In this document: positions 1 to 64,000 of the stretch, one piece after another
How positions within the stretch are numbered: the stretch's first letter is position 1
How the letters are laid out: the number at the start of each line of letters is the position of its first letter
DNA from: an uncultured Chloroflexia bacterium
GTDB lineage: Bacteria; Chloroflexota; Limnocylindria; Limnocylindrales; CSP1-4
Length of the DNA: 64,000 bases
Direction: 5' to 3'
NCBI GenBank assembly: GCA_963798955.1
Contig: CAWCVO010000003.1
Location: 387,074-451,073, forward strand
Program-made: the position numbers and the translations under genes
The notes under the pieces: generated by a model
Databases searched by the model: none
Seen by the model: only the letters and a program-made list of their open reading frames with translations
Told to the model about the DNA's origin: nothing

Positions 1-1509
1 TCATCGCGGATCCTCCTCGAGGCGGTCGACGGCGGCCTTGAAGGCCCGTCCCCGATCGGCATAGTCGACGAACATGTCGAAACTGGTGGCCGCCGGGCTG
101 AGCAGGACCGTGGCCGAGCCGGCGGCGCCGGCCAGCTCGCGGGCCAGGGCGCGTGCCCGTCTGACGGCATCGTCCATGTCGGCGGCGCGCTCGACGTGGC
201 CGGCGCCGGCAGCCGTGAAAAGGCGCGCGTAATCGGCCGCCGTCTCGCCCATCAGGACCACTGCCGCGGCGTGGCGCGCAACTTCGGCGGACAGTTCGGT
301 CAGGTCGAGATTCTTGGTCTGGCCGCCGGCGATCAGCACGATCGGCGGCACGAAGCTGCGCAGGGCGGCGATCACGGCGTCGGGCTGCGTGCCCATCGAA
401 TCGTTGACGAAGGTGATGCCGCCGATGGTCGCCACCGGCTCGAGGCGGTGCTCGACGCCACTGAAGCCAGCCACGGCCGTGCGGATGGCCTCCGGCGCGA
501 CACCGAACAGCAGGCCGACCGCGACGGCGGCGAGTACGTTGCTCACGTTGTGCTCGCCGAGTAGCGGGATCTCGTCGACGGGCAGCAGCCGGCCGGCCGG
601 TCCCGTCGCGGCGCTACCGCCGCCCACGGCCGCGAGCCGCTCGACGCTCTCGGCGACCAGCCAGCCGTCGCGCACGCCGAGACCGCCCTCGTCGGGCTCG
701 CCGCGGCGATAGCGCACCACCGCGGCGGCGCTCGCGCCGGCGAACTCGGCACTCACGGGATCCTCGGCATTGAGCACCAACCGGCCAGCGCCGGGCAACA
801 GTTCGGCGAGGCGGCGCTTGACGGCGCGGTACGCCGCCAACGTGCCGTGTCGGTCGAGATGGTCGCTGGTGACGTGCGTGTAGACCGCCACCAGCGTCCC
901 GCGCGATAGCGTCGGCAGCTGCAGCTCCGACAGCTCGAGGACGACGCGGTCCGAGCCGGTCAGCTCCGGCAACCGCTCGACGAGCGGTACGCCGATGTTC
1001 CCGCCGAGCAGCACCGGTGCTTCGTCCGCGGCCAGCACGGCCGCCGTCAGCGAGCTGGTGGTGGTCTTGCCCTTGGTCCCCGTCACGCCCACCGTGAGCG
1101 CCGGGCACAGGCGCAGGAAGAGGTCGATTTCGCTGACCACCGGCACGTTGCCCGCGGCCTCGATGCGGGCCAGCGCCGTCCGGAGGCGCGGCTCGGTGGT
1201 CGGGAAGTGGCTGCTGATCGAGGGCGACGTACAGATCATGGACTGGCCCGCGAGGGCGGCCGCCGGATCGACCTCGGGCCCCAGCAACAAGCGCACCGGC
1301 CGCCGGCCAAGAGCCTTGATCTGCGCGCCCAGTTCGGCCGTCGAGCGGGCATCGTAGGCGGTCACCCGGGCGCCACGGTCGGCCAGGAAGCGGCACAGCG
1401 CGACGCCGCTGCGCGCCAGGCCGAGCACCACCACCGGTCGATCGCGGAACGAGTCAAGGTCAAGGCGCTCGAGCGCTATCGGCGGCGGTTGGCTGGCCAC
1501 CGTGCTCAC
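1..1509 (-). CDS. murD: UDP-N-acetylmuramoyl-L-alanine--D-glutamate ligase (MurD)
   Basis: Stop at 1-3. GTG start at 1507-1509 overlaps the mraY stop (GTGA). Translation has the Rossmann N-terminus VVVLGLARSG, Mur-ligase P-loop GVTGTKGKTTT and C-terminal LLSPAATSFDMFVDYADRG typical of MurD. The 836-aa track ORF 1..2511 is this frame reading on through mraY. Confidence 0.9.
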   Translation of the reverse strand: MSTVASQPPPIALERLDLDSFRDRPVVVLGLARSGVALCRFLADRGARVTAYDARSTAELGAQIKALGRRPVRLLLGPEVDPAAALAGQSMICTSPSISSHFPTTEPRLRTALARIEAAGNVPVVSEIDLFLRLCPALTVGVTGTKGKTTTSSLTAAVLAADEAPVLLGGNIGVPLVERLPELTGSDRVVLELSELQLPTLSRGTLVAVYTHVTSDHLDRHGTLAAYRAVKRRLAELLPGAGRLVLNAEDPVSAEFAGASAAAVVRYRRGEPDEGGLGVRDGWLVAESVERLAAVGGGSAATGPAGRLLPVDEIPLLGEHNVSNVLAAVAVGLLFGVAPEAIRTAVAGFSGVEHRLEPVATIGGITFVNDSMGTQPDAVIAALRSFVPPIVLIAGGQTKNLDLTELSAEVARHAAAVVLMGETAADYARLFTAAGAGHVERAADMDDAVRRARALARELAGAAGSATVLLSPAATSFDMFVDYADRGRAFKAAVDRLEEDPR

Positions 1510-2498
1510 CGGACCGGCACGAACGTCGAGAAGAAGAAGATCACCCCGAGCATCGCCGCCAGCACGCCGACGATCCAGAAGCGCATGGTGATCTTCTCCT
1601 CGTCCCAGCCGGCGAGTTCGAAGTGGTGATGCAGCGGGGCCATGCGGAAGATCCGCCGGCCGGTCAGCTTGAAGCTGGCGATCTGCAGGATGTCCGAGCC
1701 GACCTGCAGCACGAAGATGATGCCGATCAGCGGCAGCAACAGGATCTGCCCGGTTATCAGGCCGACCACCGCCAGCGTGGCGCCCATCGCCAGCGCGCCC
1801 GAGTCGCCCATGAACACCTGCGCCGGGTGGACGTTGAACCACAGGAAGCCGAGCAGCGCGCCGATGATCAGCGCGCACAGGACGGCAAGGTTCTGCTGCC
1901 CGCCGAGCAGGGCGATGATCAGGTAGGCGACGAACGCGAAGATGAGCGTGCCGCCGGCCAGCCCATCGAGGCCGTCGGTGAAGTTGACACCGTTGGTCGT
2001 GGCCACGATGGCAAAGGCCGCGAACAATATGTACGCCCATGGCTGCACGAAGACGTCGCCCACGAACGGCACGGTCAGTGTCTGGACGTCGTAGGTGCGC
2101 TGGATCTGGAAGGCGATGGCGCCCGACACCACGATCTGCCAGAGCAGCTTCTGGCGGATGCGGATGCCCTCCCCGGTGGTCGAGTTGAGGTAGTCGTCGG
2201 CGAGGCCCAGGCCGCCCACCACGAGCAGCGTGAGCAGTGGCGCGATGGTCTGCGGGCCGAGGAATTCGTCCTGGCCGACGACGTGGAAGAGGACTGCCGA
2301 GACGCCGACGACGGCGATCATCAGCACGCCACCCATCGACGGCGTGCCTTCCTTGATGAGGTGCGAGGCAGGGCCCTCCATGCGGATGCGCTTGCCGAAG
2401 CCGAGCCGGCGCAGCAGCAGGATGAAGGGCGGCATCAGGATGACCACCAGCGCGAAGGTGAGCAGGATCGCCTGTACCAGCGACGCGGCGGCGTTCAT
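1506..2498 (-). CDS. mraY: phospho-N-acetylmuramoyl-pentapeptide transferase (MraY)
   Basis: 330-aa polytopic membrane protein. It carries the MraY-type motifs GTPSMGG, DDYLN, NGVNFTDGLDGLA and MGDSGALAMG. It sits between murF and murD with 4-nt overlaps at both ends. Confidence 0.95.
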   Translation of the reverse strand: MNAAASLVQAILLTFALVVILMPPFILLLRRLGFGKRIRMEGPASHLIKEGTPSMGGVLMIAVVGVSAVLFHVVGQDEFLGPQTIAPLLTLLVVGGLGLADDYLNSTTGEGIRIRQKLLWQIVVSGAIAFQIQRTYDVQTLTVPFVGDVFVQPWAYILFAAFAIVATTNGVNFTDGLDGLAGGTLIFAFVAYLIIALLGGQQNLAVLCALIIGALLGFLWFNVHPAQVFMGDSGALAMGATLAVVGLITGQILLLPLIGIIFVLQVGSDILQIASFKLTGRRIFRMAPLHHHFELAGWDEEKITMRFWIVGVLAAMLGVIFFFSTFVPVR

Positions 2499-3931
2499 GA
2501 CAACAACTCATCGACCAGACGATCCAGCTCCGCCGCGCGCGACGCCTTGAGCAGCACCACGTCGCCCGGGCGGATCAGCTCGCGCAGCACGGCCAGGGCG
2601 GCGTCGCGGTCGGCGGCCGCGTGGACCGACTTCGCCGGCATGCCCGCAGCGCGCGCCGCGGCAGCGTAAGCCTCGGCCTGGGGCCCGACGCCCACGAGCA
2701 CGTCTGCCGTCTGTGCCACGTACGCCCCGACGCGCTCGTGGGCAGCCGCGCTCGCGTCGCCCAGCTCGAGCATCTCGCCGAGCACCGCGATGCGCCGGCC
2801 GTCCAGGCCGGCGAGCATGTCGAGGGCGGCCACCATCGAGTCGGGCGCCGCGTTGTACGTGTCGTCGAGCAGGCGCCAGTCGCCGGCCTGGATCAGCCGC
2901 GAGCGATGCGGCGCGTGCCACGGCCGGGCGAGCCCGCGCACGATGACCGGCAGCTCGAGCCCGGCGGCGATGCCCACCGCGGCTGCCGCGAGTGCGTTGT
3001 GCACGCTGTGCCGGCCGAGGCCGCGGATCGCCACCTCGCGCCGCCCGGCCGGCGTGCCGAGCGTGAAACGCATCCCTCTCTCCGCGGCCAATTCGACGTC
3101 AGTCGCGGTGACGTCGGCCGCCCGATCGAAGCCGTAGGTCAGTACCGACACGCGCGCCGGGGCGTGTCCGGCCATGCGCGCAACGCGCACGTCGTCGGCG
3201 TTGAGGATCGCGGCGCCACCGGCCGGCAGTGCCTCGACGAGCTCACGCTTGCCGCGCTCGATCGCGTCCAGCGACCCGGCGCGCGAGAGATGCGTGTTGC
3301 GCACCGCGGTGACCACGCCGATCGCCGGGCGCGCAATGTCGGCCAGCTCGGCGATGTCACCCGGCGTGTACATGCCCATCTCGAGCACGGCCGCGCGGTG
3401 CTCGGGGGCCAACTGCAACAGGGTGAGTGGCAGGCCGATCTCGTTGTTCTCGTTGCCCTCGTTGCGTAGCACGTTCCAATGCTCCGAGAGCATCTCGGCC
3501 GTCTGCTCCTTGGTCGAGGTCTTGGCCAGCGAGCCGGTGATGCCCACCACGAGGGGTGCGAAGCGGGTTCGCCACGCGGCCGCCGCGCGGCGCAGGGCCA
3601 CTCCTCCATCGTCGACCAGGATCACCGCGCAACGCGAGCCACTGCCCTCGAGCGCGGCCAACTCGGCATCGGACGGCGCACGCGAGACGACCAGCGCCGC
3701 GGCCCCACGGGCGGCCGCCTCGGCCAGGAACAGGTGCCCGTCAGTCCGTTCGCCGGCCAGCGCGAAGAACACGTTGCCCGGCTCGACCCGGCGCGAATCA
3801 ACGGCACCGCCGTGGACGGGCAACGTGCCGGTGCGAATGACCTCGCCGTCGACGGCGTGCGCGAGGTCGCCCACCTCGAACACGAGGCGCGGGTCTGGGC
3901 GCTTCTCAATCAAGGCTGGCCATTCTCGCAT
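2495..3931 (-). CDS. murF: UDP-N-acetylmuramoyl-tripeptide--D-alanyl-D-alanine ligase (MurF)
   Basis: 478 aa. MurF-specific motifs are present: GNENNEIGLPLTLL, DDTYNAAPDSMVAAL, VLGEMLELG, plus Mur-ligase GITGSLAKTSTK. The stop overlaps the mraY start. Confidence 0.9.
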   Translation of the reverse strand: MREWPALIEKRPDPRLVFEVGDLAHAVDGEVIRTGTLPVHGGAVDSRRVEPGNVFFALAGERTDGHLFLAEAAARGAAALVVSRAPSDAELAALEGSGSRCAVILVDDGGVALRRAAAAWRTRFAPLVVGITGSLAKTSTKEQTAEMLSEHWNVLRNEGNENNEIGLPLTLLQLAPEHRAAVLEMGMYTPGDIAELADIARPAIGVVTAVRNTHLSRAGSLDAIERGKRELVEALPAGGAAILNADDVRVARMAGHAPARVSVLTYGFDRAADVTATDVELAAERGMRFTLGTPAGRREVAIRGLGRHSVHNALAAAAVGIAAGLELPVIVRGLARPWHAPHRSRLIQAGDWRLLDDTYNAAPDSMVAALDMLAGLDGRRIAVLGEMLELGDASAAAHERVGAYVAQTADVLVGVGPQAEAYAAAARAAGMPAKSVHAAADRDAALAVLRELIRPGDVVLLKASRAAELDRLVDELLS

Positions 3932-3939
3932 CGGCCGAT

Positions 3940-5778
3940 TTACGGCCCCTGCTGCGCGGCCGTGCCGTGGCCCGCGGGAGCACGGGTCGGCGGCGCCGTG
4001 TCTGCCGGCGAGGGCGGCACATAACCGGGCAGCGGCGGGACGTCGAGCGCGCTGATCGCATCCACCGCGACGTGCCGGAAGAGCTCATTGGACGTCATCT
4101 CGAGGGTCATGCCCCAGCTCTTCTTCACCTGCGGCTCGGTGTCGTGGATGCGCACCAGGATGATCAGCTGCGGGTCGGGGTTGCCGATGAAACCGACGAA
4201 GGTGTGGTTGTACGTGTCGGGCAGCCAGGCGCCCGAGGCGGTATCCCAGATCTGTGCCGTGCCGGTCTTGCCGCCAACCACGTAGCCGTCGATCTTCGTC
4301 TCGACCGCGTAATGCGGACCGGCATCGACCACGTGGATCATCAGCTGGGTCAGCTGCGCCGACAGATCGCTGCTGATGACCTGGTGCGCGTCGGGCAGCG
4401 TCTCGGGCTGCCCATTGACGCTCTCGTAGATGTGCGGATGGGGTAGCCGGCCGCCGTTGACCATCGCGCAATAGGCCGTGGCCAGCTGCAGCGGCGTGAT
4501 CGCCATGCCCTGGCCGAACGAGTGGTTGACCAGGTCGATCGTCTGCCACGGCTGAACAGCCGGGTCGGTCACCAGGCCCGCCACCTCCCCGCCCAGCTCG
4601 ATACCAGTGGGCTGGCCCAGACCGAAGCGTTGCCACATCTTGTACAGCACCGCCGACGCGTCGTTGGTGGTCGGGCCGAGCATCATCGCCACGCGGCCCA
4701 TGCCCACGTTGCGCGAGTGGGCGATGACGTCCTGGAACGGGATCCAGCCCATGCCGGTGAGGTCGCCGTCATGCACCGTGTCCGGGCCGATGTGCAGCGC
4801 CTGGCTGTCGAGGATCGGCGTGTTCATGTTGACCACGCCCTCCTCGAGTGCCGCCGCCGACGTGAACATCTTCATCACCGAGCCCGGCTCGTACACCTGG
4901 CTGATGATCGGGTCGTCGAACAGTTCCGGATCGCTCTGGGCGACCCCGGTGTAGCTGTTCTCGTCGTAGCCGGGCACCGAGCCGTAGGCCAGGATCGCGC
5001 CTGTGTATGGGTTCATAACGAGTCCCGACACACGTGGCGCGCCGTCCGCGACCATCGCCGCGTAGAGCTCCTTCTCAAGCGCGAGCTGCAGCCCGGAGTC
5101 GATGGTCAGTTGCACGGCGCCGCCCGTCTGGGGCAGCGCCGCGACGCCCGACACGTCGGCCGTCGGCCCGCCGCCCGCGAGCACCGGCTGCGCGGCTTCC
5201 TCGACGCCGTAGCGGCCCTGCCCGTCGTCGGTCACAAAGCCGAGCAGCTGGCTGGCCAGCGTTGTTCCCGGGACGCCACCGCTGTTGGGGTAGAAACGAA
5301 CCGGCTGCGGTTCGAGACCCAGCGCGGCCAGCGAGCCATCGGCCAGGCCGGAGCGGATCTTCTGGCTCTCTGCGTCGGTCAGCTCGCGCGCGACCACCAG
5401 GTAGGACGGAGTCGGCGCCGCGGTGAAGTTGGCCACCAGGTCGGCTGTCTGCTGATCGTCGAAGGAGAGGATCGCGGCCACCTGGCGGGCCATGTCCGCG
5501 CGTACGCCGTCGTCGGGCAGCGTGTCCGGGTACGCGGCGAGCAGGTCGCGATAGGCCGTCGTCGCGAGCACGTTGCCGCTGCGGTCGAGGATCTGGCCGC
5601 GCTGGACCTGTTGGTCGGTGATCGTCGTCGAGGCCAGCTGCGCATCAGCCTGGCGGCGCAGCTGGTCGGCCTGGCCGAGCTGCCAGTAGGCCAGCCGCAG
5701 CACGAGTGTGGATGCGACAAGGACAAAGGCGCTCAGCAGCAGGAGCAGGCGCAGCCGACCTTCCGCCCGACCGAACAT
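3940..5778 (-). CDS. ftsI: class B penicillin-binding protein / peptidoglycan D,D-transpeptidase (FtsI-like)
   Basis: 612 aa with an N-terminal TM anchor (LLLLLSAFVLVASTLVL). Transpeptidase triad motifs are SVMK (SxxK), HSRN (SxN) and KTGT. Its position after ftsL is the dcw-cluster position. Confidence 0.9.
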   Translation of the reverse strand: MFGRAEGRLRLLLLLSAFVLVASTLVLRLAYWQLGQADQLRRQADAQLASTTITDQQVQRGQILDRSGNVLATTAYRDLLAAYPDTLPDDGVRADMARQVAAILSFDDQQTADLVANFTAAPTPSYLVVARELTDAESQKIRSGLADGSLAALGLEPQPVRFYPNSGGVPGTTLASQLLGFVTDDGQGRYGVEEAAQPVLAGGGPTADVSGVAALPQTGGAVQLTIDSGLQLALEKELYAAMVADGAPRVSGLVMNPYTGAILAYGSVPGYDENSYTGVAQSDPELFDDPIISQVYEPGSVMKMFTSAAALEEGVVNMNTPILDSQALHIGPDTVHDGDLTGMGWIPFQDVIAHSRNVGMGRVAMMLGPTTNDASAVLYKMWQRFGLGQPTGIELGGEVAGLVTDPAVQPWQTIDLVNHSFGQGMAITPLQLATAYCAMVNGGRLPHPHIYESVNGQPETLPDAHQVISSDLSAQLTQLMIHVVDAGPHYAVETKIDGYVVGGKTGTAQIWDTASGAWLPDTYNHTFVGFIGNPDPQLIILVRIHDTEPQVKKSWGMTLEMTSNELFRHVAVDAISALDVPPLPGYVPPSPADTAPPTRAPAGHGTAAQQGP

Positions 5779-5781
5779 CGG

Positions 5782-6237
5782 TCAGCGGACCGGCAACCGG
5801 ACCCTGGTGGCCAGTTGATCGAGGCCGGAACTCTGCGCGCGATCTAGCACGCTGGCCTCGGTGCCCCACGGCAGGACGCTCGACTCGAGGGTCTGCGCCT
5901 GCCGATAGAGGTCGTCGCGCTGGGCCACAAGCTGGTCGATGGCGTAGTTGGTCGCCGCAAGCTGGATCGTCTGCGCGAGATAGATCAGGCCGACCAGCAT
6001 GATCAGCAGGACCGCCGCCAGCACGATCGCGACCGGGTTCGCCCGCCGTCCCGCACGTGTCGGGCTCGACAGCCGTCGCCGTGGCATTGCGGTCACGGCA
6101 AAGCGCGTCGGTGGCACGGCCGCCGGCCGGTTAAGAGGGGCAGGGCGCGCGCCCGCCGACCGCCGGTCCGTGCGCCGCACGGGAGCCGGCGATCGTCCCA
6201 CGCCAGGTAACGGGCGCGCGCCGCCGATGACCGTCAT
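5782..6237 (-). CDS. FtsL-like cell-division membrane protein (start uncertain)
   Basis: C-terminal 100 aa = basic tail + single TM (VAIVLAAVLLIMLVGLIYLA) + coiled-coil-like segment (QLAATNYAIDQLVAQRDDLYRQAQTLE), the FtsL architecture and position. The ATG at 6235-6237 overlaps the stop of the upstream small ORF (ATGA). Alternative ATG at 6085-6087. Confidence 0.6.
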   Translation of the reverse strand: MTVIGGARPLPGVGRSPAPVRRTDRRSAGARPAPLNRPAAVPPTRFAVTAMPRRRLSSPTRAGRRANPVAIVLAAVLLIMLVGLIYLAQTIQLAATNYAIDQLVAQRDDLYRQAQTLESSVLPWGTEASVLDRAQSSGLDQLATRVRLPVR

Positions 6238-6422
6238 CTGGACTGGCCGCCCAGCCGGCCGTCCAGCCGACGATCTTCGACATCGAGGTTGATCAAGCCC
6301 CAATCGAGAGATTCTTCGTTCAGCCGCCACCCTTGCCCGTCGGCCTCCGGCCGGCGCTCGCGGACCTCGTGCTGTCGGCGCGCGTAGTGGCGCCGGCGCT
6401 GGCCCTGGTGACGCTGCGTCAT
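6234..6422 (-). CDS. hypothetical small protein (62 aa), basic N-terminal half and acidic C-terminal half
   Basis: The ATG at 6420-6422 is preceded by GAGGAGGAGG 2 nt upstream and lies 20 nt after the rsmH stop. The stop is coupled (ATGA) to the FtsL-like gene. Third codon positions are mostly G/C. No recognisable family. Confidence 0.35.
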   Translation of the reverse strand: MTQRHQGQRRRHYARRQHEVRERRPEADGQGWRLNEESLDWGLINLDVEDRRLDGRLGGQSR

Positions 6423-6442
6423 GTCCTCCTCCTCGTCCCGAG

Positions 6443-7444
6443 CTAGGCCGCCAGCCGCCGCGCCGCGCGCAGCAGCGCACTCCGCGAACGGGGATTGACG
6501 GCAACTTCGTGCGCCTGCGGTCGCCGCGGTTGCGGACCCACCGGCGCCAGCCGCGGTGAGCGGCCGCACACGCATACCGGCACTTCCGGCGGGCAGATGC
6601 AGCCCCGCCGCTCGGTGGCGATGAAGCGCTTGACGATGCGGTCCTCGAGGGAGTGGTAGCTGATGACCGCCAGGCGACCGCCCTCACGCAGCGTTTCGAC
6701 CGCTGCCGCAAGCGCGACCGGCAGCGTCTCGAGCTCCCGATTCACGGCAATGCGCAGCGCCTGGAAGACGCGCGTGGCGGGGTGGACCCGCCGTCGACCG
6801 CGAGGAGTAACGGGAGCGACGGCGGCCACCACCTCGGCAAGTTGTCGACCGGTGTTGATCGGTTGTTGCTGGCGGCGCGCGACGATCTCGCGCGCGATCC
6901 GGCGGGCGCGCGGCTCTTCACCGAAGCGGCGGAAGATGTCCGCCAGCCGGGCTTCGTCAAGTTCGTTGACGAGATCCCGGGCGGGCACCCCACGCGCGGT
7001 GTCGAAGCGCATGTCGAGCGGACCGTCGGCGTTGAAGCTGAAGGAGCGCGCGGCGTCCGCCAGCTGGTTCGAGCTGAGCCCCAGATCGAACAGGACGCCG
7101 TCTGCCGGCGCGAAACCGGTCTCGCCCGCCACCTCACCGAGTTGTTCGAAGTTCGCCTGGCGCAGCGTGACGCGATCGCCGAATTCGGCCAACCGCGTGC
7201 GCGTCCTGGCGATGGCCGCCTGGTCGGCGTCGATCCCGAGCAGGCGGCCATCAGGTTGATTGGCCTCCAGGATCCGCAGGGCGTGCCCACCGCCACCGAC
7301 CGTCGTGTCTATCTGGAGGCTGCCGGAGATAGGTGAGAGGCATTCAAGTACCTCTTGCACCATCACCGGCACGTGCCCTTCCTCCAACTGCACGTCCGCC
7401 GATTGCGATCCCCGCGGATCCTGAAGGCTCATTTGGTGGGGCAT
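6443..7444 (-). CDS. rsmH: 16S rRNA (cytosine1402-N4)-methyltransferase RsmH/MraW
   Basis: 333 aa. HVPVMVQEVLECL start, DTTVGGGGHA SAM motif, DLGLSSNQL, SYHSLEDRIVKRF: the canonical RsmH signature. It follows mraZ. Confidence 0.95.
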   Translation of the reverse strand: MPHQMSLQDPRGSQSADVQLEEGHVPVMVQEVLECLSPISGSLQIDTTVGGGGHALRILEANQPDGRLLGIDADQAAIARTRTRLAEFGDRVTLRQANFEQLGEVAGETGFAPADGVLFDLGLSSNQLADAARSFSFNADGPLDMRFDTARGVPARDLVNELDEARLADIFRRFGEEPRARRIAREIVARRQQQPINTGRQLAEVVAAVAPVTPRGRRRVHPATRVFQALRIAVNRELETLPVALAAAVETLREGGRLAVISYHSLEDRIVKRFIATERRGCICPPEVPVCVCGRSPRLAPVGPQPRRPQAHEVAVNPRSRSALLRAARRLAA

Positions 7445-7448
7445 CGTG

Positions 7449-7877
7449 CTAGATGCCCAGGTCGCCGATGCGCGCGGCGAGCACTTCGGGGTTGCTCAGC
7501 TCGGCGCTGTATTCGGCCCACCGATCGGGCGGCCACAGCTCGATGTGCTGGCCGGCCCCGGCCACGATCACGTCCGACCCGAGGTGGGCGAAGTCACGCA
7601 ACGTGGCGGGCAGGACCAGGCGGCCCTGCTTGTCGAGTTCGACCTCGTAGGCGCCCGAGAAGATGAAGCGCGAGAAAGCCCGCGCGCCCGAGTCGGCGAA
7701 GCGCAGGTCGGCGACGCCGTCGGCCAACTTCTGCCACTCGGCGTTGGGGAAGATCGCGACGCAATTGTCGATCCACCGACTGACGTGCGCGCCCTTCTCC
7801 AGATCAGAGCGAAACCTGGCTGGCACGGCTACGCGGCCCTTCGCATCGATCGTGTGGCGGTACTCACCGGTGAACAA
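7449..7877 (-). CDS. mraZ: transcriptional regulator MraZ
   Basis: 142 aa with two DxKGR-type repeats (DAKGRVAVPARFR and DKQGRLVLPATLR). TTG start at 7875-7877 with AGGTG 5 nt upstream. First gene of the dcw cluster. Confidence 0.95.
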   Translation of the reverse strand: MFTGEYRHTIDAKGRVAVPARFRSDLEKGAHVSRWIDNCVAIFPNAEWQKLADGVADLRFADSGARAFSRFIFSGAYEVELDKQGRLVLPATLRDFAHLGSDVIVAGAGQHIELWPPDRWAEYSAELSNPEVLAARIGDLGI

Positions 7878-7984
7878 ACCAACACCTCTGGCCCGGCGTT
7901 GAACGGACGTTCGACTGGGCGTTTGGCTTCACCACCCGCGGCGCGAGTTGGCGCCGGGCCGGCTGACCGTTCCACCCTATCTCC

Positions 7985-8010
7985 CCACTTTGATCCACTT
8001 TGGACCACTT
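7985..8010 (-). promoter_or_regulatory. putative MraZ operator: three direct AAGTGG repeats at exact 10-nt spacing
   Basis: Plus strand shows CCACTT at 7985-7990, 7995-8000 and 8005-8010 (minus strand AAGTGG x3). They lie immediately downstream of the predicted -10 and about 110-130 nt upstream of the mraZ start. MraZ of other bacteria binds 3 direct G-rich hexamer/pentamer repeats with 10-nt periodicity in its own promoter. Confidence 0.6.
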
Positions 8011-8016
8011 CGGCGC

Positions 8017-8044
8017 ATGATACTGGGCTGGGGCTCCACGTCAA
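8017..8044 (-). promoter_or_regulatory. putative sigma-70-type promoter of the dcw cluster (Pmra)
   Basis: Minus strand reads TTGACG (8039-8044), a 16-nt spacer, then TATCAT (8017-8022). The MraZ-box array starts 6 nt downstream. Confidence 0.5.
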
Positions 8045-8064
8045 GGCCCATTTCGACCACAATT

Positions 8065-8092
8065 CCTGGGGATGCCCCGCCTGGGGATGCCC
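8065..8092. repeat. tandem direct repeat CCTGGGGATGCCC x2 (15-nt period)
   Basis: Identical 13-mers at 8065-8077 and 8080-8092, about 20 nt upstream of the predicted -35 of Pmra. Confidence 0.8.
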
Positions 8093-8732
8093 GGCGACCA
8101 CCAAACGGGATGCGGCGTTGCCAGCCGGATTGCCGCGGCGCGTTACATGCGACCGCTGCGCGCCACCTCACGGCAGACAATGCGGTCGCACGTGGCGTCG
8201 GGCGGCAGGAACCGGGTCTCGCTGCACGTCGCAACTGCTCAACCGCCCGGCTGGTGGTCGCGCCCGTGCTGGCGGCGGTCGCTTGTGACGTCCCACGTCA
8301 ACTTCCCACCGTCGTGCCGTGGGGCGCGAGAATCCGGCGTGCTTACGCCTGCTCGTGCATGGCGTGCCAGCGAGGTGCCACGGTGCACCGACCAGCGGCG
8401 CCGCCTAGTACTGAGGTGTGCCTAGGCGCACCGCCGGCGATCGCCTACCCTGCCGGCCATGGCCATCATGGCTCGTGCCATCTCCACCGGGGCGCAACCG
8501 CCGGTTGCCGCCAGTGCGCCGCTGCGCCGCTGCACGTTCAGGCACGTCAAGGCCGAGGCGCGTCCACGAGCCCTGCCCATGTACCAAGCGTCGTGCACGC
8601 ATCCCGAACGCCAGGATCCGCGCGCCCTAGGCGATCTTGACGCCGCGCGGGCGACCTGCCAGGCGTGCACCCTGATCGGCATTTTCCGGCCCGATTCCGA
8701 CTAGGCCTGCGCCGCCGTCCGCGGCGCAAAGA

Positions 8733-9093
8733 CGCCAGCGAGATGGCCTGTAAGCCGAGTTCTGTCCCGATCGCGGTGATCGGGGACGGTCATCCATCTA
8801 CGGCGACGGTTACCCGCCACCTCTAGCGGCCGACCCGAGAGCGGAGCGACGCACTCCCGCCAGGCTCGCGCCTGGACAGCTCTCCTATTTGGCCTTGCTC
8901 CAGGTAGAGCTTGCCCGTTTCACCCGACCCGATCGGTTGCCCGGTCTGTCGGCTCGTCTCTGTGGCGCTGGTCCTCGCCTCTCGGCGGACGGGTGTTACC
9001 CGCTACCTTCGCGTCGTGGAGCTCGGACTTTCCTCGTGTCGGTTGCGGCTCAGAGCCGACGGGACACGCGACCGCCCGACCATCTCGCTGGCC
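8733..9093 (-). ncRNA. rnpB: RNase P RNA, bacterial type A
   Basis: Minus-strand reading contains the universal elements GAGGAAAGTCCGAGCTC (9019-9035), GAGCAAGGCCAAATAGG (8884-8900) and ACAGAACTCGGCTTA (8751-8765) in the canonical order. A 12-bp P1 helix pairs CCAGCGAGATGG (9080-9091) with CCATCTCGCTGG (8735-8746). Length is about 360 nt; ends are +/- a few nt. Confidence 0.9.
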
Positions 9094-9098
9094 ACCCG

Positions 9099-9104
9099 AT
9101 TCTA
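9099..9104 (-). promoter_or_regulatory. -10-like hexamer TAGAAT upstream of rnpB
   Basis: The minus strand TAGAAT ends about 6 nt before the predicted 5' end of the P1 helix. No convincing -35. Confidence 0.35.
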
Positions 9105-9485
9105 CCGGTGGCCAGCGCGCTCCCTCCTGCTCGCGTCCTCCGACCGACAGGCACAGACCATCAGCCGGCTGCACGTCACTTGGAGTGTCACTAATGCGGG
9201 CTGGGCCAACCTCGGGCGGAGCCGAATACCGAGTTCGGGAACCGTCTGCAGCTCGGGAAGTGCCCCGCCGTGTCACTACCAGTGGCGCGGGCGTTGCGTT
9301 CGTGGAGCCGGGGCGACCGCCAGGCCATGCCCGTCCGCAAAGCCGGCCGTGGTGCCACTGGCGGTGGCGAAAACGTGCGACTTGGCCCGGTCATGCGAAC
9401 CGGCCGGCCAACGCGACCTGTCCGGGCGTCAGCAAGCACGCGCCGCGACACTCGCTGTGACGTGAACGCGGTCAGCGGCGGCGGC

Positions 9486-9992
9486 TCAGCCGAGGTCGCC
9501 GCGCCAGTCGTTGCAGCGCATCACCAGTCCCGAGCCGTGCGGGTATTCGAAATCGATCGCTTCGACGAGGATGAAGCCCAGTTTGCGGCAGATCGCGTTA
9601 GAGGCCCCATTGTCGATTGATGGAAACGCGTGCACCTGGCGATGTCGGACGGGATCGTCGCACATGATGCCCAGCAGCAGGCGCATGCCCGCCGTGGCGA
9701 AACCCCTGCCCTGCTGCTCCGGCAGCACCAGCCAGCCGACCTCCCAGACGGTTTCGCCGCGCCATTCCTTTTCCCAGTAACCAACCTCGCCGGCCGGCTC
9801 GCCGGGCTCGCCGACCACGATCTTGTACTGGCGCGAGCCCGGCCGTTCGTAGCGTGCCTGGCGGCCGGACAGTTTGTGTGGCGATTCGGGCCCGCCCAGG
9901 TGCCCGGTCATCGCGGGATCACCCAGCAGGCGCTCCATCAGCCACAGGTCGCCCGTGCGCCACGGTTCGAGGCGAACCTCGGGCGTGCTCAA
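9486..9992 (-). CDS. GNAT family N-acetyltransferase (RimJ/RimL-like)
   Basis: 168 aa with acetyl-CoA binding motif QQGRGFATAG, downstream NGASNAICRKLGF, and typical GNAT length. 4-nt overlap with the upstream gene. Confidence 0.85.
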   Translation of the reverse strand: MSTPEVRLEPWRTGDLWLMERLLGDPAMTGHLGGPESPHKLSGRQARYERPGSRQYKIVVGEPGEPAGEVGYWEKEWRGETVWEVGWLVLPEQQGRGFATAGMRLLLGIMCDDPVRHRQVHAFPSIDNGASNAICRKLGFILVEAIDFEYPHGSGLVMRCNDWRGDLG

Positions 9993-10918
9993 CGCCAGCT
10001 GCGCGACTCGAGCACGTCGAAGGCCGCCGACCGTCCGGACACGGCGTCGCGAATGCGCCGCTCGGTGAAATCGGAGATGGGCGTCGGCAACTCGGCCGGA
10101 TCACACCACGCCACGCGATCGATCTCCGGCGGCTGGGCCGTCGGCTCGCCCCCGTCTGGCAGCGTGCAGCGGAATACGAAGTGCAACAGCGGGCCGAAAT
10201 CGTGGCTCAGCTCGAAGTAGACGCCCGTCAGCGAGCCGGCGCTGCCCACCAGCGTGGTCTCCTCGCGCAACTCGCGCTGTGCGGCGGCCAGGGGTGACTC
10301 GTTGGGCTGGACGAGACCGCCCGGCAGCGACCACTCGCGCCGCGCGTAGGTGTGCCGAACGAGAAGCACCCGATTCCGGGCGTCGAGGATGACGCACGCG
10401 GCGCCCATGTGGACGCTGCCAAGTGGCCCGGGACCGGGATCCTGTGGCTCGGGCGGCACCGTCTCGGCACCCGCTTCCGCGGCGGCTGCGGCGGCCGGGT
10501 CGTCGAGCGCCAGGTTGGCCAGGGCGTCGGCAGCGCGGTTGGTGGCGCGTGGCTCGTGGCGTACCGACCAGCGCTCGAAGCCGGCCAGCAGCTCGCGTGC
10601 GCGCGCGGCGAGCGGCGCAATGCTGGCGTGGCGCACCTTCCAGCGCCCCGACAGCTGCTCCACGACCAGCTGCGAGTCGAGGATCAACTCGACCTCGCGC
10701 GCGCCCAGCGCGTGCGCCTTCTCGAGCGCGAGGATCACGCCCGTGTACTCGGCGAAGTTGTTCGTTTGCGTGCCCAGCGGGCGGGCGATGACCGCGATCG
10801 GCGGGCAGTCGGGGTCATGCGCGTCGTCCCGCGCCAGGTCGATCAGGACGGCGCCCGAGGCCGCCGGTCCGGGGTTGCCACGCGCCGCCCCGTCAGCGCG
10901 GATCAGGATCCGCGGCAC
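9989..10918 (-). CDS. RNase HI domain fused to a NUDIX hydrolase domain
   Basis: The N-terminal half has the RNase H DEDD residues in context (IRADGAARGNPGP, NNFAEYTGVILALE, LILDSQLVVEQ, NRAADALAN). The C-terminal half has a NUDIX box GGLVQPNESPLAAAQRELREETTL. GTG start at 10916-10918, 17 nt after the sdhB stop; the longer track ORF overlaps sdhB. Confidence 0.85.
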   Translation of the reverse strand: MPRILIRADGAARGNPGPAASGAVLIDLARDDAHDPDCPPIAVIARPLGTQTNNFAEYTGVILALEKAHALGAREVELILDSQLVVEQLSGRWKVRHASIAPLAARARELLAGFERWSVRHEPRATNRAADALANLALDDPAAAAAAEAGAETVPPEPQDPGPGPLGSVHMGAACVILDARNRVLLVRHTYARREWSLPGGLVQPNESPLAAAQRELREETTLVGSAGSLTGVYFELSHDFGPLLHFVFRCTLPDGGEPTAQPPEIDRVAWCDPAELPTPISDFTERRIRDAVSGRSAAFDVLESRSWR

Positions 10919-10935
10919 GGCTCCGGGGGACTGGC

Positions 10936-11634
10936 TCAGACCTTGCGCTCCACGGCGGCACTCGAGACCTCGAGGATGGCCTGGGTGATGTTGATGCCGC
11001 GCGGACACGCATCGGTGCAATTGAAGATCGTGCGGCAGCGCCACACGCCTTCCTGGTCGGACAGGATCTCGAGGCGTTCGTCGGCGCCGTGGTCGCGCGT
11101 GTCAAAGATGAAGCGATGCGCGTTGACGATCGCGGCCGGGCCGACGTACGACGGTTGCGCCCAGAAAGAAGGGCAGGAAGACGTGCACGCGGCGCACAGG
11201 ATGCACTTGGTCGTGTCGTCGAAGCGGTCGCGGTCGTGCTGGCTCTGGAGCCGCTCGCGCTCGGGCGGTGGCTCGTCGTTGACCAGGAATGGGGTGACGC
11301 TGCGGTACTTCTCGAAAAAGCCGTCCATGTCCACGACCAGGTCCTTGATCACCGGCAGGCCGGGCAACGGAGCGACCGAAATCCTGCGCCCGAGCTGGTC
11401 GACGCGGATCTTGCACGCCAGCCGGTTGCGACCGTTGATGAGCATCGCATCCGACCCGCATACGCCATGCGCACACGACCGGCGGAACGTCAGCCGACCG
11501 TCGTGCTCCCACTTGACGCGATGGAGCAGGTCGAGCACCCGGTCCATGGGCTCCGCGGCGACCGCGTAGCGCTCCCAGTGGGGCTTCTGGTCGGTCTCCG
11601 GATCGAAGCGCAGGATGCGCAGGTCTACGTCCAT
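10936..11634 (-). CDS. sdhB: succinate dehydrogenase / fumarate reductase iron-sulfur subunit
   Basis: 232 aa. 2Fe-2S motif CAHGVCGSDAMLINGRNRLAC and 4Fe-4S/3Fe-4S motifs CILCAACTSSCP and CRTIFNCTDACP. Confidence 0.95.
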   Translation of the reverse strand: MDVDLRILRFDPETDQKPHWERYAVAAEPMDRVLDLLHRVKWEHDGRLTFRRSCAHGVCGSDAMLINGRNRLACKIRVDQLGRRISVAPLPGLPVIKDLVVDMDGFFEKYRSVTPFLVNDEPPPERERLQSQHDRDRFDDTTKCILCAACTSSCPSFWAQPSYVGPAAIVNAHRFIFDTRDHGADERLEILSDQEGVWRCRTIFNCTDACPRGINITQAILEVSSAAVERKV

Positions 11635-11669
11635 CTCGATCCGATGTTATCGGTCACGTGCCGGCCGCC

Positions 11670-13412
11670 TCAGTAGGTGCGCGGCTTGGGCTGGAACTTG
11701 GTGATCGTGACCGGCTTGTAGCGCAGGTCGGGGCCACCCTCGGCGCGGAATGCGAGCGTATGGCGCAGCCAGTCGCCGTCGTTGCGCTCGGGGAAGTCCT
11801 CGCGGAAGTGTGCGCCGCGGCTCTCCTCGCGCGCCAGGGCTCCGGCGACGGTCGCCTCGGCACAGTCGAGCAGGTAGCCCACCTCGCGTGCCTCGAGCAG
11901 GTCGGTATTGAAGACGCGACCGGTGTCCTGGATGGCCACCCGCGTGTAGCGCTCGCGCAGTTCACGCAGCTTGCGCGTCATCGCCTCGAGCGACTCGCGC
12001 GTCCGGAACACGCCGCAGTTGTCCATCATCTCGGCGGCCAGCTCAAGCCGGATGTGCTGGGCGTTCTCGCCGCGCCGGCGGGTGCGCAGCGCCTCCAGCT
12101 CAGCGCGCACCGACTCGGCGGCGTCGGCGGGGAGTGCCGGCAGCTCGGCGTGGGCGGCCTTGACGTCGGTCGCCATCGAGCGGCCCGCACGCCGGCCATA
12201 CACCAGGATGTCGAGCAGCGAGTTGGTGCCCAGCCGGTTCGCGCCATGGACGCTGACACAGGCACACTCCCCCGCGGCATACAGTCCGGGCAGCAGGTTG
12301 CCCGCTTCGTCGGCCAGTACGCGCGAGTCCAGGTTGGTCGGAATACCGCCCATGGCGTAGTGCGCGGTGGGCGTCACGCGCACCGGCTGGGTGATCGGTT
12401 CGACGCCCTGGTAAACGCGCGCAAACTCGGTGATGTCAGGCAGCTTCTCGTCGATGACCTTCTTGCCCAGGTGCGTCAGATCGAGGTGCAGGTAGTCCTC
12501 GCCACCGATGCCGCGGCCGGCGCGAATCTCCATGTACATCGCGCGGGCGACCACGTCGCGCGGCGCCAGGTCGAGCAATGTCGGTGCGTAGCGTTCCATG
12601 AACCGCTCGCCGGCGTCGTTGCGCAGGATGCCGCCCTCGCCGCGCGCCGCCTCCGAGAGCAGGATGCCGATGCCCACGATGCCGGTCGGGTGGAACTGGA
12701 AGAACTCCATGTCCTCCAGCGGCACGCCGCGCCGATAGGCCAGCGCAACGCCGTCACCGGTCAGCGAGAACGCGTTCGAAGTGATCCTGAACATGCGCCC
12801 GAAACCGCCCGTGGCGAACATGACCGCGGCGGAGCGGAAGATATGCAGCTCGCCGTCGGCGATGCGATACGCGACCACGCCGCGTGTTTCGCCGTCCTCG
12901 ATGAGCACGTCGACGACGTGGTACTCGTCGAAGAACTCGACCTCGTGCTTGATGCACTGCTGGTACAGCGTCTGCAGGATCATGTGGCCGGTCCGGTCGG
13001 CCGCGTAGCAGGCGCGCCGTACCGGCGCCTCGCCGAAGTTGCGCGTGTGGCCGCCGAAGCGGCGCTGGTCGATCTTGCCCTCGGCGGTCCGGTTGAAGGG
13101 CAGGCCCATGTGCTCGAGCTCGATGACCGTGTCGATGGCCTCGCGCGCGAGGATCTCGGCCGCGTCCTGGTCGACCAGGTAGTCACCACCCTTGACCGTG
13201 TCGTACATGTGCCACTCGGGGTGGTCTTCCTCCTGGTTGCCGAGCGCGGCGCAGATGCCGCCCTGGGCGGCGCCGGTGTGCGAGCGGGTGGGATAGAGCT
13301 TCGTCAGGACGGCCGTCTTGACGCCGTCGCGGGCAAGCTCGAGGGCGGCCCACAGGCCGGCGCCGCCGGCCCCGACGATGACCGCCGGGTAGTCGTGCAC
13401 GGTTACGCTCAT
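11670..13412 (-). CDS. sdhA: succinate dehydrogenase flavoprotein subunit
   Basis: 580 aa. FAD fingerprint [15 protein letters not shown], covalent-FAD histidine context [10 protein letters not shown], and HPTG / HYAMGG motifs. Confidence 0.95.
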
Positions 13413-13428
13413 ACGGAAATCACCTGCA

Positions 13429-13896
13429 TCACATCGGCGACGACAGCGTCAGCACGACCTGGGTGCCGATCACGAACAGCACCAGCGCGATCGCGTAGAG
13501 CGTCCACAGCGTGCCGCGCCGCCAGCTCGGCGCGTGGACGTAGTCGAGCACCACGGTGCGCATGCCCATGAACGCGTGGAACAGCACGAGCATGAGCAGC
13601 AGCCAGTCGAACCCGCGCCAGAAGATGTTGTTCCAGCGCTGGTCGGCGATGAAGCTGGCAGTTTCCGAAGCCGGGTCCCAGATGAAATGCTGGATGCTGA
13701 AATGCGCCAGCGCGAGCACGAAGAGGGCCACGCCGGAGACGCGCATGAAGTACCAGACGAGGGTTTCGCGGCGTGAGCCGACCGGCCGCGCGCGGCCACG
13801 GGTGATGGGCGAGATGCGTGGTCCGGGCGCGTCCCCGGTCGGCGGCGGGGATCCTTCCGCGGGCGCGCTACCGGCGGGCAGCGTCGGTTCGGCCAT
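13429..13896 (-). CDS. sdhD: succinate dehydrogenase hydrophobic membrane anchor subunit (SdhD-like)
   Basis: 155 aa with a Pro-rich N-terminal tail, then 3 TM helices with conserved His ([16 protein letters not shown]). The ATG at 13894-13896 overlaps the sdhC stop (ATGA). The longer track ORF is read-through. Confidence 0.75.
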
Positions 13897-14297
13897 CAGC
13901 CCAGACCCAGCTGCTGGAGCAGCGGCAGCCATACCGGACGCAGGATGATGACCGCCCCGGGCACGCCCAGGCCGACGAAGATCACCCAGCTGCCCCACCA
14001 CAGGACGCGGTGGTAGATGGTCAGCGGCGGCCACAGGTCGATGATCACGATGCGCAGCCCGTTGAGCGCGTGGTACAGCAGCGCGGCCCCGAGCAATACC
14101 TCGAGGATGCGTCCGGGCAGGCTGGCGTAGAACTGCAGCACCTCGTCGTAGAGCTGCGGATTGCCGCCGACGAGGTAGATGTCGATGACGTGCAGGACCA
14201 CGAACGCAAAGATGGCCACGCCACTGATGCGATGGAAGGCCCATGCCAGCATGCCTTCGCGGCCGCGATAGCGCAGCAGCGTGGGCAGCCGGCTCAT
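13896..14297 (-). CDS. sdhC: succinate dehydrogenase cytochrome b subunit (SdhC-like)
   Basis: 133 aa, 3 TM helices, heme-ligand-type His in [20 protein letters not shown] overlap with the icd stop. Lies in the sdh operon. Confidence 0.8.
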
Positions 14298-15316
14298 GGC
14301 TGGGCCGGCGTAGCGGCGACGCGCTCGGCGACCGCCTCACCAAAGGCGCGCGTGCCCGCGTCGCCGCCCAGGTCGCGCGGCACCGTGCGGCCCCTGCCGA
14401 TCACGTCGCGCACCGCCTGCTCGACCCGCTCTGCCGCGTTGGTCTCACCCAGGTGACGGAGCATCAGCGCGCCGGACAGGATCAGCGCGGTTGGGTTGGC
14501 CACGTCTTTGCCCGCGTACTTGGGGGCCGAGCCGTGGACCGGCTCGAAGACCGCGGCCTGCTCGCCGATGTTGGCCCCCGGCGCGACGCCCAGGCCCCCG
14601 ACCAGGCCGGCACACAGGTCGCTGACGATGTCGCCGTAGAGGTTGGGCAACACCAGCACGTCGTACAGCTCCGGCTTCTGCACCAGCTGCATGCACATGT
14701 TGTCGACGATGCGATCCTCGAACTCGATGCGCCCCTCGTACTCGGCGGCCACCGTGCGGCAGCTCTCGAGGAACAGGCCGTCGGACAGCTTCATGATGTT
14801 CGCCTTGTGGACGGCCGTCACCTTGTGGCGGCCGTTGTTGACGGCATACTCAAAGGCGAACCGCGCGATCCGCTCGGACGCGGCGCGGGTGATGATCTTG
14901 ATGCTCTCCGCGGCGTCGGGGCCGACGCGATGCTCGATGCCCGCGTACAGGTCCTCGGTGTTCTCGCGCACGATGACCAGGTCGACGTCGTGGTAGCGCG
15001 TCTCGACGCCCTTGATCGACCGCGCCGGCCGCAGGTTGGCGTACAGGTCGAGTGCCTGGCGCAGGGTCACGTTGACCGAGCGGAAACCCTCCCCCACGGG
15101 TGTGGTGATCGGGCCCTTGAGCGCGACCTTCGTCGTGCGGATGGAGTCGAGTACGCCGGTCGGTAGCGGAGTGCCGTGAATCGCGATCTGTGATTCGCCG
15201 GCATCGACGCGACGCCAGTCGAAAGCCAGGCCGGTGGCCTCGAGCACGCCGACGGTGGCGGCCGCGAGCTCCGGCCCGATCCCGTCGCCGGGGATCAGGG
15301 TGACGGTGTAGGTCAC
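14294..15316 (-). CDS. icd: isocitrate dehydrogenase, NAD-dependent type (isocitrate/isopropylmalate dehydrogenase family)
   Basis: 340 aa. [49 protein letters not shown] and [10 protein letters not shown] match the IDH3-like branch. Translationally coupled to sdhC. Confidence 0.85.
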
Positions 15317-15426
15317 GCGCGAATTTCCTCCTCACCGCGCAGGTCAAAGTGCCTGCGCCACGCGGGAAGAACAGTGTAGGCGCGCCACCCGATTTTCCGC
15401 TTGGCCGTCGCGCGCCGCTCGCGGGC

Positions 15427-15432
15427 TACAAT
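15427..15432 (+). promoter_or_regulatory. -10-like hexamer TACAAT; implies leaderless or near-leaderless sucC mRNA
   Basis: TACAAT ends 8 nt before the sucC ATG (15441), and no Shine-Dalgarno sequence lies between them. No good -35 at 17 nt. Confidence 0.35.
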
Positions 15433-15440
15433 CGGGACGC

Positions 15441-16640
15441 ATGAAGCTTCAGGAGTTCCACGCCAAGAAACTCCTGCTCGCCGAAGGCCTGCCCGTCCCG
15501 GACTATTCGGTCGCCGAGACCGCCGCCGACACGCGCGCCGCGGCCGAGCCGTTCCTGCGTGGGCCGGCGGGCAAGGTCGTCGTCAAGGCGCAGGTGCTCG
15601 TGGGTGGTCGCGGCAAAGCCGGCGGCGTGAAGCTTGCGTCGAGCGCCGCGGAGGCCGAGCAGGTCGCAAGCCAGATCCTGGGCATGGACATCAAGGGCAC
15701 CACCGTGCGGCGCGTGCTCGTGGCCCCGGCGGCCGACATCGCCAGCGAGTTCTACCTGGCGTGCGTGCTCGACCGCAGTGCCAAGCGCGTGCGGCTGATG
15801 GGCTCGGCCGAGGGCGGCGTGGAGATCGAAGAGGTCGCCGCGACCAAGCCCCAGGCCATCCATCACGTCTATGCCCATCCGCACCTGGGGTTGCTCGACT
15901 TCCAGGCCCGCCAGCTGGCGTTCGAGCTGGGCCTCGGCGGGCGCCATCTGCGCGAGTTCGTGGCCATCGCCAAGGGCCTCTACCGGACGATGGTCGGCAA
16001 CGACGCCGACCTCGTCGAGATCAATCCACTCGCCATCGTGCGCGAGCTGGGCGCCGACGGGACCACGCGCGAAGTGCTGCAGTGCCTCGACGCCAAGGTG
16101 ACGATCGACGACTCGGCGCTGGACCGTCATCCGGACCTCGAGCTGATGCGCGACATCGCCGAGGAGGACCCCGTTGACGTCGCGGCGCGCGAGCAGGGAC
16201 TCTCCTTCATTCGCCTCGACGGCAACATCGGCTGCATGGTCAACGGCGCTGGGCTGGCCATGACGACCATGGACCTGATCAAGCGCGCGGGCGGCCAGCC
16301 GGCCAACTTCCTCGACATCGGCGGTGGCGCCAAGGCCGACAAGGTTGCGGCCGCCATGAAGCTGATCCTCGCCGACACGCACGTGAAGGCGATCCTGGTC
16401 AACATCTTCGGCGGTATCGCGCGCGGCGACGAGGTTGCTCACGGCCTGGTCGAGGCGCGCCGCCAGCAGGAGCGCCACGTGCCCATGGTCGTGCGCATCG
16501 TGGGCACCAATGCCGACGAGGCGGCGCGCATCCTCGCCGATGCGGGCGATGCTGACCTGCAGACCGCCGAGTCGCTCGACGACGCCGTCACCCGGGCGGT
16601 CGCGGTGGCCACCGGTGCCGCCGCCGGAGCATCGGCATGA
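15441..16640 (+). CDS. sucC: succinyl-CoA synthetase beta subunit
   Basis: 399 aa. [12 protein letters not shown] start, ATP-grasp region, and [33 protein letters not shown] motifs. Confidence 0.95.
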
Positions 16641-17524
16641 GCATCCTGGTCGGGCGCGAGACACGCCTGCTGGTGCAGGGCATCACCGGCCGCGAAGGCG
16701 GCTTCCATGCACAGCAGATGCAGGACTACGGCACCAACGTGGTCGCCGGCATGACCCCCGGCAAGGGCGGCCAGACGGCGCTCGAGCGGCCGGTGCCGGT
16801 CTTTGACACGTGCACGGCGGCAGTGCGCGAGACCGGCGCCAACACGAGCGTCATCTACGTGCCGGCGTCCGGCGCGCCGGACGCCATCCTCGAGGCCCTC
16901 GACGCCGGCATCGGGACCGTCCTGTGCATCACCGAGCACATTCCCGCGCTCGACATGTTGCGCGTCATTCCCGTGGTCGAGCAGCACGGCGCGCGGCTGG
17001 TGGGCCCCAACTGCCCCGGCGCGACGTCACCCGGGCAGGCCAAGGTGGGCATCATCCCGGGCAACATCCACAAGACCGGCCACGTCGGCGTGGTGAGCCG
17101 GTCGGGCACGCTGACCTACGAGGTGGTCGAGGCCCTGACCGAGGCCGGCATCGGGCAGTCGACGTGCGTGGGCATCGGCGGTGATCCGATCGTCGGCTCC
17201 AACTTCATCGACATCCTGCCCCTCTTCCGCGACGACCCGCAGACCGAGGCCGTCGTGCTGATCGGCGAGATCGGTGGCGACGCCGAGGAGCGCGCCGCCG
17301 AGTGGATCGCCCAGAACATGCAGGGCGTGCCGATGGCCGCCTTCATCGCCGGCCGAACGGCGCCGCCCGGCCGCCGCATGGGCCATGCCGGGGCGATCAT
17401 CAGCGGCGGCCGGGGCACCGCCGAGAGCAAGGTCGCCGCGCTCGAGGCGGCCGGCGTGCGCGTTGCCGAGGCTCCCAGCCAGATCCCCCAGCTCCTGGTG
17501 CAGGCCGGCGTCAAGGCCGGCTGA
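16637..17524 (+). CDS. sucD: succinyl-CoA synthetase alpha subunit
   Basis: 295 aa. [17 protein letters not shown] and the phosphohistidine loop [15 protein letters not shown] overlap with sucC. Confidence 0.95.
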
Positions 17525-17612
17525 GGTACCCCGCGGGTACCTCTTCCGCCCGGCAGGCGGCATCGCTAGACTCGCGCCGCCGCTCCGCTCACGGAGCCCG
17601 AGGGAGGCCGTG

Positions 17613-18533
17613 ATGTCACAGTTCACCGGGTCGACGTTCGGCAAGTACAGCCGGATGTACCTGATCGTGCTGGGGGCCATCTTCCTGGTTGTCGGCCTGG
17701 TCGTCATCGCGACGCTGGCCAGCGTTCCCTATGCCGGCGGCGGGATGGTGCTCATGGGCGGCATCTTCGCCGCCGTGGGTGCGATCCTCATCCTCATCGG
17801 CGTCATCATCGGCCGGGGCGCAGCGGCTACCGACCAATTGCTGGCAACCGGCCTTGCCGGCACGGCCACGGTCAGCGGCCTGACGCAGACCGGCATGTAC
17901 CTCAACGACCAGCCGCAGGTCGCGATGGACCTGCTGGTCGACGTTCCCGGCCGCGCCCCGTACCCCGCCAGGCACCACGAATTCGTGCCGCTCATCCTGC
18001 TCGGACGACTGTCATCGGGCGCTCCGCTGGCGGTGCGCGTCGACCCGGCCGACCCGCAGCGCCTGACCGTTGACTGGCAGTCGACCGGCCTCGCCGCGCC
18101 GGCAGCCGCAGCCGTCGGTGCTGCATCCGCTGCATCCGCTGCATCGGTTGGCGGCACGGTCGACGAAACCCTCAGCCAGGTACAGGCGGCCCTCACCGCG
18201 AGCGGCGTGCAGGGGGTGGCCCCGCCGTTCGCCATGGCCGAGCAGGCCAACTTCACCGTCGAGCAGTTGCGCGACTACCTGCGCAGCAGCGGCCTCGAGG
18301 CGAGCGCGACGGTGGACACACTCGAGGACACCGGCCGCATCCAGGGCGACGAACGCGTCTACGCGATGGAGATGACGCTCAATATTCCAGGCCAGGCGCC
18401 CAAGAAGTTGCCCAAATCCGTGGCCATGGTGCCCATCACGCAGTCGTTCAAGCTCAAGCAGGGCATGACCGTCCCGGTCCGCTACGCGGCCCAGAACCCG
18501 GACCTCCTGATGGTCGAATGGGACAAGATCTAG
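17613..18533 (+). CDS. hypothetical membrane protein with internally duplicated extracytoplasmic domain
   Basis: The ATG at 17613 is preceded by GAGGGAGG. Two N-terminal TM helices are followed by two similar ~75-aa segments (..TATVSGLTQTG..PG.AP..PLAVRVDPADPQRLTVDW and ..SATVDTLEDTG..PGQAP..VPVRYAAQNPDLLMVEW). The track ORF start at 17274 overlaps sucD. Confidence 0.7.
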   Translation: MSQFTGSTFGKYSRMYLIVLGAIFLVVGLVVIATLASVPYAGGGMVLMGGIFAAVGAILILIGVIIGRGAAATDQLLATGLAGTATVSGLTQTGMYLNDQPQVAMDLLVDVPGRAPYPARHHEFVPLILLGRLSSGAPLAVRVDPADPQRLTVDWQSTGLAAPAAAAVGAASAASAASVGGTVDETLSQVQAALTASGVQGVAPPFAMAEQANFTVEQLRDYLRSSGLEASATVDTLEDTGRIQGDERVYAMEMTLNIPGQAPKKLPKSVAMVPITQSFKLKQGMTVPVRYAAQNPDLLMVEWDKI

Positions 18534-18976
18534 GCCGGCTTGAAGACCATCAGCGCCAGGATTACCGCGACGACCGCAATGGTGGCAAAGCCGAGCAGAT
18601 TGCTGCGCGCAGCGGCCGACCGGTACGCGGCCGAGGTGGGATCGGCCGCGAGCGTTAGCTGGCGGCGGATGGCCGGCGCGTAGAAGACGATGCCGAGAAG
18701 TGCCACCAGGCCGTACAGGCCCAGTGCGGCGAGGACCCACAGGGCGGTCAACGGGTAGGCACCCAGGAAGACCATCGCCAGGCCCGTCAGCAGCACGAGG
18801 CCATATGCCGGGTTGGCGACCCGCGCATCAAGCCGCCGGATGGCACTGATCGTGTAGCGCAGGCGGTTGGCGTCGCTGCCCGCCAGGCGCAGCCAGTAGG
18901 CATACGTGACGTTGGCGCCCACCGCGATGATTGCCGACGCGATGTGGACGAACTTCAACGGCAGGATCCAGTCCAC
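18530..18976 (-). CDS. integral membrane protein (DUF2269-like, 4 TM)
   Basis: 148 aa with four hydrophobic helices; resembles the DUF2269 family by eye only. The stop overlaps the stop of the convergent gene within CTAG (18530-18533). Confidence 0.65.
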   Translation of the reverse strand: MDWILPLKFVHIASAIIAVGANVTYAYWLRLAGSDANRLRYTISAIRRLDARVANPAYGLVLLTGLAMVFLGAYPLTALWVLAALGLYGLVALLGIVFYAPAIRRQLTLAADPTSAAYRSAAARSNLLGFATIAVVAVILALMVFKPA

Positions 18977-18982
18977 GCTAGC

Positions 18983-19468
18983 TCAGCCCTCTTCCGCATG
19001 CATGCCGAGGGCCGTCCAGGCCGGACCGCCAGGTGCCTCGATCAACTCCACCAGCACGCCGTGGCACGAACGCGGGTGGATGAACGCAACGGGCCCCTCG
19101 GCGCCGCGGCGGGGCGCCGTGTCGATCAGCTCGACGCCGCCCGCCGCGAGGCGCGCGAGCTCGGCGGCGACGTCGTCGACCTCGAAACAGACGTGGTGGA
19201 AACCCTCGCCGCGCGTCTCGAGGAAACGCGCCACGCCGGTCGAGGCATCCGTCGGCTCGACCAGCTCGACGTTCGATTCGCCAACAGGCAGGAACGCGAT
19301 GCGCACTCCGTCGCCGGGGATGGGCATCAGCACGTCGAGCGGCAGCCGCAGCTGGTCGCGGTAGAAGGCCAGGGCGCGCTCCATGTCGCGCACCACGATC
19401 GCGACGTGATGCACTCGTGCCGGTTGGCTGAGGGGCAGATCGAGCGGCCGTTTGCCGGGCGCTGCCAT
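18983..19468 (-). CDS. methylmalonyl-CoA epimerase (VOC/glyoxalase fold)
   Basis: 161 aa. HHVAIVVRDMERALAFY .. NVELVEP .. GEGFHHVCFEVDD .. VAFIHP are typical epimerase metal-ligand contexts. The start overlaps the mutase stop by 1 nt. Confidence 0.85.
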   Translation of the reverse strand: MAAPGKRPLDLPLSQPARVHHVAIVVRDMERALAFYRDQLRLPLDVLMPIPGDGVRIAFLPVGESNVELVEPTDASTGVARFLETRGEGFHHVCFEVDDVAAELARLAAGGVELIDTAPRRGAEGPVAFIHPRSCHGVLVELIEAPGGPAWTALGMHAEEG

Positions 19469-21066
19469 CAGACGGTGATCAGCTCGCGGTGCTCGCCGAA
19501 GGCCACGCGCAGGCGGTCGCTGATCTCACCCAGCGTGGCGTGCGCCTTGACCGCGGCGATGATCGGCGGCATCAGGTTGCCCTTCCCGCGGGCGGTGGCC
19601 TCCAGCTCGCCCAGTGCACGCGCCCACTCCTGCTGGTCACGCTCGGCGCGCAACCGACGCACCCGCGCAACCTGCTCCTGCTCGGCATGCGGATCGATGC
19701 GCTGCAAGTCGGGCGTGTGGATCTCGTCGTCGCGAAAACGGTTCACGCCGACGACCACCTGGTCGCCCGATTCGATCTCGCGCTGCACCCGGTAGGCGGC
19801 CTCCTGGATCTGGCGCTGCTGATAGCCCGCCTCGATCGCCGCCAGGGCGCCACCCATGGCATCTATCTGCGCCAGGTACTCGTTGGCCGCCCCTTCGAGC
19901 TGGTCGGTCAGGCGCTCGACGTAGTAGCTCCCGGCGAGCGGATCGGGCGTCGCCGCCACCCCCGACTCAAAGGCAATGATCTGCTGCGTGCGCAGCGCCA
20001 GGCGCGCGGCCGCCTCCGTGGGCAGCGCCAGGGCCTCGTCGCGCGCATTGGTGTGCAGGCTCTGGGTCCCGCCCAGGACCGCGGCCAGGGCCTCGATGGT
20101 GGTGCGCACCACGTTGTTGTCGACCGACTGCGCGGTCAAGCTCGAACCGGCAGTCTGGACGTGGAAGCGGCACATCATCGAGCGTGCCTCGTGTGCCCCG
20201 AAGCGCCCCTTCATGATGCGCGCCCACATGCGCCGCGCGGCGCGGAACTTGGCGACCTCCTCGAGCAGATCACTCCACGCGGCGAAGAAGAACGACAGGC
20301 GCCCGGCAAAGGCGTCCACGTCGAGGCCGCGCGCGCGCGCGGCCTCGACATATGCGATCCCATCGGCCAGCGTGAAGGCGAGCTCCTGCGCGGCCGTGGC
20401 GCCCGCCTCGCGCATGTGGTAGCCACTGATCGAGATCGTGTTCCAGCGCGGCAGCTCGCGCGCGCAGAACTCGAAGATGTCGGTCACCAGTCGCATCGAT
20501 GCCTGCGTCGGATAGATATACGTACCGCGCGCGACGTACTCCTTCAGGATGTCGTTCTGCACGGTGCCGCCCAGCCGGTCGCGTGGTATCCCCTGCCGGT
20601 CGGCCACAGCGACGTAAAGCGCCAGCAGGATGGCTGCCGTGGCATTGATCGTCATCGAGGTGGTCAGCTCGCCCAACGGCAGGCCGTCGAGCAGGACCTC
20701 CATGTCCTCGATCGAACTCACCGGCACGCCGACCCGGCCAACTTCGCCGAGGGCCGCGGGGGCATCCGGGTCGTAGCCCATCTGGGTGGGCAGGTCGAAC
20801 GCCACCGACAGCCCGGTCTGACCCTGTTCGATCAGGTAGCGGAAGCGCCGGTTCGTCTCGGCCGCGGTGGAGAAGCCCGCGTACTGGCGCATCGTCCACA
20901 GGCGACCGCGGTACATCGTGGGCTGTACGCCGCGGGTGAACGGATACTCGCCCGGTCTGCCCAGCTCCTCCGCCGGGTCGAAGCCGGCCAGGTCGGCAGC
21001 GCTGTAGAGCGGCTCGATCTCTATGTCGCTGGTCGTGACGAAGCGGCGCGGGTTCGTATCGCTCAT
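19468..21066 (-). CDS. methylmalonyl-CoA mutase, catalytic (N-terminal) subunit without B12-binding domain
   Basis: 532 aa. [53 protein letters not shown] and NDILKEY motifs. It ends before the cobalamin-binding domain, so this is a split-type mutase. Confidence 0.9.
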
Positions 21067-21087
21067 GCCTGCGCGCCAGTCTACGTG

Positions 21088-21564
21088 CTAACCCAGGGTC
21101 AATAGCTCGTCGTCGCGCTCGACACGACCACCCAGCTCGACATGGATCGCCTCGACCACCCCGGCACGCGGGGCACGTACCTCGTTTTCCATCTTCATCG
21201 CCTCGACCGCCAGCAGCCGCTCACCCTGCTCGACGGCCTGGCCCTGCTCGACCCACACGCGCACCACCCGCCCGGGGATCTGGGCCCGCAGCTGCTGGCG
21301 CGTGTGGGGCTGGTGTTCGGCAGCGGCGCGCGCCGCACGCTCGCGCAGCTCGGCGCGGCGCGCCGGCTCGACGCGAACCTCGAGCGACCAGCCATTGACG
21401 GTCACGCGGAAGTGCTGCGCAGCCGTGGCGCGGGTGTCCGGAACGGCCATCACGCGCTCACCGCGTCGCGGCGGAGGGACAACGGCAACCTGTTCCGGCT
21501 GCAACTGGATATCGAGCGGGACGTCGGGTACCAGCACCCGCACGGCGCCCCGGCGGGGACTCAT
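21088..21564 (-). CDS. biotin carboxyl carrier (biotinyl/lipoyl domain) protein
   Basis: 158 aa. The C-terminal ~70 aa are a biotinyl domain with the AMKM biotinylation motif (LLAVEAMKMENEVRAP). The ATG at 21562-21564 overlaps the biotin carboxylase stop (ATGA). Confidence 0.8.
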   Translation of the reverse strand: MSPRRGAVRVLVPDVPLDIQLQPEQVAVVPPPRRGERVMAVPDTRATAAQHFRVTVNGWSLEVRVEPARRAELRERAARAAAEHQPHTRQQLRAQIPGRVVRVWVEQGQAVEQGERLLAVEAMKMENEVRAPRAGVVEAIHVELGGRVERDDELLTLG

Positions 21565-23123
21565 CGCGGCTCGGCCGCCTCGGCAATGCCTGCCCGCCAC
21601 CAGGCGGCGGCCGCCGGTGCCGCCGCTCCATCCGCTCGGACGGGGCTTGCGGGGACGTCCTCCGTCGCTGCCCGGGCAGCCAGCTCGGCGGCGCGCAGCG
21701 CGGCGGCGGACAGGAGGGGCACGGGATCCCACAGGCGCTCGACCAGGTCGGTCGAGAGGTCCGTCGCAGCCACGAACTCGGGTCGCGTCAGCAGCCAGCG
21801 GTCGAAAGGCAACGTCGTCTGCAGCCCACCGACGACGACTTCGTCGAGCGCGCGTGCCAGCCGGGCCAGGGCGGCCGGGCGGTCGGGCGCGACCACGAGT
21901 AGCTTGGCCAGCAGCGGGTCGTAGTCGGGGCTGACCGTGCTCCCCTCCTCCACGCCCGCGTCGATGCGCACGCCCGGGCCGCCGGGCATGCGCCAGTGCT
22001 CGATGGTGCCCGGCGCCGGCGCGAAACCGTGCGCCGGATCCTCGGCGCTGAGACGGACCTCGATCGCATGACGCTGCGGATGATGGGCCGCGGCGGCGGC
22101 GGCCAGCACCGGCGCCGACAGCGGGCGGCCAGCGGCGAGCCAGAGCTGTTCGGCTACCAGGTCCAGGCCGCTGACCAGTTCGGTCACGCCATGCTCCACC
22201 TGTAATCGCGCGTTCACCTCGAGGAACCAGAACTCGCCCGCGGGGGTGAGCAGGAACTCGGCGGTCGCGGCGTTGTGCAGGCCGACCGTCCGCGCGACGG
22301 CCACGCCCAGTTCGTGGACGTGGCGGCGCTCGTCCTCGCCCAGTCCCGGGGCCGGCGCTTCCTCGACCAGCTTCTGGTGGCGACGCTGGACCGAGCAGTC
22401 GCGCTCGCCCAGGGCCACGATGTTGCCCTGCGCGTCACCCAGCAACTGGACCTCGACGTGCCGCGCGTGTTCGACATAGCGTTCCAGGTACACAGAACCG
22501 TCGCCGAAGGCGGCCGCCGCCTCGCGGGCGGCAGCGGCGAGGGCCTCGGCAAGATCACCCGGCGCTGCCACGCGGCGCATGCCGCGTCCGCCACCGCCCG
22601 CCGCCGCCTTGACCATCAGCGGAAAGCCAATGCGCTCGCCGTCGGCGACCAGCTTGCGCATGTCGCCCGCGGGATCGGCCGGCTCGAATGTCCCGGGCAC
22701 GACCGGGACGCCGGCCGCCTGGGCGCGCGCCCGCGCCGCCAGTTTGTCGCCGAGTTGTCCGAGTGTGGCGGGCGACGGACCGACGAATGCGATACCGGCC
22801 GCGGCGCAGGCCTCCGCGAGCGCCGGCTGCTCCGACAGGAATCCGTATCCCGGATGCAGTGCCTCGGCGCCCGTCGCGCGGGCGGCGGCGATGATGGCGT
22901 CGAGGTTGAGGTAGCTCTCACGGGCCGCGGCGCCACCGATGGCCACTGCCCTGTCGGCGGCGCGGACATGCGGCGCATCGATGTCGGCCGCCGAGTAGAC
23001 GGCTATCGATTCGATCCCCAGTTCACGACACGCGCGGATGACGCGGAGCGCGATCTCGCCGCGATTGGCAACCAGCAGCGACCTGAACGGCCTGCCGGGC
23101 TGGCTGTCTTTGCGCAAAGACAC
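21561..23123 (-). CDS. accC: acyl-CoA carboxylase biotin carboxylase subunit
   Basis: 520 aa. LLVANRGEIALRVIRA, ATP-grasp GGGGRGMR and EVNARLQVEHGVTE. GTG start at 23121-23123. Confidence 0.9.
   Translation of the reverse strand: MSLRKDSQPGRPFRSLLVANRGEIALRVIRACRELGIESIAVYSAADIDAPHVRAADRAVAIGGAAARESYLNLDAIIAAARATGAEALHPGYGFLSEQPALAEACAAAGIAFVGPSPATLGQLGDKLAARARAQAAGVPVVPGTFEPADPAGDMRKLVADGERIGFPLMVKAAAGGGGRGMRRVAAPGDLAEALAAAAREAAAAFGDGSVYLERYVEHARHVEVQLLGDAQGNIVALGERDCSVQRRHQKLVEEAPAPGLGEDERRHVHELGVAVARTVGLHNAATAEFLLTPAGEFWFLEVNARLQVEHGVTELVSGLDLVAEQLWLAAGRPLSAPVLAAAAAAHHPQRHAIEVRLSAEDPAHGFAPAPGTIEHWRMPGGPGVRIDAGVEEGSTVSPDYDPLLAKLLVVAPDRPAALARLARALDEVVVGGLQTTLPFDRWLLTRPEFVAATDLSTDLVERLWDPVPLLSAAALRAAELAARAATEDVPASPVRADGAAAPAAAAWWRAGIAEAAEPR
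23105..23122. repeat. 18-bp perfect palindrome TGTCTTTGCGCAAAGACA (copy 1)
   Basis: Read directly from the sequence. It covers the accC GTG start codon and the first codons (S-L-R-K-D). The same core occurs at 26176-26197. Confidence 0.9.
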
Positions 23124-23128
23124 CGCGG

Positions 23129-24682
23129 CTACAGCGGGATGTTGCCGTGCTTGCGCGGCAGGTTCGATTGCCGCTTGCCGTCGAGCATGGTCAGTGCGGC
23201 GATGACGCGCGGCCTGGTCTCGGCGGGGATGATCACGTCGTCGACGTAGCCGCGACTGGCGGCGATGTAAGGATTGGCGAACCGCTCCTCGTACTCGACA
23301 GCGAGCCGCGCGCGCTCCGCCGCGGGGTCGTCGGCGCGGGCGATCGTGTCGCGGAAGATGACGTTGACCGCGCCCTCGACGCCCATGACCGCGATGCGCG
23401 CGGTGGGCCAGGCGAGATTGACGTCACCGCGGATGTGCTTGCTGCTCATGACGTCGTAGGCACCGCCGTACGCCTTGCGCGTGATGACGGTCACCTTGGG
23501 TACTGTCGCCTCGGCATACGCGTACAGCAGCTTCGCGCCGTGGCGGATGATGCCGCCGTGTTCCTGCGCCACACCGGGCAGGAATCCGGGTACATCGACG
23601 AGCGTCAACAACGGCACGTTGAAAGCGTCGCAGGTGCGCACGAAACGCGCAGCCTTGTCGGATGCGTCGATGTCCAGCGCACCGGCCAGGACCGCCGGCT
23701 GATGGCCGACGATGCCGACGCTGCGGCCGCCGACATAAGCGAAGCCGACGATGATGTTGGCCGCCCACGCCGGCTGGAGCTCGAGGAACTCGCCCTCGTC
23801 GACGATGCTGGTGATGACTTCGTGCATGTCATAGGGCTGCGCCGGGTCGGACGGCACGACGTCGTTGAGTCGCTCGTCGCGCCGATCCGCCGGGTCGCGC
23901 GTGGTCCTTGTGGCGGGTTTCTCGAGATTGTTCTGGGGCAGGTGCGCGAGCAGGCGGCGGGCGAGGTCCATCGCCTGCGCCTCATCGTGGGCGGCCAGGT
24001 GGGCAACGCCACTGATGCTCGTGTGCACTGACGCGCCGCCCAGTCGCTCCCGGTCAACCTCCTCGTGCGTGACGCTGCGCACGACGTCGGGGCCGGTGAC
24101 GAACATGTAACTCGTGCCGTCGACCATCACCGTGAAGTCGGTGATCGCCGGCGAGTACACCGCGCCACCGGCGCACGGTCCGAGAATGAGCGAGATCTGC
24201 GGCACAACGCCGGACGCCAGCGTGTTGCGCAGGAAGATGTCGGCGTAGCCGCCCAGCGAAACGACACCTTCCTGGATGCGCGCGCCGCCCAAATCGTTGA
24301 GGCCGATGATCGGCGCGCCGACACGCACGGCAAGATCCATCACCTTGCAGATCTTTTCGGCATGGGCTTCCGACAGCGAACCGCCAAAGACGGTGAAGTC
24401 CTGGCTGAACACGAATACCAGCCGGCCGGCGATGGTGCCATGGCCGACGACAACGCCGTCACCCAGGAAGCGCTGGCGGTCGAGTCCGAAATCGGTGGCC
24501 CGGTGAGTCACGAACGCGTCGAACTCGACGAACGAATCGGGATCGAGCAGCAGCTCCAGTCGCTCGCGCGCGGTGAGCTTCCCGCGTTCGTGTTGTTGCG
24601 CGATGCGTTCCCGGCCGCCGCCTTCGCGCGATTCCTCGCGCAGCGACAGGAGCCGCTCGATTTCCGGATGCTCGGATGACAC
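23129..24682 (-). CDS. pccB: propionyl-CoA carboxylase beta chain / acyl-CoA carboxyltransferase
   Basis: 517 aa carboxyltransferase with [30 protein letters not shown] and [13 protein letters not shown] motifs. Confidence 0.9.
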
Positions 24683-24738
24683 GTCGACCTCCAGCGGATG
24701 GCTGGTGTATGGGATCCGACCTATCGTAGCAACGCGAA

Positions 24739-24781
24739 ATGTCCACAGATTCGGTGAACAACTTCCGCATCCTGTGGATAA
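24739..24781. promoter_or_regulatory. DnaA-box pair (one perfect TGTGGATAA, one 7/9 box in opposite orientation)
   Basis: 24773-24781 TGTGGATAA is the reverse complement of the consensus TTATCCACA. 24739-24747 ATGTCCACA has 2 mismatches. Both lie in the relatively AT-rich pccB/parA divergent intergenic region. Confidence 0.45.
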
Positions 24782-24846
24782 CCGAGGTGTGTCGGACGAC
24801 TCTTTCTTGCTAGATTGACGGCGTAGCCAGTGCAGAGGGGTAGCGG

Positions 24847-25623
24847 TTGTCGGCCATGATCATCGCCATCGCAAACCAGAAGGGCGGCGTCGGCAAGACA
24901 ACGACCGCCATCAACCTCGCCGGATCCCTGGCCGAACAGGGCTACCGGGCCTTGTGCGTCGACATGGACCCGCAGTCCAACCTGAGCGTCGGCTTGGGCA
25001 TCAACATGCGCAACGTCGAGCGCTCGATGGCCGAGGTGCTGATCGATTCGGACGTGTCCATCGATGACATCATCCTGCCCACCCAGACGACCGGCGTCGA
25101 CGTCGCGCCGGCAACGATCGACCTGTCCGCGACGGAGAACATGCTCTTCAGCGCGATCGGCCGGGAGCAGGCGCTGCGCGAAACTCTCCAGAATTCGCCT
25201 GCGGTCGCGCAGTACGACTACGTGCTGATCGATTGCCCGCCCACCCTCGGGCTGCTCACGCTGAATGCCCTGGTGGCAGCCGACGGCGTGATCATCCCCG
25301 TCCAGACGCAGTACTACGCGCTCAAGGGCTTCACAGCACTGACGAACGTGATCACCCAGATCCGCAGCAAGGGCCTCAACCCTCGGTTGCGCGTGCTCGG
25401 CCTGCTGCCGACGTTCTACGACAGCCGCACGCTGCTCGGCCGCGACATGCTCCAGGAGCTGCGCGACATGGGCAGTCACCATATCTTCGAGAACATGATC
25501 AAGCAGACAGTGCGGCTCGGCGAGGCACCGCTGGTCGGCAGGCCGGTTACCTCATATGCCAGTAACACCGACGCGGCACGCGCATACAGGGGATTGGCAC
25601 GGGAGGTGATCGAGCTTGGCTAG
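24847..25623 (+). CDS. parA: chromosome partitioning ATPase ParA/Soj
   Basis: Deviant Walker [20 protein letters not shown] and the DMDPQSN and IDCPPTLG motifs. TTG at 24847 has GAGGGG 6 nt upstream; alternative ATG at 24856. Confidence 0.9.
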
Positions 25624-26632
25624 ACCGGATTTCCGCGGCACCGCCGCACGCCGACTTTCAGAAGAGGAACGGGAACTCCCGCCGGCCATCCTCAGCCTGC
25701 TGTCGCCCGACTCCACGTCCCGGCCGGCCGGTGTGCGCAACGTCCAGCTCGATCGCATCACGCCCAACCCGGACCAGCCGCGCATGAACTTCGACGAGTC
25801 GGCCCTTGCCGAGCTGGCGGCGTCAATTCGCGAACACGGCGTGCTCCAACCGGTGCTCGTGCGCCCGTCCGGTGATCCGCATCACTACCAGCTGGTTGCC
25901 GGCGAACGGCGCTGGCGCGCCGCGCGCGCCGCGGGACTGACTGAGGTCCCGGCGCTGATCGAGCAACTCGACGACGACACGGCGCTCGAGATCGGCATCA
26001 TCGAAAACCTCCAGCGCGAAGACCTGTCGCCGCTCGAAGAGGCCATGATCTACGACCGCATGACCAGCGAGCACGGCTACAGCGTGCGCCGGCTGGCGCA
26101 GAAGCTGGGCAAGGACAAGGGTTACATCGAGAACCGCCTGCGCCTCGCCGGCGCGCCGACGGAAATCAAGCAGCTCGTGTCTTTGCGCAAAGACACGCTC
26201 TCACACGCCTATGAGCTGCTGAAGGTCGACGACCCAAAGAAGCGCCGCCGGCTGGCGGCCCAGGTCGCCGCCGGCGAACTGAGCCTGGTCAAGTTGCGCG
26301 AAAGGATCGAGGGCCGCCAGGCCGCCCGACCAGCCGCCACGCCGGCAAATGACGAAGGAGCGGTCGCGGCCGCCCCGGCAGAGAACGACGACGACCTCGC
26401 GCGGTTCGCCTCGCGCCAGCGAGCACTGGGTGGCGACGACGCGCTGGTCGCGGCCAAGCAGTCGCTGGCAGACGGTCTCGAGATACTCGGCGAGGTCCTC
26501 GGCTCGCCCGCCGTGCTGGCCGAGATTGGCGAGGTCGACCGATCGAACCTGGCCAAGTACCTGATGATCGTCAAGCTGCGGCTGGAGAACGCCATCACCG
26601 TCGTGCGCAGCGGACGCGCGCTGGAGCACTGA
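25616..26632 (+). CDS. parB: chromosome partitioning protein ParB/Spo0J
   Basis: 338 aa. ParB box [43 protein letters not shown] and an HTH region. The TTG start has GGGAGGTG 7 nt upstream and overlaps the parA end. Confidence 0.9.
26176..26197. repeat. 22-bp perfect palindrome CGTGTCTTTGCGCAAAGACACG (copy 2)
   Basis: Read directly from the sequence, inside parB, in frame encoding V-S-L-R-K-D-T. It shares the 18-nt core with 23105-23122. Confidence 0.9.
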
Positions 26633-27487
26633 TCAGGCGGCGAGGAGCCAGCCGACCCCCAGCAGCCCGATGGCGAGGCACTGAGCCTGCCAGCCTGCCT
26701 CACGCCTGCGGCTCCCCCGGCTGGCGCTCAGGATCACGCCGAGCAGTGCCAGGGCGGTCGCCCCACTGACAGCGAGTGACGCCGGCCGCGGCGCGGGCGT
26801 GCTGAGGCCGGCACCCAACGTCCCCCAGGCGAGGATGTAGATGACGGCCACGAGGCCGGCCATCAGCACCACTGCGCGGGCGCGGCCGAGGCTCGCGGGC
26901 AAGGTCGCGACGTGGGCCAGCAGGTCAGCCTCGAGGTCGACGAGGCCGTTCGACAGCTGGAGCGCCGGCCCAGCCAGGGCTGCCACCGGCAGCAACACCT
27001 GCCAGTTCGGCGGCAGGTCGCCGCTCGCGCCGAACCACGCATAAACCGGCAGGATCGGAAATGCGACCGAGAAACACAGCCACGCCCATGGCGTGGGCTT
27101 GAGCCACATGTCGTAGACCAGCCCGGCCGCGAGCATCGCCAGCGCCATGAGCAGCACGGTCGGGCCGAGTGCCGCGGCCGCCAGCAGCCCTCCCCCGCCG
27201 GCCAGCACGGCGATGGCACCCGCCGTCCGCGGTGCGACGAGGCCCCGTGGGATCGGCTTGGCCGGTTTGGCAAGCGCATCGAGCGGTGCGTCGACGAAAT
27301 CGTTCAAGGCGCCAATGGCGAACTGGATGCCGAGCATGCCCAGGGCCAGTAACGTGACGATCGTCAGCCCGCCGGCGACGTCCCCGGCACGCGACAGGGC
27401 CACCAGCGCGAGCGCGGCCACGAGGGCGGCGTTGAACAGCGAGGGAAACGGATGGACGACCCGCAGGGCCGCTAGCGCGCGCTGCAC
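26633..27487 (-). CDS. UbiA-family aromatic/polyprenyl prenyltransferase
   Basis: 284 aa with 8-9 TM helices. First Asp-rich motif NDFVDAPLD, second acidic motif region LSNGLVDLEADL. Substrate not assignable. Confidence 0.8.
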   Translation of the reverse strand: MQRALAALRVVHPFPSLFNAALVAALALVALSRAGDVAGGLTIVTLLALGMLGIQFAIGALNDFVDAPLDALAKPAKPIPRGLVAPRTAGAIAVLAGGGGLLAAAALGPTVLLMALAMLAAGLVYDMWLKPTPWAWLCFSVAFPILPVYAWFGASGDLPPNWQVLLPVAALAGPALQLSNGLVDLEADLLAHVATLPASLGRARAVVLMAGLVAVIYILAWGTLGAGLSTPAPRPASLAVSGATALALLGVILSASRGSRRREAGWQAQCLAIGLLGVGWLLAA

Positions 27488-27498
27488 GGGCGGCGCCC

Positions 27499-27879
27499 CT
27501 AGATGTAGATCAGCTCGTCGAAGTTCTTGACGAGGTAGACGATCAGTCGCTCGCGCGCGTCGCCGTAGACCTGGTGCGCGCCGGTCACGAAATAGTTGAG
27601 TGAGATGGCGGGCACCATCAGCTGGCCGTCCTGAGTGTGCCCGACAGCTGCCAGGGGCCCGCCGCCACGCGCGTAGATCTGTTCCAGCCGCCGATCATCG
27701 GCGCCAAAGGCGGAGCGCAGGTTGTCGAGGACCTGGCGCACGCCGTGGCTGATGGACACGTCGCGCATCAACTCGGCCGCCCACGCGTCGATCTGCTCGT
27801 CGGACTGCTCTTCAAGTCTCTTGCGGTATTCGGCCGGCGTGGCTGACAGGCCGGTGGCGGTCACGGCGCCCTCCTTCAT
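27499..27879 (-). CDS. hypothetical protein (126 aa)
   Basis: Clean ORF with a balanced, non-Arg-rich composition. The opposite-strand ORFs are shorter. No recognised motif. Confidence 0.55.
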   Translation of the reverse strand: MKEGAVTATGLSATPAEYRKRLEEQSDEQIDAWAAELMRDVSISHGVRQVLDNLRSAFGADDRRLEQIYARGGGPLAAVGHTQDGQLMVPAISLNYFVTGAHQVYGDARERLIVYLVKNFDELIYI

Positions 27880-27945
27880 GACGGGCGTCGATTATCTCAC
27901 CGCCACCGGCCCACGAGTGAGCGCCGTGATCCGCCGGCGGACGTG

Positions 27946-28323
27946 CTAGGCCGTCGCTGCCGGGCGGAACAGGCGGATCGCGGCGAGGATGATGAACTCG
28001 ATGATCAACCAGCCGATCAGGGCAACGATGGCGCTGACGTCCAGCGCGGTTGCGCCGCCCTGGACCTCGTTCAGGCTCAACATGCCGCGGAAGGGCGCGA
28101 CGAAGATTTCGCTCAGGTTGTAGACGAAGGCAACGATCTGGTTGCTCTCGCGCGCGGCCACCAGCAGCAGCACGATGCGCAACAGGATCAGCAGTTCGAT
28201 CAGGCTGAAGATGAACTCGATCAGGCGCTCAACTGCGCGCAGGGGGCTCGGCCGGTACACGCGCACGTAGGTATCGGTATAGGCGCCCGGCTCGGCCAGG
28301 TCGGCCTCAGGGCGATAGGTCAC
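27946..28323 (-). CDS. YggT-family membrane protein
   Basis: GTG at 28321-28323 with GGAGGT 5 nt upstream. 125 aa with two YggT-like hydrophobic repeats (LIEFIFSLIELLILLRIVLLL.. and ..IVALIGWLIIEFIILAAI). Confidence 0.7.
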   Translation of the reverse strand: MTYRPEADLAEPGAYTDTYVRVYRPSPLRAVERLIEFIFSLIELLILLRIVLLLVAARESNQIVAFVYNLSEIFVAPFRGMLSLNEVQGGATALDVSAIVALIGWLIIEFIILAAIRLFRPAATA

Positions 28324-28438
28324 GGCTACCTCCGATCTGCCCGCCGGCGCTGACCTCGGTGCCGGGGGCCGGGTCAGCCTGCCAAGGACCGGGGCGACGG
28401 CGCGCGGCTGCTGACCACCACATTCATTGCAAAGCCGT

Positions 28439-28672
28439 TCAAGTGCGCGGGGTCTCGAGGCGCAGCGCGAGCAACGGACAAGCCGACACGGCGCGCCTTG
28501 CCAGCGGCTCGAGGTCGCCGGAGATGCCGTTGTCGTCGACGATCGGGTAGCCCCAGTCGTCGAGCTGGATCGCCTCGGGCAGCAGCTCTGCGCATAGCCC
28601 GCGGCCATCGCAGGCAATGCGGTCGACCACCAGCCGCAACCTCCTGGTCGCGATCACGCTGGAGCGGGTCAC
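28439..28672 (-). CDS. small ferredoxin (single-cluster, CxxxxxC...CP type)
   Basis: 77 aa. Cys ligand pattern IACDGRGLC ... SACP is typical of actinobacterial-type 3Fe-4S/4Fe-4S ferredoxins. The GTG start overlaps the upstream stop (GTGA). Confidence 0.7.
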   Translation of the reverse strand: MTRSSVIATRRLRLVVDRIACDGRGLCAELLPEAIQLDDWGYPIVDDNGISGDLEPLARRAVSACPLLALRLETPRT

Positions 28673-29916
28673 GCCGCGACCTCGAGGCCATGCGCGCGGC
28701 GCGGCCGGTCACTCGTGCACCCGCGCCCCGCAGCATGTGCCGTGAAATCGGCATCGAAGGCGGCCAACCCGGACGCGAGCACACTGGCGGCGCCGTCGGG
28801 GTGATGACAGGCCCCGCGGCCCACGAGCTGCGCCCGCCAGCGCACGAGGCGACTCACGTCGGCAGGCTGTGCGCGGTGCTGCGCAACAGCGGCTGCCGTG
28901 TCGGCGATCGCGCGCAGGCCGAAGACGCACGGCCCGCATTGCGCCGCACTCTGCGAGGCCATGTACTCGAGGATGCCCGCCGTGGCGCTGACGCCGCAGG
29001 CGTCGGCGGCGAGAAACGCGATGACGCCGGCCCCCAGCGACAGGCCGCCCGCGCGCAGGGCCTGCGGATCGAGGGCCAGGCCAAACGCCTGGGCGGCAGG
29101 GACGAACGCACCGAAGTAGCCGCCGATCAGGATGGCCGACACCGCCGACTGATTGACGCCGGTTATGGTGGCCAGCTCACGCAGCGTCGTGCCGTACTCG
29201 ATCTCCCTGACACCCGCGCGCGCCGTCCCGTGCACCGTCACCAGCGCTGTGCCGGGCGTCGTAGCGCGCCCGGCGGCGCGGTACCAGGCGCTGCCATAGC
29301 GCGCGATGAGCGCCACGTGGGCGAGCGACTCCACGTTCTGGACCAGGGTGGGCCGTCCGTCGATGCCGCGCTCGAAGGGGCGCGGGGGCACGCTCGTGGG
29401 TCGCGGATCACCGGCGTTGACGGCGTGCACGGCTGCCGATTCCTCGCCGGCAACGTACGCATCGGGCGCCGAGACGAGGCGGACTGGCAATTTGAGGCCA
29501 TGCGGCGAAGCGCGCCGTTCACGCAGGGCGCTGACCAGCGCGTGACGGGACGCGCGCTGGGCCTGCCCCACGTACAGCACGATCTGGCGGGCACCGACCG
29601 CGTGCGCGGCCAGTTGTGCGCCGTCGAGCACCAGGTGCGGGCGGAGGCTCATGAGGGTCCGGTCCTTGGCACTGAGCGGCTCGCCCTCGGCTCCGTTCAC
29701 CAGCACGCGAGCGTCACCACCGCCGCGCTCGGCGACCGTCTGCCACTTGCGCCCGACCGGGAAGGCACCGCCGCCTCGCCCGAGAAGTCCGCTCGCTGTG
29801 ATTTCGCCGATCAACGCCGGCCCCACGCTCGGCGCCGGCCCAAGCCGCCCGAGGTGCTGGGCAAGCGTCTCGGGGCCGGCCTCGAGCGGCTGGCCGGCAA
29901 GCAGGCGCGGTTCCAC
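28669..29916 (-). CDS. NuoF-like protein (NADH dehydrogenase 51-kDa subunit family: FMN/NAD site, SLBB and 4Fe-4S region)
   Basis: GLLGRGGGAFPVGRKW, VNGAEGEPLSAKDR and the C-terminal cluster motif SAAQCGPCVFG. GTG at 29914-29916 lies 1 nt after the upstream stop. Confidence 0.8.
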   Translation of the reverse strand: MEPRLLAGQPLEAGPETLAQHLGRLGPAPSVGPALIGEITASGLLGRGGGAFPVGRKWQTVAERGGGDARVLVNGAEGEPLSAKDRTLMSLRPHLVLDGAQLAAHAVGARQIVLYVGQAQRASRHALVSALRERRASPHGLKLPVRLVSAPDAYVAGEESAAVHAVNAGDPRPTSVPPRPFERGIDGRPTLVQNVESLAHVALIARYGSAWYRAAGRATTPGTALVTVHGTARAGVREIEYGTTLRELATITGVNQSAVSAILIGGYFGAFVPAAQAFGLALDPQALRAGGLSLGAGVIAFLAADACGVSATAGILEYMASQSAAQCGPCVFGLRAIADTAAAVAQHRAQPADVSRLVRWRAQLVGRGACHHPDGAASVLASGLAAFDADFTAHAAGRGCTSDRPRRAHGLEVAA

Positions 29917-29917
29917 G

Positions 29918-30514
29918 TCAGCCTCGACGTTCCACGAAGGGTGCCGGCAGGCGTGACTCGGCAACCACCAGCGGCAGGTCGGCGCGGCGTGGCCGGCCAA
30001 GCCAGATGCGCGCCGACAGCGCGACGATCACCGAGACCATGCACACGACCGCGATCAGCACGAACCAGCCCGCGAAAGCATCGCTGCCGGCACCGAGCGA
30101 GTGCGCCACCGCGAGCGGCCAGCCGGCATAGGCGAGCCAGTGCACCAGGCGCCACGCTCGTTGGCCGATGTGCTCGCGCAGCAGGCTGGTGGCGATCATG
30201 GCGATGACTGCGTAGACCGAGATCACGCCCAGGCCGACCCACAGCGGGCGATACGACGAGGCGAACGGGATGACCGCGGCCGAGATGCCCAGCGCGGTAA
30301 AGGGATCGATGATCGCGGTGATCACGTGGACCGCCACGAAAGCGACCGACAGCAGCGCCAGGTTGTTGTGCAGATCAGCCGACAGGAAGCGCGGCCAGCC
30401 CGGACGCTGCCAGCCGGTGACCGAGATGAGTCCGAGCACGGCGACCACAGTGAGCAGGATCAGCGAAACGATCCCGGCACCGCGCGTGGCGAACCACAGG
30501 AGCTGATCGCTCAC
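29918..30514 (-). CDS. ferric-reductase-like transmembrane (di-heme b, MsrQ/FRD-type) protein
   Basis: 198 aa with 6 TM helices and conserved His pairs (LHNNLALLSVAFVAVHV; HWLAYAGWPLAVAHS). The GTG start overlaps the apbE stop (GTGA). Confidence 0.75.
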   Translation of the reverse strand: MSDQLLWFATRGAGIVSLILLTVVAVLGLISVTGWQRPGWPRFLSADLHNNLALLSVAFVAVHVITAIIDPFTALGISAAVIPFASSYRPLWVGLGVISVYAVIAMIATSLLREHIGQRAWRLVHWLAYAGWPLAVAHSLGAGSDAFAGWFVLIAVVCMVSVIVALSARIWLGRPRRADLPLVVAESRLPAPFVERRG

Positions 30515-31440
30515 GCGGCGGCTCGGCGCTCGGTCCAGCCGCCGACATAGGCAACCTCTCCGCGCTGGCCGACCAACCGCGCCGCCACGCCCTGTTCGGC
30601 GAGCCACGGCTCGGCCTGTTCGCCGAGCAGGATGGCCGCCGTCGAGCAGATGTTCGCGTCGACGCACGTGGCCGCGACGGCGCTGACCGTGCGCCACGGC
30701 CCGACGGCCGGGCGGCCGCTGCGCGGGTCGATGAGGTGGTGCATCGTGGCGTGTCCCGCCCGCCAGCGCCGGATGGTCATGCTCGAGGTGGCCATGGCGC
30801 CGTCCTGCAGGACGGCCACTTCGCCGGATCCGAGCCACGGTGCCCGACTGTCCTCATCCATGCGCACCCGCCAGCCGCTGCGTGGCGCGGTGCCGGCGAT
30901 GGCAATGTCGCCACCGATCGACACCAGCGCGCCGGCACCGGCGGGCAGCGCGCCCAGCACGGCCCGGACGCCCAGGTCGACGAGCAGCGCCTTGCCGGTG
31001 GCGCCGAAATCGAGCTCGACGCCGGATGGCACGCGCACCCGCCGCCGTCGCGCGTCCCAGTCGATCACCAGCCAGCCGGCGATTGCCTCGACCGTGGCCG
31101 GAGGCGCCGAACGGCGCCGCGCAACCTGGCTGAAATCGGCGTCGTAGCCTGACAGCCGCAGCAGCCGGCCGACGGTGGGATCGACCAGTCCGTCGGTCAG
31201 GCGGGCGCCGCGCAGGCCGGCTTCGAGCGCCACGCCGAAGAGCTCGCCCACCTCGATCGAGCGTCCGTGCGCCGCGTTGACACGGGACAGCTCGCTGTCC
31301 GCACGAAAGCGGCTGTAGCTCTGGTCGGCCGCGTCGATAACCGCCTCGAGCGCCGCGCGTGCGGGCGCCAGCGGCGCATCGTGTACGAGCAGGTGGACGT
31401 TGGTGCCGATGGCATCCCAATGGGCGGCGCGAACGGTCAT
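30511..31440 (-). CDS. apbE: FAD:protein FMN transferase ApbE
   Basis: 309 aa. SRFRADSELSRVN, DPTVG, DFGATGKALLVD and ATSS..R motifs of the ApbE family. Confidence 0.9.
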   Translation of the reverse strand: MTVRAAHWDAIGTNVHLLVHDAPLAPARAALEAVIDAADQSYSRFRADSELSRVNAAHGRSIEVGELFGVALEAGLRGARLTDGLVDPTVGRLLRLSGYDADFSQVARRRSAPPATVEAIAGWLVIDWDARRRRVRVPSGVELDFGATGKALLVDLGVRAVLGALPAGAGALVSIGGDIAIAGTAPRSGWRVRMDEDSRAPWLGSGEVAVLQDGAMATSSMTIRRWRAGHATMHHLIDPRSGRPAVGPWRTVSAVAATCVDANICSTAAILLGEQAEPWLAEQGVAARLVGQRGEVAYVGGWTERRAAA

Positions 31441-31754
31441 CCCGATCCGCCGGAGGTAACCCGCGCTCGCCCCCTGCTGCGCGTGGCCGGCTGCGCCACC
31501 TGGATCGGTACCGGAGCGGTGACCGGCTGCGGCGCGATCTGGGCGGCCTGCGGCTCGCTGACCGGATTGCTCGTCGGCGCCGCAACACCGCTGTAGGTCG
31601 CCGCGGCGAGACCGGCGAAGCCGATCGAGCCGGCGGTCCCCGCGAGCGCCGCGACCATCGTCAAGCCAGCGACACGGCGTATCGCCTGGTCTCGCGCGAC
31701 GATGGCCGAACGCTGGCGGTTTGGCGAGGGCCGGCGGTCTGGCATGACCGACAA
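31437..31754 (-). CDS. small secreted/anchored Pro-Ala-Gln-rich protein ending in ..RVTSGGSG
   Basis: 105 aa (TTG at 31754; ATG alternative at 31745). Basic N-terminus with RR, one TM/signal segment (GLTMVAALAGTAGSIGFAGLAAA) and a low-complexity tail. The stop is coupled to apbE (ATGA). Confidence 0.5.
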   Translation of the reverse strand: MSVMPDRRPSPNRQRSAIVARDQAIRRVAGLTMVAALAGTAGSIGFAGLAAATYSGVAAPTSNPVSEPQAAQIAPQPVTAPVPIQVAQPATRSRGRARVTSGGSG

Positions 31755-31805
31755 GCTATCGGCGCCGGCTGATAACAGGCTGTGGAGTGGCTGAACGAAG
31801 GCTGC

Positions 31806-32483
31806 CTAGTCGGCCAGGCGAAACACCCGCGCTTGCTTGTGTCCCGACTCCTCGACCAGCATGCTGGCGCGCACCGAGTAGGCCGCGAGTGGCACGAGGT
31901 CGCCGGGCAGGTAGCGCCGGCCGGGGTCGCCCACGAGCGCCTTGCTGCCGCCCCGCGACGCCCGGCGCAACCACCCGAGGAACCGCTCGGTCATAGCCGC
32001 CTCGTAGCAGATGTCACCCGCGAGGACGACGTCCCAGCCGCTCGTCGACTGGTCAAGCAGATCGCCGGTCAACACCGCTACCTGCACGTGATTGGCGATG
32101 GCGTTCAGCTCGATCGCGGCGGCGGCCAGTGGGTCGACATCGATTGCCGTGACCTGCAGCGCTCCGGCACGTACCGCCGCGATGGCGCACAGGCCGCTGC
32201 CCGAGGCCACGTCGAGCACGCGCTGCCCACGGACCGCTTCCGGATGGCTGACAAGGTGCTGCGCAACGGCCAGGCCACCCGACCATGCGTACGCCCAGTA
32301 GGGCAGCGGCACGTCCGCCTGGCCGGTGGCGAGGACCGTCTGGTCGTACAGCGCCATGATGTCGCCGCCCGAGTAGAGGCGCATCCCGGTCAGGCCCGGC
32401 ACCGCCCGCAGGCGAGTGTGCCCGCGCACGAAAGCAAGCGCGCCGGAGCGCGAGATAGTCCGCCCCGGATTAGCTCTGCTCAT
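31806..32483 (-). CDS. class I SAM-dependent methyltransferase (Nnt1/PrmA-like small MTase)
   Basis: 225 aa from the ATG at 32481-32483. SAM motif I RVLDVASGSGLCAIAA, motif II VTAIDVDP and VVLAGDICY. Confidence 0.75.
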   Translation of the reverse strand: MSRANPGRTISRSGALAFVRGHTRLRAVPGLTGMRLYSGGDIMALYDQTVLATGQADVPLPYWAYAWSGGLAVAQHLVSHPEAVRGQRVLDVASGSGLCAIAAVRAGALQVTAIDVDPLAAAAIELNAIANHVQVAVLTGDLLDQSTSGWDVVLAGDICYEAAMTERFLGWLRRASRGGSKALVGDPGRRYLPGDLVPLAAYSVRASMLVEESGHKQARVFRLAD

Positions 32484-32641
32484 GTAAGTGCACATGATGA
32501 ATGGCACAGCCAGACGGGCGATACGGCCCTTTGCGCGCCCGGACTGGGGGGCCGACGCTGGATCCGCGAACGGGAGCCGCTGGCCTCCGCTTCGACGCAC
32601 GCGTGCCGGTTAGCGAACACAGACGAGTTCGGGAGGCTTGG

Positions 32642-33043
32642 ATGCAGCGTCAGTTCGTAGTCCAGTTGGACAACCGTCCCGGTGAGCTTGCCCACCTGGC
32701 GCGCTCGATGGCCGCCCGCGGCGTGAACATCACGCACATCTCGTGCGCCGGCACCGGGTCGGTCGCGTGTGCCTTCATGACGACTTCCGACGACGAGGCC
32801 CGCGACGTATTGCGCGGCCTGGGCCACGATTTCATCGAGGGCGGCACAGTCGTGGTCGACGTGCTCGATCAGCCGGGTGGCCTCGCCGACGTCACCGAGC
32901 GGCTGGCGGCGGCCGGCGTGAACGTGCTCGGCACGATGTGCATCGGCCGGCGCGAGGGCGTGCTCGAGATGGCGTTCGCAGTCGATGACGAGGGACTGGC
33001 GAGGGCCGCGGTGACGCAGGCACAACTGGCGGGCGTGCCCTAG
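32642..33043 (+). CDS. tandem ACT-domain protein
   Basis: The ATG at 32642 is preceded by GGGAGG. 133 aa with two ACT-like units (FVVQLDNRPGELAHLARSMAARGVNI and VVVDVLDQPGGLADVTERLAAAGVNV). Confidence 0.7.
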   Translation: MQRQFVVQLDNRPGELAHLARSMAARGVNITHISCAGTGSVACAFMTTSDDEARDVLRGLGHDFIEGGTVVVDVLDQPGGLADVTERLAAAGVNVLGTMCIGRREGVLEMAFAVDDEGLARAAVTQAQLAGVP

Positions 33044-33055
33044 AGCAGGGCAACG

Positions 33056-33679
33056 ATGGAGGTCATGCCGGTCCAGGCCGGCCTGCCACAGGGCTCACCA
33101 GCAGTCTCCCACCCGCGCTTCCTCGACGAGGTGCGGGCGGCAGCGGCCGTCGACACGGGCCTCGAGCGCTGCATCCAGTGCGGCACCTGCGGCGGCTCGT
33201 GCCCATCCGCGGCGGCCATGGACCACACCCCGCGGACGATCTTCGCGCTGGTGCTGGCCGGCCTGCGCGATGAGGCCCTCCACAGCAACACGCCGTGGAT
33301 GTGTCTCTCGTGCTACTCGTGCACCGTTCGTTGCCCGCAGCAAATCCACATCCCCGATGCGATGTATGCCATCAAGTCGATCGCTGAGCGCGATGGGGTG
33401 GCGCCCGAGCGTACCGGCGCGGACTTCTCGCGCACGTTCGTCGACTACATCGAGCACTACGGCCGCAGCTACGAGATGGGCCTCGTCGCGCGGCACTACC
33501 TGCGCCATCACCCGCTGCGGCTGCCGGGCCTGGCGCCGATGGGCATGGCCATGCTCGTCAAGGGGCGCATGGGCTTCGTGCCGCACCGCATCCGCGGTCT
33601 CGCTGGCCTGCGGTCCATCCTCGCCCGGGCAGCCGAGATGGAGACCGCGGGCGCGCCGCACGCGGGTCATCAATCGTGA
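33056..33679 (+). CDS. hdrC: heterodisulfide reductase subunit C-like (HdrC)
   Basis: 207 aa with two 4Fe-4S motifs, CIQCGTCGGSCP and CLSCYSCTVRCP. Followed by hdrB with a 4-nt overlap. Confidence 0.85.
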   Translation: MEVMPVQAGLPQGSPAVSHPRFLDEVRAAAAVDTGLERCIQCGTCGGSCPSAAAMDHTPRTIFALVLAGLRDEALHSNTPWMCLSCYSCTVRCPQQIHIPDAMYAIKSIAERDGVAPERTGADFSRTFVDYIEHYGRSYEMGLVARHYLRHHPLRLPGLAPMGMAMLVKGRMGFVPHRIRGLAGLRSILARAAEMETAGAPHAGHQS

Positions 33680-34680
33680 ACGAATACCTGTACTACCCGG
33701 GCTGCTCACTCGAGGGCAGCGCCCGCGCCTACTCCGAGTCCATTGCGGCGATCGTCGAACCGCTGGGCATCGTCCTGCGTGAGATCGACGACTGGAATTG
33801 CTGTGGAGCGACGGAGTACCTGACGCTCAGCCCGCTGCGCGGCCACGCGCTCATCGGCCGCAACCTGGCCCTCGCCGAACGGCAGCGCGACGGCACCGAC
33901 ACGCTCGTGGCGCCGTGCAGTGCCTGCTACGTGAACCTGTCCAAGACCGAGCACTACACGCGCGACAGCACCGCGTTCCGCGACCAGCTCAACGGCGCCC
34001 TGGCGGCCGACGGCCTGAACTACACGCCGGGCGCGCTGCGCGTGCGTCACCTGCTCGAGATCGTGGTCGAGGAGGTCGGGCTCGACGCAGTCCGTGCCCG
34101 GGTCACACGACCGCTGCGCGGCCTGCGCGTGGCGCCCTACCTGGGCTGCCTGGTGGCACGGCCCGACTACGACCGCAGGTGGGCTGCCCACGACCAGCCG
34201 CGCATGCTCGACCAGCTGCTCGAGGCACTCGGCGCGGAGGTCGTCGACTTCCCGCTGCGCACGGCGTGCTGCGGCGGCCACATGACGCAGATCAGCCCGA
34301 CCACGGCGTGGGAGCTGATCCGGCGCATCGTCGACGGCGCCGACCGGCTGGGCGCCGACATGCTGGTAACCGCCTGCCCCATGTGCCAGATGAACGTCGA
34401 CGCCTACCAGGGCGAGATGGACCGCCATTTCAGCGCCCACTACCGGGTTCCGATCCTGTTCTTCAGCCAGCTCATGGGCCTCGCCTTCGGCCTGCCGCCG
34501 GCCGAAGTAGGCATCGGCCACGAGATCGTGTCCGCGGCGCAGGCGCTGCGGCATATCGGCCTGGAGCTGCCCGACGAGACACCCGCCACCGGCGCGGCGC
34601 CGGCCGGCGGCCACGAGGCCCGGCGCCAGAAGCGGCCGACCGGCCTGCCCATGCCCGAGCCACTGGAGACGAAGCGATGA
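33676..34680 (+). CDS. hdrB: heterodisulfide reductase subunit B-like (HdrB, two CCG domains)
   Basis: 334 aa. YYPGCS..NCCG and YLGCL..ACCGG CCG-domain signatures and ACPMCQMN. Confidence 0.9.
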   Translation: MNEYLYYPGCSLEGSARAYSESIAAIVEPLGIVLREIDDWNCCGATEYLTLSPLRGHALIGRNLALAERQRDGTDTLVAPCSACYVNLSKTEHYTRDSTAFRDQLNGALAADGLNYTPGALRVRHLLEIVVEEVGLDAVRARVTRPLRGLRVAPYLGCLVARPDYDRRWAAHDQPRMLDQLLEALGAEVVDFPLRTACCGGHMTQISPTTAWELIRRIVDGADRLGADMLVTACPMCQMNVDAYQGEMDRHFSAHYRVPILFFSQLMGLAFGLPPAEVGIGHEIVSAAQALRHIGLELPDETPATGAAPAGGHEARRQKRPTGLPMPEPLETKR

Positions 34681-36692
34681 CCGCCGACGGCCTGCCGCGG
34701 ACCGGCGTCTACGTTTGCCACTGCGGCACCAACATTGCCGGCACGGTCGATGTCGCGGCGGTCCGTGACTGGGCCGCGGAGCGGCTTGCCGGGCAGGGCG
34801 TGGTGGTCGCCCGCGACTACCCGTTCATGTGTTCGAGCCTGGGCCAGGAACTGATCGAGAACGACATCCACGAGCTCGGGCTGGAGCGGGTGGTGGTGGC
34901 TGCCTGCTCGCCGCACATGCACGAGAAGACCTTCCGCGGCGCGTGCGAGCGGGCCGGCCTCAACCCGTACCTGTGTGAGCTCGTGTCGATCCGCGAGCAG
35001 GACTCGTGGGTGCACACCGACCACGCGGCGGCCACCGCCAAGGCCGAGGCGATCGTCGCCGGCGGCGTGCTGCGCGTCCGCGAGCAGGCGCCGCTCCAGC
35101 CGCTCAAGGTGCCCATCGATGCGGCGACGCTGGTCGTCGGCGGCGGCATCGCCGGCATCTCCGCCGCGCTCGAGATCGCCGACGCCGGCTATCCCGTTCA
35201 CCTGGTCGAGCGCGAGCCGTCGATCGGCGGCCACATGGCCCAGTTCGACAAGACCTTCCCGACGCTCGACTGCGCTGCGTGCATCCTCACGCCGCGCATG
35301 GTCACCGCCGGCGCTCATCCCAACATCACGCTGCACACCTGGAGCGAGGTGACCGAGGTCAGCGGCTACGTGGGCAACTTCGAGGTCAAGGTGCTGCACC
35401 GGCCGCGCTACGTGGACACCGATGCGTGCACCGGCTGCGGCATCTGCGAGGAGAAGTGCCCGGCGGTCGTCGTCGACCGGGACTTCCAGGCCGGCATCGG
35501 CTATCGCAAGGCGATCTACCGGCCATTCCCGCAGGCTGTGCCCAAGTACCCCGTACTCGATCCGGATGCGTGCATCTACTTCGAGAACGGCAAGTGCAAG
35601 GCGTGCGAGAAGCTCTGTCCGCCCCAGGCCATCCGGCTCGACCAGCAGCCCGAGGAAATCACCCTCAAGGTCGGCAACATCGTCCTCGCCACCGGTTTCG
35701 AGACCTTCGACGCGCGACGGATCGAGCAGTACGGCTACGGTCGCCTGGCCAACGTCTTCACCAGCCTCGAATTCGAGCGCATGAGCAACGCCAGCGGGCC
35801 GACCGGCGGCAAGATCGTGCTGCGCGACGGGGTGACCGAGCCCAAGTCGGTGGCCATCGTCCACTGCGTGGGCAGCCGCGACACCAACTACAACAACTAC
35901 TGCTCGGCCATCTGCTGCATGCAGAGCATGAAGTTTGCCCACCTTGTGCGCGAGCACACCGAGGCCGACGTCTACGAGTGCTACATCGATATCCGTGCGC
36001 CGGGCAAGGGCTTCGATGAGTTCTACCAGCGCGTCCAGGCGGAGGGCACGCAGTTCATCCGCGGCCGCGTGGCCGAAGTCACCGACGTCGTGCGCTACCC
36101 CGAAGAGGCGCACGAGGATGGCCGGCTGATCGTCCAGGTGGAGGACACGCTGGCTGGCCGTCAGCGGCGCATTCCCGTCGACATGGTCGTGTTGTCGGTC
36201 GGCCTCCAGCCGCAGCCCGACGCGCACGAGGTGGCGCGCCGCTTCGGCATCACGTGTAGTTCGGACGGCTGGATCATCGAGCGCCACCCCAAGCTCGACC
36301 CGGTCGCGACGATGACCGAAGGCGTCTTCGCCGCCGGCTGTGCGCTCGGCCCGCGTGACATTCCGGCCAGCGTTTCGAGCGGCGCGGCCGCGGCGGCGCG
36401 CATCCTCGGCCGCATTGCCCAGCACGAGATGGCACTCGAGCCGCTTGCTGCCGTGATCGACGCGGACAGGTGTTCGGGCTGCCGGATCTGCAACGACCTG
36501 TGCCCGTTCAGCGCGATCACCTACGACGAGGCGCGCTCGGTGACCGAGGTCAACCCCGCGCTGTGCCAGGGCTGCGGTGTCTGTGCGGCGGCATGCCCGG
36601 CCGGCGCAATCAGCGCCACGGGCTTCACCAACGACCAGATCCTGGGCCAGATCGAAGGCCTGCTCGCGGATCGCGCGGTGGTGGCGGCATGA
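34677..36692 (+). CDS. hdrA: heterodisulfide reductase subunit A-like (HdrA, FAD + multiple FeS)
   Basis: 671 aa from the ATG at 34677 (ATGA with the hdrB stop). VYVCHCGTNI, FAD fingerprint LVVGGGIAGISAALE, and FeS motifs CTGCGICEEKCP, CKACEKLCP, CSGCRICNDLCP and CQGCGVCAAACP. The upstream part of track ORF 33798.. is out-of-frame overlap with hdrB. Confidence 0.9.
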   Translation: MTADGLPRTGVYVCHCGTNIAGTVDVAAVRDWAAERLAGQGVVVARDYPFMCSSLGQELIENDIHELGLERVVVAACSPHMHEKTFRGACERAGLNPYLCELVSIREQDSWVHTDHAAATAKAEAIVAGGVLRVREQAPLQPLKVPIDAATLVVGGGIAGISAALEIADAGYPVHLVEREPSIGGHMAQFDKTFPTLDCAACILTPRMVTAGAHPNITLHTWSEVTEVSGYVGNFEVKVLHRPRYVDTDACTGCGICEEKCPAVVVDRDFQAGIGYRKAIYRPFPQAVPKYPVLDPDACIYFENGKCKACEKLCPPQAIRLDQQPEEITLKVGNIVLATGFETFDARRIEQYGYGRLANVFTSLEFERMSNASGPTGGKIVLRDGVTEPKSVAIVHCVGSRDTNYNNYCSAICCMQSMKFAHLVREHTEADVYECYIDIRAPGKGFDEFYQRVQAEGTQFIRGRVAEVTDVVRYPEEAHEDGRLIVQVEDTLAGRQRRIPVDMVVLSVGLQPQPDAHEVARRFGITCSSDGWIIERHPKLDPVATMTEGVFAAGCALGPRDIPASVSSGAAAAARILGRIAQHEMALEPLAAVIDADRCSGCRICNDLCPFSAITYDEARSVTEVNPALCQGCGVCAAACPAGAISATGFTNDQILGQIEGLLADRAVVAA

Positions 36693-37255
36693 GCGAGTCA
36701 GCAAGCGCACCGGCGGGTGCCCCGATGAGTATCGCCTTCGAACCGGTCGTCCTCGCCTTCACCTGCAACTGGTGCAGCTACCGGGCCGCCGACCTGGCCG
36801 GCACGGCGCGCATTAAGTACCCGCCCAACGTGCGCCTGATCCGGCTGATGTGTTCCGGCCGCCTCGACCCGCTCTTCGTCCTCAAGGCGCTGGCCAGCGG
36901 TGCGGACGCCGTGGTGATGACCGGCTGCTGGCCGGCCGACTGCCACTATCGGGTCCAGAACAGCAAGGCGCTGCGCCGTTTCGAGCTGCTCAGCCGCGTG
37001 CTCACCGCGCTGGGCCTCGAAGAGCAGCGCTTCCAGCGGGTCTACGCGAGCGCCGCCGAGGGCCAGCAGCTCGCCGACGCCTTCACGCGCATCGTCGACG
37101 AAGTCCGCGCGCTCGGGCCGCTCGGCTGGGGGCGCCGACTCGGGCTGGCCAAGCTGACCGAGTCGGAGTCTGCGGTGCAAACCCCGGAAATCGCTGAACA
37201 GGCCGCTGAGCAGGCCGACGAGCTGGCGGGCGATCTGGCCGAGGTGACGTCGTGA
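36689..37255 (+). CDS. mvhD: MvhD-like (methyl-viologen-reducing hydrogenase delta subunit) protein
   Basis: 188 aa. FTCNWCSY..RLMCSGR..VVMTGCWPADCHY is the MvhD Cys pattern. ATGA overlap with hdrA. Confidence 0.85.
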   Translation: MSESASAPAGAPMSIAFEPVVLAFTCNWCSYRAADLAGTARIKYPPNVRLIRLMCSGRLDPLFVLKALASGADAVVMTGCWPADCHYRVQNSKALRRFELLSRVLTALGLEEQRFQRVYASAAEGQQLADAFTRIVDEVRALGPLGWGRRLGLAKLTESESAVQTPEIAEQAAEQADELAGDLAEVTS

Positions 37256-38271
37256 GCGAGCGCGCCAGGCACCGCTTCGCCATGTACTGGGCCTCCGCGT
37301 GCGGCGGCTGCGACGTGGCCGTGCTCAATCTTCACGAGGCGATCCTCGACTTTGCCGAGCAATTCGAGCCGGTCTTCTGGCCGGCGGTCATGGATACCAA
37401 GTACGCCGACCTTGCGGCCATGACCGATCGATCAATCGAGCTGACGCTCTTCTCGGGCGGCATCCGAACCGCCGAAAACGCGGAGCTGGCCCGCCTGCTG
37501 CGGCGCAAGTCGGCCATCCTGGTGGCGTTTGGGTCGTGTGCCAACGAGGGCTGCATCCCGGGCCTGGCCAACCTCGCCACCACGACCGCGCTGCTCGACT
37601 GTGTCTTCGAGACGCCGAGCACGGACAATCCTGAGCACCTGCGACCAGCGGCTCATTTCGATGCCGCCGAGGGCCTGCTCGAGCTGCCGGCATTCGAACC
37701 GCTGCTGAGGACACTCGACCAGGTGGTCGAGGTCGACTACCACGTGCCCGGCTGTCCGCCCGAGACCGAGCGCATCGCCGATGTGCTCGGCCTGGTCGGC
37801 GCCGCCCTCGACGGCCAGGCGACGCTGCCGCCGCGCGGCTCGGTCCTGGGCGCCGGCCACTCGACGGTGTGCGACGAGTGCCGTCGCGATCGATCCAGCA
37901 AGCGCCTTGAGCGCTTCGCCCGGCTGCAGGAGCTGCCTGCGCTCGATCCGGACCTGTGCCTGCTCGAGCAGGGTGTGCCGTGCAACGGCCCGGCGACACG
38001 CGATGGCTGCGGTGCGAAGTGCCCGCTGGCCGGCGCCCCGTGCATCGGCTGCTACGGCCCGACCGACGGCGTGACGGATTTCGGTGCACGCCTGCTGTCG
38101 GCCTTTGCGTCGCCCGTCGACGCAGTCGAGCGCGATGGCATCGACGCCATCCTCGACGGCCTGCCCGACCCGGTCGGCCAGTTCTATCGCTTCAGCCTGG
38201 CGCACTCGCTGCTGCGCGGGTCACGAGATGCGGTCGCGGCTGCCGCCGCCGCCGACGAGGTGGCCCGATGA
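37252..38271 (+). CDS. mvhG: [NiFe]-hydrogenase small subunit, MvhG/group 3 type
   Basis: 339 aa. WASACGGCDVA, FGSCANEGCIPG, VPGCPP and distal-cluster Cys motifs (CDEC.., CNGP..GCGAKCP, CIGCYGP). GTGA overlap with mvhD. Confidence 0.85.
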   Translation: MSERARHRFAMYWASACGGCDVAVLNLHEAILDFAEQFEPVFWPAVMDTKYADLAAMTDRSIELTLFSGGIRTAENAELARLLRRKSAILVAFGSCANEGCIPGLANLATTTALLDCVFETPSTDNPEHLRPAAHFDAAEGLLELPAFEPLLRTLDQVVEVDYHVPGCPPETERIADVLGLVGAALDGQATLPPRGSVLGAGHSTVCDECRRDRSSKRLERFARLQELPALDPDLCLLEQGVPCNGPATRDGCGAKCPLAGAPCIGCYGPTDGVTDFGARLLSAFASPVDAVERDGIDAILDGLPDPVGQFYRFSLAHSLLRGSRDAVAAAAAADEVAR

Positions 38272-39749
38272 CGCGCCTGACCATCGACCCGATCACCCGC
38301 CTCGAGGGCCACGGCAAGATCGAGATCTTTCTCGATGACGCGGGCGACGTGGAGCGAACGTACTTCCAGGTGCCCGAGTTGCGCGGTTTTGAGGCCTTCT
38401 GCGTCGGCCGGCCGGTCGAGGAAATGCCCGTCCTGACCAATCGCATCTGCGGCGTGTGCCCCGAGGCACACCACCTGGCCGCGGCCAAGGCCGCCGACGC
38501 GGTCTACGGCGTCGAGCCGCCGCGGCCGGCACGCCTGCTGCGCGAGCTCATGTTCAGCGCCTTCTACGTGACCGACCACGCCACGCACTTCTACGTGCTC
38601 GGCGGCCCGGACATCATCCTCGGCCCGGACGCGCCCGTCGCCGAGCGCAACCTGCTGGGCGTGATCCGCAAGGTGGGCCTCGAGGTCGGCGGCAAGGTGA
38701 TCGAGACACGCCGCGGCGGCCACCGCGTGGTCGAGCTCATCGGCGGCCGGCGCATTCATCCGTGCACGTCGGTGCCCGGTGGCCTGACGAAGGGCATCAG
38801 CGCGGCCGAGCGCGACGAGATCGCCGCCATCGCCGATGCGATGGTCGACTTCGCCGGCTTCAGCCTCGAGCTGTTGGGCAAGCTCATCGGGCAGGGCGAG
38901 ATGCGCGACCTGCTGCTGGGTGACCTGTTCCGCCACGAGACGTACTACTCGGGCCTCGTCGACGAGCACGGCCGGGTCGCCTTCTATGACGGTCGCCTGC
39001 GCGTCGTCGCGCCCGACGGCAGCGAGTTCGGCAGCTACGCCCCGGCCGAGTACCAGGAATGGATCGCCGAACACGTCGAGCCGTGGACCTATCTCAAGTT
39101 CCCGTATCTGCGCAAGGTCGGCTGGAAGGGTTTCGTGGACGGAGCCGACTCGGGCGTCTACTGCGTCGGCCCATTGGGCCGGCTGAACGCCGCCACGGCC
39201 ATGGCAACGCCACGTGCGCAGGCCGAGTACGAGCGCTATTTCGCCACCCTGGCTCCCACCGCCAACGGGCATCGCCCACCGGTCCACCTGCGCGGCGCGA
39301 CGCACTGGGCACGACTGATCGAGATGCTCTACGCGGCAGAGCGCATGCAGGAGCTGGTCGCCGATCCGGACATCACCTCGCCCGACGTGCGAGCGGTCCC
39401 GACGGCCATGCCGAGTGAGGGCGTGGGCACGGTCGAAGCACCGCGCGGCACGCTTACCCACCACTACTGGACCGATGAGCGCGGCATCATCACCCGCGTC
39501 AACCTGATCGTGGGCACGACCAACAACCACGCGCCGATCGCGATGTCGATCGACCGCGCCGCGCGGGGCCTCATCCACCACGGCGTCGTGGTCGACAACG
39601 GCCTGCTCGACCGGATCGAGATGGCCTTCCGCGCCTACGACCCATGTTTCGGTTGCGCGACCCACAGCCTGCCCGGCCACATGCCCCTCGAGGTGGTCGT
39701 GCGCGATCGAACAGGTGACACCGTTGGTGTCCTCCGCCGCGACGGCTGA
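38268..39749 (+). CDS. mvhA: [NiFe]-hydrogenase large subunit, MvhA/group 3 type
   Basis: 493 aa from the ATG at 38268 (ATGA with the small-subunit stop). ITRLEGHGKI, N-terminal Ni ligand motif RICGVCPEAHH, C-terminal DPCFGCATH followed by a 27-aa cleavable extension. Confidence 0.9.
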   Translation: MTRLTIDPITRLEGHGKIEIFLDDAGDVERTYFQVPELRGFEAFCVGRPVEEMPVLTNRICGVCPEAHHLAAAKAADAVYGVEPPRPARLLRELMFSAFYVTDHATHFYVLGGPDIILGPDAPVAERNLLGVIRKVGLEVGGKVIETRRGGHRVVELIGGRRIHPCTSVPGGLTKGISAAERDEIAAIADAMVDFAGFSLELLGKLIGQGEMRDLLLGDLFRHETYYSGLVDEHGRVAFYDGRLRVVAPDGSEFGSYAPAEYQEWIAEHVEPWTYLKFPYLRKVGWKGFVDGADSGVYCVGPLGRLNAATAMATPRAQAEYERYFATLAPTANGHRPPVHLRGATHWARLIEMLYAAERMQELVADPDITSPDVRAVPTAMPSEGVGTVEAPRGTLTHHYWTDERGIITRVNLIVGTTNNHAPIAMSIDRAARGLIHHGVVVDNGLLDRIEMAFRAYDPCFGCATHSLPGHMPLEVVVRDRTGDTVGVLRRDG

Positions 39750-40248
39750 TCGCCGGCCGGCCCTCGTGGTCGGGCTTGGTAATCCGATTCTCGGCGATGA
39801 CGCCGTGGGCTGGCGCGTGGCCGACGAACTGGAGCGCCGCCTGGAGGTCGACACCCGCGCCAGGCAAGCGGTTGGACCGATCGAGATCGACCAGCTGGCG
39901 GTCGGCGGGCTGCGCCTGATGGAGCGCCTGGTGGGCTACGAGCGGGTGGTGCTCGCCGACGCCAGCCTCGATGGCCAGCCACCCGGGACGGTGCACGTCG
40001 AACCACTGGCGGCCGTCGACACACCACTCAGCGGCCACCTGGACTCTGCCCATGACGCGACCCTGAGGGCTGCCCTCGATGCCGGGCGTGGCCTGGGCGC
40101 CAGGCTGCCGGCGGACCTGACCGTCGTCGGCATCAGCGTCGCGGTCGCCGACGAGTTCGCCGAGACGATGTCGCCGGCGGTCGCCGCGGCGGTAGAGGCC
40201 GCAGTCGATCGGATCATCGGACTGCTGTCGAGTCGGGAGGCGAGCTGA
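39715..40248 (+). CDS. hydrogenase maturation endopeptidase (HycI/HoxW/FrhD family)
   Basis: VVGLGNPILGDDAVGWRVA, LADA..DG..PGTV and the HLDSAHD metal-ligand context. The start is uncertain (GTG 39715 or GTG 39727) and overlaps the mvhA end. Confidence 0.8.
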   Translation: MTPLVSSAATADRRPALVVGLGNPILGDDAVGWRVADELERRLEVDTRARQAVGPIEIDQLAVGGLRLMERLVGYERVVLADASLDGQPPGTVHVEPLAAVDTPLSGHLDSAHDATLRAALDAGRGLGARLPADLTVVGISVAVADEFAETMSPAVAAAVEAAVDRIIGLLSSREAS

Positions 40249-40508
40249 TGCACGAGGCCGGCATGACGCGCAGGCTCGTCGAGGTCGTCGTCGAGCGCGC
40301 CGAAGCGGCGGGCGCCAAGCGCGTTCGCGCGGTGCACCTGGAGATCGGCGAGGAGTCGGACGTCTCGCCGGTGTCGGTCGACTTCTACTGGCCGGACGCG
40401 GCGCGCGGCACGCCCGCCGACGGTGCACGGCTGTACTTCATGCCGGTGTCCGATGATCCGTGGGCGTGCCGCGTGGTGGCCATCGACGTGGACGACGGGT
40501 TGCCCTGA
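40248..40508 (+). CDS. hypA: HypA-like nickel-insertion protein lacking the zinc-ribbon domain
   Basis: 86 aa. MHE N-terminal Ni-binding motif, then RLVEVVVERAEAAGAKRVRAVHLEIGEESDVSP as in HypA. Only one Cys and no CxxC..CxxC. GGGAGG lies 7 nt upstream, and the start overlaps the protease stop (TGATG). Confidence 0.55.
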   Translation: MHEAGMTRRLVEVVVERAEAAGAKRVRAVHLEIGEESDVSPVSVDFYWPDAARGTPADGARLYFMPVSDDPWACRVVAIDVDDGLP

Positions 40509-40574
40509 GCCGCCTGGTGCGGCACCCTTGCGGGGCACGGGGCCACGCGGGTCCCGGCTGCGGAGGGAGAGGTT

Positions 40575-40982
40575 GTGACACGTACGTTTCGCGCTGTCTA
40601 TCTGGTACTCGCCTGGGCGTTCCTGGCCGGCATCACGGCGCAGGTATTCCTGATCGGGCTGGACCTGTTTGCCGATCCGGGCATGCTCGCGGTGCATGAG
40701 CAATTCGGTTGGGTGCTGCACCTGTCGCCGCTGCTGGTGCTGCTGTTCGCGGTGCTTTCACGAGCCGGCCGGGGCAGCTGGCTGCTGAGCCTGGCCCTCG
40801 CGGTGACGGTGTTCATCGTGCCCATCCTGGCCACGCTCAAGACGACCAGCCCGAACATTGCCGCGCTACATCCGGTCGGCGCCACGATCGCGTTTGCGCT
40901 GTCGGTCGCGGTGGCCGTCAATGCGTGGCACGTCTACCGGATGCCGTGGGCCACAACGCCGGAGCCCGTCGCCGGCGCCTGA
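40575..40982 (+). CDS. hypothetical 4-TM membrane protein
   Basis: The GTG at 40575 is preceded by GGAGGGAGAGG. 135 aa with four hydrophobic helices. No recognised motif. Confidence 0.6.
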   Translation: MTRTFRAVYLVLAWAFLAGITAQVFLIGLDLFADPGMLAVHEQFGWVLHLSPLLVLLFAVLSRAGRGSWLLSLALAVTVFIVPILATLKTTSPNIAALHPVGATIAFALSVAVAVNAWHVYRMPWATTPEPVAGA

Positions 40983-41079
40983 TCGAGGTTCCCGGATGAT
41001 CGGCTGTTCCGGCTGATGGGCTGCTCCGACTAATCGAAGCTTCCGGCTGATGGGGGTTTCCGCCTGATCGAAGCTCGCC
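40978..41079. repeat. six tandem degenerate 17-nt repeats (consensus sCTGATsGnnGnTTCCG)
   Basis: Units at 40978, 40995, 41012, 41029, 41046 and 41063, each exactly 17 nt: CCTGATCGAGGTTCCCG / GATGATCGGCTGTTCCG / GCTGATGGGCTGCTCCG / ACTAATCGAAGCTTCCG / GCTGATGGGGGTTTCCG / CCTGATCGAAGCTCGCC. A partial seventh unit (CCTGATG) is at 41112. They lie between convergent genes. Confidence 0.85.
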
Positions 41080-41338
41080 AGTCGCCGGCCGGTCTGGCGC
41101 CGCTCGGACCGCCTGATGCGCGTGGCGCATCGATCTGGGGCAAACCGTGCGGGAAAGTGCTTCGAAAACGGCGATTGGCGTCCGTTTCGCTCAGGGAATG
41201 GCGTGATGTTGATCCTGTGTGCGCATCAGCTGCGCCGCCGGGAGAGCCGGGAGCGTGCGGGCGTGCTCGGGCTGCTCGGGCTGCTCGTGCGTGCGCGGGC
41301 GTGCGCGGCCGTGGGCAAAGGCGGGAATCGGTCGGCGG

Positions 41339-42766
41339 CTACTGGTTCTGCTCGGCGCCGCGTGCGAAGGCGGTCACGACGCCGCAGGCCGCCAGCCCGG
41401 CGCACATCAGGAGCGCGGCATGCAGGCCATCGAGGAATGTCTGCTGCAGCTGGGCGACCTGGTCGGGACCCGCCGCTCCGGCAGCGAGCGCGGCACCGGC
41501 AGCGGCCGCGCCCAGGCTGGTGAAGACCGCGCCGGCGACGGCCACGCTCAGGCTCTGGCCGACCACTCGCGACGTGGCCAGGATGCCCGACGCGACGCCG
41601 ACTCGCTCCGCCGGCGCGGCGCCCATGATGGTGCGCGAATTGGGCGAGGCGAAGAGCCCCTGCCCTACCCCGGCGATGACCAGCGCACCGATCACGTAGA
41701 TGTACGGCGTCGCGACCCCGACCAACGAGAGCAGCAACAGTCCCACGCACGCCAGCGCCAGGCCAATGGGCGACAGCCAGCGTGATCCGGTGCGGTCGGC
41801 CAGCGCGCCCGCGAACGGCGCGACGGCACCCAGCGTGATCGAGTACGGGGTCAGCAGCAGGCCCGTGGTCAGGACATCGAGACCGCGCAGCTCTTCCCAG
41901 TAGAACGGCATCAGGAAGCCCACCGCGAAGAGCGCCAGCATGGCCAGCATGAAGCTGAAGTTGGCCAGCACGAAGACGCGATTGCGCAACAGGGAGAGAT
42001 CGAGGACAGGCGCATCCTGGCGGCGCTCGACGAAGATCGCCGCGACAAGTGCGACAGCGGCAGTGACCAGCGTGCCGATCAACAGCGGCGACGTCCAGCC
42101 CCACTGCTCGCCAAAGGACAGGCCCAGGGTGAGCGCGCCGAGCGTCACGGCCAGCAGGACCGCACCGAACACATCGAAGTGCTGGCGCCCACCGCGGTGC
42201 TGCTCGCGCAACAGCCACCACGACAGCGGGACCACGATCAGCCCGATGGGCAGGTTGACGTAGAAGATCGCCCGCCAGCTGAAGGCCTCGGTCAGGATGC
42301 CGCCCACGGTCGGCCCGGCGCTGATCCCGAGGGCAACCAGGATCAGGTTGATGCCCAGCGCACGACCGCGTTCGCGGGGGCCAAAGGCAGCGGTGACCAT
42401 GGCCACGTTGGTGGCGAAGATCGCCGCCCCGCCGAGGCCCTGGAAGAGGCGTGCGGCAACCAGGATGGGTAGCGACGGCGCCGCGCCACAGATCACCGAG
42501 CCGGTCGTGAACACGATCAGGCCGCCCAGGAAGACGGGGCGCCGGCCGACCATGTCGGCCAGGCGGCCGAAGGTCAGCAGGGTCGCGGCGATGACCACCA
42601 GGTAGCCGATGACGATCCACTCGATCTCGCCGGCGAGGGGCGTGTTGAAGTCGTGCGCGATCGACGGCAGGCCGATGTTGACGATCGACGAGTCGAGCGT
42701 GGTCATGAACGCTGCGCTGCCCGACAGGCCAAGCACCGCCCATTTGTTGGTCGACTCACGGGGCAT
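41339..42766 (-). CDS. MFS transporter, EmrB/QacA (DHA2, 14-TMS) drug-efflux type
   Basis: 475 aa from the ATG at 42764-42766. LDSSIVNIGLPSI, GRLADMVGRRPVF (motif A) and LFQGLGGAA. About 14 hydrophobic segments. The longer track ORF runs into the divergent tetR. Confidence 0.9.
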   Translation of the reverse strand: MPRESTNKWAVLGLSGSAAFMTTLDSSIVNIGLPSIAHDFNTPLAGEIEWIVIGYLVVIAATLLTFGRLADMVGRRPVFLGGLIVFTTGSVICGAAPSLPILVAARLFQGLGGAAIFATNVAMVTAAFGPRERGRALGINLILVALGISAGPTVGGILTEAFSWRAIFYVNLPIGLIVVPLSWWLLREQHRGGRQHFDVFGAVLLAVTLGALTLGLSFGEQWGWTSPLLIGTLVTAAVALVAAIFVERRQDAPVLDLSLLRNRVFVLANFSFMLAMLALFAVGFLMPFYWEELRGLDVLTTGLLLTPYSITLGAVAPFAGALADRTGSRWLSPIGLALACVGLLLLSLVGVATPYIYVIGALVIAGVGQGLFASPNSRTIMGAAPAERVGVASGILATSRVVGQSLSVAVAGAVFTSLGAAAAGAALAAGAAGPDQVAQLQQTFLDGLHAALLMCAGLAACGVVTAFARGAEQNQ

Positions 42767-42845
42767 GCGCGGAGTACACCACGATCGCCGGGCGCCGTAC
42801 GCGCCGGATGCTTGCCGGGTGGCCCGCAGTGATATAGTTGGGCGG

Positions 42846-43457
42846 ATGCCTAAGTCAACTGCCCAAAAAGATGCGCCGCCCGACACGCGCGAGAAGATCC
42901 TGAGAGCAGCAACCCAGCTGCTGGTCGAGACCGGCTGGCAGACCGTCACCACCCGTCGCGTCGCGACTCGCGCGGGTGTCAACCAGGCGCTCGTGCACTA
43001 CCACTTCGGATCCGTGGACGAGCTGCTCCGCCAGGCGATGGTCGGCGCCATGGAGCGCGAGGTGGCCGGGCTGTCGGAGCAACTGCTCGCCAGCAGCAGC
43101 CCGGGCGAGGGCATCCGCCAGATTTCGGATTGGCTGCGCGCCTTCACGCCGAACTCGCCGATGGCCGTCCTGTCGGCGGAGATCCTCGCCCGGGCGACGC
43201 GCGACGCGGCCATCCGAGACTGGATGGCCGGCTGGCTGGTCCAGATTCGCGGCGAGATGGCCGGCACGATCGAAGGCTGGCAGGCATCCGGACTGCTGCG
43301 CCGCGACCTGCCCGCCCAGGACATCGCGGTGCTGGTCGCGGCACTCATCGACGGGTTGCTCTTCCACGGACTGATCGACCCACGACTCGATATCGCCGAG
43401 GTGGCACGGACGCTCGACGTCGTGCTCGCCGCGGCCCAGGCAAAGGAGAGGAATTGA
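42846..43457 (+). CDS. TetR/AcrR-family transcriptional regulator
   Basis: 203 aa. N-terminal HTH REKILRAATQLLVETGWQTVTTRRVATRAGVNQALVHYHFGS. Divergent from the MFS gene (79-nt spacer). Confidence 0.9.
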   Translation: MPKSTAQKDAPPDTREKILRAATQLLVETGWQTVTTRRVATRAGVNQALVHYHFGSVDELLRQAMVGAMEREVAGLSEQLLASSSPGEGIRQISDWLRAFTPNSPMAVLSAEILARATRDAAIRDWMAGWLVQIRGEMAGTIEGWQASGLLRRDLPAQDIAVLVAALIDGLLFHGLIDPRLDIAEVARTLDVVLAAAQAKERN

Positions 43458-44260
43458 TGGCCGGTCTCATGTCAAACCTGCGCGAGCACCTGGACCGGCG
43501 CCGGCCGGCCGCGCCGACCGCGCCACAGGAACCACGCTCGGCGCCGGCCACGCAGCCGCCGGTGGTCGTCCTCGAGGATGTCCACAAGCGCTACGGCGAG
43601 GGCATCGCCGCGGTCGACGCATTGCGCGGCGTCAGCCTCGAAATCCCACGCGGCGTCTTCGCCGTACTGCTCGGGCCGAGCGGCTCGGGCAAGACGACGC
43701 TGCTCAACCTGGTGGGCGGCATCGAGCAGCCCACGAGCGGCAGGCTGGTGGTCGACGGTGAGCAACTGGGCGACCTCTCGCCGGGCGAGCTCACCCGCTT
43801 CCGGCGCGAGCACGTCGGCTTCGTCTTCCAGTTCTTCAACCTGGTACCCACCCTGACCGCGCTCGAAAACGTCCAGCTGGTGGCCGAGCTGGTCGGCGGC
43901 GGCGAACAGGAATCACGCGATGCGCTCGCGAGTGTCGGCCTGGCCGACCGCGCCACGCACTTCCCCGGTGCCCTGTCGGGCGGCGAACAGCAGCGCGTCG
44001 CCATTGCGCGGGCGATCGTCAAGTCGCCGCCACTGCTGCTGTGCGACGAACCCACCGGCTCGCTCGACCTGGCGACCGGCCGCCAGGTGCTCGCGGTCCT
44101 GCGTGACCTCAACGAGAAGAAGGGCATCACCGTGTTGCTGGTGACCCACAACCAGGCGATCGCGACCATGGCCGACCTGATCGTGCACGTCGGCTCGGGC
44201 CAGATCGCCGGCACCGAGCGCAACCCTCAGCCGCGTGCTGCGTCGGAGGTCGTCTGGTGA
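43457..44260 (+). CDS. ABC transporter ATP-binding protein (MacB/LolD-type)
   Basis: 267 aa. Walker A GPSGSGKTT, Q-loop, signature LSGGEQQRVAIARA, Walker B LLLCDEPTGSLD. AAGGAGAGG upstream; the ATG overlaps the tetR stop. Confidence 0.9.
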   Translation: MAGLMSNLREHLDRRRPAAPTAPQEPRSAPATQPPVVVLEDVHKRYGEGIAAVDALRGVSLEIPRGVFAVLLGPSGSGKTTLLNLVGGIEQPTSGRLVVDGEQLGDLSPGELTRFRREHVGFVFQFFNLVPTLTALENVQLVAELVGGGEQESRDALASVGLADRATHFPGALSGGEQQRVAIARAIVKSPPLLLCDEPTGSLDLATGRQVLAVLRDLNEKKGITVLLVTHNQAIATMADLIVHVGSGQIAGTERNPQPRAASEVVW

Positions 44261-46611
44261 GTCCGTTGTGGCGCAAGCTCTTCCGCGAGATCGGCCGGCG
44301 CAAGGGGCAATTCGCGGCGATCGTCCTGACCGCCCTGCTCGGCACGGCGCTGTTCGGCGCCTCGTTCGACGCGTGGCGCAACCTGCAGGCTTCGTACGAC
44401 CAGGTCTTCGTCGAGCTGGGCATGGCCGATTTCACCATCTCCGGCGTGCCCGCCGCCCAGGCGCCGGCGCTGGCCGCCATCGACGGCGTGGCCACCGTCG
44501 ACCAGCGCGACGTTGCCGAATCGGCCCTGCGCGCCGGCGATCGGACGATCAGCGCGCGCTTGATCGGCTATCCGACGAATCCACCACCGAGCCTCGATCG
44601 CATCACCCTCGACAGCGGCAGCCTGCCGTCCGCCGACGACCAGGTCGTCCTCGAGAAGCACCTCGCCGACGCGCTGTCGCTGGCGCCCGGCGCAACCATC
44701 GAGGTGGCTCTCGCCAACGGCTGGCAGCAGGTCACCGTGTCGGGCGTGGGCGTGTCGCCCGAGTACCTGTGGCCCGCGCGCAGCCGCCAGGAGGTCCTCG
44801 TACCCCCCGACGAGTGGGGCGTCGTCTTTGCACCGCCGGCGCTCGTCAGCGCCGCTCCCCCGCCGACCACCACGCACCAGTTGCTGGTCACCTACGCACC
44901 GGGCGCCGACCGTGAAGCCGTCGACGCGCACGTCAGCGCGTGGGCGACGCAGGCCGGTGCAACCGACGCCTATACGCGCGCCGAGCAGCCCTCGAACGCG
45001 GCCCTGCACGAGGACATCAGCGGCTTCGGCGAGATGTCGCTGATGTTCCCACTGCTCTTCCTGGGCGCCGCGGGCATGGCCGTCTACGTGCTGCTCGGCC
45101 GGCTGGTCCGCGCGCAACGCGCCGAGATCGGCACGCTCCTCGCACTGGGGCTCACGCGCGGCCGGGTCATCCGCCACTACCTCGCGTTCGGTTCGATCGC
45201 GGTGCTGGCCGGCGCCATTCCCGGAGCGCTGCTCGGCGTCGCCCTGGGCAGTATCGTGACCGGGCTGTACACCGGCGAGCTGGGCATTCCCACGCGGGTC
45301 ATCAACTTCTATCCCGAGACGCCCATCATCGGCCTCGTCTTCGCGCTCGTGGTCGGCCTGCTGGCCGCGCTCGTGCCGGCGCTGCGCGCGTCACGCATGA
45401 CACCGGCCGAGGCGATGCGCGGCACGACCGTGTCGACCGGCAGCGAGAGCCTCGCCGAGCGCGTCCTGCCGCCGCTGCGCGGCCTGCCCAGCCGTTGGAA
45501 GCTGGTCATTCGCGGTATCGGGCGCAGCCGGGCGCGCTCGATCGCGACGGTCGTCGGCATCATCCTGGCGGTCACCCTGGTGCTCACCAGCTGGGGCCTG
45601 CTCGATACCGTGCAGGTGCTCGTCAATCGCCAGTTCGGCCAGATCGAGCGGCAGGCGTTCGAGGCCGTGACCTTCGCGCCGGTTACCGCCGCCCAGGTGG
45701 ACGAAGCCGGCGCGGTGACGGGTGTGGCCGCTGCCGAACCGGTGGCCCGCATCCCGGTCGGCCTCGCCAGCGGCCAGGCCAACTACGGCACGACGCTGGT
45801 CGGCTTCGCGCAGGACACGACCATGCACACCTTCCTGGCACCCGACGGCAACGCCGAGTCGCTGCCGGGCGACGGCCTGCTCGTCGGCGATGCGTTGCGC
45901 AGCAAGCTATCGCTGGAGCCGGGACAGAGCGTCACCCTGACGACCGAGGACGGCGGGTCGGCCACCGTGCGCATCGCCGGCTTCGTGCATGAGCCACTCG
46001 GCACGTACGCCTATGCGTCGCTCGACTACCTGCGCGCCACGCTCGGCAGCCAGGCGGTCGACGGCTACGTGCGGTCCATCTTCGTGCGCACTGACGAGGG
46101 CGCCTCAGCGACCGCCGTCCAGTCAAGCCTCGAAAGCATCACCGGCGTGGCGACCGTGGTCGGCAGCGACACGATCAAACAGCTGCTCGACAAGTTCATG
46201 GGCCTCTTCTACGTTTTCGTGGGCGTCATGTTCGTGCTCGGCGCATTGCTCGCCTTCGCGCTGATCTACGCGACCATCTCGGCCAACGTGTCCGAGCGCA
46301 CCAGCGAGCTGGCCAACCTGCGCGCGTCGGGCATGTCGGCGGGCGAGATCGGGCGCATGATCACCGCCGAAAACCTGCTGCTGACCGCGATCGGTGTGGT
46401 GCCCGGCCTGATCGTCGGCTACCTTGGCGCTGACCTGTTCATGTCCGCATTCTCGAGCGACCTGTTCGCCTTCGATCTGCAGGTCCGACCGCTCAGCTTT
46501 GTCGCCGCGGCACTGGCCGCCTTCGTCGCCGTGGGCCTGAGCCTGCTGCCGGCACTGCGCGCGGTCAGCAGGGTCGATCTTGGCAAGGTGGTGCGCGAAC
46601 GCGCAACCTAG
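44257..46611 (+). CDS. ABC transporter permease with two FtsX/MacB-type domains
   Basis: 784 aa with N- and C-terminal 4-TM FtsX-like modules, each preceded by a large extracytoplasmic loop. GTGA overlap with the ATPase gene. Confidence 0.9.
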   Translation: MSPLWRKLFREIGRRKGQFAAIVLTALLGTALFGASFDAWRNLQASYDQVFVELGMADFTISGVPAAQAPALAAIDGVATVDQRDVAESALRAGDRTISARLIGYPTNPPPSLDRITLDSGSLPSADDQVVLEKHLADALSLAPGATIEVALANGWQQVTVSGVGVSPEYLWPARSRQEVLVPPDEWGVVFAPPALVSAAPPPTTTHQLLVTYAPGADREAVDAHVSAWATQAGATDAYTRAEQPSNAALHEDISGFGEMSLMFPLLFLGAAGMAVYVLLGRLVRAQRAEIGTLLALGLTRGRVIRHYLAFGSIAVLAGAIPGALLGVALGSIVTGLYTGELGIPTRVINFYPETPIIGLVFALVVGLLAALVPALRASRMTPAEAMRGTTVSTGSESLAERVLPPLRGLPSRWKLVIRGIGRSRARSIATVVGIILAVTLVLTSWGLLDTVQVLVNRQFGQIERQAFEAVTFAPVTAAQVDEAGAVTGVAAAEPVARIPVGLASGQANYGTTLVGFAQDTTMHTFLAPDGNAESLPGDGLLVGDALRSKLSLEPGQSVTLTTEDGGSATVRIAGFVHEPLGTYAYASLDYLRATLGSQAVDGYVRSIFVRTDEGASATAVQSSLESITGVATVVGSDTIKQLLDKFMGLFYVFVGVMFVLGALLAFALIYATISANVSERTSELANLRASGMSAGEIGRMITAENLLLTAIGVVPGLIVGYLGADLFMSAFSSDLFAFDLQVRPLSFVAAALAAFVAVGLSLLPALRAVSRVDLGKVVRERAT

Positions 46612-46679
46612 ACGACCGATGAACCGCACATCCTCGTTCCGCGCAGTCGCGCTGGTGGTGCTTCGCCTACGCGATCGCG

Positions 46680-47291
46680 ATGGGCTACCTCGAGGCGGCG
46701 GTCGTCGTCTACCTGCGCGACCTGTTGACCGGCCTCGGGCCGGCCCCGGCGGCTTCCGCGGCGTTCAGCCATCTGGCCACGACCGAGATGCTGCGCGAAC
46801 TGGCAACGCTGGTCATGATCGCGACGGTCGGCTGGCTTGCCGGCCGTTCGGGTCTGGAGCGCTTCGCCTGGGCGGCGGTCATCTTCGGGGTGTGGGACAT
46901 CGTCTACTACGCGGGCCTGTACGTGATCACCGGCTGGCCGCCGTCACTCGGTACCTGGGACGTCCTGTTCCTGCTGCCGGCGACGTGGGTCGGGCCCATC
47001 TGGGCACCGGTGGCGGTAAGCGTCGCGCTCGTCCTGGGCGGCCTCCTCGCTGCCGAGCGCCTGCGTGCCGGATATCGCATCGAGGTTCGCCCGCTGCCCC
47101 TCGCGTCGGCGCTCGGCGGGGCCCTCCTCGTCGTCGTCAGTTTCCTGGTCGACGGCCCGCGCGTGATGGCCGGCGATCTTGCGCCGTGGAGCGGTTGGCC
47201 GTTGCTGGTCGGCGGCATTGTGCTCGGCGCGCTGGGCACGCTACCGGTGATCGTCCGGGCGCAGCGCTCGGCTGGCTCGCCCGCGCCCTAG
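46680..47291 (+). CDS. hypothetical polytopic membrane protein
   Basis: 203 aa with about 5 TM helices. The in-frame sequence upstream of the ATG (..WWCFAYAIA) already looks like a TM helix but has no start codon. An out-of-frame ATG at 46619 suggests a possible frameshift or mis-start. Confidence 0.55.
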   Translation: MGYLEAAVVVYLRDLLTGLGPAPAASAAFSHLATTEMLRELATLVMIATVGWLAGRSGLERFAWAAVIFGVWDIVYYAGLYVITGWPPSLGTWDVLFLLPATWVGPIWAPVAVSVALVLGGLLAAERLRAGYRIEVRPLPLASALGGALLVVVSFLVDGPRVMAGDLAPWSGWPLLVGGIVLGALGTLPVIVRAQRSAGSPAP

Positions 47292-48142
47292 CGCGGTTGT
47301 TTCGGCTGGAGCCAGCGCTGGGCGAACGAAGCATGCGCCGCCCATTCGTCGCGGTCGTCGAGCGGCGTGAGCTCGGTTATGCCCTGGTCGCGCAGGGCGC
47401 ACAGCAGGATGTAATCGGCGAGATGCGGGTTGCGCGGCAACAGCGGGCCGTGCAGGTACGTGCCCAGCTGGAAACCGGCGCCGCCCGCGTCACCGGGCAG
47501 GGCCATGATCCCCTCGGCGCCGTCGCGGCCGTTGTTGCCGAAGCCCGACACCACCCGGCCGAGCGGTTGGCGCCCCTCCCCCAGGAACGTCCGCCCGCCA
47601 TGGTTCTCGAAGCCGACCACCATCTGTTCCTGGCCCGCGAAGCCGGCCCGTGCGGCGGACTCGCGACCCGCCGCGACGATCGGTGAGTCTGCGCCGAGCG
47701 ATACGACGCAGCCGCCAACCAACCGCTCGCCGCTCTCGGGCGCTTCTGTCCACGCGTCAAAGAAGCCGGCGCCCTTGATCGTGCCGGCGTGGGCGGAGCG
47801 GTACTCGCGGCCGAGGTTCTGGTAGCCGCCGCACACCGCGAGCAGCACGGCACCTTGGGCGACCACCTCCCTGGCGCGCGCCATGATCGCCACCAGGTCG
47901 TCGGTGATTGCCGCCTGGTCGCGGTCGGCGCCGCCGCCGATGAACACGATGCGCGTGTCGGCGGGGATCTCGTCGTCGGCGTGCAGGATGGGCCGCACGT
48001 CGACCGCGATGCCACGCCAGCCCGCGCGGCGCACCAGCGTCGCCACGTTGCCGCGGTCGCCGTACAGGTTCAGCCGATCGGGGAAGAGATGCGCCAGCCG
48101 CACGCACGGCCGGCCTGCCGCGCCGGCTCCAGGCGAGCCCAC
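47288..48142 (-). CDS. gatD: lipid II isoglutaminyl synthase glutaminase subunit GatD (CobQ-type GATase)
   Basis: LNLYGDRGN, catalytic Cys in LLAVCGGYQNLG and His in GTYLHGPLLPRNP. GTG at 48140-48142 overlaps the murT stop by 1 nt; an alternative GTG lies about 39 nt downstream. Confidence 0.8.
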   Translation of the reverse strand: MGSPGAGAAGRPCVRLAHLFPDRLNLYGDRGNVATLVRRAGWRGIAVDVRPILHADDEIPADTRIVFIGGGADRDQAAITDDLVAIMARAREVVAQGAVLLAVCGGYQNLGREYRSAHAGTIKGAGFFDAWTEAPESGERLVGGCVVSLGADSPIVAAGRESAARAGFAGQEQMVVGFENHGGRTFLGEGRQPLGRVVSGFGNNGRDGAEGIMALPGDAGGAGFQLGTYLHGPLLPRNPHLADYILLCALRDQGITELTPLDDRDEWAAHASFAQRWLQPKQPR

Positions 48143-49555
48143 TAGACCGGCATCGGTGCGAGGACGCCGCGCGCCACGAGCGCGGCGCGGAGTCGCAGCA
48201 GGCCCGTGTACGTGGCCATGGTCACGATCGTGCCACCGGCGGGCGTGTCGCGCACCAGCGCATCGAGCGCGGCGATTGGTTCTTCGAAGGTCGGCGGCAG
48301 GCGCTCCGCGGCGCCGGAAGGATCGTCGAGCTCGTACTTCAGGCGCAGCCGGAAGTCGCGTGATCGGCTGCCACTGATCGCACAGCGCAGGCGGCGGACG
48401 AGCGGTGCCGGGTTGACGTCCCAGTACCACGACACGTCCTGGCCGTCCTGGTAGCCGTCATTCATGACGAACATGACGCCGTCGATCTCCGAGGCCGCCG
48501 CGATGCGTACCAGCTCGCCCAGGCTGGCCGGGTTCTTGCCCAGCGTCAGGATCACGCGCCGCCCGGCCAGCTCGAATGACTCGTAGCGGCCCCAGGCGTT
48601 GCCGGCCGCCGGCAGCGCCCCGAGCGCGGTGGCGAGCGGCACGCCCATGGCCGTCGCGGCACACACGGCCGCCGCGGCGTTGTAGGCATTCGAAACACCC
48701 GGCAGCGCGAACTCGACCTCGGCCGATTCGCCCTCCGACGGCGCCCGGAAGCGCAGTCTCTGGCCGGCGAAGCCGCGTGAAGTAACCACCTCGACCTCGA
48801 GCCAGGGCACCGGCCGCGCCAGGCCGCAGCCCGCGCACGATCCAGGCGCCCAGGTGGCCGATCGAGCGCCACTCGTAGTCGAGCGCCCGCCCGCAATTGG
48901 GGCACACCTCCGAATCGCTGGTCAGGCCGACGTCCATCCCCGCCTGGCCTTCTTTTCCCAGCCCGAACAGACGCTGCGGCCCGGCGGCCCCCGCCGCAAT
49001 GGCGGCCAGGCGCGGATCGTCGGCCGGCGCGACGATCGTCGTCGACGGCAGCTCGCTGAACGTGCGCTGCCAGCGCCGCTCGATCTCGTCGATTTCCCCG
49101 TAGCGATCGAGTTGGTCGCGGAACAGGTTGGTCATCACGATCACGCTCGGCGGCACCTGCGCGGTCAGCCGCGGCAGCGCGAATTCGTCGCACTCCAGGA
49201 TCGCCGCACGGGCGGCCGGCGCTCGGCCGCCGGCACCCACGGCCAGCAGCGTGCTCGAGATCGACTGGCCCAGGTTGGCGCCCGAACGATTGCTGATCGC
49301 CGGCTTGCCGGCCGCCGTGAGTAACTGGCTGAGCAGGTGCGTGGTGGTCGTCTTGCCGTTGGTACCGGTGACGAAGGCAACGGCGTCGAGGCGCGCGGCG
49401 AGCCGTCCGCCGACGCCCGGCGAAAGCCGCTCGGCGAGCATGCCCGGCAGCGAGCTGCCCGAGTGGCCGGTGCGCCGCGAGGCCGCCGAGGCCGCCCGGC
49501 CAAGGATGACTGCGGCGCGGTCGGCTAGCCGGAGTGGACGATTGCTGGCTGCCAT
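48142..49555 (-). pseudogene. murT: lipid II isoglutaminyl synthase MurT (Mur-ligase domain + DUF1727-type C-terminal domain) interrupted by a +1 nt frameshift near 48838-48845
   Basis: Track ORF 48458..49555 carries VTGTNGKTTTT, the Mur-ligase core and the first zinc-ribbon half CPNCGRALDY..HLGAW. Track ORF 48142..48810, extended upstream in its own frame, reads SCAGCGLARPVPWLEVEV, which is the second half of the MurT ribbon (C-x-x-C-G-x-x-R-P), followed by the DUF1727-like C-terminus. The two frames join only if one nucleotide around 48841 is removed. Confidence 0.8.
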
Positions 49556-49724
49556 TCGGCGGCAACTCTAGCGCGGCAGGGCCGGTCGTCCCGGTGGTCC
49601 CGCTCGTGGCGAACGTGACATTTGGCCCTATCGCGATATTCGAGGCCTATGTATGTTTCACGCATATGGATGCGCTGGCCATTCATACACGAATGCAGTC
49701 AGCATTTCTATTGGGAGGCTCGTC

Positions 49725-49895
49725 ATGAGCATGCTCCATACGATCGACGCGAGCCCGTCAGCGGTTCTTCGCGATCTGCTCCTCATCGCGGCGGTCGTGG
49801 TCCTCGCGATCATCGCCACGGTCATCGTTTCGGGCGGCGCGCAGGCCCTGTCGTTCAACATCACCACCGATCCTCTCGGCAGCTATCCCTGGTAG
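49725..49895 (+). CDS. hypothetical small single-TM protein (56 aa)
   Basis: The ATG at 49725 is preceded by GGGAGG 6 nt upstream and sits at the end of a locally AT-rich stretch. One TM (LLLIAAVVVLAIIATVIV). No homology is recognisable by eye. Confidence 0.4.
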   Translation: MSMLHTIDASPSAVLRDLLLIAAVVVLAIIATVIVSGGAQALSFNITTDPLGSYPW

Positions 49896-50113
49896 AACCG
49901 TCGGGCGGCTAACCTCGCTGAACGAGGTCGACGTCGAGCGCGGGACATAATCGGGGGGTGCGGCGCTCGACATCGCGCTCCTCGCCTGTCCGGAGTGCCA
50001 TGGCGCGTTGAGTTCGCCCGGCGGCCTCGTCTTCCGGGGCATGGTCCTCGAGGCGCGCGGGAGCCGCGGCTGCCGTCGCCGCCACTGAGCAAAACTCGTC
50101 ACGGCCGAGTCGC

Positions 50114-50521
50114 GTGGCTGCCAGGCAACCCTTTAGCCTGCGATCCAGCCGCACTGCCGTTCGCAGACGGAGCCGTTCGGTCGCCACCAGCTGCGTGGGC
50201 CTCCAGAACGTCCCCGCCGAGCGTGCTTACCTGGCCGAACTGCGCCGCGTCGCAGCGACGCTGCTCGCGGTGGGCCATATCTACCCGGCCGGCGATGCGG
50301 TCAATCGGACGGTACGGCGTGAGCACGGTTACGCACACGTCGCCGATCGAGCGGTGTTCGACGGACTGTTGACCGATGCCGGCTGGCGCGCCGCCTACCC
50401 GCTCACCTGCTCTGCCGAAGCCGTCCCGACGCCGCCCGGCGAGATCATCAAGGGCATCGGCGTCCACCCGTTCCCGATCCGGCCGACAACGCTCGAGTCG
50501 CACCTCCCCGAGGCAGCCTGA
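50114..50521 (+). CDS. hypothetical protein or gene remnant
   Basis: The C-terminal two thirds (..ERAYLAELRRVAATLLAVGHIYPAGDAV..GEIIKGIGVHPFPIRP) have protein-like composition and a G/C third-position bias. There is no clear RBS. An upstream out-of-frame fragment (49951-50088) encodes LLACPECHGAL (zinc-ribbon-like) without a start codon, so this may be a decayed gene. Confidence 0.25.
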   Translation: MAARQPFSLRSSRTAVRRRSRSVATSCVGLQNVPAERAYLAELRRVAATLLAVGHIYPAGDAVNRTVRREHGYAHVADRAVFDGLLTDAGWRAAYPLTCSAEAVPTPPGEIIKGIGVHPFPIRPTTLESHLPEAA

Positions 50522-50736
50522 ACCGGCGTTCTGGAGAAACCGTTGCCAACTGGCAACAGGTCAGACGTCCTGCCGATTGGTACTTCTGTACCTACCGCCC
50601 AGCAATGTCCTAGCAAAGAGTGGCACCGACAGTCGGTGGAGTGCGTGCCTCGCTCACCCGTGAGATGGGAATGGTGCTCGCGCCCTGTGCCGGTCCGCAC
50701 CCGCGGGCCCGGCGGAAGGAGAAAAGGCTACGGCCA

Positions 50737-53700
50737 ATGGCCGAGCCCAAAGGGAGGCGAGAGGTGCCCGCAGAGCGTCCCATCTTTTGGAATCGTTTGT
50801 TCACGTTTGTGATGGCTGCAGCGATCGCGGCGTCCATGTCCGTGGTCCCGGCGAAACCCACCCTGGCTGCCGCAGATACCGCCCTTGACCTGGGCAGCTC
50901 TGGCGCCTACGTCACCTTTGGCGTCCCGGCCAAGCTGGGCCTGGCCCAGTTCACCATCGAGACCTGGTTCAAGAAGACCGGCGCCGGCACGCCCAACACG
51001 ACTGGCGGAGGCGGCATCACCATCCTGCCGCTGGTGACCCACGGCGCGCCGCAGGCCGAGAACTCGGACGTCGACGCGAACTGGATCCTGGGCATCACCA
51101 ACGTCGGGGGCGACAATCTGATCGCGGCCGACTTCGAGGCGAGCCCGGGAGGCCAGAACTACCCGGTCTGGGGCAACACCCCGATCCTCGACAACACCTG
51201 GTACCACGCAGCCGCCACCTATGACGGCACGAGCTGGGCGCTGTACCTCAACGGCTCCCCGCAGACCTTGACCTGTCCGACGACCTGCGCACCGGCCGCG
51301 GCCCCGCGCTCCGACTCGCGCCAGGGCGTGGGCCTGGGCACCATGATCACCACCGACGACTTCGGCAACATGCCCTCCTACCTGGGCCGCTTCGCCGGCG
51401 TCATCGACGAAGCGCGCGTCTGGGATCACGCCCGCACGGCCGGCCAGATCCTGGCCAACCGCGACCTCGAACTCACCTCGGGCACCGGCCTCGTCGCGCG
51501 CTGGGGCATGAACGACGGCAGCGGCTCCAATGTGAGTGACTCGATCACCTCGCCGAGCGCTGCCGACGGCACCATCAGCGGTACCGGCTACAGCTGGGTC
51601 GATGGCTTCACCGTTGCGCCACCGCCTCCGGCCAACACCGCCCTCGACCTGGGCAGCTCTGGCGCCTACGTCACCTTTGGCGTCCCGGCCAAGCTGGGCC
51701 TGGCCCAGTTCACCATCGAGACCTGGTTCAAGAAGACCGGCGCCGGCACGCCCAACACGACTGGCGGAGGCGGCATCACCATCCTGCCGCTGGTGACCCA
51801 CGGCGCGCCGCAGGCCGAGAACTCGGACGTCGACGCGAACTGGATCCTGGGCATCACCAACGTCGGGGGCGACAATCTGATCGCGGCCGACTTCGAGGCG
51901 AGCCCGGGAGGCCAGAACTACCCGGTCTGGGGCAACACCCCGATCCTCGACAACACCTGGTACCACGCAGCCGCCACCTATGACGGCACGAGCTGGGCGC
52001 TGTACCTCAACGGCTCCCCGCAGACCTTGACCTGTCCGACGACCTGCGCACCGGCCGCGGCCCCGCGCTCCGACTCGCGCCAGGGCGTGGGCCTGGGCAC
52101 CATGATCACCACCGACGACTTCGGCAACATGCCCTCCTACCTGGGCCGCTTCGCCGGCGTCATCGACGAAGCGCGCGTCTGGGATCACGCCCGCACGGCC
52201 GGCCAGATCCTGGCCAACCGCGACCTCGAACTCACCTCGGGCACCGGCCTCGTCGCGCGCTGGGGCATGAACGAGGGCTCCGGACCGGAGGTCAACGATT
52301 CGATATTGCTGCCGGACGCGGCTGACGGGAACATCAGCGGTACCGGCTACAGCTGGGTCGATGGCTTCACCATCCCCGGAGTCAACAACGTTCCCGTCGC
52401 GGTCGCCGACTCCTACAGCACCCCCCAGGACACGGCGCTCAACGTGGCTGCGCCGGGCGTCCTCGGCAACGACAACGACGCGGATCTGGACCCGCTGACG
52501 GCGATCCTGGTCGCCGACGTCTCGCACGGCAGCCTGACGCTGAATGCCGACGGCAGCTTCAGCTACACGCCCAACACGGGCTACACCGGGCCGGACTCCT
52601 TCACGTACCACGCCAGCGACGGCACCGACGACTCGAACATCGCGACCGTCTCGCTGACCGTCTCCGCAGCAGGCAACACCGCGCTCGACCTCGGCTCCGC
52701 GTCTGCGTACGTCACATTCGGTGACCCGGACAAGCTCGATCTTGCCCAGTTCACGATCGAAACCTGGTTCATGCGCACCGGGACCGGCACGCCGTCCACG
52801 ACCGGCACGAACGGCTTTGCCAACGCGATTCCGCTCGTAACGCACGGCGCCCCGGACGTTGACAACCACGACAACAACGACGAGGACTGGATTCTCGCCA
52901 TCGACGCCGACACCAACACCATCGCAGCCGACTTCGAGCAGGGCGCCGGGGGCACGACGCCGAGCTCAAACAACCCCGTGCACGGGACGACGGTCATCAC
53001 CGACAACGTCTGGCACCACGCCGCGGCGACCTATGACGGCACCACCTGGAACCTGTATCTCGATGGCAATCTGGAGGCAACCCTGGCCATCGGCGAACCG
53101 ACGCGCTCGGACACCATCGAGCAGGCGGCACTGGGCACGATGCTCACGGCGAGCGGGACGGCGAAGGGCTACTTCGACGGAGTGCTCGACGAAGCCCGCG
53201 TCTGGGACCGTGCCCTGACGGGTGCCGAGATCGCCGTATCAATGAACGAGGAACTCACCTCGGGCTCCGGGCTGGTCGCCCGCTGGGGTCTGAACGAGGG
53301 GAGCGGAACGACCGTCGGTGACTCGGTCGCCAACCCGGCGAACGGCACGATCACGGGTACCGGCTACAGCTGGGTGGCAGGCGCGCCGTTCAGCATGAGC
53401 TCCGCGCCCGACGATCCGGTGCTTGTTGCGCCGGCCGACGGCGCGACCGGTGTCTCGACCTCACCGACGCTCTCGGTTACCGCTACTGATCCGGACAGCG
53501 ATTCGCTGGACGTCGATTTCTACGGCCGGCCCGCCACAGGTGGCGGTCCGACCACGCCGTTCACTCTCGTGGTCCTGCCCGACTCCCAAAACTACGTGGT
53601 ATCGGACACCGCAGCTGAACTCTTCAACGCCCAGACGCAGTGGATCGCCGACCAGCAGTCCACGCTGAACACTGTCTTTGCTTCACAACTTGGCGACGTC

Positions 53701-55635
53701 ACCGAGAACGGCACTGTCGCGGCAGAGTGGGCGCGTGCCTCGACGGCCATGGGCATCCTCGACTCCGCCGGAATCCCATACTCGATCACCGTCGGCAACC
53801 ACGATGGCTATGCGAGCGGCTACCCCACCTTCCTCTCCACGTTCGGCGCCAACCGATACGCGGGGAAGGCCTGGTACGGCGGCTATCTCGGCGACCCGAG
53901 TGACGGGATCGACGATTTCGGGCAGAACCGAGGGAACCTCGACAGCTACCAGCTGTTCAGCGCCGACAGCATGGACTTCATCGTGCTGAATCTCGAACTC
54001 GACCTGCCAACGGCAGACCACGTGGCCGACTGGGCCGACGCCGTTCTTACTGCCTACTCGACTCGCCGAGCAATCGTGATCACGCACGCATACCTGACCA
54101 CCGGCGGCACCCGCGCGACTTCCCCCTACTTCCTGGGGAGCGGTGGTCTGAGCGCCGACGATCTTTGGCAGTCGGTGCTGAGCCAGCACTGCAACGTCTT
54201 CATGGTGCTGAACGGTCATGAGCCGGGCGAGGCACGTTTGACGAGCAACAATGCCTGTGGCCAGCCTGTTCACCAGCTGCTCCAGGACTACCAGAACGAA
54301 CCCAACGGCGGCAACGCGTGGCTCCGCTACTACGTCTTCGATCCGGCCAACAACCAGATCGACACGTACACCTACTCGCCGGTCCTCGATCAGTACCAGA
54401 CCGACGCGAGCAGCCAGTTCACGCTTGGCTACGACATGCAAGGGGCGGCGGCCTTCAACCTGATCGACACCCAGACGATAACGTCGGGCGATACCGCCTC
54501 GACGACGTGGTCGGGGCTTAATCCGGGTACGACGTACGAGTGGTACGCGGTCGTCCGCGACGGTTCGCACGCCACGACAGGCCCAACCTGGACCTTCACG
54601 ACCGGGGGAGGTTCGAACAATCCACCGGTCGCCGCTGACCAGACCATCAGCCTGCCTGCCGGCGCCTCGACCGGCGGCACGTTGACGGCCAGCGACGCCG
54701 ACAGTGATCCACTCACCTACACGATCCTCACGGCGCCGACAAAGGGATCGGTCACGCTGAACGACGCCACGACCGGCTCGTTCACCTACGTGGCCCTGCC
54801 CTCGGCGTCGGGCAGCGACAGCTTCACCTTCAAGGCCAACGACGGCACCGATGACTCCAATACGGCCACGGTGACCATCAACCTGCAGCCCGGCCAGGGC
54901 TACTGGCTGGTCGCGTCCGACGGTGGCATCTTCACCTTCGGCGACGCCGGCTTCTTCGGCTCGACGGGTGGTCCGCCAGCGCTCGATCAGCCGGTCGTCA
55001 GCATGGTGCCCACGGCGGACCGGCTGGGCTACTGGCTGGTTGCCGCGGACGGTGGCATCTTCACCTTTGGCGACGCTGGCTTCTTCGGCTCACTCGGCGG
55101 CCAGGGACTGTCCGACATCGTCGGCATGGCAGTCACGCCCGATGAGCAGGGCTACTGGATGGTCGCCTCTGACGGCCAGGTGTATACGTTCGGCGACGCC
55201 GGCGACTACGGCTCGGCCGGTAGCGTGAGCGACGCGATCGTCGGCATGGCGGCCACGCCTTCTGGCGACGGCTACTGGCTGGTTGGTCGCGACGGCGAGG
55301 TATATCAATTCGGCGGCGCCGTTGACTATGGCTCGATGGGCGGCCAGTCGCTCTTCCGGCCGGTGGTCGGCATGGCCGTCACGCCCTCGGGCAACGGCTA
55401 CTGGCTAGTTGCGTCCGATGGCGGCATCTTCACCTTCGGCGACGCAGGCTTCTATGGCTCGACCGGTGGCCAGACGCTCGATCAACCGGTGGTCGGCATG
55501 ACCGCTACGCCATCGGGTGACGGCTACTGGCTGGTGGCTGGCGATGGCGGCATCTTCACCTTCGGCGACGCAGGCTTCTATGGCTCGACCGGCGGCCAGT
55601 CGCTCGACGCAGGTGTTGTTGGAATGGGGGGTTAA
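50737..55635 (+). CDS. giant secreted multidomain protein GP1: signal peptide, 2 identical LamG, cadherin-like, LamG, metallophosphoesterase-like, FN3-like, cadherin-like, six ~41-aa propeller-like repeats
   Basis: Start is ATG 50737, or GTG 50764 with GGGAGG 6 nt upstream. Signal-like LFTFVMAAAIAASMSVVPAKPTLAAA. LamG (Laminin_G_3-type) signatures FTIETWF..WYHAAATYDG..LYLNG..GVIDEARVWD at about 50876-51635, 51635-52390 and 52675-53390. Tandem-95/cadherin-like repeats (VLGNDNDADLDPLT..GSFSYTP..GPDSFTY..SDG) at about 52381-52670 and 54609-54890. Phosphoesterase-like motifs LPDSQN, GDVTENG, GNHDG, ITHAY, NGHE at about 53550-54440. Confidence 0.85.
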   Translation: MAEPKGRREVPAERPIFWNRLFTFVMAAAIAASMSVVPAKPTLAAADTALDLGSSGAYVTFGVPAKLGLAQFTIETWFKKTGAGTPNTTGGGGITILPLVTHGAPQAENSDVDANWILGITNVGGDNLIAADFEASPGGQNYPVWGNTPILDNTWYHAAATYDGTSWALYLNGSPQTLTCPTTCAPAAAPRSDSRQGVGLGTMITTDDFGNMPSYLGRFAGVIDEARVWDHARTAGQILANRDLELTSGTGLVARWGMNDGSGSNVSDSITSPSAADGTISGTGYSWVDGFTVAPPPPANTALDLGSSGAYVTFGVPAKLGLAQFTIETWFKKTGAGTPNTTGGGGITILPLVTHGAPQAENSDVDANWILGITNVGGDNLIAADFEASPGGQNYPVWGNTPILDNTWYHAAATYDGTSWALYLNGSPQTLTCPTTCAPAAAPRSDSRQGVGLGTMITTDDFGNMPSYLGRFAGVIDEARVWDHARTAGQILANRDLELTSGTGLVARWGMNEGSGPEVNDSILLPDAADGNISGTGYSWVDGFTIPGVNNVPVAVADSYSTPQDTALNVAAPGVLGNDNDADLDPLTAILVADVSHGSLTLNADGSFSYTPNTGYTGPDSFTYHASDGTDDSNIATVSLTVSAAGNTALDLGSASAYVTFGDPDKLDLAQFTIETWFMRTGTGTPSTTGTNGFANAIPLVTHGAPDVDNHDNNDEDWILAIDADTNTIAADFEQGAGGTTPSSNNPVHGTTVITDNVWHHAAATYDGTTWNLYLDGNLEATLAIGEPTRSDTIEQAALGTMLTASGTAKGYFDGVLDEARVWDRALTGAEIAVSMNEELTSGSGLVARWGLNEGSGTTVGDSVANPANGTITGTGYSWVAGAPFSMSSAPDDPVLVAPADGATGVSTSPTLSVTATDPDSDSLDVDFYGRPATGGGPTTPFTLVVLPDSQNYVVSDTAAELFNAQTQWIADQQSTLNTVFASQLGDVTENGTVAAEWARASTAMGILDSAGIPYSITVGNHDGYASGYPTFLSTFGANRYAGKAWYGGYLGDPSDGIDDFGQNRGNLDSYQLFSADSMDFIVLNLELDLPTADHVADWADAVLTAYSTRRAIVITHAYLTTGGTRATSPYFLGSGGLSADDLWQSVLSQHCNVFMVLNGHEPGEARLTSNNACGQPVHQLLQDYQNEPNGGNAWLRYYVFDPANNQIDTYTYSPVLDQYQTDASSQFTLGYDMQGAAAFNLIDTQTITSGDTASTTWSGLNPGTTYEWYAVVRDGSHATTGPTWTFTTGGGSNNPPVAADQTISLPAGASTGGTLTASDADSDPLTYTILTAPTKGSVTLNDATTGSFTYVALPSASGSDSFTFKANDGTDDSNTATVTINLQPGQGYWLVASDGGIFTFGDAGFFGSTGGPPALDQPVVSMVPTADRLGYWLVAADGGIFTFGDAGFFGSLGGQGLSDIVGMAVTPDEQGYWMVASDGQVYTFGDAGDYGSAGSVSDAIVGMAATPSGDGYWLVGRDGEVYQFGGAVDYGSMGGQSLFRPVVGMAVTPSGNGYWLVASDGGIFTFGDAGFYGSTGGQTLDQPVVGMTATPSGDGYWLVAGDGGIFTFGDAGFYGSTGGQSLDAGVVGMGG
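50887..51515 (+). repeat. LamG-module repeat, copy 1 (629 nt identical to 51646-52274)
   Basis: Base-by-base reading shows identity over 629 nt at an offset of 759 nt. Identical antisense track ORFs at 50907..51116 and 51666..51875 confirm this. Confidence 0.9.
51646..52274 (+). repeat. LamG-module repeat, copy 2
   Basis: See copy 1. Copy 2 continues to about 52358 in near-identity with the inverted copy 3 at 61409-62118. Confidence 0.9.
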
Positions 55636-55976
55636 CGATGAATCGCTTCGCCTCGCGGACTGCTGGACAGCGCCCTGGCCGCCCCGTCCTCGGGGTGATC
55701 CTGGTTGTCCCGGCGGCTCTTGCGGCGTACCCGCCCGGGCCGTTTCCCGGTCCTGCGCCGGCCGGTCTGTTTCCGAGGGTGCTGACCAGCCAGACGGTGT
55801 GCGCCGAGGGCGGCAGCCTGGCAGCGAGCCAGGGCGCGACCGACATTCACCTCGACGTACCGGCGAACGCCTTCGGCGACTGCACCCAGGTCACCATCTA
55901 CGGGGCGGACAAGGCGCTGGCCAAGCCGCTCGTGCCCGATGGCTACGCGCTGATCGAGGCGCTGGCCGTGGGCTGG
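54609..55976. repeat. left arm of ~1.37-kb near-perfect inverted repeat (3' 1 kb of GP1 + intergenic + first ~340 nt of AP1)
   Basis: Position x pairs with 114829-x. This is verified at both ends, at the stop/start junction (55635/59194, 55638/59191) and by mirrored track ORFs (54923..55228 with 59601..59906; 55090..55308 with 59521..59739). The mismatches seen are one codon in the cadherin-like part (D vs A), a diverged ~45-nt patch in the AP signal peptide, and one H/R codon. Confidence 0.9.
54898..55632 (+). repeat. six tandem ~39-43-aa coding repeats (GYWLVasDGGiFTFGDAGFyGStGGq.L..PVVGMa.TPsG.)
   Basis: Read from the GP1 translation. Six units each start with GYW[LM]V, which is consistent with a six-bladed beta-propeller. 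Confidence 0.8.
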
Positions 55977-56357
55977 ACTCCGGCTGGGGCGGCCGCGAAC
56001 GGACTATCGCTGACGGTCAGTCATCCGGCGATCAACATCGATGGCCAGGCGTTTCGCACCACCGGCGCAGGAGTCCAGAGCGATGACGGACTCGTCATCG
56101 CCGCCGGGCGAGTGACGGCCACGGTCACCGCACCGGAGGGCATCGTCATTGTTGGCCCGGGCGTCCCGAACACCAGCACCTCGGGCGACTCGCTGACCAC
56201 CCGGTCGGATGGCGACGCGCCGGCCAGCCCGAACCTGCCCCTACTGGCCCTGCTCGTGGCGGCCGGCGCCATTGAGCTGGTGGTGCTCGGTTGGCGGCAC
56301 CAACGACACGCTGAGCCGCTTGTCACTTCTGGCCCGGACCGCCCACGACGAAATTGA
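55638..56357 (+). CDS. partner protein AP1: signal peptide, ~170-aa ectodomain, C-terminal TM anchor with basic tail
   Basis: The ATG lies 2 nt after the GP1 stop (TAACGATG). Signal-like VLGVILVVPAALAAYPP, two Cys, then PNTSTSGD, a spacer, TM (LPLLALLVAAGAIELVVLGW) and RHQRH. Paralogue of AP2. Confidence 0.7.
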   Translation: MNRFASRTAGQRPGRPVLGVILVVPAALAAYPPGPFPGPAPAGLFPRVLTSQTVCAEGGSLAASQGATDIHLDVPANAFGDCTQVTIYGADKALAKPLVPDGYALIEALAVGWTPAGAAANGLSLTVSHPAINIDGQAFRTTGAGVQSDDGLVIAAGRVTATVTAPEGIVIVGPGVPNTSTSGDSLTTRSDGDAPASPNLPLLALLVAAGAIELVVLGWRHQRHAEPLVTSGPDRPRRN

Positions 56358-58569
56358 CCGACACGGACGCCGAGTACCCGTGCGGAAATGGATCGGTGAT
56401 CCAGGTCTGATAGAAGACCTCGTACGCCTGCTGCTGGATGGCAATGACGTGGAAGTGGGCGATCCCGTTCTCGTCCGTGAGGGCTTCCACCGGGCTCTGT
56501 CCTTCAGGTCGCCCGTTGATCGAGGTTTCGCCCGGATATAGGCCCTCGGCGGTGTAGAGCACCTGGCCCATGCTGATGGATACCCCCGACCGTTGGATGG
56601 GCGTGTTGAGCCGGTCCACGAGCTGCACAGTAAAGTCCACCTCGGGGGGATCGGCGACCTCATGGTTGACGGCCTGGGGCAGTATCTGCGCACGTTCCTC
56701 GACAGCCGGAAAGAGGCGCGCTGAACTGATCGAAGGCGGGCTCGCAGTCAACGCGTAGAGCACCGACTGCTGGTCTACGCCGGGCATCGAGGCCGTGTTC
56801 GGCGCGAGCAGGACGTACTCGGCAGTCGCCCCCGCGGGCAGCACCGTGGGTCCCTCATGGATGATCCAGTAGCTGCTCATGTAGGGTCCCAGCGCAACAG
56901 CGAAGTGCGGCTCCAGATCTCCTGCCGAAGCGTTGTGAGCGCGCACGACCAGGCTATCGACACTCTGCAGGGCACCCGTGGTGTGCTGGTCGACTGGCTC
57001 GAGCAGGAGCGGACCCGGAGACAGCAAAGCGACCACGAGCAGCGCAGCTCCACCCGCCGCGAACGCGACGCTCGTGAATCGCGCGGCCCAGCGTCTCAGG
57101 CGCTCGCTAATGGCAGTGCGCGATCCAATTCCGTCGACGGTGGCCAGCGAGACCAGGATCGCGGGAACGGCATAGACGAAGTAGCTGTTGAGTGATCTGG
57201 TCGGGAGCAGCAGCGCCACGAGCGGCAGGGCCGGCAGGATTCGCTTCAGGCTGCCGTACCAGCCGACCAGGGCCACGAGCGCGGCGAGCATCACCAGCGC
57301 ACCTGCGAGGGTGAAGGCGACCAGGTTCCCGCCCGCCACGAAGAACGTGGTGGCAAAGGCCACGAAGCCCTGGCCAAAGGGCACCAGCGGGTCAACAAAG
57401 GGCAGGAGGACACTCGTGAGCCAGGCGGACGGGTCCCAGATGATGAACGGCACATTGGGAACCAGGAAGGCGGCCGCCAGGAGGAAGAAATAGCGTGTGA
57501 CAACCGACCTGCCGCGGCCGTGCAGGCGTGCTTCGAGAGCGATCGCAATCAGGGCAAACGGCACGACAAACCACGCCGACTGCTTGACGGTGCACGCCAA
57601 ACCGAGAGCGATCGGACCGAGCCAGCGCGCGGCAGAGGGCTCAGATGGGTCGCCGAAGCGGTCCCAGCGCCAGAAGGCGGCGACCAGGAACGGGATCATG
57701 AGCGGGTCGGTTACGCCGCCCGTGGCGTAGTTCACATAGAGCTCGAGGCTGGCGATGATCGGCACGAGGCCGCGGAACCTGGGTGGCAGAGCGAGCCACA
57801 TCGCGACCATCCCCAAAATCCAGAACGCCGCATCGACGTACAACGCGGCTTGCGCCTGGATTCCCACGGCGAGGACGGGTACGTAGGCGAGGAACGCGCC
57901 GGCTGGGTAGTCCAGACTGTGGACGAAGCCGCCCGAAAGTGTGTTGGTGGTCCCGGAAGGCAGCACGCGGAACGCGTCGAGTGTCCACGACAGATCAGCG
58001 CCGTACGGGTTCGTGCCCTGCAGGAGCAGCTGAGCGGCACCCTGGTCGAAGGCAACCTCGTCGGTTCCGTAGGCCGGGCTGCCGTACACGGCGACGCGTG
58101 TCCAGACCCCAAGCGCTACGACCACGCCAACGATCAGGATGGCGTCGATCGAGCGCCCCCAGCGCTTGCCCAGCGGCAGGCCCGCTGCGACCAGCAGGAT
58201 GACGCCCGCCGCCGTGTATAGAAATCCAAGCTCGGGCGCGCCGCTGACCACGAACGACGGCTGGTAGAGCTTGAGGCCCCAGAGGATCCAGATGAGCGCG
58301 CCAACGATCCGCAGGAGAACCGGCAGGTCAATGGTTGTCGCGGGACCCGGAGGTGCCGCGACGCGATGATCGTCGCTGATGTGAAAGCCCTCTCGTACTC
58401 CCCTCAGACCCTTTGGAGACGCCCGGGGAGAGACGACTGAGCTAGCTTCGCCTCTGTCGCCGCCACCCGCGCACGAGCAGCATGAACGCGCCGAGCAAGC
58501 CGAGCAAGCCGAAAGCGATCGCGAGCAGCCCCGGGCCACTCGCCGAAGGATCCAGCGCCGGCGTGTCAA
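56323..58569 (-). CDS. polytopic membrane protein, GT-C-fold glycosyltransferase-like (DUF2029/GT87-like by eye) with ~250-aa C-terminal extracytoplasmic domain
   Basis: About 12-14 TM helices. The first loop carries YGTDEVAFDQGAAQLLLQGTNPYG, an acidic motif plus NPY as in GT-C mannosyl/arabinosyl-transferase-like families. The only in-frame starts upstream of the first TM are TTG 58569 and GTG 58539, both inside AP2. The 3' end overlaps AP1 by 35 nt. Confidence 0.7.
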   Translation of the reverse strand: MTRRRWILRRVARGCSRSLSACSACSARSCCSCAGGGDRGEASSVVSPRASPKGLRGVREGFHISDDHRVAAPPGPATTIDLPVLLRIVGALIWILWGLKLYQPSFVVSGAPELGFLYTAAGVILLVAAGLPLGKRWGRSIDAILIVGVVVALGVWTRVAVYGSPAYGTDEVAFDQGAAQLLLQGTNPYGADLSWTLDAFRVLPSGTTNTLSGGFVHSLDYPAGAFLAYVPVLAVGIQAQAALYVDAAFWILGMVAMWLALPPRFRGLVPIIASLELYVNYATGGVTDPLMIPFLVAAFWRWDRFGDPSEPSAARWLGPIALGLACTVKQSAWFVVPFALIAIALEARLHGRGRSVVTRYFFLLAAAFLVPNVPFIIWDPSAWLTSVLLPFVDPLVPFGQGFVAFATTFFVAGGNLVAFTLAGALVMLAALVALVGWYGSLKRILPALPLVALLLPTRSLNSYFVYAVPAILVSLATVDGIGSRTAISERLRRWAARFTSVAFAAGGAALLVVALLSPGPLLLEPVDQHTTGALQSVDSLVVRAHNASAGDLEPHFAVALGPYMSSYWIIHEGPTVLPAGATAEYVLLAPNTASMPGVDQQSVLYALTASPPSISSARLFPAVEERAQILPQAVNHEVADPPEVDFTVQLVDRLNTPIQRSGVSISMGQVLYTAEGLYPGETSINGRPEGQSPVEALTDENGIAHFHVIAIQQQAYEVFYQTWITDPFPHGYSASVSVNFVVGGPGQK

Positions 58570-59191
58570 GGGTGTCGCCCGAGGTGCTGGTGTTCGGGAT
58601 TCCCGGACCGACGATGACGATGCCTACCGGATCGTTCACGGTTACGGTCACCTCGCCGGCACTCACGACGAGCCCATCGTCGTTCTGTATGCCCCCGCCC
58701 GTGGTGCGGAATGCCAGGGTCTTGGAGTTGATCGCTGTGCTACGGACCGTCAGCACAAGCCCCGATACGAGCTGCCCGACGATCGCCGAGTGGCCAGACG
58801 CGGCCTGCCCGACCGACAGTGACAGGCTGGAGGCAGACACCCCGGTCGCCGACCAGCCCACGGCCAGCGCCTCGATCAGCGCGTAGCCATCGGGCACGAG
58901 CGGCTTGGCCAGCGCCTTGTCCGCCCCGTAGATGGTGACCTGGGTGCAGTCGCCGAAGGCGTTCGCCGGTACGTCGAGGCGAATGTCGGTCGCGCCCTGG
59001 CTCGCTGCCAGGCTGCCGCCCTCGGCGCACACCGTCTGGCTGGTCAGCACCCTCGGAAACAGACCGGCCGGCGCAGGACCGGGAAACGGCCCGGGCGGGT
59101 ACGCCGCAAGAGCCGCCGGGACAACCAGGAGCACCCCGAGGAAGGCGGCGGCCAGGCCGCTGCCCAGCCGCCGCGAGGCGAAGCGATTCAT
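58442..59191 (-). CDS. partner protein AP2 (paralogue of AP1): signal peptide, ectodomain, C-terminal TM anchor with basic tail
   Basis: 249 aa. The N-terminal ~113 aa are almost identical to AP1. C-terminus: IPNTSTSGD, a spacer, LLAIAFGLLGLLGAFMLLV, then RGWRRQRRS. The ATG lies 2 nt after the GP2 stop. Confidence 0.7.
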   Translation of the reverse strand: MNRFASRRLGSGLAAAFLGVLLVVPAALAAYPPGPFPGPAPAGLFPRVLTSQTVCAEGGSLAASQGATDIRLDVPANAFGDCTQVTIYGADKALAKPLVPDGYALIEALAVGWSATGVSASSLSLSVGQAASGHSAIVGQLVSGLVLTVRSTAINSKTLAFRTTGGGIQNDDGLVVSAGEVTVTVNDPVGIVIVGPGIPNTSTSGDTLDTPALDPSASGPGLLAIAFGLLGLLGAFMLLVRGWRRQRRS

Positions 59192-60220
59192 CGTTAACCC
59201 CCCATTCCAACAACACCTGCGTCGAGCGACTGGCCGCCGGTCGAGCCATAGAAGCCTGCGTCGCCGAAGGTGAAGATGCCGCCATCGCCAGCCACCAGCC
59301 AGTAGCCGTCACCCGATGGCGTAGCGGTCATGCCGACCACCGGTTGATCGAGCGTCTGGCCACCGGTCGAGCCATAGAAGCCTGCGTCGCCGAAGGTGAA
59401 GATGCCGCCATCGGACGCAACTAGCCAGTAGCCGTTGCCCGAGGGCGTGACGGCCATGCCGACCACCGGCCGGAAGAGCGACTGGCCGCCCATCGAGCCA
59501 TAGTCAACGGCGCCGCCGAATTGATATACCTCGCCGTCGCGACCAACCAGCCAGTAGCCGTCGCCAGAAGGCGTGGCCGCCATGCCGACGATCGCGTCGC
59601 TCACGCTACCGGCCGAGCCGTAGTCGCCGGCGTCGCCGAACGTATACACCTGGCCGTCAGAGGCGACCATCCAGTAGCCCTGCTCATCGGGCGTGACTGC
59701 CATGCCGACGATGTCGGACAGTCCCTGGCCGCCGAGTGAGCCGAAGAAGCCAGCGTCGCCAAAGGTGAAGATGCCACCGTCCGCGGCAACCAGCCAGTAG
59801 CCCAGCCGGTCCGCCGTGGGCACCATGCTGACGACCGGCTGATCGAGCGCTGGCGGACCACCCGTCGAGCCGAAGAAGCCGGCGTCGCCGAAGGTGAAGA
59901 TGCCACCGTCGGACGCGACCAGCCAGTAGCCCTGGCCGGGCTGCAGGTTGATGGTCACCGTGGCCGTATTGGAGTCAGCGGTGCCGTCGTTGGCCTTGAA
60001 GGTGAAGCTGTCGCTGCCCGACGCCGAGGGCAGGGCCACGTAGGTGAACGAGCCGGTCGTGGCGTCGTTCAGCGTGACCGATCCCTTTGTCGGCGCCGTG
60101 AGGATCGTGTAGGTGAGTGGATCACTGTCGGCGTCGCTGGCCGTCAACGTGCCGCCGGTCGAGGCGCCGGCAGGCAGGCTGATGGTCTGGTCAGCGGCGA
60201 CCGGTGGATTGTTCGAACCT
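58853..60220. repeat. right arm of the ~1.37-kb inverted repeat
   Basis: Reverse complement of 54609-55976 (see left arm). Confidence 0.9.
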
Positions 60221-63200
60221 GGCGGCGCTCCGTGGACAAAGCCGGTGCCGGAGTCCGTGAAGGTGTAGCCGTCCATCGGCAGGAACACCCAGTCGTAGGA
60301 GTCCGCGTGGAGCGTCAGCTTGAAGATGCCGAATGTGTCGTTGTTGCGCACGACGCTGGTCGCCAGGGTGGTGCCGAGCGGGTGATGCTCCTCACCGCCC
60401 ATGCCCACGGTGAACTGCTGGATCCCGTACGTCGGATCGGCGACAGGCGCGTCAGCGGGCGTGGCACCAGACTTCATGGGCACGAAGCGTTCGTAGATGT
60501 GGTCGTGGCCGTCCAGCAGGATGTCCACGCCGCCGGCATACAGGTCATCCCACAATGGCTGTAAAGCCTGGAGGTTGGTCTGACCCGAGCTGTAGCGCGG
60601 CTTGTGCCACAGCGCGATCACGTTCTTCGTGCTGTTCGCGGCCAGGTCCGCCTTGAGCCACAGTTCCTGCGGCGAGCCGACATCGCAACCGCCCGGAACC
60701 AGCTCGCACTCACTGTCGAGATTGACGATGTGCCAGTTGCTGGCCGGGATGTCGTAGCTGTAGTAGCTGTTGCCATCGGCGTCGGTTGCGTTCGCGCCAA
60801 AGAAGTCGAAGTACGCCGTCAGGCTGCCGGGACGCTGGCCGTCACCCCAGTCGTGGTTGCCGGCGATTGGACGGGTGCGGTCGAAGACCGACGGATCGCC
60901 CCACGGGGTCGGCGCATAGCAGTCCGCGTACTCCGTCGCGGTCCCGGTTGCGTAGACGTTGTCGCCCGTGGTGAAGATGTTGCCGTCGATGCCCTCGATG
61001 ATGTTGCCGGTGGCCGAGTCGTCGGTGGTGTCGCACGAAGCAATGTCGCCGACACCGACGAAGACCGGGTCGGAGCTTGGTGTGGTGTGGAAGGTCCAGG
61101 TGGGACCGGTCGTGGTCAGGGTCCCGTCGCTGAGGGTCACATACCACTCGAACTCCTGGCCCTGGCCGAGGTTCGACCACGTCGCTGTATCGCTGGCCGC
61201 GGTCACATTCGTGTGCTGGGCGATCTGGGCAAAGTTGCCGCTGGCGAAGGGTCGCCCGTAGTAGGTGACCGTCAGAGGATCGCCGTCCGGATCAGACACG
61301 CCGACGTCAAGCGTCGGCGAGGTCCCGACACCGGTGGCGCCGTCAGACGGCGCGTTGAGCGTCGGCGCATCGGGCGGCGTATCGCCGGAGGGAGGCACGA
61401 AGCCGTCTACCCAGCTGTAGCCGGTACCGCTGATGTTCCCGTCAGCCGCGTCCGGCAGCAATATCGAATCGTTGACCTCCGGTCCGGAGCCCTCGTTCAT
61501 GCCCCAGCGCGCGACGAGGCCGGTGCCCGAGGTGAGTTCGAGGTCGCGGTTGGCCAGGATCTGGCCGGCCGTGCGGGCGTGATCCCAGACGCGCGCTTCG
61601 TCGATGACGCCGGCGAAGCGGCCCAGGTAGGAGGGCATGTTGCCGAAGTCGTCGGTGGTGATCATGGTGCCCAGGCCCACGCCCTGGCGCGAGTCGGAGC
61701 GCGGGGCCGCGGCCGGTGCGCAGGTCGTCGGACAGGTCAAGGTCTGCGGGGAGCCGTTGAGGTACAGCGCCCAGCTCGTGCCGTCATAGGTGGCGGCTGC
61801 GTGGTACCAGGTGTTGTCGAGGATCGGGGTGTTGCCCCAGACCGGGTAGTTCTGGCCTCCCGGGCTCGCCTCGAAGTCGGCCGCGATCAGATTGTCGCCC
61901 CCGACGTTGGTGATGCCCAGGATCCAGTTCGCGTCGACGTCCGAGTTCTCGGCCTGCGGCGCGCCGTGGGTCACCAGCGGCAGGATGGTGATGCCGCCTC
62001 CGCCAGTCGTGTTGGGCGTGCCGGCGCCGGTCTTCTTGAACCAGGTCTCGATGGTGAACTGGGCCAGGCCCAGCTTGGCCGGGACGCCAAAGGTGACGTA
62101 GGCGCCAGAGCTGCCCAGATCGAGGGCGGTGTTGCCCGGGCCACCGCTGGGCTGGAATTCGTAGGCACCGCGATCGTCGTAGGTGCGGCTGCCAGCGCCG
62201 CTGTCGGTCGTGGCCGGGTCGTCGATGCGCGGTTTGCCCTCGATGTCCGTGGCCTGCTGGTTCGACGCGGCCGAGTCGGCGCTATCGATCGCCGGCGAGC
62301 CCGCGGTCAGGTGGTAGTCGCCGACGTTGATCGCGACGTTAAACGGGGCAACAGCGGGACGCTGAGCGATGGGCGCTGCCGCCGCGAACAGCGGATCCCC
62401 CTCAAGCCCGTGTGCCTCCTGTCCGGACACTGCCGTCTGGAAGGCGGAGAGCGAGGTATAGCTGACGCTGTTCCACTGGATGGTCTGCGACGTCCCATCC
62501 GTCTCGTAGATCAAGTCGTAGTCCATGCTCGTGCCGCTGACCGAAGCCGCGTCCACGCGGATGTTGGTGGGCTGGCCGCTGGCCGTCCCGGAAGGGGACT
62601 GCCGGCGCAGGCCGTTGTCGACCGAGATGTTGTTGGCCAGGATTGCGCCCCCCGAGCCGGTCGAACCCTCGAGGTTGATGCCGGCGGTGACGTTGCCCTG
62701 GACGGTGTTACCGACGATCACGTTGTTGGGCGCGTTGTTGTTGTCGATGCCGTGGTCGCCGTTGCCGTAGCTCAGGTTGTCGATGAAGTAGTTCGACTGC
62801 GCCCCGGCATAGGCCTGCAGGCCCGAGTCCTCGTTGTCGTAGGTGATGTTGTTGATGATCGTGTTGTTGTCCGAGCCGATGCCGGTGACCTGGATGCCGG
62901 TCGCGTTGCGCTCCCACTCCTCCGCGTTGCCGAAGGAGGTGTTGTTGCTGACCAGGTTGTCCGACGAGCCACCCGTCAGCCGGATCCCATCCTGGCTGTT
63001 GTGGTCGGTGGTGTTGCCGGTGATGACCGAGGAGTCGGTGTTGGTGAAGTAGATGCCCATGCGCGTGACCGCAGGGGTGGCCTGGACCGGACTGCCAGCC
63101 GAGCTGACGTGGTTGTTCGAAATGGTTATGTGGTCGGCTCCCGAGGCGTAGATGCCGTAGTCCACCGTGTCAGTGATCGTGAAGCCGTCGATGACGATGT

Positions 63201-64000
63201 AGCTATGGCCGGTCGAGCCAGTCATGCGGAAGGCATTGCCAGTGGCAGTGCCGCTGCCTGTGACCGTCACGCCGGGCGCCGCCGAGTAGGTGATCGGGTT
63301 GCCCGCGGTGCCGGAATGAGCCGGGCTCACGGTCTCCGCATAGGTGCCGGCAACAACCAGGACACTCTCACCGGGTTGCAGCACGCTGGCGGCCTGGCCG
63401 ATCGTACAGAAAGGTGCCGCCGCAGTGCCGGAACCGCCGTCGGAACAGCTTCCGTTGGTTTTGTCGACGTAGTAGGTGGAACTGCCACTGGTCGGCGCGC
63501 CGTGCACCGCAGCCGTACCTGAATCCGTGTAGGTCTGACCGGCGATGGGCAGGAAGACCCAGTCGTACGAGGTCGGGTGCAGGGTCAGCTTGAGCACGCC
63601 AAAGGTGGTGCCGCTGCCGGTCACGGTCGCGGGGAATGAGCCGTTGTACGACTGCAGTGCCGCGCCGCCGGTGCCGACCGTGAACTGCCGCACGCCGTAG
63701 GTCGTGTCGACTGCGCCGGTGGGATCGATCGGCTGCATGCGCTCGTAGATGTGATCGTGGCCCTCGAGGAGGATGTCCACGCCCGCGTCGTAGATGTCCT
63801 GGTAGAACGCCTGCAAGGCGGTGTCGGTGGTGACGCCCGAGCTGAAACGAGGCTTGTGCCAAATGGCGATGACGTTCTTGCCGCTGTTGATCGCCAGGTC
63901 GGCCTTCAGCCATAGCTCCTGAGGTGAGCCGGCGGCGCAGCCGCCGGGCACCAGCTGGCATTCCGTGTCGAGATTGACCACGTGCCAATTGCTGCTGGGG
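59194..64000 (-). CDS. giant secreted multidomain protein GP2 (5' end beyond the window): PAP-like metallophosphoesterase, right-handed beta-helix, LamG, FN3-like, second PAP-like metallophosphoesterase, cadherin-like, six propeller-like repeats
   Basis: The frame stays open to position 64000 (..PSSNWHVVNLD), so the gene is partial. Purple-acid-phosphatase-type motifs GDIASC, GDNVY, GNHDW, WHKP and GHDHIYER lie at about 60225-61085, and a second, truncated copy at about 63500-64000. PbH1/beta-helix repeats (ITISNNHV, ITGNTTDHN, LVSNNTSFGN, IINNITYDN, FIDNLSYGN, VIVGNTVQGN, LANNISVDN) lie at about 62180-63480. LamG at 61409-62118. The C-terminal 340 aa are identical, bar one residue, to GP1. 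Confidence 0.85.
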   Translation of the reverse strand, partial: PSSNWHVVNLDTECQLVPGGCAAGSPQELWLKADLAINSGKNVIAIWHKPRFSSGVTTDTALQAFYQDIYDAGVDILLEGHDHIYERMQPIDPTGAVDTTYGVRQFTVGTGGAALQSYNGSFPATVTGSGTTFGVLKLTLHPTSYDWVFLPIAGQTYTDSGTAAVHGAPTSGSSTYYVDKTNGSCSDGGSGTAAAPFCTIGQAASVLQPGESVLVVAGTYAETVSPAHSGTAGNPITYSAAPGVTVTGSGTATGNAFRMTGSTGHSYIVIDGFTITDTVDYGIYASGADHITISNNHVSSAGSPVQATPAVTRMGIYFTNTDSSVITGNTTDHNSQDGIRLTGGSSDNLVSNNTSFGNAEEWERNATGIQVTGIGSDNNTIINNITYDNEDSGLQAYAGAQSNYFIDNLSYGNGDHGIDNNNAPNNVIVGNTVQGNVTAGINLEGSTGSGGAILANNISVDNGLRRQSPSGTASGQPTNIRVDAASVSGTSMDYDLIYETDGTSQTIQWNSVSYTSLSAFQTAVSGQEAHGLEGDPLFAAAAPIAQRPAVAPFNVAINVGDYHLTAGSPAIDSADSAASNQQATDIEGKPRIDDPATTDSGAGSRTYDDRGAYEFQPSGGPGNTALDLGSSGAYVTFGVPAKLGLAQFTIETWFKKTGAGTPNTTGGGGITILPLVTHGAPQAENSDVDANWILGITNVGGDNLIAADFEASPGGQNYPVWGNTPILDNTWYHAAATYDGTSWALYLNGSPQTLTCPTTCAPAAAPRSDSRQGVGLGTMITTDDFGNMPSYLGRFAGVIDEARVWDHARTAGQILANRDLELTSGTGLVARWGMNEGSGPEVNDSILLPDAADGNISGTGYSWVDGFVPPSGDTPPDAPTLNAPSDGATGVGTSPTLDVGVSDPDGDPLTVTYYGRPFASGNFAQIAQHTNVTAASDTATWSNLGQGQEFEWYVTLSDGTLTTTGPTWTFHTTPSSDPVFVGVGDIASCDTTDDSATGNIIEGIDGNIFTTGDNVYATGTATEYADCYAPTPWGDPSVFDRTRPIAGNHDWGDGQRPGSLTAYFDFFGANATDADGNSYYSYDIPASNWHIVNLDSECELVPGGCDVGSPQELWLKADLAANSTKNVIALWHKPRYSSGQTNLQALQPLWDDLYAGGVDILLDGHDHIYERFVPMKSGATPADAPVADPTYGIQQFTVGMGGEEHHPLGTTLATSVVRNNDTFGIFKLTLHADSYDWVFLPMDGYTFTDSGTGFVHGAPPGSNNPPVAADQTISLPAGASTGGTLTASDADSDPLTYTILTAPTKGSVTLNDATTGSFTYVALPSASGSDSFTFKANDGTADSNTATVTINLQPGQGYWLVASDGGIFTFGDAGFFGSTGGPPALDQPVVSMVPTADRLGYWLVAADGGIFTFGDAGFFGSLGGQGLSDIVGMAVTPDEQGYWMVASDGQVYTFGDAGDYGSAGSVSDAIVGMAATPSGDGYWLVGRDGEVYQFGGAVDYGSMGGQSLFRPVVGMAVTPSGNGYWLVASDGGIFTFGDAGFYGSTGGQTLDQPVVGMTATPSGDGYWLVAGDGGIFTFGDAGFYGSTGGQSLDAGVVGMGG
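59197..59931 (-). repeat. six tandem ~41-aa propeller-like coding repeats of GP2
   Basis: Mirror image of 54898-55632. Confidence 0.8.
61409..62118 (-). repeat. LamG-module repeat, copy 3 (inverted; near-identical to 51649-52358)
   Basis: Position x in copy 2 pairs with 113767-x. The identical antisense track ORF 61892..62101 matches 51666..51875. The translated LamG is identical to GP1 LamG-2, including the NEGSGPEVNDSILLPDAADGNISG tail. Confidence 0.85.

Follow-up and report, generated by a model that had tools for sequence, protein, structure and literature searches.

Organization of the locus

The window (the whole 64,000-nucleotide stretch of DNA that was analyzed) ends in a locus where two oppositely oriented gene pairs, each encoding a giant secreted enzyme (GP1 or GP2) and a small anchored protein (AP1 or AP2), flank one gene encoding a membrane glycosyltransferase (MP; Table 1). 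All five genes of an earlier note were found where it placed them, and the gene coordinates bear out that MP sits between the two halves and that only 2 nt separate the stop codon of each giant gene from its AP gene. The 3' ends of AP1 and MP overlap by 35 nt. The reading frame of MP is certain only from GTG 58251, the first canonical start past the AP2 stop. The actual start is uncertain, since a transmembrane helix is encoded upstream of that GTG and is conserved in frame in an MP ortholog of 63% identity; we propose ATC 58380, which follows GAGAGGG. GP2 continues beyond the window, and its full ortholog in strain L002 has 2103 aa.

The worry that the locus might be an assembly chimera can be dismissed, as an independent assembly (L001) shows the identical five-gene mirror with alleles of its own. 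Further support comes from L003, which spans AP2 to MP. In L088, a giant gene is followed by an AP gene whose product is 94% identical to AP1.

Table 1. Genes and features of the locus (positions within the window)
Feature	Position	Strand	Basis
GP1, giant secreted protein, 1632 aa from ATG; signal peptide, LamG, LamG, cadherin/Big_9, LamG, metallophosphoesterase, cadherin/Big_9, six GYWLV repeats	50737-55635	+	ORF, translation, Pfam, repeats
GP1 tandem LamG cassettes	50878-51609 and 51628-52368	+	Repeat comparison, Pfam
GP1 metallophosphoesterase-like domain	53623-54222	+	Sub-threshold Pfam Metallophos match
Left arm of 1050-nt inverted repeat (cadherin-like domain, propeller, first 21 nt of AP1)	54609-55658	.	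100% complementary
GP1 C-terminal module, six GYWLV..DGG.F.FGDAG repeats	54886-55632	+	Sequence, repeat analysis
AP1, 239 aa	55638-56357	+	ORF, translation
MP, GT-C-fold membrane glycosyltransferase-like, two C-terminal Ig-like beta-sandwich domains	56323-58380	-	Sequence and structure model
AP2, 249 aa	58442-59191	-	ORF, translation, comparison with AP1
Right arm of 1050-nt inverted repeat	59171-60220	.	100% complementary
GP2, partial; end of first PAP-like domain, beta-helix, LamG, PAP-like phosphoesterase, cadherin/Big_9, six GYWLV repeats	59194-64000 and beyond	-	ORF, Pfam, PDB sequence matches
GP2 C-terminal module, six GYWLV repeats	59197-59943	-	Sequence, repeat analysis
GP2 purple-acid-phosphatase-like (PAP-like) domain	60493-60978	-	Pfam Metallophos 38.6 bits; PDB 6gja, E 1e-5
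GP2 right-handed beta-helix, Beta_helix/NosD	62589-63273	-	Pfam

Heads and tails of the giant proteins

By Pfam, the domains that the earlier note assigned to the two giants hold. GP1 starts with what in translation resembles a signal peptide and contains three Laminin_G_3 domains, two Big_9/cadherin domains, and one Metallophos match below threshold (17.6 bits against a cut-off of 21.5). This atypical phosphoesterase-like domain is nested inside an fn3-like domain, its last His motif reads GHEPG, and a PDB sequence search gave no relative for it. In GP2, Pfam recognizes Metallophos, Beta_helix/NosD, Laminin_G_3, and Big_9. The GP2 phosphoesterase retains the metal motifs GDxxY, GNHD, and GHDH, as read from the sequence, and by sequence it matches a plant purple acid phosphatase in the PDB (6gja). 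The segment just N-terminal of the beta-helix (63498 downward) matches a GH120 xylosidase (3vst, E 6e-8). The LamG cassettes, 741 nt in length, are 96-99% identical both within and between the giants (the GP2 cassette lies at 61399-62139).

Both proteins end in a cadherin-like domain and six repeats of 37-43 aa each. The repeat pattern, with about four strands per 41-aa unit, suggests a propeller rather than a solenoid or an SH3 fold, and the module is presumed to be a beta-propeller. That the giants share a tail had been noticed earlier, but the likeness extends to the DNA, which is 100% identical throughout the 1050-nt inverted repeat. The repeat runs 21 nt into both AP genes, which show 93% identity over the following 347 nt.

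The mirror as a recent duplication

The mirror symmetry pointed out earlier is not a matter of design. MP lies on the strand of GP2-AP2, the same arrangement found in relatives with a single arm, and L002, a strain 99% identical, has lost the GP1-AP1 arm by deletion, leaving a 39-nt scar. The mirror is thus a recent, dispensable duplication kept uniform by gene conversion: the tail arms, fully identical in the window, are 99.7% identical in L001. Between the window and L001, in turn, the tail and AP are the two segments that diverge fastest (dN is 0.186 for the propeller and 0.016 for MP).

Inverted repeats of 1050 and 741 nt, perfect or nearly so and kept uniform also in L001, within a locus that is mosaic between close strains, might be taken for a switch. 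Recombination, through either the 1-kb tail arms or the LamG cassettes, would then flip the interval and bring heads and tails into new combinations, so that the cell surface varies. This seems highly improbable. The three sequences compared (the window, L001, and L002) are colinear, with no inverted isomer among them, and the gene tables of relatives show no recombinase gene in or beside the locus. Moreover, inversion through the tail arms would alter only the C-termini of the APs and no other protein part, and gene conversion alone accounts for the identity of the repeats.

The anchored proteins and the membrane enzyme

The earlier description of AP agrees with its sequence: a secreted domain is followed by a C-terminal transmembrane helix and a basic tail. 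AP1 consists of a signal peptide, an invariant AYPPGPFPGPAP tip, an ectodomain with two Cys, a Ser/Thr-rich stalk, the transmembrane helix, and the basic tail. AP2 is a paralog (73% aa identity) whose ectodomain contains an insertion of 22 aa. Relatives of AP end in LPSTG, LPHTG, LPRTG, or LPFTG, followed by a transmembrane helix and a basic tail, and an LPXTG-type wall-sorting signal appears to be the ancestral state of the family. In the window, the pentapeptide has degenerated: AP1 and AP2 have no usable LPXTG, the aligned position reading TRSDG and TPALD, and no sortase gene was found across the 64 kb. With the signal decayed, the two APs are probably held by the transmembrane helix and the Arg-rich tail.

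The proposal that MP has a GT-C fold is borne out by modeling. An AlphaFold model of the membrane domain alone (pLDDT 92) matches, among PDB structures, almost exclusively GT-C glycosyltransferases, the top matches being ALG3 (E 5.8e-4, TM 0.57), Pmt4, AftA, ArnT, Pmt1/2, ALG12, PimE (TM 0.55), AftB, PIG-M, EmbB, and STT3. By this model, the membrane domain has the GT-C fold. Asp107, within the loop YGTDEVAFDQ, is invariant in 42 homologs, and the full-length model places the two Ig-like domains at residues 458-685. The MP of the window matches no Pfam GT-C family, and comparing profiles with E. coli ArnT gave no significant match.

After one HMM iteration, 70 of 79 species-level GTDB genomes show an AP-like gene immediately upstream of MP and in the same orientation; with the first HMM, the figure was 51 of 87 loci. 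The conserved partner of AP is therefore the GT-C enzyme, not the giant protein. Most AP-MP loci are without a giant gene; they usually include a beta-propeller lipoprotein (68 loci) and a DUF2079 protein (61 loci), and often a sortase that fits no curated class (29 loci). Of what had been expected of AP neighborhoods, nearness to a GT-C gene stands, but a propeller-tailed gene preceding AP is restricted to a close clade, where it, AP, and the GT-C gene lie side by side.

Neither Pfam nor NCBIfam contains a family for AP, MP, or the GYWLV repeat, and none of the three has a sequence relative in the PDB. Literature searches found no match to the gene combination, which is undescribed and which the earlier note had not recognized as a described system. 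The three belong to large, undescribed protein families, which look like a cell-surface display system.

What the tail may bind

The 41-aa GYWLV repeat has at least 7996 significant matches among at least 8000 candidate proteins. In the best 120, it accompanies peptidoglycan-active domains in 21 (10 NlpC/P60, 3 CHAP, 3 VanY, 2 YkuD, 2 amidase, and 1 3D) and CAP in 11. A module so widespread and so often fused to peptidoglycan hydrolases looks like a general envelope-targeting module of the lineage, its domain partners suggesting that it binds the envelope. The tail is no dock reserved for the AP system.

Perhaps, even so, each giant uses its six-repeat propeller to bind the AP polypeptide itself, for example at the AYPPGPFPGPAP tip, much as dockerin-bearing enzymes bind an anchored cohesin protein, and MP merely decorates one of the partners. 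A tail-bearing gene is joined to AP in 11 of the 12 informative AP genes of the close clade, either by stop-CG-ATG or a 4-nt overlap (twice each in the window and L001; also L002, L005, L088, and L089) or as an ORF immediately upstream (L004, L008, and L009). The perfect repeat covers the tail and the 5' end of AP as a single unit, these are the segments that diverge fastest, the tip remains invariant among relatives of only 40% overall identity, and three natural proteins (P0300, P0231, and P0291) fuse the AP domain with GYWLV repeats, P0300 joining six repeats, AP domain, and anchor in a single chain. However, the module occurs on thousands of proteins, many of them wall hydrolases, the close clade of AP has only nine members in a search of 5.8 billion proteins, and the AP-like genes paired with MP in some 70 genomes mostly have no tail-bearing gene at the locus. 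The pairing breaks in L006, where MP comes directly after a propeller-tail gene and AP is missing between them, and in L011, where AP-MP has the Pro-rich tip and no tail-bearing gene lies within 10 kb. Among eight arms compared, propeller identity (0.70-0.91) does not track AP identity (0.39-0.82), so that co-variation beyond the closest pair is absent, which speaks against tight co-evolution. Direct docking is on balance unlikely.

Alternatively, the locus may bring together two unrelated neighbors: AP-MP would be an envelope glycoprotein or wall-polymer module within an AP-X-MP-DUF2079-sortase cluster, and the giants, held to the wall by a generic GYWLV module, would have landed upstream in one clade with no functional tie to AP or MP. 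The conservation of AP-MP without giants, the generic module, and the loss of one arm between nearly identical strains all fit. The genes flanking the block also vary from one locus to the next, and in this respect it acts like movable accessory DNA. Yet GP-AP-MP remains linked in relatives with MP identities as low as 63%, although the flanks change; giant gene and AP are in every case 2 nt apart or overlapping, rather than just close; and the two moved jointly in both the duplication and the deletion of an arm. We consider this explanation somewhat unlikely.

Discussion

The interpretation tentatively preferred, though rated a little short of an even chance, is that the locus serves cell-surface display in an uncultured, monoderm-type soil bacterium, varies between strains, and rests on an AP-MP core that is older and widely conserved. 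AP is a small exported surface protein and the putative substrate of MP, a GT-C-fold enzyme with two external Ig-like domains. MP would draw on a polyprenyl-phosphate sugar and glycosylate either AP or a wall polymer linked through AP. In this clade, the gene for a giant secreted enzyme is translationally coupled ahead of AP. The heads (purple-acid-phosphatase-like, beta-helix, LamG) would be retained at the cell surface by the six-repeat module binding an envelope ligand, for which the AP glycoprotein is the likeliest local candidate, as ligand or co-receptor. The ancestral GP-AP-MP operon acquired an inverted GP-AP copy downstream of MP. Since then, gene conversion has kept tails and 5' ends of AP free of differences, and shuffling of domain cassettes has made the heads diverge.

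Comparison with known systems

The predicted fold of the MP membrane domain is common to GT-C enzymes that use polyprenyl-phosphate sugars (PimE/GT87, ALG3, Pmt/GT39, ArnT, AftA/AftB/Emb). Like them, MP has an odd number of N-terminal helices ahead of a large loop with an invariant Asp, and its homolog P0183 passes Pfam PMT_2. Emb and AftD carry extra soluble domains at the C-terminus, as does MP. MP differs in belonging to no family at the level of sequence, in having three helices rather than one ahead of the catalytic loop, in the tandem Ig-like pair of its C-terminal part, and in its pairing with a small anchored-protein gene (70 of the 79 genomes). Like secreted purple acid phosphatases and phytases such as wheat PAPhy (6gja), the GP2 domains keep the metal-ligand motifs, but they occur in two copies within a protein of about 2100 aa, together with LamG, beta-helix, cadherin, and propeller.

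In cohesin-dockerin display, scaffoldins are anchored by sortase or SLH domains, e.g. ScaE of Ruminococcus flavefaciens. There too, different enzymes share one conserved C-terminal module, with a gene for a small envelope-anchored protein adjoining. Pfam, however, finds no dockerin or cohesin in the proteins of the locus. The shared GYWLV module spans some 250 aa in six repeats, whereas a dockerin is an EF-hand pair of about 70 aa, and the module occurs on many wall hydrolases with no AP nearby.

GspA of Actinomyces oris is a sortase-anchored glycoprotein whose glycosylation depends on LCP, and dedicated pairs of sortase and substrate exist, e.g. the TIGR03784 'marine sortase' system. The likeness lies in a small LPXTG-type surface protein encoded alongside dedicated machinery for envelope glycosylation, joined by a sortase in 29 related loci. 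That sortase is outside the curated classes, though, and in the window LPXTG is degenerate with no sortase nearby. The candidate glycosylation machinery here is a GT-C enzyme with DUF2079, not an LCP transferase (reviewed in PMC7831098).

Gram-positive bacteria possess several non-covalent wall-targeting modules: SLH, CWB2, GW, LysM, SH3b, and choline-binding repeats (PMC5817068). Although the GYWLV repeat has no sequence relation to any of them, it resembles them in being joined, at either terminus, to peptidoglycan hydrolases and further exoenzymes in very many proteins of one lineage.

Organization of the locus

The last 13 kb of the window carries five genes in the order GP1-AP1-MP-AP2-GP2, confirming what had been read earlier from the sequence: two genes encoding giant secreted proteins (GP1 and GP2), each followed by a gene encoding a small anchored partner (AP1 and AP2), and in the center a gene encoding a membrane protein of the GT-C type (MP). 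The G+C fraction of the locus (0.65-0.68) is slightly below that of the rest of the window (~0.70; 68% G+C for the window DNA). The 64 kb also has a gene for RNase P RNA but no tRNA gene. The window's murT (encoding a subunit of lipid II isoglutaminyl synthase), which adjoins an intact gatD, is split into two frames, either by a Nanopore indel or by a real frameshift; its ortholog in a closely related contig (L002) is intact (470 aa).

Positions of features within the window
Feature	Position	Strand	Remarks
RNase P RNA, bacterial class A	8735-9087	-	203.9 bits, full length
murT	48142-49555	-	split near 48830-48840
GP1	50737-55635	+	1632 aa
GP1 metallophosphoesterase-like domain and its surroundings	~53400-54600	+	seemingly inserted in fn3-like domain
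Inverted repeat	54609-55658 / 59171-60220		1050 nt, 100% complementary
AP1	55638-56357	+	
AP1/MP overlap	56323-56357		35 nt, convergent genes
MP	56323 to at least 58251	-	
AP2	58442-59191	-	
GP2	59194 to beyond 64000	-	partial

The different heads ascribed to the two giants were recovered with Pfam: three Laminin_G_3 domains, two Big_9/cadherin domains, and one sub-threshold Metallophos match in GP1, and Metallophos, Beta_helix/NosD, Laminin_G_3, and Big_9 domains in GP2. The Metallophos domain of GP2 (PF00149; 38.6 bits versus a cut-off of 21.5) is related to a plant purple acid phosphatase (PDB 6gja, E 1e-5) and has kept all the metal-ligand motifs of such enzymes (GVGDIA, GDNVY, GNHDW, WHKP, and GHDHIYER), so by profile and motifs (D, GDxxY, GNH[DE], H, GHxH) it is predicted to be a metallophosphoesterase of the purple acid phosphatase type. 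The corresponding domain of GP1 scores 17.6 bits, under the same cut-off, and has no PDB sequence relative; LPDSQ, GDVTENG, and GNHD are present, and the final motif reads GHEPG. The flanking halves of the fn3-like domain that it seems to interrupt (...DVDFYGRP and AAFNLIDTQ...TWTFTT) read as contiguous in GP2. The giants would put purple-acid-phosphatase-like domains on the cell surface, which bears on the release of organic phosphorus in soil.

That both giants share the same ending also proved correct. The tail consists of a cadherin-like domain and six GYWLV repeats of 37-43 aa each; in GP1 the propeller occupies aa 1384-1632. The perfect inverted repeat also takes in the first 21 nt of each AP gene, and the LamG cassettes (741 nt) are 96-99% identical.

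Origin and variation of the mirror image

Relatives of the APs were placed on contigs by exact-sequence look-ups, leading to Danish soil metagenomes (ENA ERZ250395xx, with MFD isolate names), whose source appears to be the Microflora Danica Nanopore project (PMC12313526). A contig from a different sample (L001) has the identical order GP-AP-MP-AP-GP. The earlier note allowed that the locus might be an assembly chimera, and this is excluded, since independent assemblies have the same structure. The relatives are Nanopore MAGs in which the giant genes are frameshifted, in several contigs (L001, L004, L005, L006) to the point of being split into 2-5 ORFs (e.g., L001 2930-9999 and L004 575-4865). 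Indel errors in these long, repetitive, G+C-rich genes are the probable cause of the breaks, and such genes are therefore under-represented in protein catalogues.

Within L001, the two GP-AP arms match each other at 99.7% identity over 1598 nt. Compared with the window, however, L001 is a mosaic: the flanks and MP are 95-100% identical and the propellers and APs only 54-85%. The nonsynonymous divergence (dN) is 0.186 for the propeller and 0.15-0.16 for AP, versus 0.016 for MP and 0.020 for the cadherin-like domain, and dS is raised as well. Identity of arms within a genome combined with divergence between strains implies that the arms evolve in concert and that the segment is a hot spot of divergence between strains. 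The locus thus provides a clean natural case of concerted evolution, where inverted copies identical within a genome are the most divergent segments between close strains.

The number of arms is not constant. L002, a 1.88-Mb contig 99-99.75% identical to the window, is without 49991-56342 (GP1-AP1), and between MP and the murT flank it retains a 39-nt remnant of the 5' end of AP1 (12901-12938 of ERZ25039533 contig_51236). The absence is a deletion, and the presence of the arm varies between strains. Relatives with a single arm (L002, L005/L010, and L009) read GP-AP-MP, all on one strand, and two others (L008 and L089) read tail-AP-MP on one strand, the giant gene being cut by the end of the contig. 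Because of this order, and because MP in the window is co-directional with GP2-AP2, the mirror is an inverted GP-AP duplicate set downstream of an ancestral GP-AP-MP operon. It is recent, and its symmetry is incidental to the system.

The anchored partner

A word-indexed search found only nine relatives of AP, but with a profile, a search of 1.84 billion representatives gave 195, 27 of them with E ≤1e-30. The close members consist, in order, of a signal peptide, an invariant Pro-rich tip of the mature protein (AYPPGPFPGPAP; tip peptide AYPPGPFPGPAPAGLFP), an ectodomain with two cysteines, a Ser/Thr-rich stalk, a transmembrane helix, and a basic tail. The architecture proposed previously, a secreted domain with a C-terminal hydrophobic helix and a positively charged tail, is found in both AP1 (C-terminal end ...LLALLVAAGAIELVVLGWRHQRH...) and AP2 (...LLAIAFGLLGLLGAFMLLVRGWRRQRRS). 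The helix of AP1 contains Glu, and its tail is 14 aa longer than in the 94%-identical protein P0001, so the 3' end of AP1 may be decaying.

Many relatives carry a canonical or near-canonical sorting signal ahead of the helix (LPSTG, LPHTG, LPRTG, LPFTG, LAFTG, or xTG[KE]PF). In the window, the aligned column reads TRSDG in AP1 and TPALD in AP2, neither of them an LPXTG pentapeptide; judging from the alignment, the motif has decayed in these proteins. No sortase gene lies within the 64-kb window. VPNTS was considered as a sortase motif of AP and ruled out, as the alignment puts the LPXTG column elsewhere. Nine representatives with the AP domain (P0225, P0264, P0268, P0270, P0279, P0281, P0298, P0313, and P0318) terminate right at ...P.[FT]TG and lack any hydrophobic segment beyond it; they are either cut-off gene calls or a family whose C-terminus is the sorting motif.

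Large surface proteins have the ectodomain as well, as a C-proximal module beside wall-sorting signals, PG_binding-like ends, and the like. AP matched nothing in Pfam or NCBIfam at permissive thresholds, its profile matched no PDB sequence, and hhalign found no relation between it and the Ig-like part of MP. A polymorphic toxin with its immunity protein was ruled out: the conserved part of the giants is C-terminal and the variable part N-terminal, and both a signal peptide and an anchor are present in AP.

The membrane protein

MP matched no family in Pfam or NCBIfam, not even PMT_2 (PF13231) or GT87 (PF09594) at E 10, and has no PDB sequence relative. A search of 5.8 billion proteins yielded 59 homologs, of which only P0183 (E 1e-74 to MP) passes PMT_2, and just barely (28.1 versus 26.1 bits); its GT87 score is under the cut-off for that family. 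The profile of MP did not align significantly with E. coli ArnT by hhalign (probability 0.1).

The AlphaFold model of the full-length protein (685 aa, pLDDT 91.4) has ~13 helices and two beta-sandwich domains at 458-685, and the top 50 Foldseek matches to it are Ig-like only. With the AF2 model of residues 1-456 (pLDDT 92), 17 of the 20 best matches in the PDB are GT-C enzymes or GT-C-fold proteins (probability 0.90-1.00, TM up to 0.57). They include ALG3 (9s6r; E 5.8e-4, TM 0.49/0.57), PimE (9dm5; TM 0.48/0.55), Pmt4, AftA, ArnT, Pmt1/2, ALG12, AftB, PIG-M, and PIG-U. EmbB and STT3 also matched; unrelated transporters have probabilities of 0.23 or lower. The model and its matches uphold the earlier assignment, and the GT-C fold of the membrane domain is regarded as established. 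Asp107 (in YGTDEVAFDQ), with which the loop after helix 3 begins, does not vary among 42-45 homologs and is a candidate for the acidic catalytic residue of GT-C enzymes.

The annotated start of MP (GTG, 58251) would drop a transmembrane helix that is kept in frame in the 63%-identical ortholog of L004, which begins with an ATG further upstream. In the stretch ahead of the GTG (58251-58441, minus strand), no ATG, GTG, or TTG occurs between the AP2 stop and the helix. There is an ATC at 58380, 7 nt after GAGAGGG. Translation may begin at this non-canonical codon, and the gene calls that are shorter in relatives (638-641 aa) could be mistaken.

Conserved and clade-specific neighbors

A scan with the MP alignment, one genome per species, gave 79 loci, most of them deposited as MAGs of Acidimicrobiaceae, Acidimicrobiales, Streptosporangiaceae, or Actinomycetes; the closest (63-64%) carry the label 'uncultured Chloroflexia'. 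When six-frame ORFs were searched with an HMM, 51 of 87 loci had an AP-like ORF on the same strand as MP and upstream of it, and one iteration brought this to 70 of the 79 GTDB loci. Among the 68 loci whose upstream sequence reaches at least 2.5 kb, only 4 are without it.

In distant loci, the order is an AP-like gene, a gene (X, in 68 loci) for a lipoprotein with a YVTN/lactonase-type beta-propeller, MP, a DUF2079 gene (61 loci), and a sortase gene (29 loci). The sortase gene, 2-6 kb from MP, fits no curated class; its product (~440 aa, much extended at the C-terminus) is recognized by the general sortase model alone. The full cluster was seen in Acidimicrobiaceae-type MAGs, at about 7.7-15.7 kb of loci L007, L037, L045, L049, L053, L055, L058-L060, L062, L072, L074, L078, L086, and others. 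No giant gene was found in the distant AP-MP loci. The near-universal pairing of AP with a GT-C protein, often together with a sortase, suggests that monoderm bacteria have a surface-glycoprotein pathway not described so far.

LamG-rich giants with a GYWLV tail are found directly upstream of AP in the close clade only, at 11 of its 12 informative AP genes (two each in the window and L001, and those of L002, L004, L005/L010, L008, L009, L088, L089, and the second GP of L006). Where it was read (window, L001, L002, L005, L088, and L089), the boundary of the two genes is either stop-CG-ATG or an overlap of 4 nt. L006 and L011 are exceptions: in the first a tail is followed directly by MP, and in the second AP-MP stands without any tail-bearing gene within reach.

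The GYWLV module

Both giants and most relatives have six units of ~40 aa (37-43 aa in the giants), a count that would close a ring, and the module presumably folds as a beta-propeller. A search with it gave at least 7996 significant matches among 8000 scored candidates, the named ones belonging by annotation to MAGs of Acidimicrobiales or Actinomycetota. Among the best 120 matches, 21 carry peptidoglycan-active domains (NlpC/P60, CHAP, VanY, YkuD, Amidase_2, Amidase_3, or 3D) and 11 carry CAP; others have S8, GH43, NAGPA, or Ig-like domains. The module may be N- or C-terminal. Since this pattern of partners is typical of wall-targeting modules, wall targeting is its probable function.

At permissive thresholds, the module matched nothing in Pfam, NCBIfam, or PDB sequences beyond spurious sub-threshold fragments of 15-30 residues (L24e, SH3_YKFC, and CSD), and none of the known wall-binding profiles (SLH, LysM, SH3b, CWB, PG_binding). 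The fragments explain some odd public annotations. Several JGI entries call GYWLV proteins 'ribosomal protein L24E', and the spurious 18-residue match to PF01246 was reproduced here. Should these lineages use the repeat as their main wall-targeting module, thousands of 'hypothetical' hydrolases would become annotated, and a handle for surface display would be gained.

Does the tail dock on AP?

The earlier note proposed that the propeller may bind the anchored AP. The genes for the giants and APs are indeed tightly coupled, but AP-MP pairing persists where giants are absent, and L006 and L011 depart from the coupling. Tail and AP have been duplicated, converted, and deleted jointly, and they are jointly hypervariable between the window and L001; across eight arms, however, propeller identity (0.70-0.91) is unrelated to the identity of AP (0.39-0.82) or of MP (0.62-0.95). 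The generic nature of the module also speaks against docking. The invariant AP tip speaks for it, as do three natural proteins that join the AP ectodomain to GYWLV repeats (P0300, P0231, and P0291); in one of them (P0300) a single chain runs from signal peptide through six repeats, AP domain, and transmembrane helix to RRRRR. Taken together, direct docking seems unlikely, and a glycan-mediated or otherwise indirect linkage somewhat less so. Co-evolution of tail and AP was considered separately and rejected, its signal being confined to the closest pair.

The best account, to which we would give slightly less than an even chance, is a glycoprotein core made of AP and MP, a generic envelope-binding tail, and a clade-specific coupling of giant phosphatase/lectin proteins to the core. 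A more ambitious reading, which we consider improbable, makes propeller, AP, and GT-C enzyme the parts of a glycan-dependent docking system, not known before, in uncultured Actinomycetota-like bacteria of soil. Together with DUF2079, the GT-C enzyme would build a glycan on the anchored AP, the propeller would act as a lectin that recognizes either this glycan or the invariant Pro-rich tip of AP, and one receptor would position both module-bearing wall hydrolases and giant nutrient-scavenging enzymes on the surface.

Relation to known systems

In the literature searched (for the repeat motif, for DUF2079, for a sortase combined with GT-C, and for propellers that bind the wall in Acidimicrobiia), neither the repeat nor the AP and MP families nor their cluster turned up, in keeping with the earlier impression that the combination is undescribed. 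Three large families without a curated entry or a solved sequence relative, a six-repeat module of ~250 aa present in thousands of proteins, a small anchored protein, and a GT-C protein with two Ig-like domains, sit in the envelope of abundant uncultured soil bacteria.

Each part nonetheless resembles something known. The docking idea is similar in concept to cohesin and dockerin, but GP1, GP2, AP1, and AP2 contain no such Pfam domains. The GYWLV tail behaves like SLH, CWB2, and GW modules and is unrelated to them in sequence. MP is like GT-C enzymes in its fold and presumably in how it works, yet it stands outside every curated family. AP belongs with the sortase-type surface proteins as an uncurated family of that type, although the APs of the window fail the LPXTG test. 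The type of system, in which an anchored protein and a wall-targeting module serve surface display along with a glycosyltransferase, is familiar; this version of it we call new.

Follow-up and report, generated by a model that had tools for sequence, protein, structure and literature searches.

The window analyzed here is a 64,000-nucleotide stretch of DNA from an uncultured, high-G+C bacterium from soil. Its right-hand part carries the following features:

50620 to 55635, plus strand: giantL, encoding a secreted multidomain protein of 1,671 aa
51628 to 52368, plus strand: left copy of the outer inverted repeat (LamG module, 99% complementary to 61399 to 62139)
54609 to 55976, plus strand: left arm of the inner inverted repeat (last 1,027 nt of giantL, 2-nt spacer, AP1 codons 1 to 113)
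55638 to 56357, plus strand: AP1, 239 aa
55659 to 55698, plus strand: island where the arms diverge, in the signal-peptide region of AP1 (five substitutions plus two compensating 1-nt indels)
55977 to 58852, no strand: unique centre, 2,876 nt (diverged 3' halves of AP1 and AP2 and the GT-C-fold gene)
56323 to 58251, minus strand: central GT-C-fold gene, start at 58251 as called (P0066)
58442 to 59191, minus strand: AP2, 249 aa, a paralogue of AP1
58853 to 60220, minus strand: right arm (last 1,027 nt of giantR, 2-nt spacer, AP2 codons 1 to 113)
59194 to 64000, minus strand: giantR, truncated by the window end
61399 to 62139, minus strand: outer inverted repeat, right copy, a LamG module of giantR

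The giantL protein comprises three LamG domains, two Big_9/cadherin-like domains, a weak metallophosphoesterase match, and a C-terminal six-repeat module; its portion in the left arm encodes a Big_9/cadherin-like domain and six 42-aa repeats. GiantR, which is 2,103 aa at full length in a strain 99.75% identical (L083), is arranged as LamG, beta-helix/NosD, LamG, metallophosphoesterase, Big_9, and six-repeat module. A tandem sister LamG copy in giantL (50866 to 51609) matches, at 99.9% identity, the LamG module that L083 shows at the N terminus of giantR. The giantL stop codon (TAA at 55635) is followed by a 2-nt spacer and the AP1 start codon (ATG at 55638), and the junction in the right arm is identical; from this TAA-CG-ATG arrangement, we take AP1 to be translationally coupled to giantL. 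AP1 has a signal peptide, a beta-rich ectodomain, a PNTST motif, and a C-terminal transmembrane (TM) anchor, and a preliminary description of this DNA had correctly given both AP1 and AP2 a signal peptide and a C-terminal anchor. The C-terminal TM helix of the AP proteins is accompanied by an RRQRR tail. We considered whether they are recognized sorting-signal proteins and rejected this assignment: the conserved PNTST lies ∼20 residues ahead of the helix rather than immediately before the TM helix and basic tail, and NCBIfam gave no match to a sortase- or exosortase-type sorting domain in AP.

The central gene overlaps AP1 by 35 nt at their 3' ends and is co-directional with AP2, matching an ancestral single operon. 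Its product is a polytopic membrane protein with two C-terminal Ig-like domains. When an AlphaFold2 model of the TM domain (pLDDT 87.9; pTM 0.88) was compared to the PDB with Foldseek, the best 18 matches were all GT-C enzymes, led by ALG3 (E = 1.2 × 10−4; TM 0.51/0.59) and including Pmt4, AftA, Pmt1/2, ArnT, AftB, AglB, PimE, and EmbB. A polytopic GT-C glycosyltransferase fold is thereby predicted, in agreement with the label that the gene had been given before. Searches by sequence found no match to curated GT-C families in Pfam or NCBIfam, even at E ≤ 1 to 10, and none in the PDB with the family profile. GT-C enzymes carry conserved acidic residues in the first extracytoplasmic loop; a candidate for these is the motif P-A-Y-G-T-D-E, which follows the N-terminal helices in the model and in which Y, T, and D are invariant among 31 homologues. 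Because the homologues and the model have one extra N-terminal TM helix, the true start is probably upstream of the called one, at GTG 58539 or TTG 58569.

The left arm is the reverse complement of the right arm, with 9 differences in 1,368 nt in a gapped alignment (seven substitutions and two compensating 1-nt indels). Seven of the nine fall within the 40-nt island in the AP signal peptide (indels at 55659 and 55683; substitutions at 55661, 55667, 55673, 55686, and 55698), where AP codons 8 to 16 are read in a different frame and which, in an ungapped register, mimics ∼19 mismatches. The other two are A/C at 54851 (Asp/Ala in the giant proteins) and A/G at 55849 (His/Arg). A repeat search returned 54609 to 55658 with 59171 to 60220 as the longest pair (1,050 nt; identity rounding to 100%) and 55684 to 56030 with 58799 to 59145 as the second (347 nt; 93%), and a base-by-base check validated the register in which x pairs with 114829 − x over 54609 to 55976. 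The preliminary description, which had proposed a near-perfect 1.37-kb inverted repeat in this register, few differences clustered in the AP signal-peptide region, and a unique centre of 2,876 nt, was therefore accurate on all three points. Its account of arm content was right for the 3' kilobase of each giant gene and the 2-nt junction but not for the "first third" of AP: each arm includes 339 nt, or 113 codons, amounting to 45 to 47% of AP. The outer edge of the arms is abrupt, with pairing at the random level (∼30%) through 54608 and identity thereafter. The inner edge is soft, decaying gradually over 55977 to 56030, with ∼71% similarity persisting to 56207.

A 1.37-kb repeat of 99.5% identity cannot be of chance origin, and the palindrome is also present in independent assemblies of relatives. 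Only five genomes with two cassettes are known, in two clades. Two relatives, L001 (arms at 8097 to 9680 and 12061 to 13644; 1,584 nt; 100% identical) and L085 (1,594 nt; 99.2%), share the architecture and the outer boundary; a third, L086, is 99.5% identical to window positions 49971 to 56351. A short L001-type JGI contig (L113), from an independent data set, breaks off inside one arm and, at its opposite end, 35 nt before reaching the arm, as would be expected if a near-perfect repeat were present there too. Nevertheless, the source and its relatives are metagenome assemblies (the two-cassette loci that extend past an arm, in the window, L001, L085, and L086, have Flye-style contig names and were taken as long-read; deep Nanopore soil sequencing produced the related MAGs labelled MFD [PMC12313526]), and fragmented genes in several relatives hint at residual indel errors. 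One arm could thus have been collapsed or duplicated, or the consensus homogenized, during assembly or polishing, and polishing with misplaced reads could inflate arm identity. We consider an artefact highly improbable as the source of the repeat. Five assemblies contain the palindrome, drawn from two data sources and no fewer than four samples, and their flanking middles differ; the arms lie within intact long reading frames with distinct upstream domains; and the unique centre and flanks exclude a simple hairpin chimera. In addition, arm-specific differences survive in the window and L085, which argues against complete homogenization by software.

Beyond the arms, the two cassettes are strongly diverged. 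From codon 114 to the end, AP1 and AP2 have a dS of 0.89 and 54% amino acid identity; the giant genes have a dS of 0 over their 341 arm codons, compared to 32% identity over the 300 codons upstream. By these measures, the duplication is old and predates the near-identity of the arms. The C-terminal anchors of the AP proteins are orthologous by position across both clades, indicating that the duplication is older than the clade split. The arms behave otherwise. Within L001 and L085 they differ at 0 to 2 and 7 sites, respectively, compared to 18 to 20 between the two genomes. Site patterns across these four arms were genome-specific (aabb) at 15 sites and position-specific (abab) at none inside the arm; the orthologous pattern occurred at only 4 sites, all at the inner edge outside the tract. 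Tract ends also vary: the tract stops at AP codon ∼113 in the window, whereas both L001 and L085 have it running to ∼185. The arms therefore display what is looked for in concerted evolution, as far as sequence comparison can tell: paralogues closer than orthologues, an old duplication, and tract ends that vary by lineage. The signal is weaker in the window clade, where the right arm has 5 differences from its L083 orthologue compared to 7 substitutions and 2 indels from its own paralogue.

Strain comparisons bear on both the age of the cassettes and the direction of transfer. A 6.35-kb plus-strand segment (49992 to 56341), comprising giantL and AP1 with the entire left arm, is missing from L083 and L084, whose flanks are 99.0 to 99.75% identical to the window. 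This absence, together with the 99.9% identity of the N-terminal LamG modules noted above, would fit a second cassette copied very recently in inverted orientation without any conversion. However, 120 nt replaces the segment in L083 and L084, and these hold relics of the AP1 5' end (55655 to 55693) and 3' end (56269 to 56341); such decayed relics indicate that the left cassette was lost rather than primitively missing. The non-arm parts of the same genes are saturated (dS 0.89 to 1.1), AP1-type anchors are orthologous in two clades despite a 17% arm difference, and the 15:0 site pattern inside the arm is also contrary to a young copy. We regard recent duplication as scarcely credible. The AP1 relic in L083 and L084 retains the AP1-type version of the island, marking it as ancestral AP1 sequence. 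L086 carries right-arm alleles over 55659 to 55698 together with left-arm markers at 54851 and 55849, a mosaic that reads as short-patch conversion of the AP1 version by the AP2 version. Taken together, recurrent gene conversion between old inverted paralogues very likely explains the near-identity of the arms. The earlier suggestion of ongoing gene conversion is thus borne out by old paralogues outside the arms, arms that group by genome, variable tract ends, and the L086 patch.

We propose two old paralogous operons in convergent orientation, of which the arms are the homogenized part. Each operon would encode a giant multidomain secreted protein and, coupled to it in translation, its small membrane-anchored AP partner, and the single gene for the GT-C-fold membrane glycosyltransferase would lie between the two. 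Recurrent nonreciprocal homologous recombination (ectopic gene conversion, presumably RecA dependent) would transfer patches from arm to arm, making two stretches evolve in concert: the giant proteins' C-terminal module (Big_9 and six 42-aa repeats) and the N-terminal half of AP. The outer boundary appears fixed at 54609/60220, at the domain linker GSNNPPVAADQ, since tracts would stop where homology ends, unable to enter nonhomologous DNA. The inner boundary is soft and has shifted between lineages. Arm identity may itself be favored, as both cassettes would share an anchoring module that works with the same partners (AP and the GT-C protein). Conversion alone does not account for the difference between clades: the arms of L001 and L085 are only 83% identical to those of the window, compared to 97% for the GT-C gene and about 99% for the flanks, and interclade dS is 0.3 to 0.4 in the arms against 0.097 in the background (17% arm divergence versus 1 to 3%). 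Import of alleles or a raised local rate is therefore needed as well; we suggest that recombination with other strains brings in divergent arm alleles, which subsequently reach the second copy as well.

The same arms could also recombine reciprocally and invert the 2.9-kb centre, toggling which giant operon precedes the AP2-type anchor and the GT-C gene, much as plastid inverted repeats flip-flop or the Campylobacter fetus sap cassettes invert. At 1.37 kb, 99.5% identity, and a distance of 2.9 kb, the arms offer homologous recombination plenty to act on; RecA could plausibly flip the centre now and then, and crossovers, and hence inversions, could accompany conversion. The design is symmetrical: reading frames stay intact either way, and in both orientations the GT-C gene would follow a giant-AP pair and be read in the same direction. 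A nested outer LamG inverted repeat is present, and the beta-helix module found in the "other" giant gene of L085 implies that modules move between the two genes. However, a single orientation is shared by the four loci whose flanks are informative (the window, L086, L001, and L085, spanning two clades): the AP1-type anchor sits beside the giant gene on the MurT side, and the GT-C gene points towards MurT. Single-cassette relatives have this orientation too; no flipped centre was found among these public relatives, each consensus assembly giving one isomer. No recombinase, invertase, or integrase gene appears in the 10-kb flanks of the locus in the Pfam tables of L083 and L084, which are co-linear with the window. 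The centre contains the AP ends and the GT-C gene alone, and a promoter scan of it gave nothing exceeding shuffled expectation. A site-specific switch of the hin, fim, or shufflon kind is not supported, as the arms are 1,368 nt of coding sequence rather than sites of tens of base pairs and have no recombinase gene in these flanks.

The consequences of a flip would also be small. With the genes convergent and the arms at their 3' ends, the arms constitute neither a promoter switch nor a 5' coding switch, and because they are identical, inversion would not alter either giant protein; both AP anchors would be retained, operon linkage being the only change. An invertible module, the main proposal of the preliminary description, is disfavored by the single orientation in 4/4 informative loci, seen in consensus assemblies, and by the lack of a recombinase gene nearby. 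We conclude that inversion at appreciable frequency is unlikely.

Gene conversion at this locus has well-described parallels. The inversely oriented duplicates tufA and tufB of Salmonella enterica and other Enterobacteriaceae undergo concerted evolution by gene conversion (PMC5485169, PMC6735719), and in Salmonella their conversion tracts are contiguous and blocked by nonhomology (PMC5485169). Both systems have two inverted copies of ∼1.2 to 1.4 kb kept near-identical by nonreciprocal intrachromosomal recombination, with contiguous tracts ending where homology ends; inter-copy crossovers at tuf yield inversions. The tuf copies, however, are whole essential genes 762 kb apart, whereas the repeat described here joins the 3' module of one gene to the 5' half of the next, in convergent copies 2.9 kb apart, and involves accessory surface-protein genes, one copy of which is naturally dispensable.

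In Helicobacter pylori, babA/babB and other hop pairs are outer-membrane paralogues whose 3' segments evolve in concert. They too combine a variable 5' or middle region with a homogenized 3' part encoding the membrane-anchoring module, and they have short conversion tracts and mosaicism among strains. Unlike the arms here, bab loci are dispersed, with no palindrome around a shared gene, and their conversion yields expressed chimeras that alter adhesion; the tract here spans a gene boundary into a second gene. At the Campylobacter fetus sap locus, RecA-dependent inversion occurs between oppositely oriented S-layer gene cassettes, likewise opposed paralogous surface-protein genes with a long conserved block and homologous rather than site-specific recombination. 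The sap cassettes, however, are divergent and carry the block at the 5' end; their invertible segment bears the sole promoter, so that inversion switches expression. An inversion of this type was rejected for the present locus, where the genes converge and share the block at their 3' ends and the centre has no promoter signal above shuffled expectation. Plastid inverted repeats combine copy correction with flip-flop isomers, both present in equal amounts. They and the present locus share the order arm, unique spacer, inverted arm with the palindromes of primate Y chromosomes, whose arms are held identical via arm-to-arm gene conversion (PMC4772468). In the plastid and Y-chromosome cases as here, arm identity is far above the age of the duplication; spacer inversion is there an expected by-product of crossover. 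Those repeats span tens of kilobases to megabases in other organisms, whereas this one is on the kilobase scale, with one isomer seen in the assemblies.

The locus is, then, a clear but ordinary case of concerted evolution. A wider reading starts from the nested palindrome, in which the N-terminal LamG modules form the outer pair and the arms, beyond variable middles, the inner pair around the single GT-C centre, and sees in it a recombinational cassette system for giant surface proteins, with alleles of the whole island crossing species. This reading is hinted at by the extra beta-helix module in L085, by a left cassette present in some strains and absent in others, by arm alleles 17% apart in backgrounds just 1 to 3% apart, and by L083 and L084, which are about 100% alike at the locus and about 85% in the neighboring flank. 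We hold it to be doubtful. If it were true, conversions and crossovers between the two inverted genes would relocate modules and invert either the centre or the inner 9 kb, and the cell-surface repertoire would vary at the level of the population.

The inverted repeat reported in the preliminary description is real: its arms lie at 54609-55976 and 58853-60220, and the register in which position x pairs with 114829-x is true over 54609-55976. In a repeat search, it was recovered as two pairs of segments (54609-55658 with 59171-60220, 1050 nt; and 55684-56030 with 58799-59145). The few differences between the arms, said to cluster near the signal peptide of the small membrane-anchored partner proteins (AP1 and AP2), do so and number 9 in 1368 nt in a gapped alignment. 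Each arm holds the final 1027 nt of a giant gene (giantL or giantR), a TAA-CG-ATG junction, and 113 AP codons; its outer edge is abrupt, and its inner edge decays to ~70% similarity. The palindrome is nested: the arms are its inner pair, and an inverted repeat of LamG modules (51628-52368 versus 61399-62139; 99% over 741 nt) makes up its outer pair. The giant genes and the differences between the arms are as follows:

50620-55635, + strand: giantL, encoding a secreted, multidomain protein
59194 to beyond 64000, - strand: giantR, encoding a secreted, multidomain protein (full length 2103 aa in L083, a near-identical strain)
54851: substitution between the arms (gapped alignment)
55659-55698: 40-nt island with two compensating single-base indels and five substitutions, recoding AP residues 8-16
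55849: substitution between the arms (gapped alignment)

Both giant proteins contain LamG, Big_9/cadherin-like, and metallophosphoesterase domains, with a beta-helix/NosD domain additionally present in giantR and a 759-nt tandem LamG duplication in giantL (LamG region, 50866-52368). The arm encodes their C-terminal module, a Big_9 domain followed by six 42-aa GYWLV..DGG.F.FGDA repeats; these repeats had no further copies in the window and no match in Pfam or in PDB sequence searches. The AP proteins begin with a signal peptide, followed by a beta-rich ectodomain and a Ser/Pro linker, and end in a C-terminal transmembrane (TM) helix with a basic tail. An invariant PNTST motif (VPNTST; AP1, 56140-56200; AP2, 58610-58660) precedes the linker and anchor. 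Neither the AP proteins nor the six-repeat module matched Pfam or NCBIfam, permissive thresholds included. AP1 has 239 aa in the window versus 225 aa in the near-identical strain L086, a 14-residue C-terminal extension that causes the convergent AP1 and central genes to overlap by 35 nt (56323-56357); the extension may reflect a true indel or a leftover sequencing error. A promoter scan of 49.5 to 64 kb performed no better than shuffled sequence, and terminator-like matches in the same region were merely repeated coding sequence. Elsewhere in the window, the sole Rfam match was a bacterial class A RNase P RNA (8735-9087, - strand; 204 bits).

The central gene (56323-58251, - strand) encodes a polytopic membrane protein ending in two Ig-like domains. 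A fold search with the full-length model returned transglutaminase, scFv, and complement matches driven by these Ig-like domains; since this was uninformative on the membrane part, the TM domain was modeled by itself (pLDDT 87.9). The top 18 PDB structure matches to this model were all GT-C glycosyltransferases (ALG3, Pmt, AftA/B, ArnT, AglB, PimE, and EmbB), and a GT-C fold is thus predicted. The protein belonged to no Pfam or NCBIfam family even at permissive thresholds, and its family profile had no match among PDB sequences. The called start (GTG 58251; 642 aa) leaves out an N-terminal TM helix that is found in homologues and confidently predicted by the model; the only upstream starts in 58251-58569 on the - strand are GTG 58539 and TTG 58569, each overlapping the AP2 3' end.

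Using the GT-C protein as a lead, we identified six close loci. L001 and L085 (ENA ERZ25039495), which form a second clade, each carry two cassettes of a giant and an AP gene; the arms measure 1584 nt and are 100% identical in L001, and measure 1594 nt and are 99.2% identical in L085. L086 (ERZ25039539) is 99.5% identical to window positions 49971-56351. L113 is a 2.5-kb JGI contig containing the center, which ends ~200 nt within one arm and 35 nt short of the other. L083 and L084 carry a single cassette. Exact-protein look-ups gave no record for AP1, AP2, or the called GT-C product, and the window's proteins were recovered via cluster members. Scanning JGI metagenomes with the GT-C protein yielded distant relatives only (at most 46% identical) and no orientation data. 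At the species level, the closest genomes are long-read soil MAGs of Microflora Danica (PMC12313526). Among 80 genome loci of GTDB species representatives, none had an inverted repeat of at least 250 nt and at least 85% identity around the GT-C homologue, indicating that the palindrome is limited to a narrow lineage.

The proposal that gene conversion between the arms is ongoing is well supported by these comparisons, as is its role in keeping the arms near-identical. The two cassettes are old paralogues: past codon 113, AP1 and AP2 have a dS of 0.89 and 54% amino acid identity, and the giants are 32% identical over the 300 codons preceding the arms, against a dS of 0 over the 341 arm codons. 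Since arm identity extends to synonymous sites, purifying selection alone was rejected as its cause. In both clades, each AP anchor is orthologous to the one in the matching position, which dates the duplication to before the clade split. Arms cluster by genome: those of the window clade and the L001 clade are 83% identical, compared to 0 to 9 differing positions between the two arms within each genome. When all four arms of L001 and L085 were compared, 15 sites were common to both arms of a genome and different between genomes; only 4 were position specific, all at the inner edge. The tract end also differs, lying at AP codon ~113 in the window and ~185 in L001/L085, while the outer boundary is the same in both clades. 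Finally, L086 carries left-arm alleles at 54851 and 55849 and right-arm alleles across the island. The AP1 relic of L083 and L084 has kept the AP1-type island, which shows it to be the ancestral version. Salmonella tuf genes, which are inversely oriented, exchange contiguous conversion tracts that are blocked by non-homology (PMC5485169); the arms behave likewise, with contiguous tracts stopping at non-homology.

Between clades, the arms and AP genes have a dS of 0.3 to 0.4 (17% differences) and a dN/dS of 0.2 to 0.45, compared to a dS of 0.097 for the GT-C gene and ~99% identity in the flanks. Near-identical backgrounds thus carry two deeply diverged arm alleles. Positive selection was rejected on the basis of this dN/dS and of a dS 3 to 4 times that of the center; the divergence points instead to imported alleles.

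Crossover between the arms, which would invert the center, was also suggested in the preliminary description, and is expected mechanistically at a low rate between arms such as these. However, an invertible module is unsupported by the relatives compared. An AP1-type anchor adjoins the giant on the MurT side (the flank holding MurT) in the window, L086, L001, and L085. The GT-C gene is directed towards MurT wherever the assembly extends that far (L086 stops at the AP1 3' end), including in the single-cassette L083 and L084. A single orientation in two independent clades is, at the level of assemblies, weak evidence against crossovers, and no recombinase gene lies near the arms. If the center did flip, both giant proteins would be unchanged; the only difference would be in which of the two operons the GT-C gene and the AP2-type anchor belong to.

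The left cassette (49992-56341) is itself a presence/absence polymorphism. It is missing from L083 and L084, whose flanks are 99.0 to 99.75% identical to the window; in both strains it is replaced by 120 nt (11911-12030 in L083) with decayed AP1 5' and 3' relics, the 5' relic matching 55655-55693 at 36 of 38 positions. L083 and L084 are ~100% identical across the giant-AP-GT-C island (L083 760-12100) versus 76 to 96% in the adjacent MurT/GatD/FtsX housekeeping flank (L083 12100-21917), and identity breaks at the junction corresponding to window 49991/49992. Either the island was exchanged between species recently, or a metagenome contig is chimeric. In L001, the outer repeat (2158-3660/15886-17388) spans 1503 nt at the N-terminal end of the two giants, inverted and 100% identical. 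The MurT-side giant of L085 (2265 aa) has an extra beta-helix/NosD module (10116-11420) related to giantR 62144-63475; its presence in opposite giants of L085 and the window indicates that domain modules have been shuffled between the inverted paralogues.

The related loci number 86 and come from Acidimicrobiia, Thermoleophilia (Paraconexibacter sp. NZ_CP114014 among them), and related MAGs. In 42 of these, the GT-C homologue is directly preceded by an AP-like ORF of the same strand, and more distant relatives such as L002 have one co-directional giant-AP-GT-C operon. Together, these indicate that the ancestral state was a single operon; the window's right cassette and GT-C gene retain this layout, and the left cassette is an extra convergent paralogue. 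AP-like and GT-C-fold proteins, the latter with Ig-like domains, are encoded by a conserved, uncharacterized gene pair widespread in these groups; the pair may have a role in the glycosylation or anchoring of large surface proteins. PNTST contains an N-X-S/T sequon, and the AP genes adjoin a GT-C-fold gene; speculatively, the motif could be a glycosylation site. Because the converted tract is bounded by protein modules and crosses the gene junction, the giant C-terminal module and the AP N-terminal half are suggested to be one functional unit.

The mechanism, concerted evolution of inverted paralogues, is known; what is new is the setting, a tract spanning two genes within a surface-protein/GT-C island of an uncultured soil bacterial lineage. 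As a natural case of concerted evolution the locus is clean, and it can be followed on three time scales: paralogues at saturated divergence, clades differing by 17%, and strains differing by 0.5%. For genome scanning, long near-perfect inverted repeats flanking a short unique center are not necessarily switches, and comparison of two or three relatives is enough to tell conversion from inversion.
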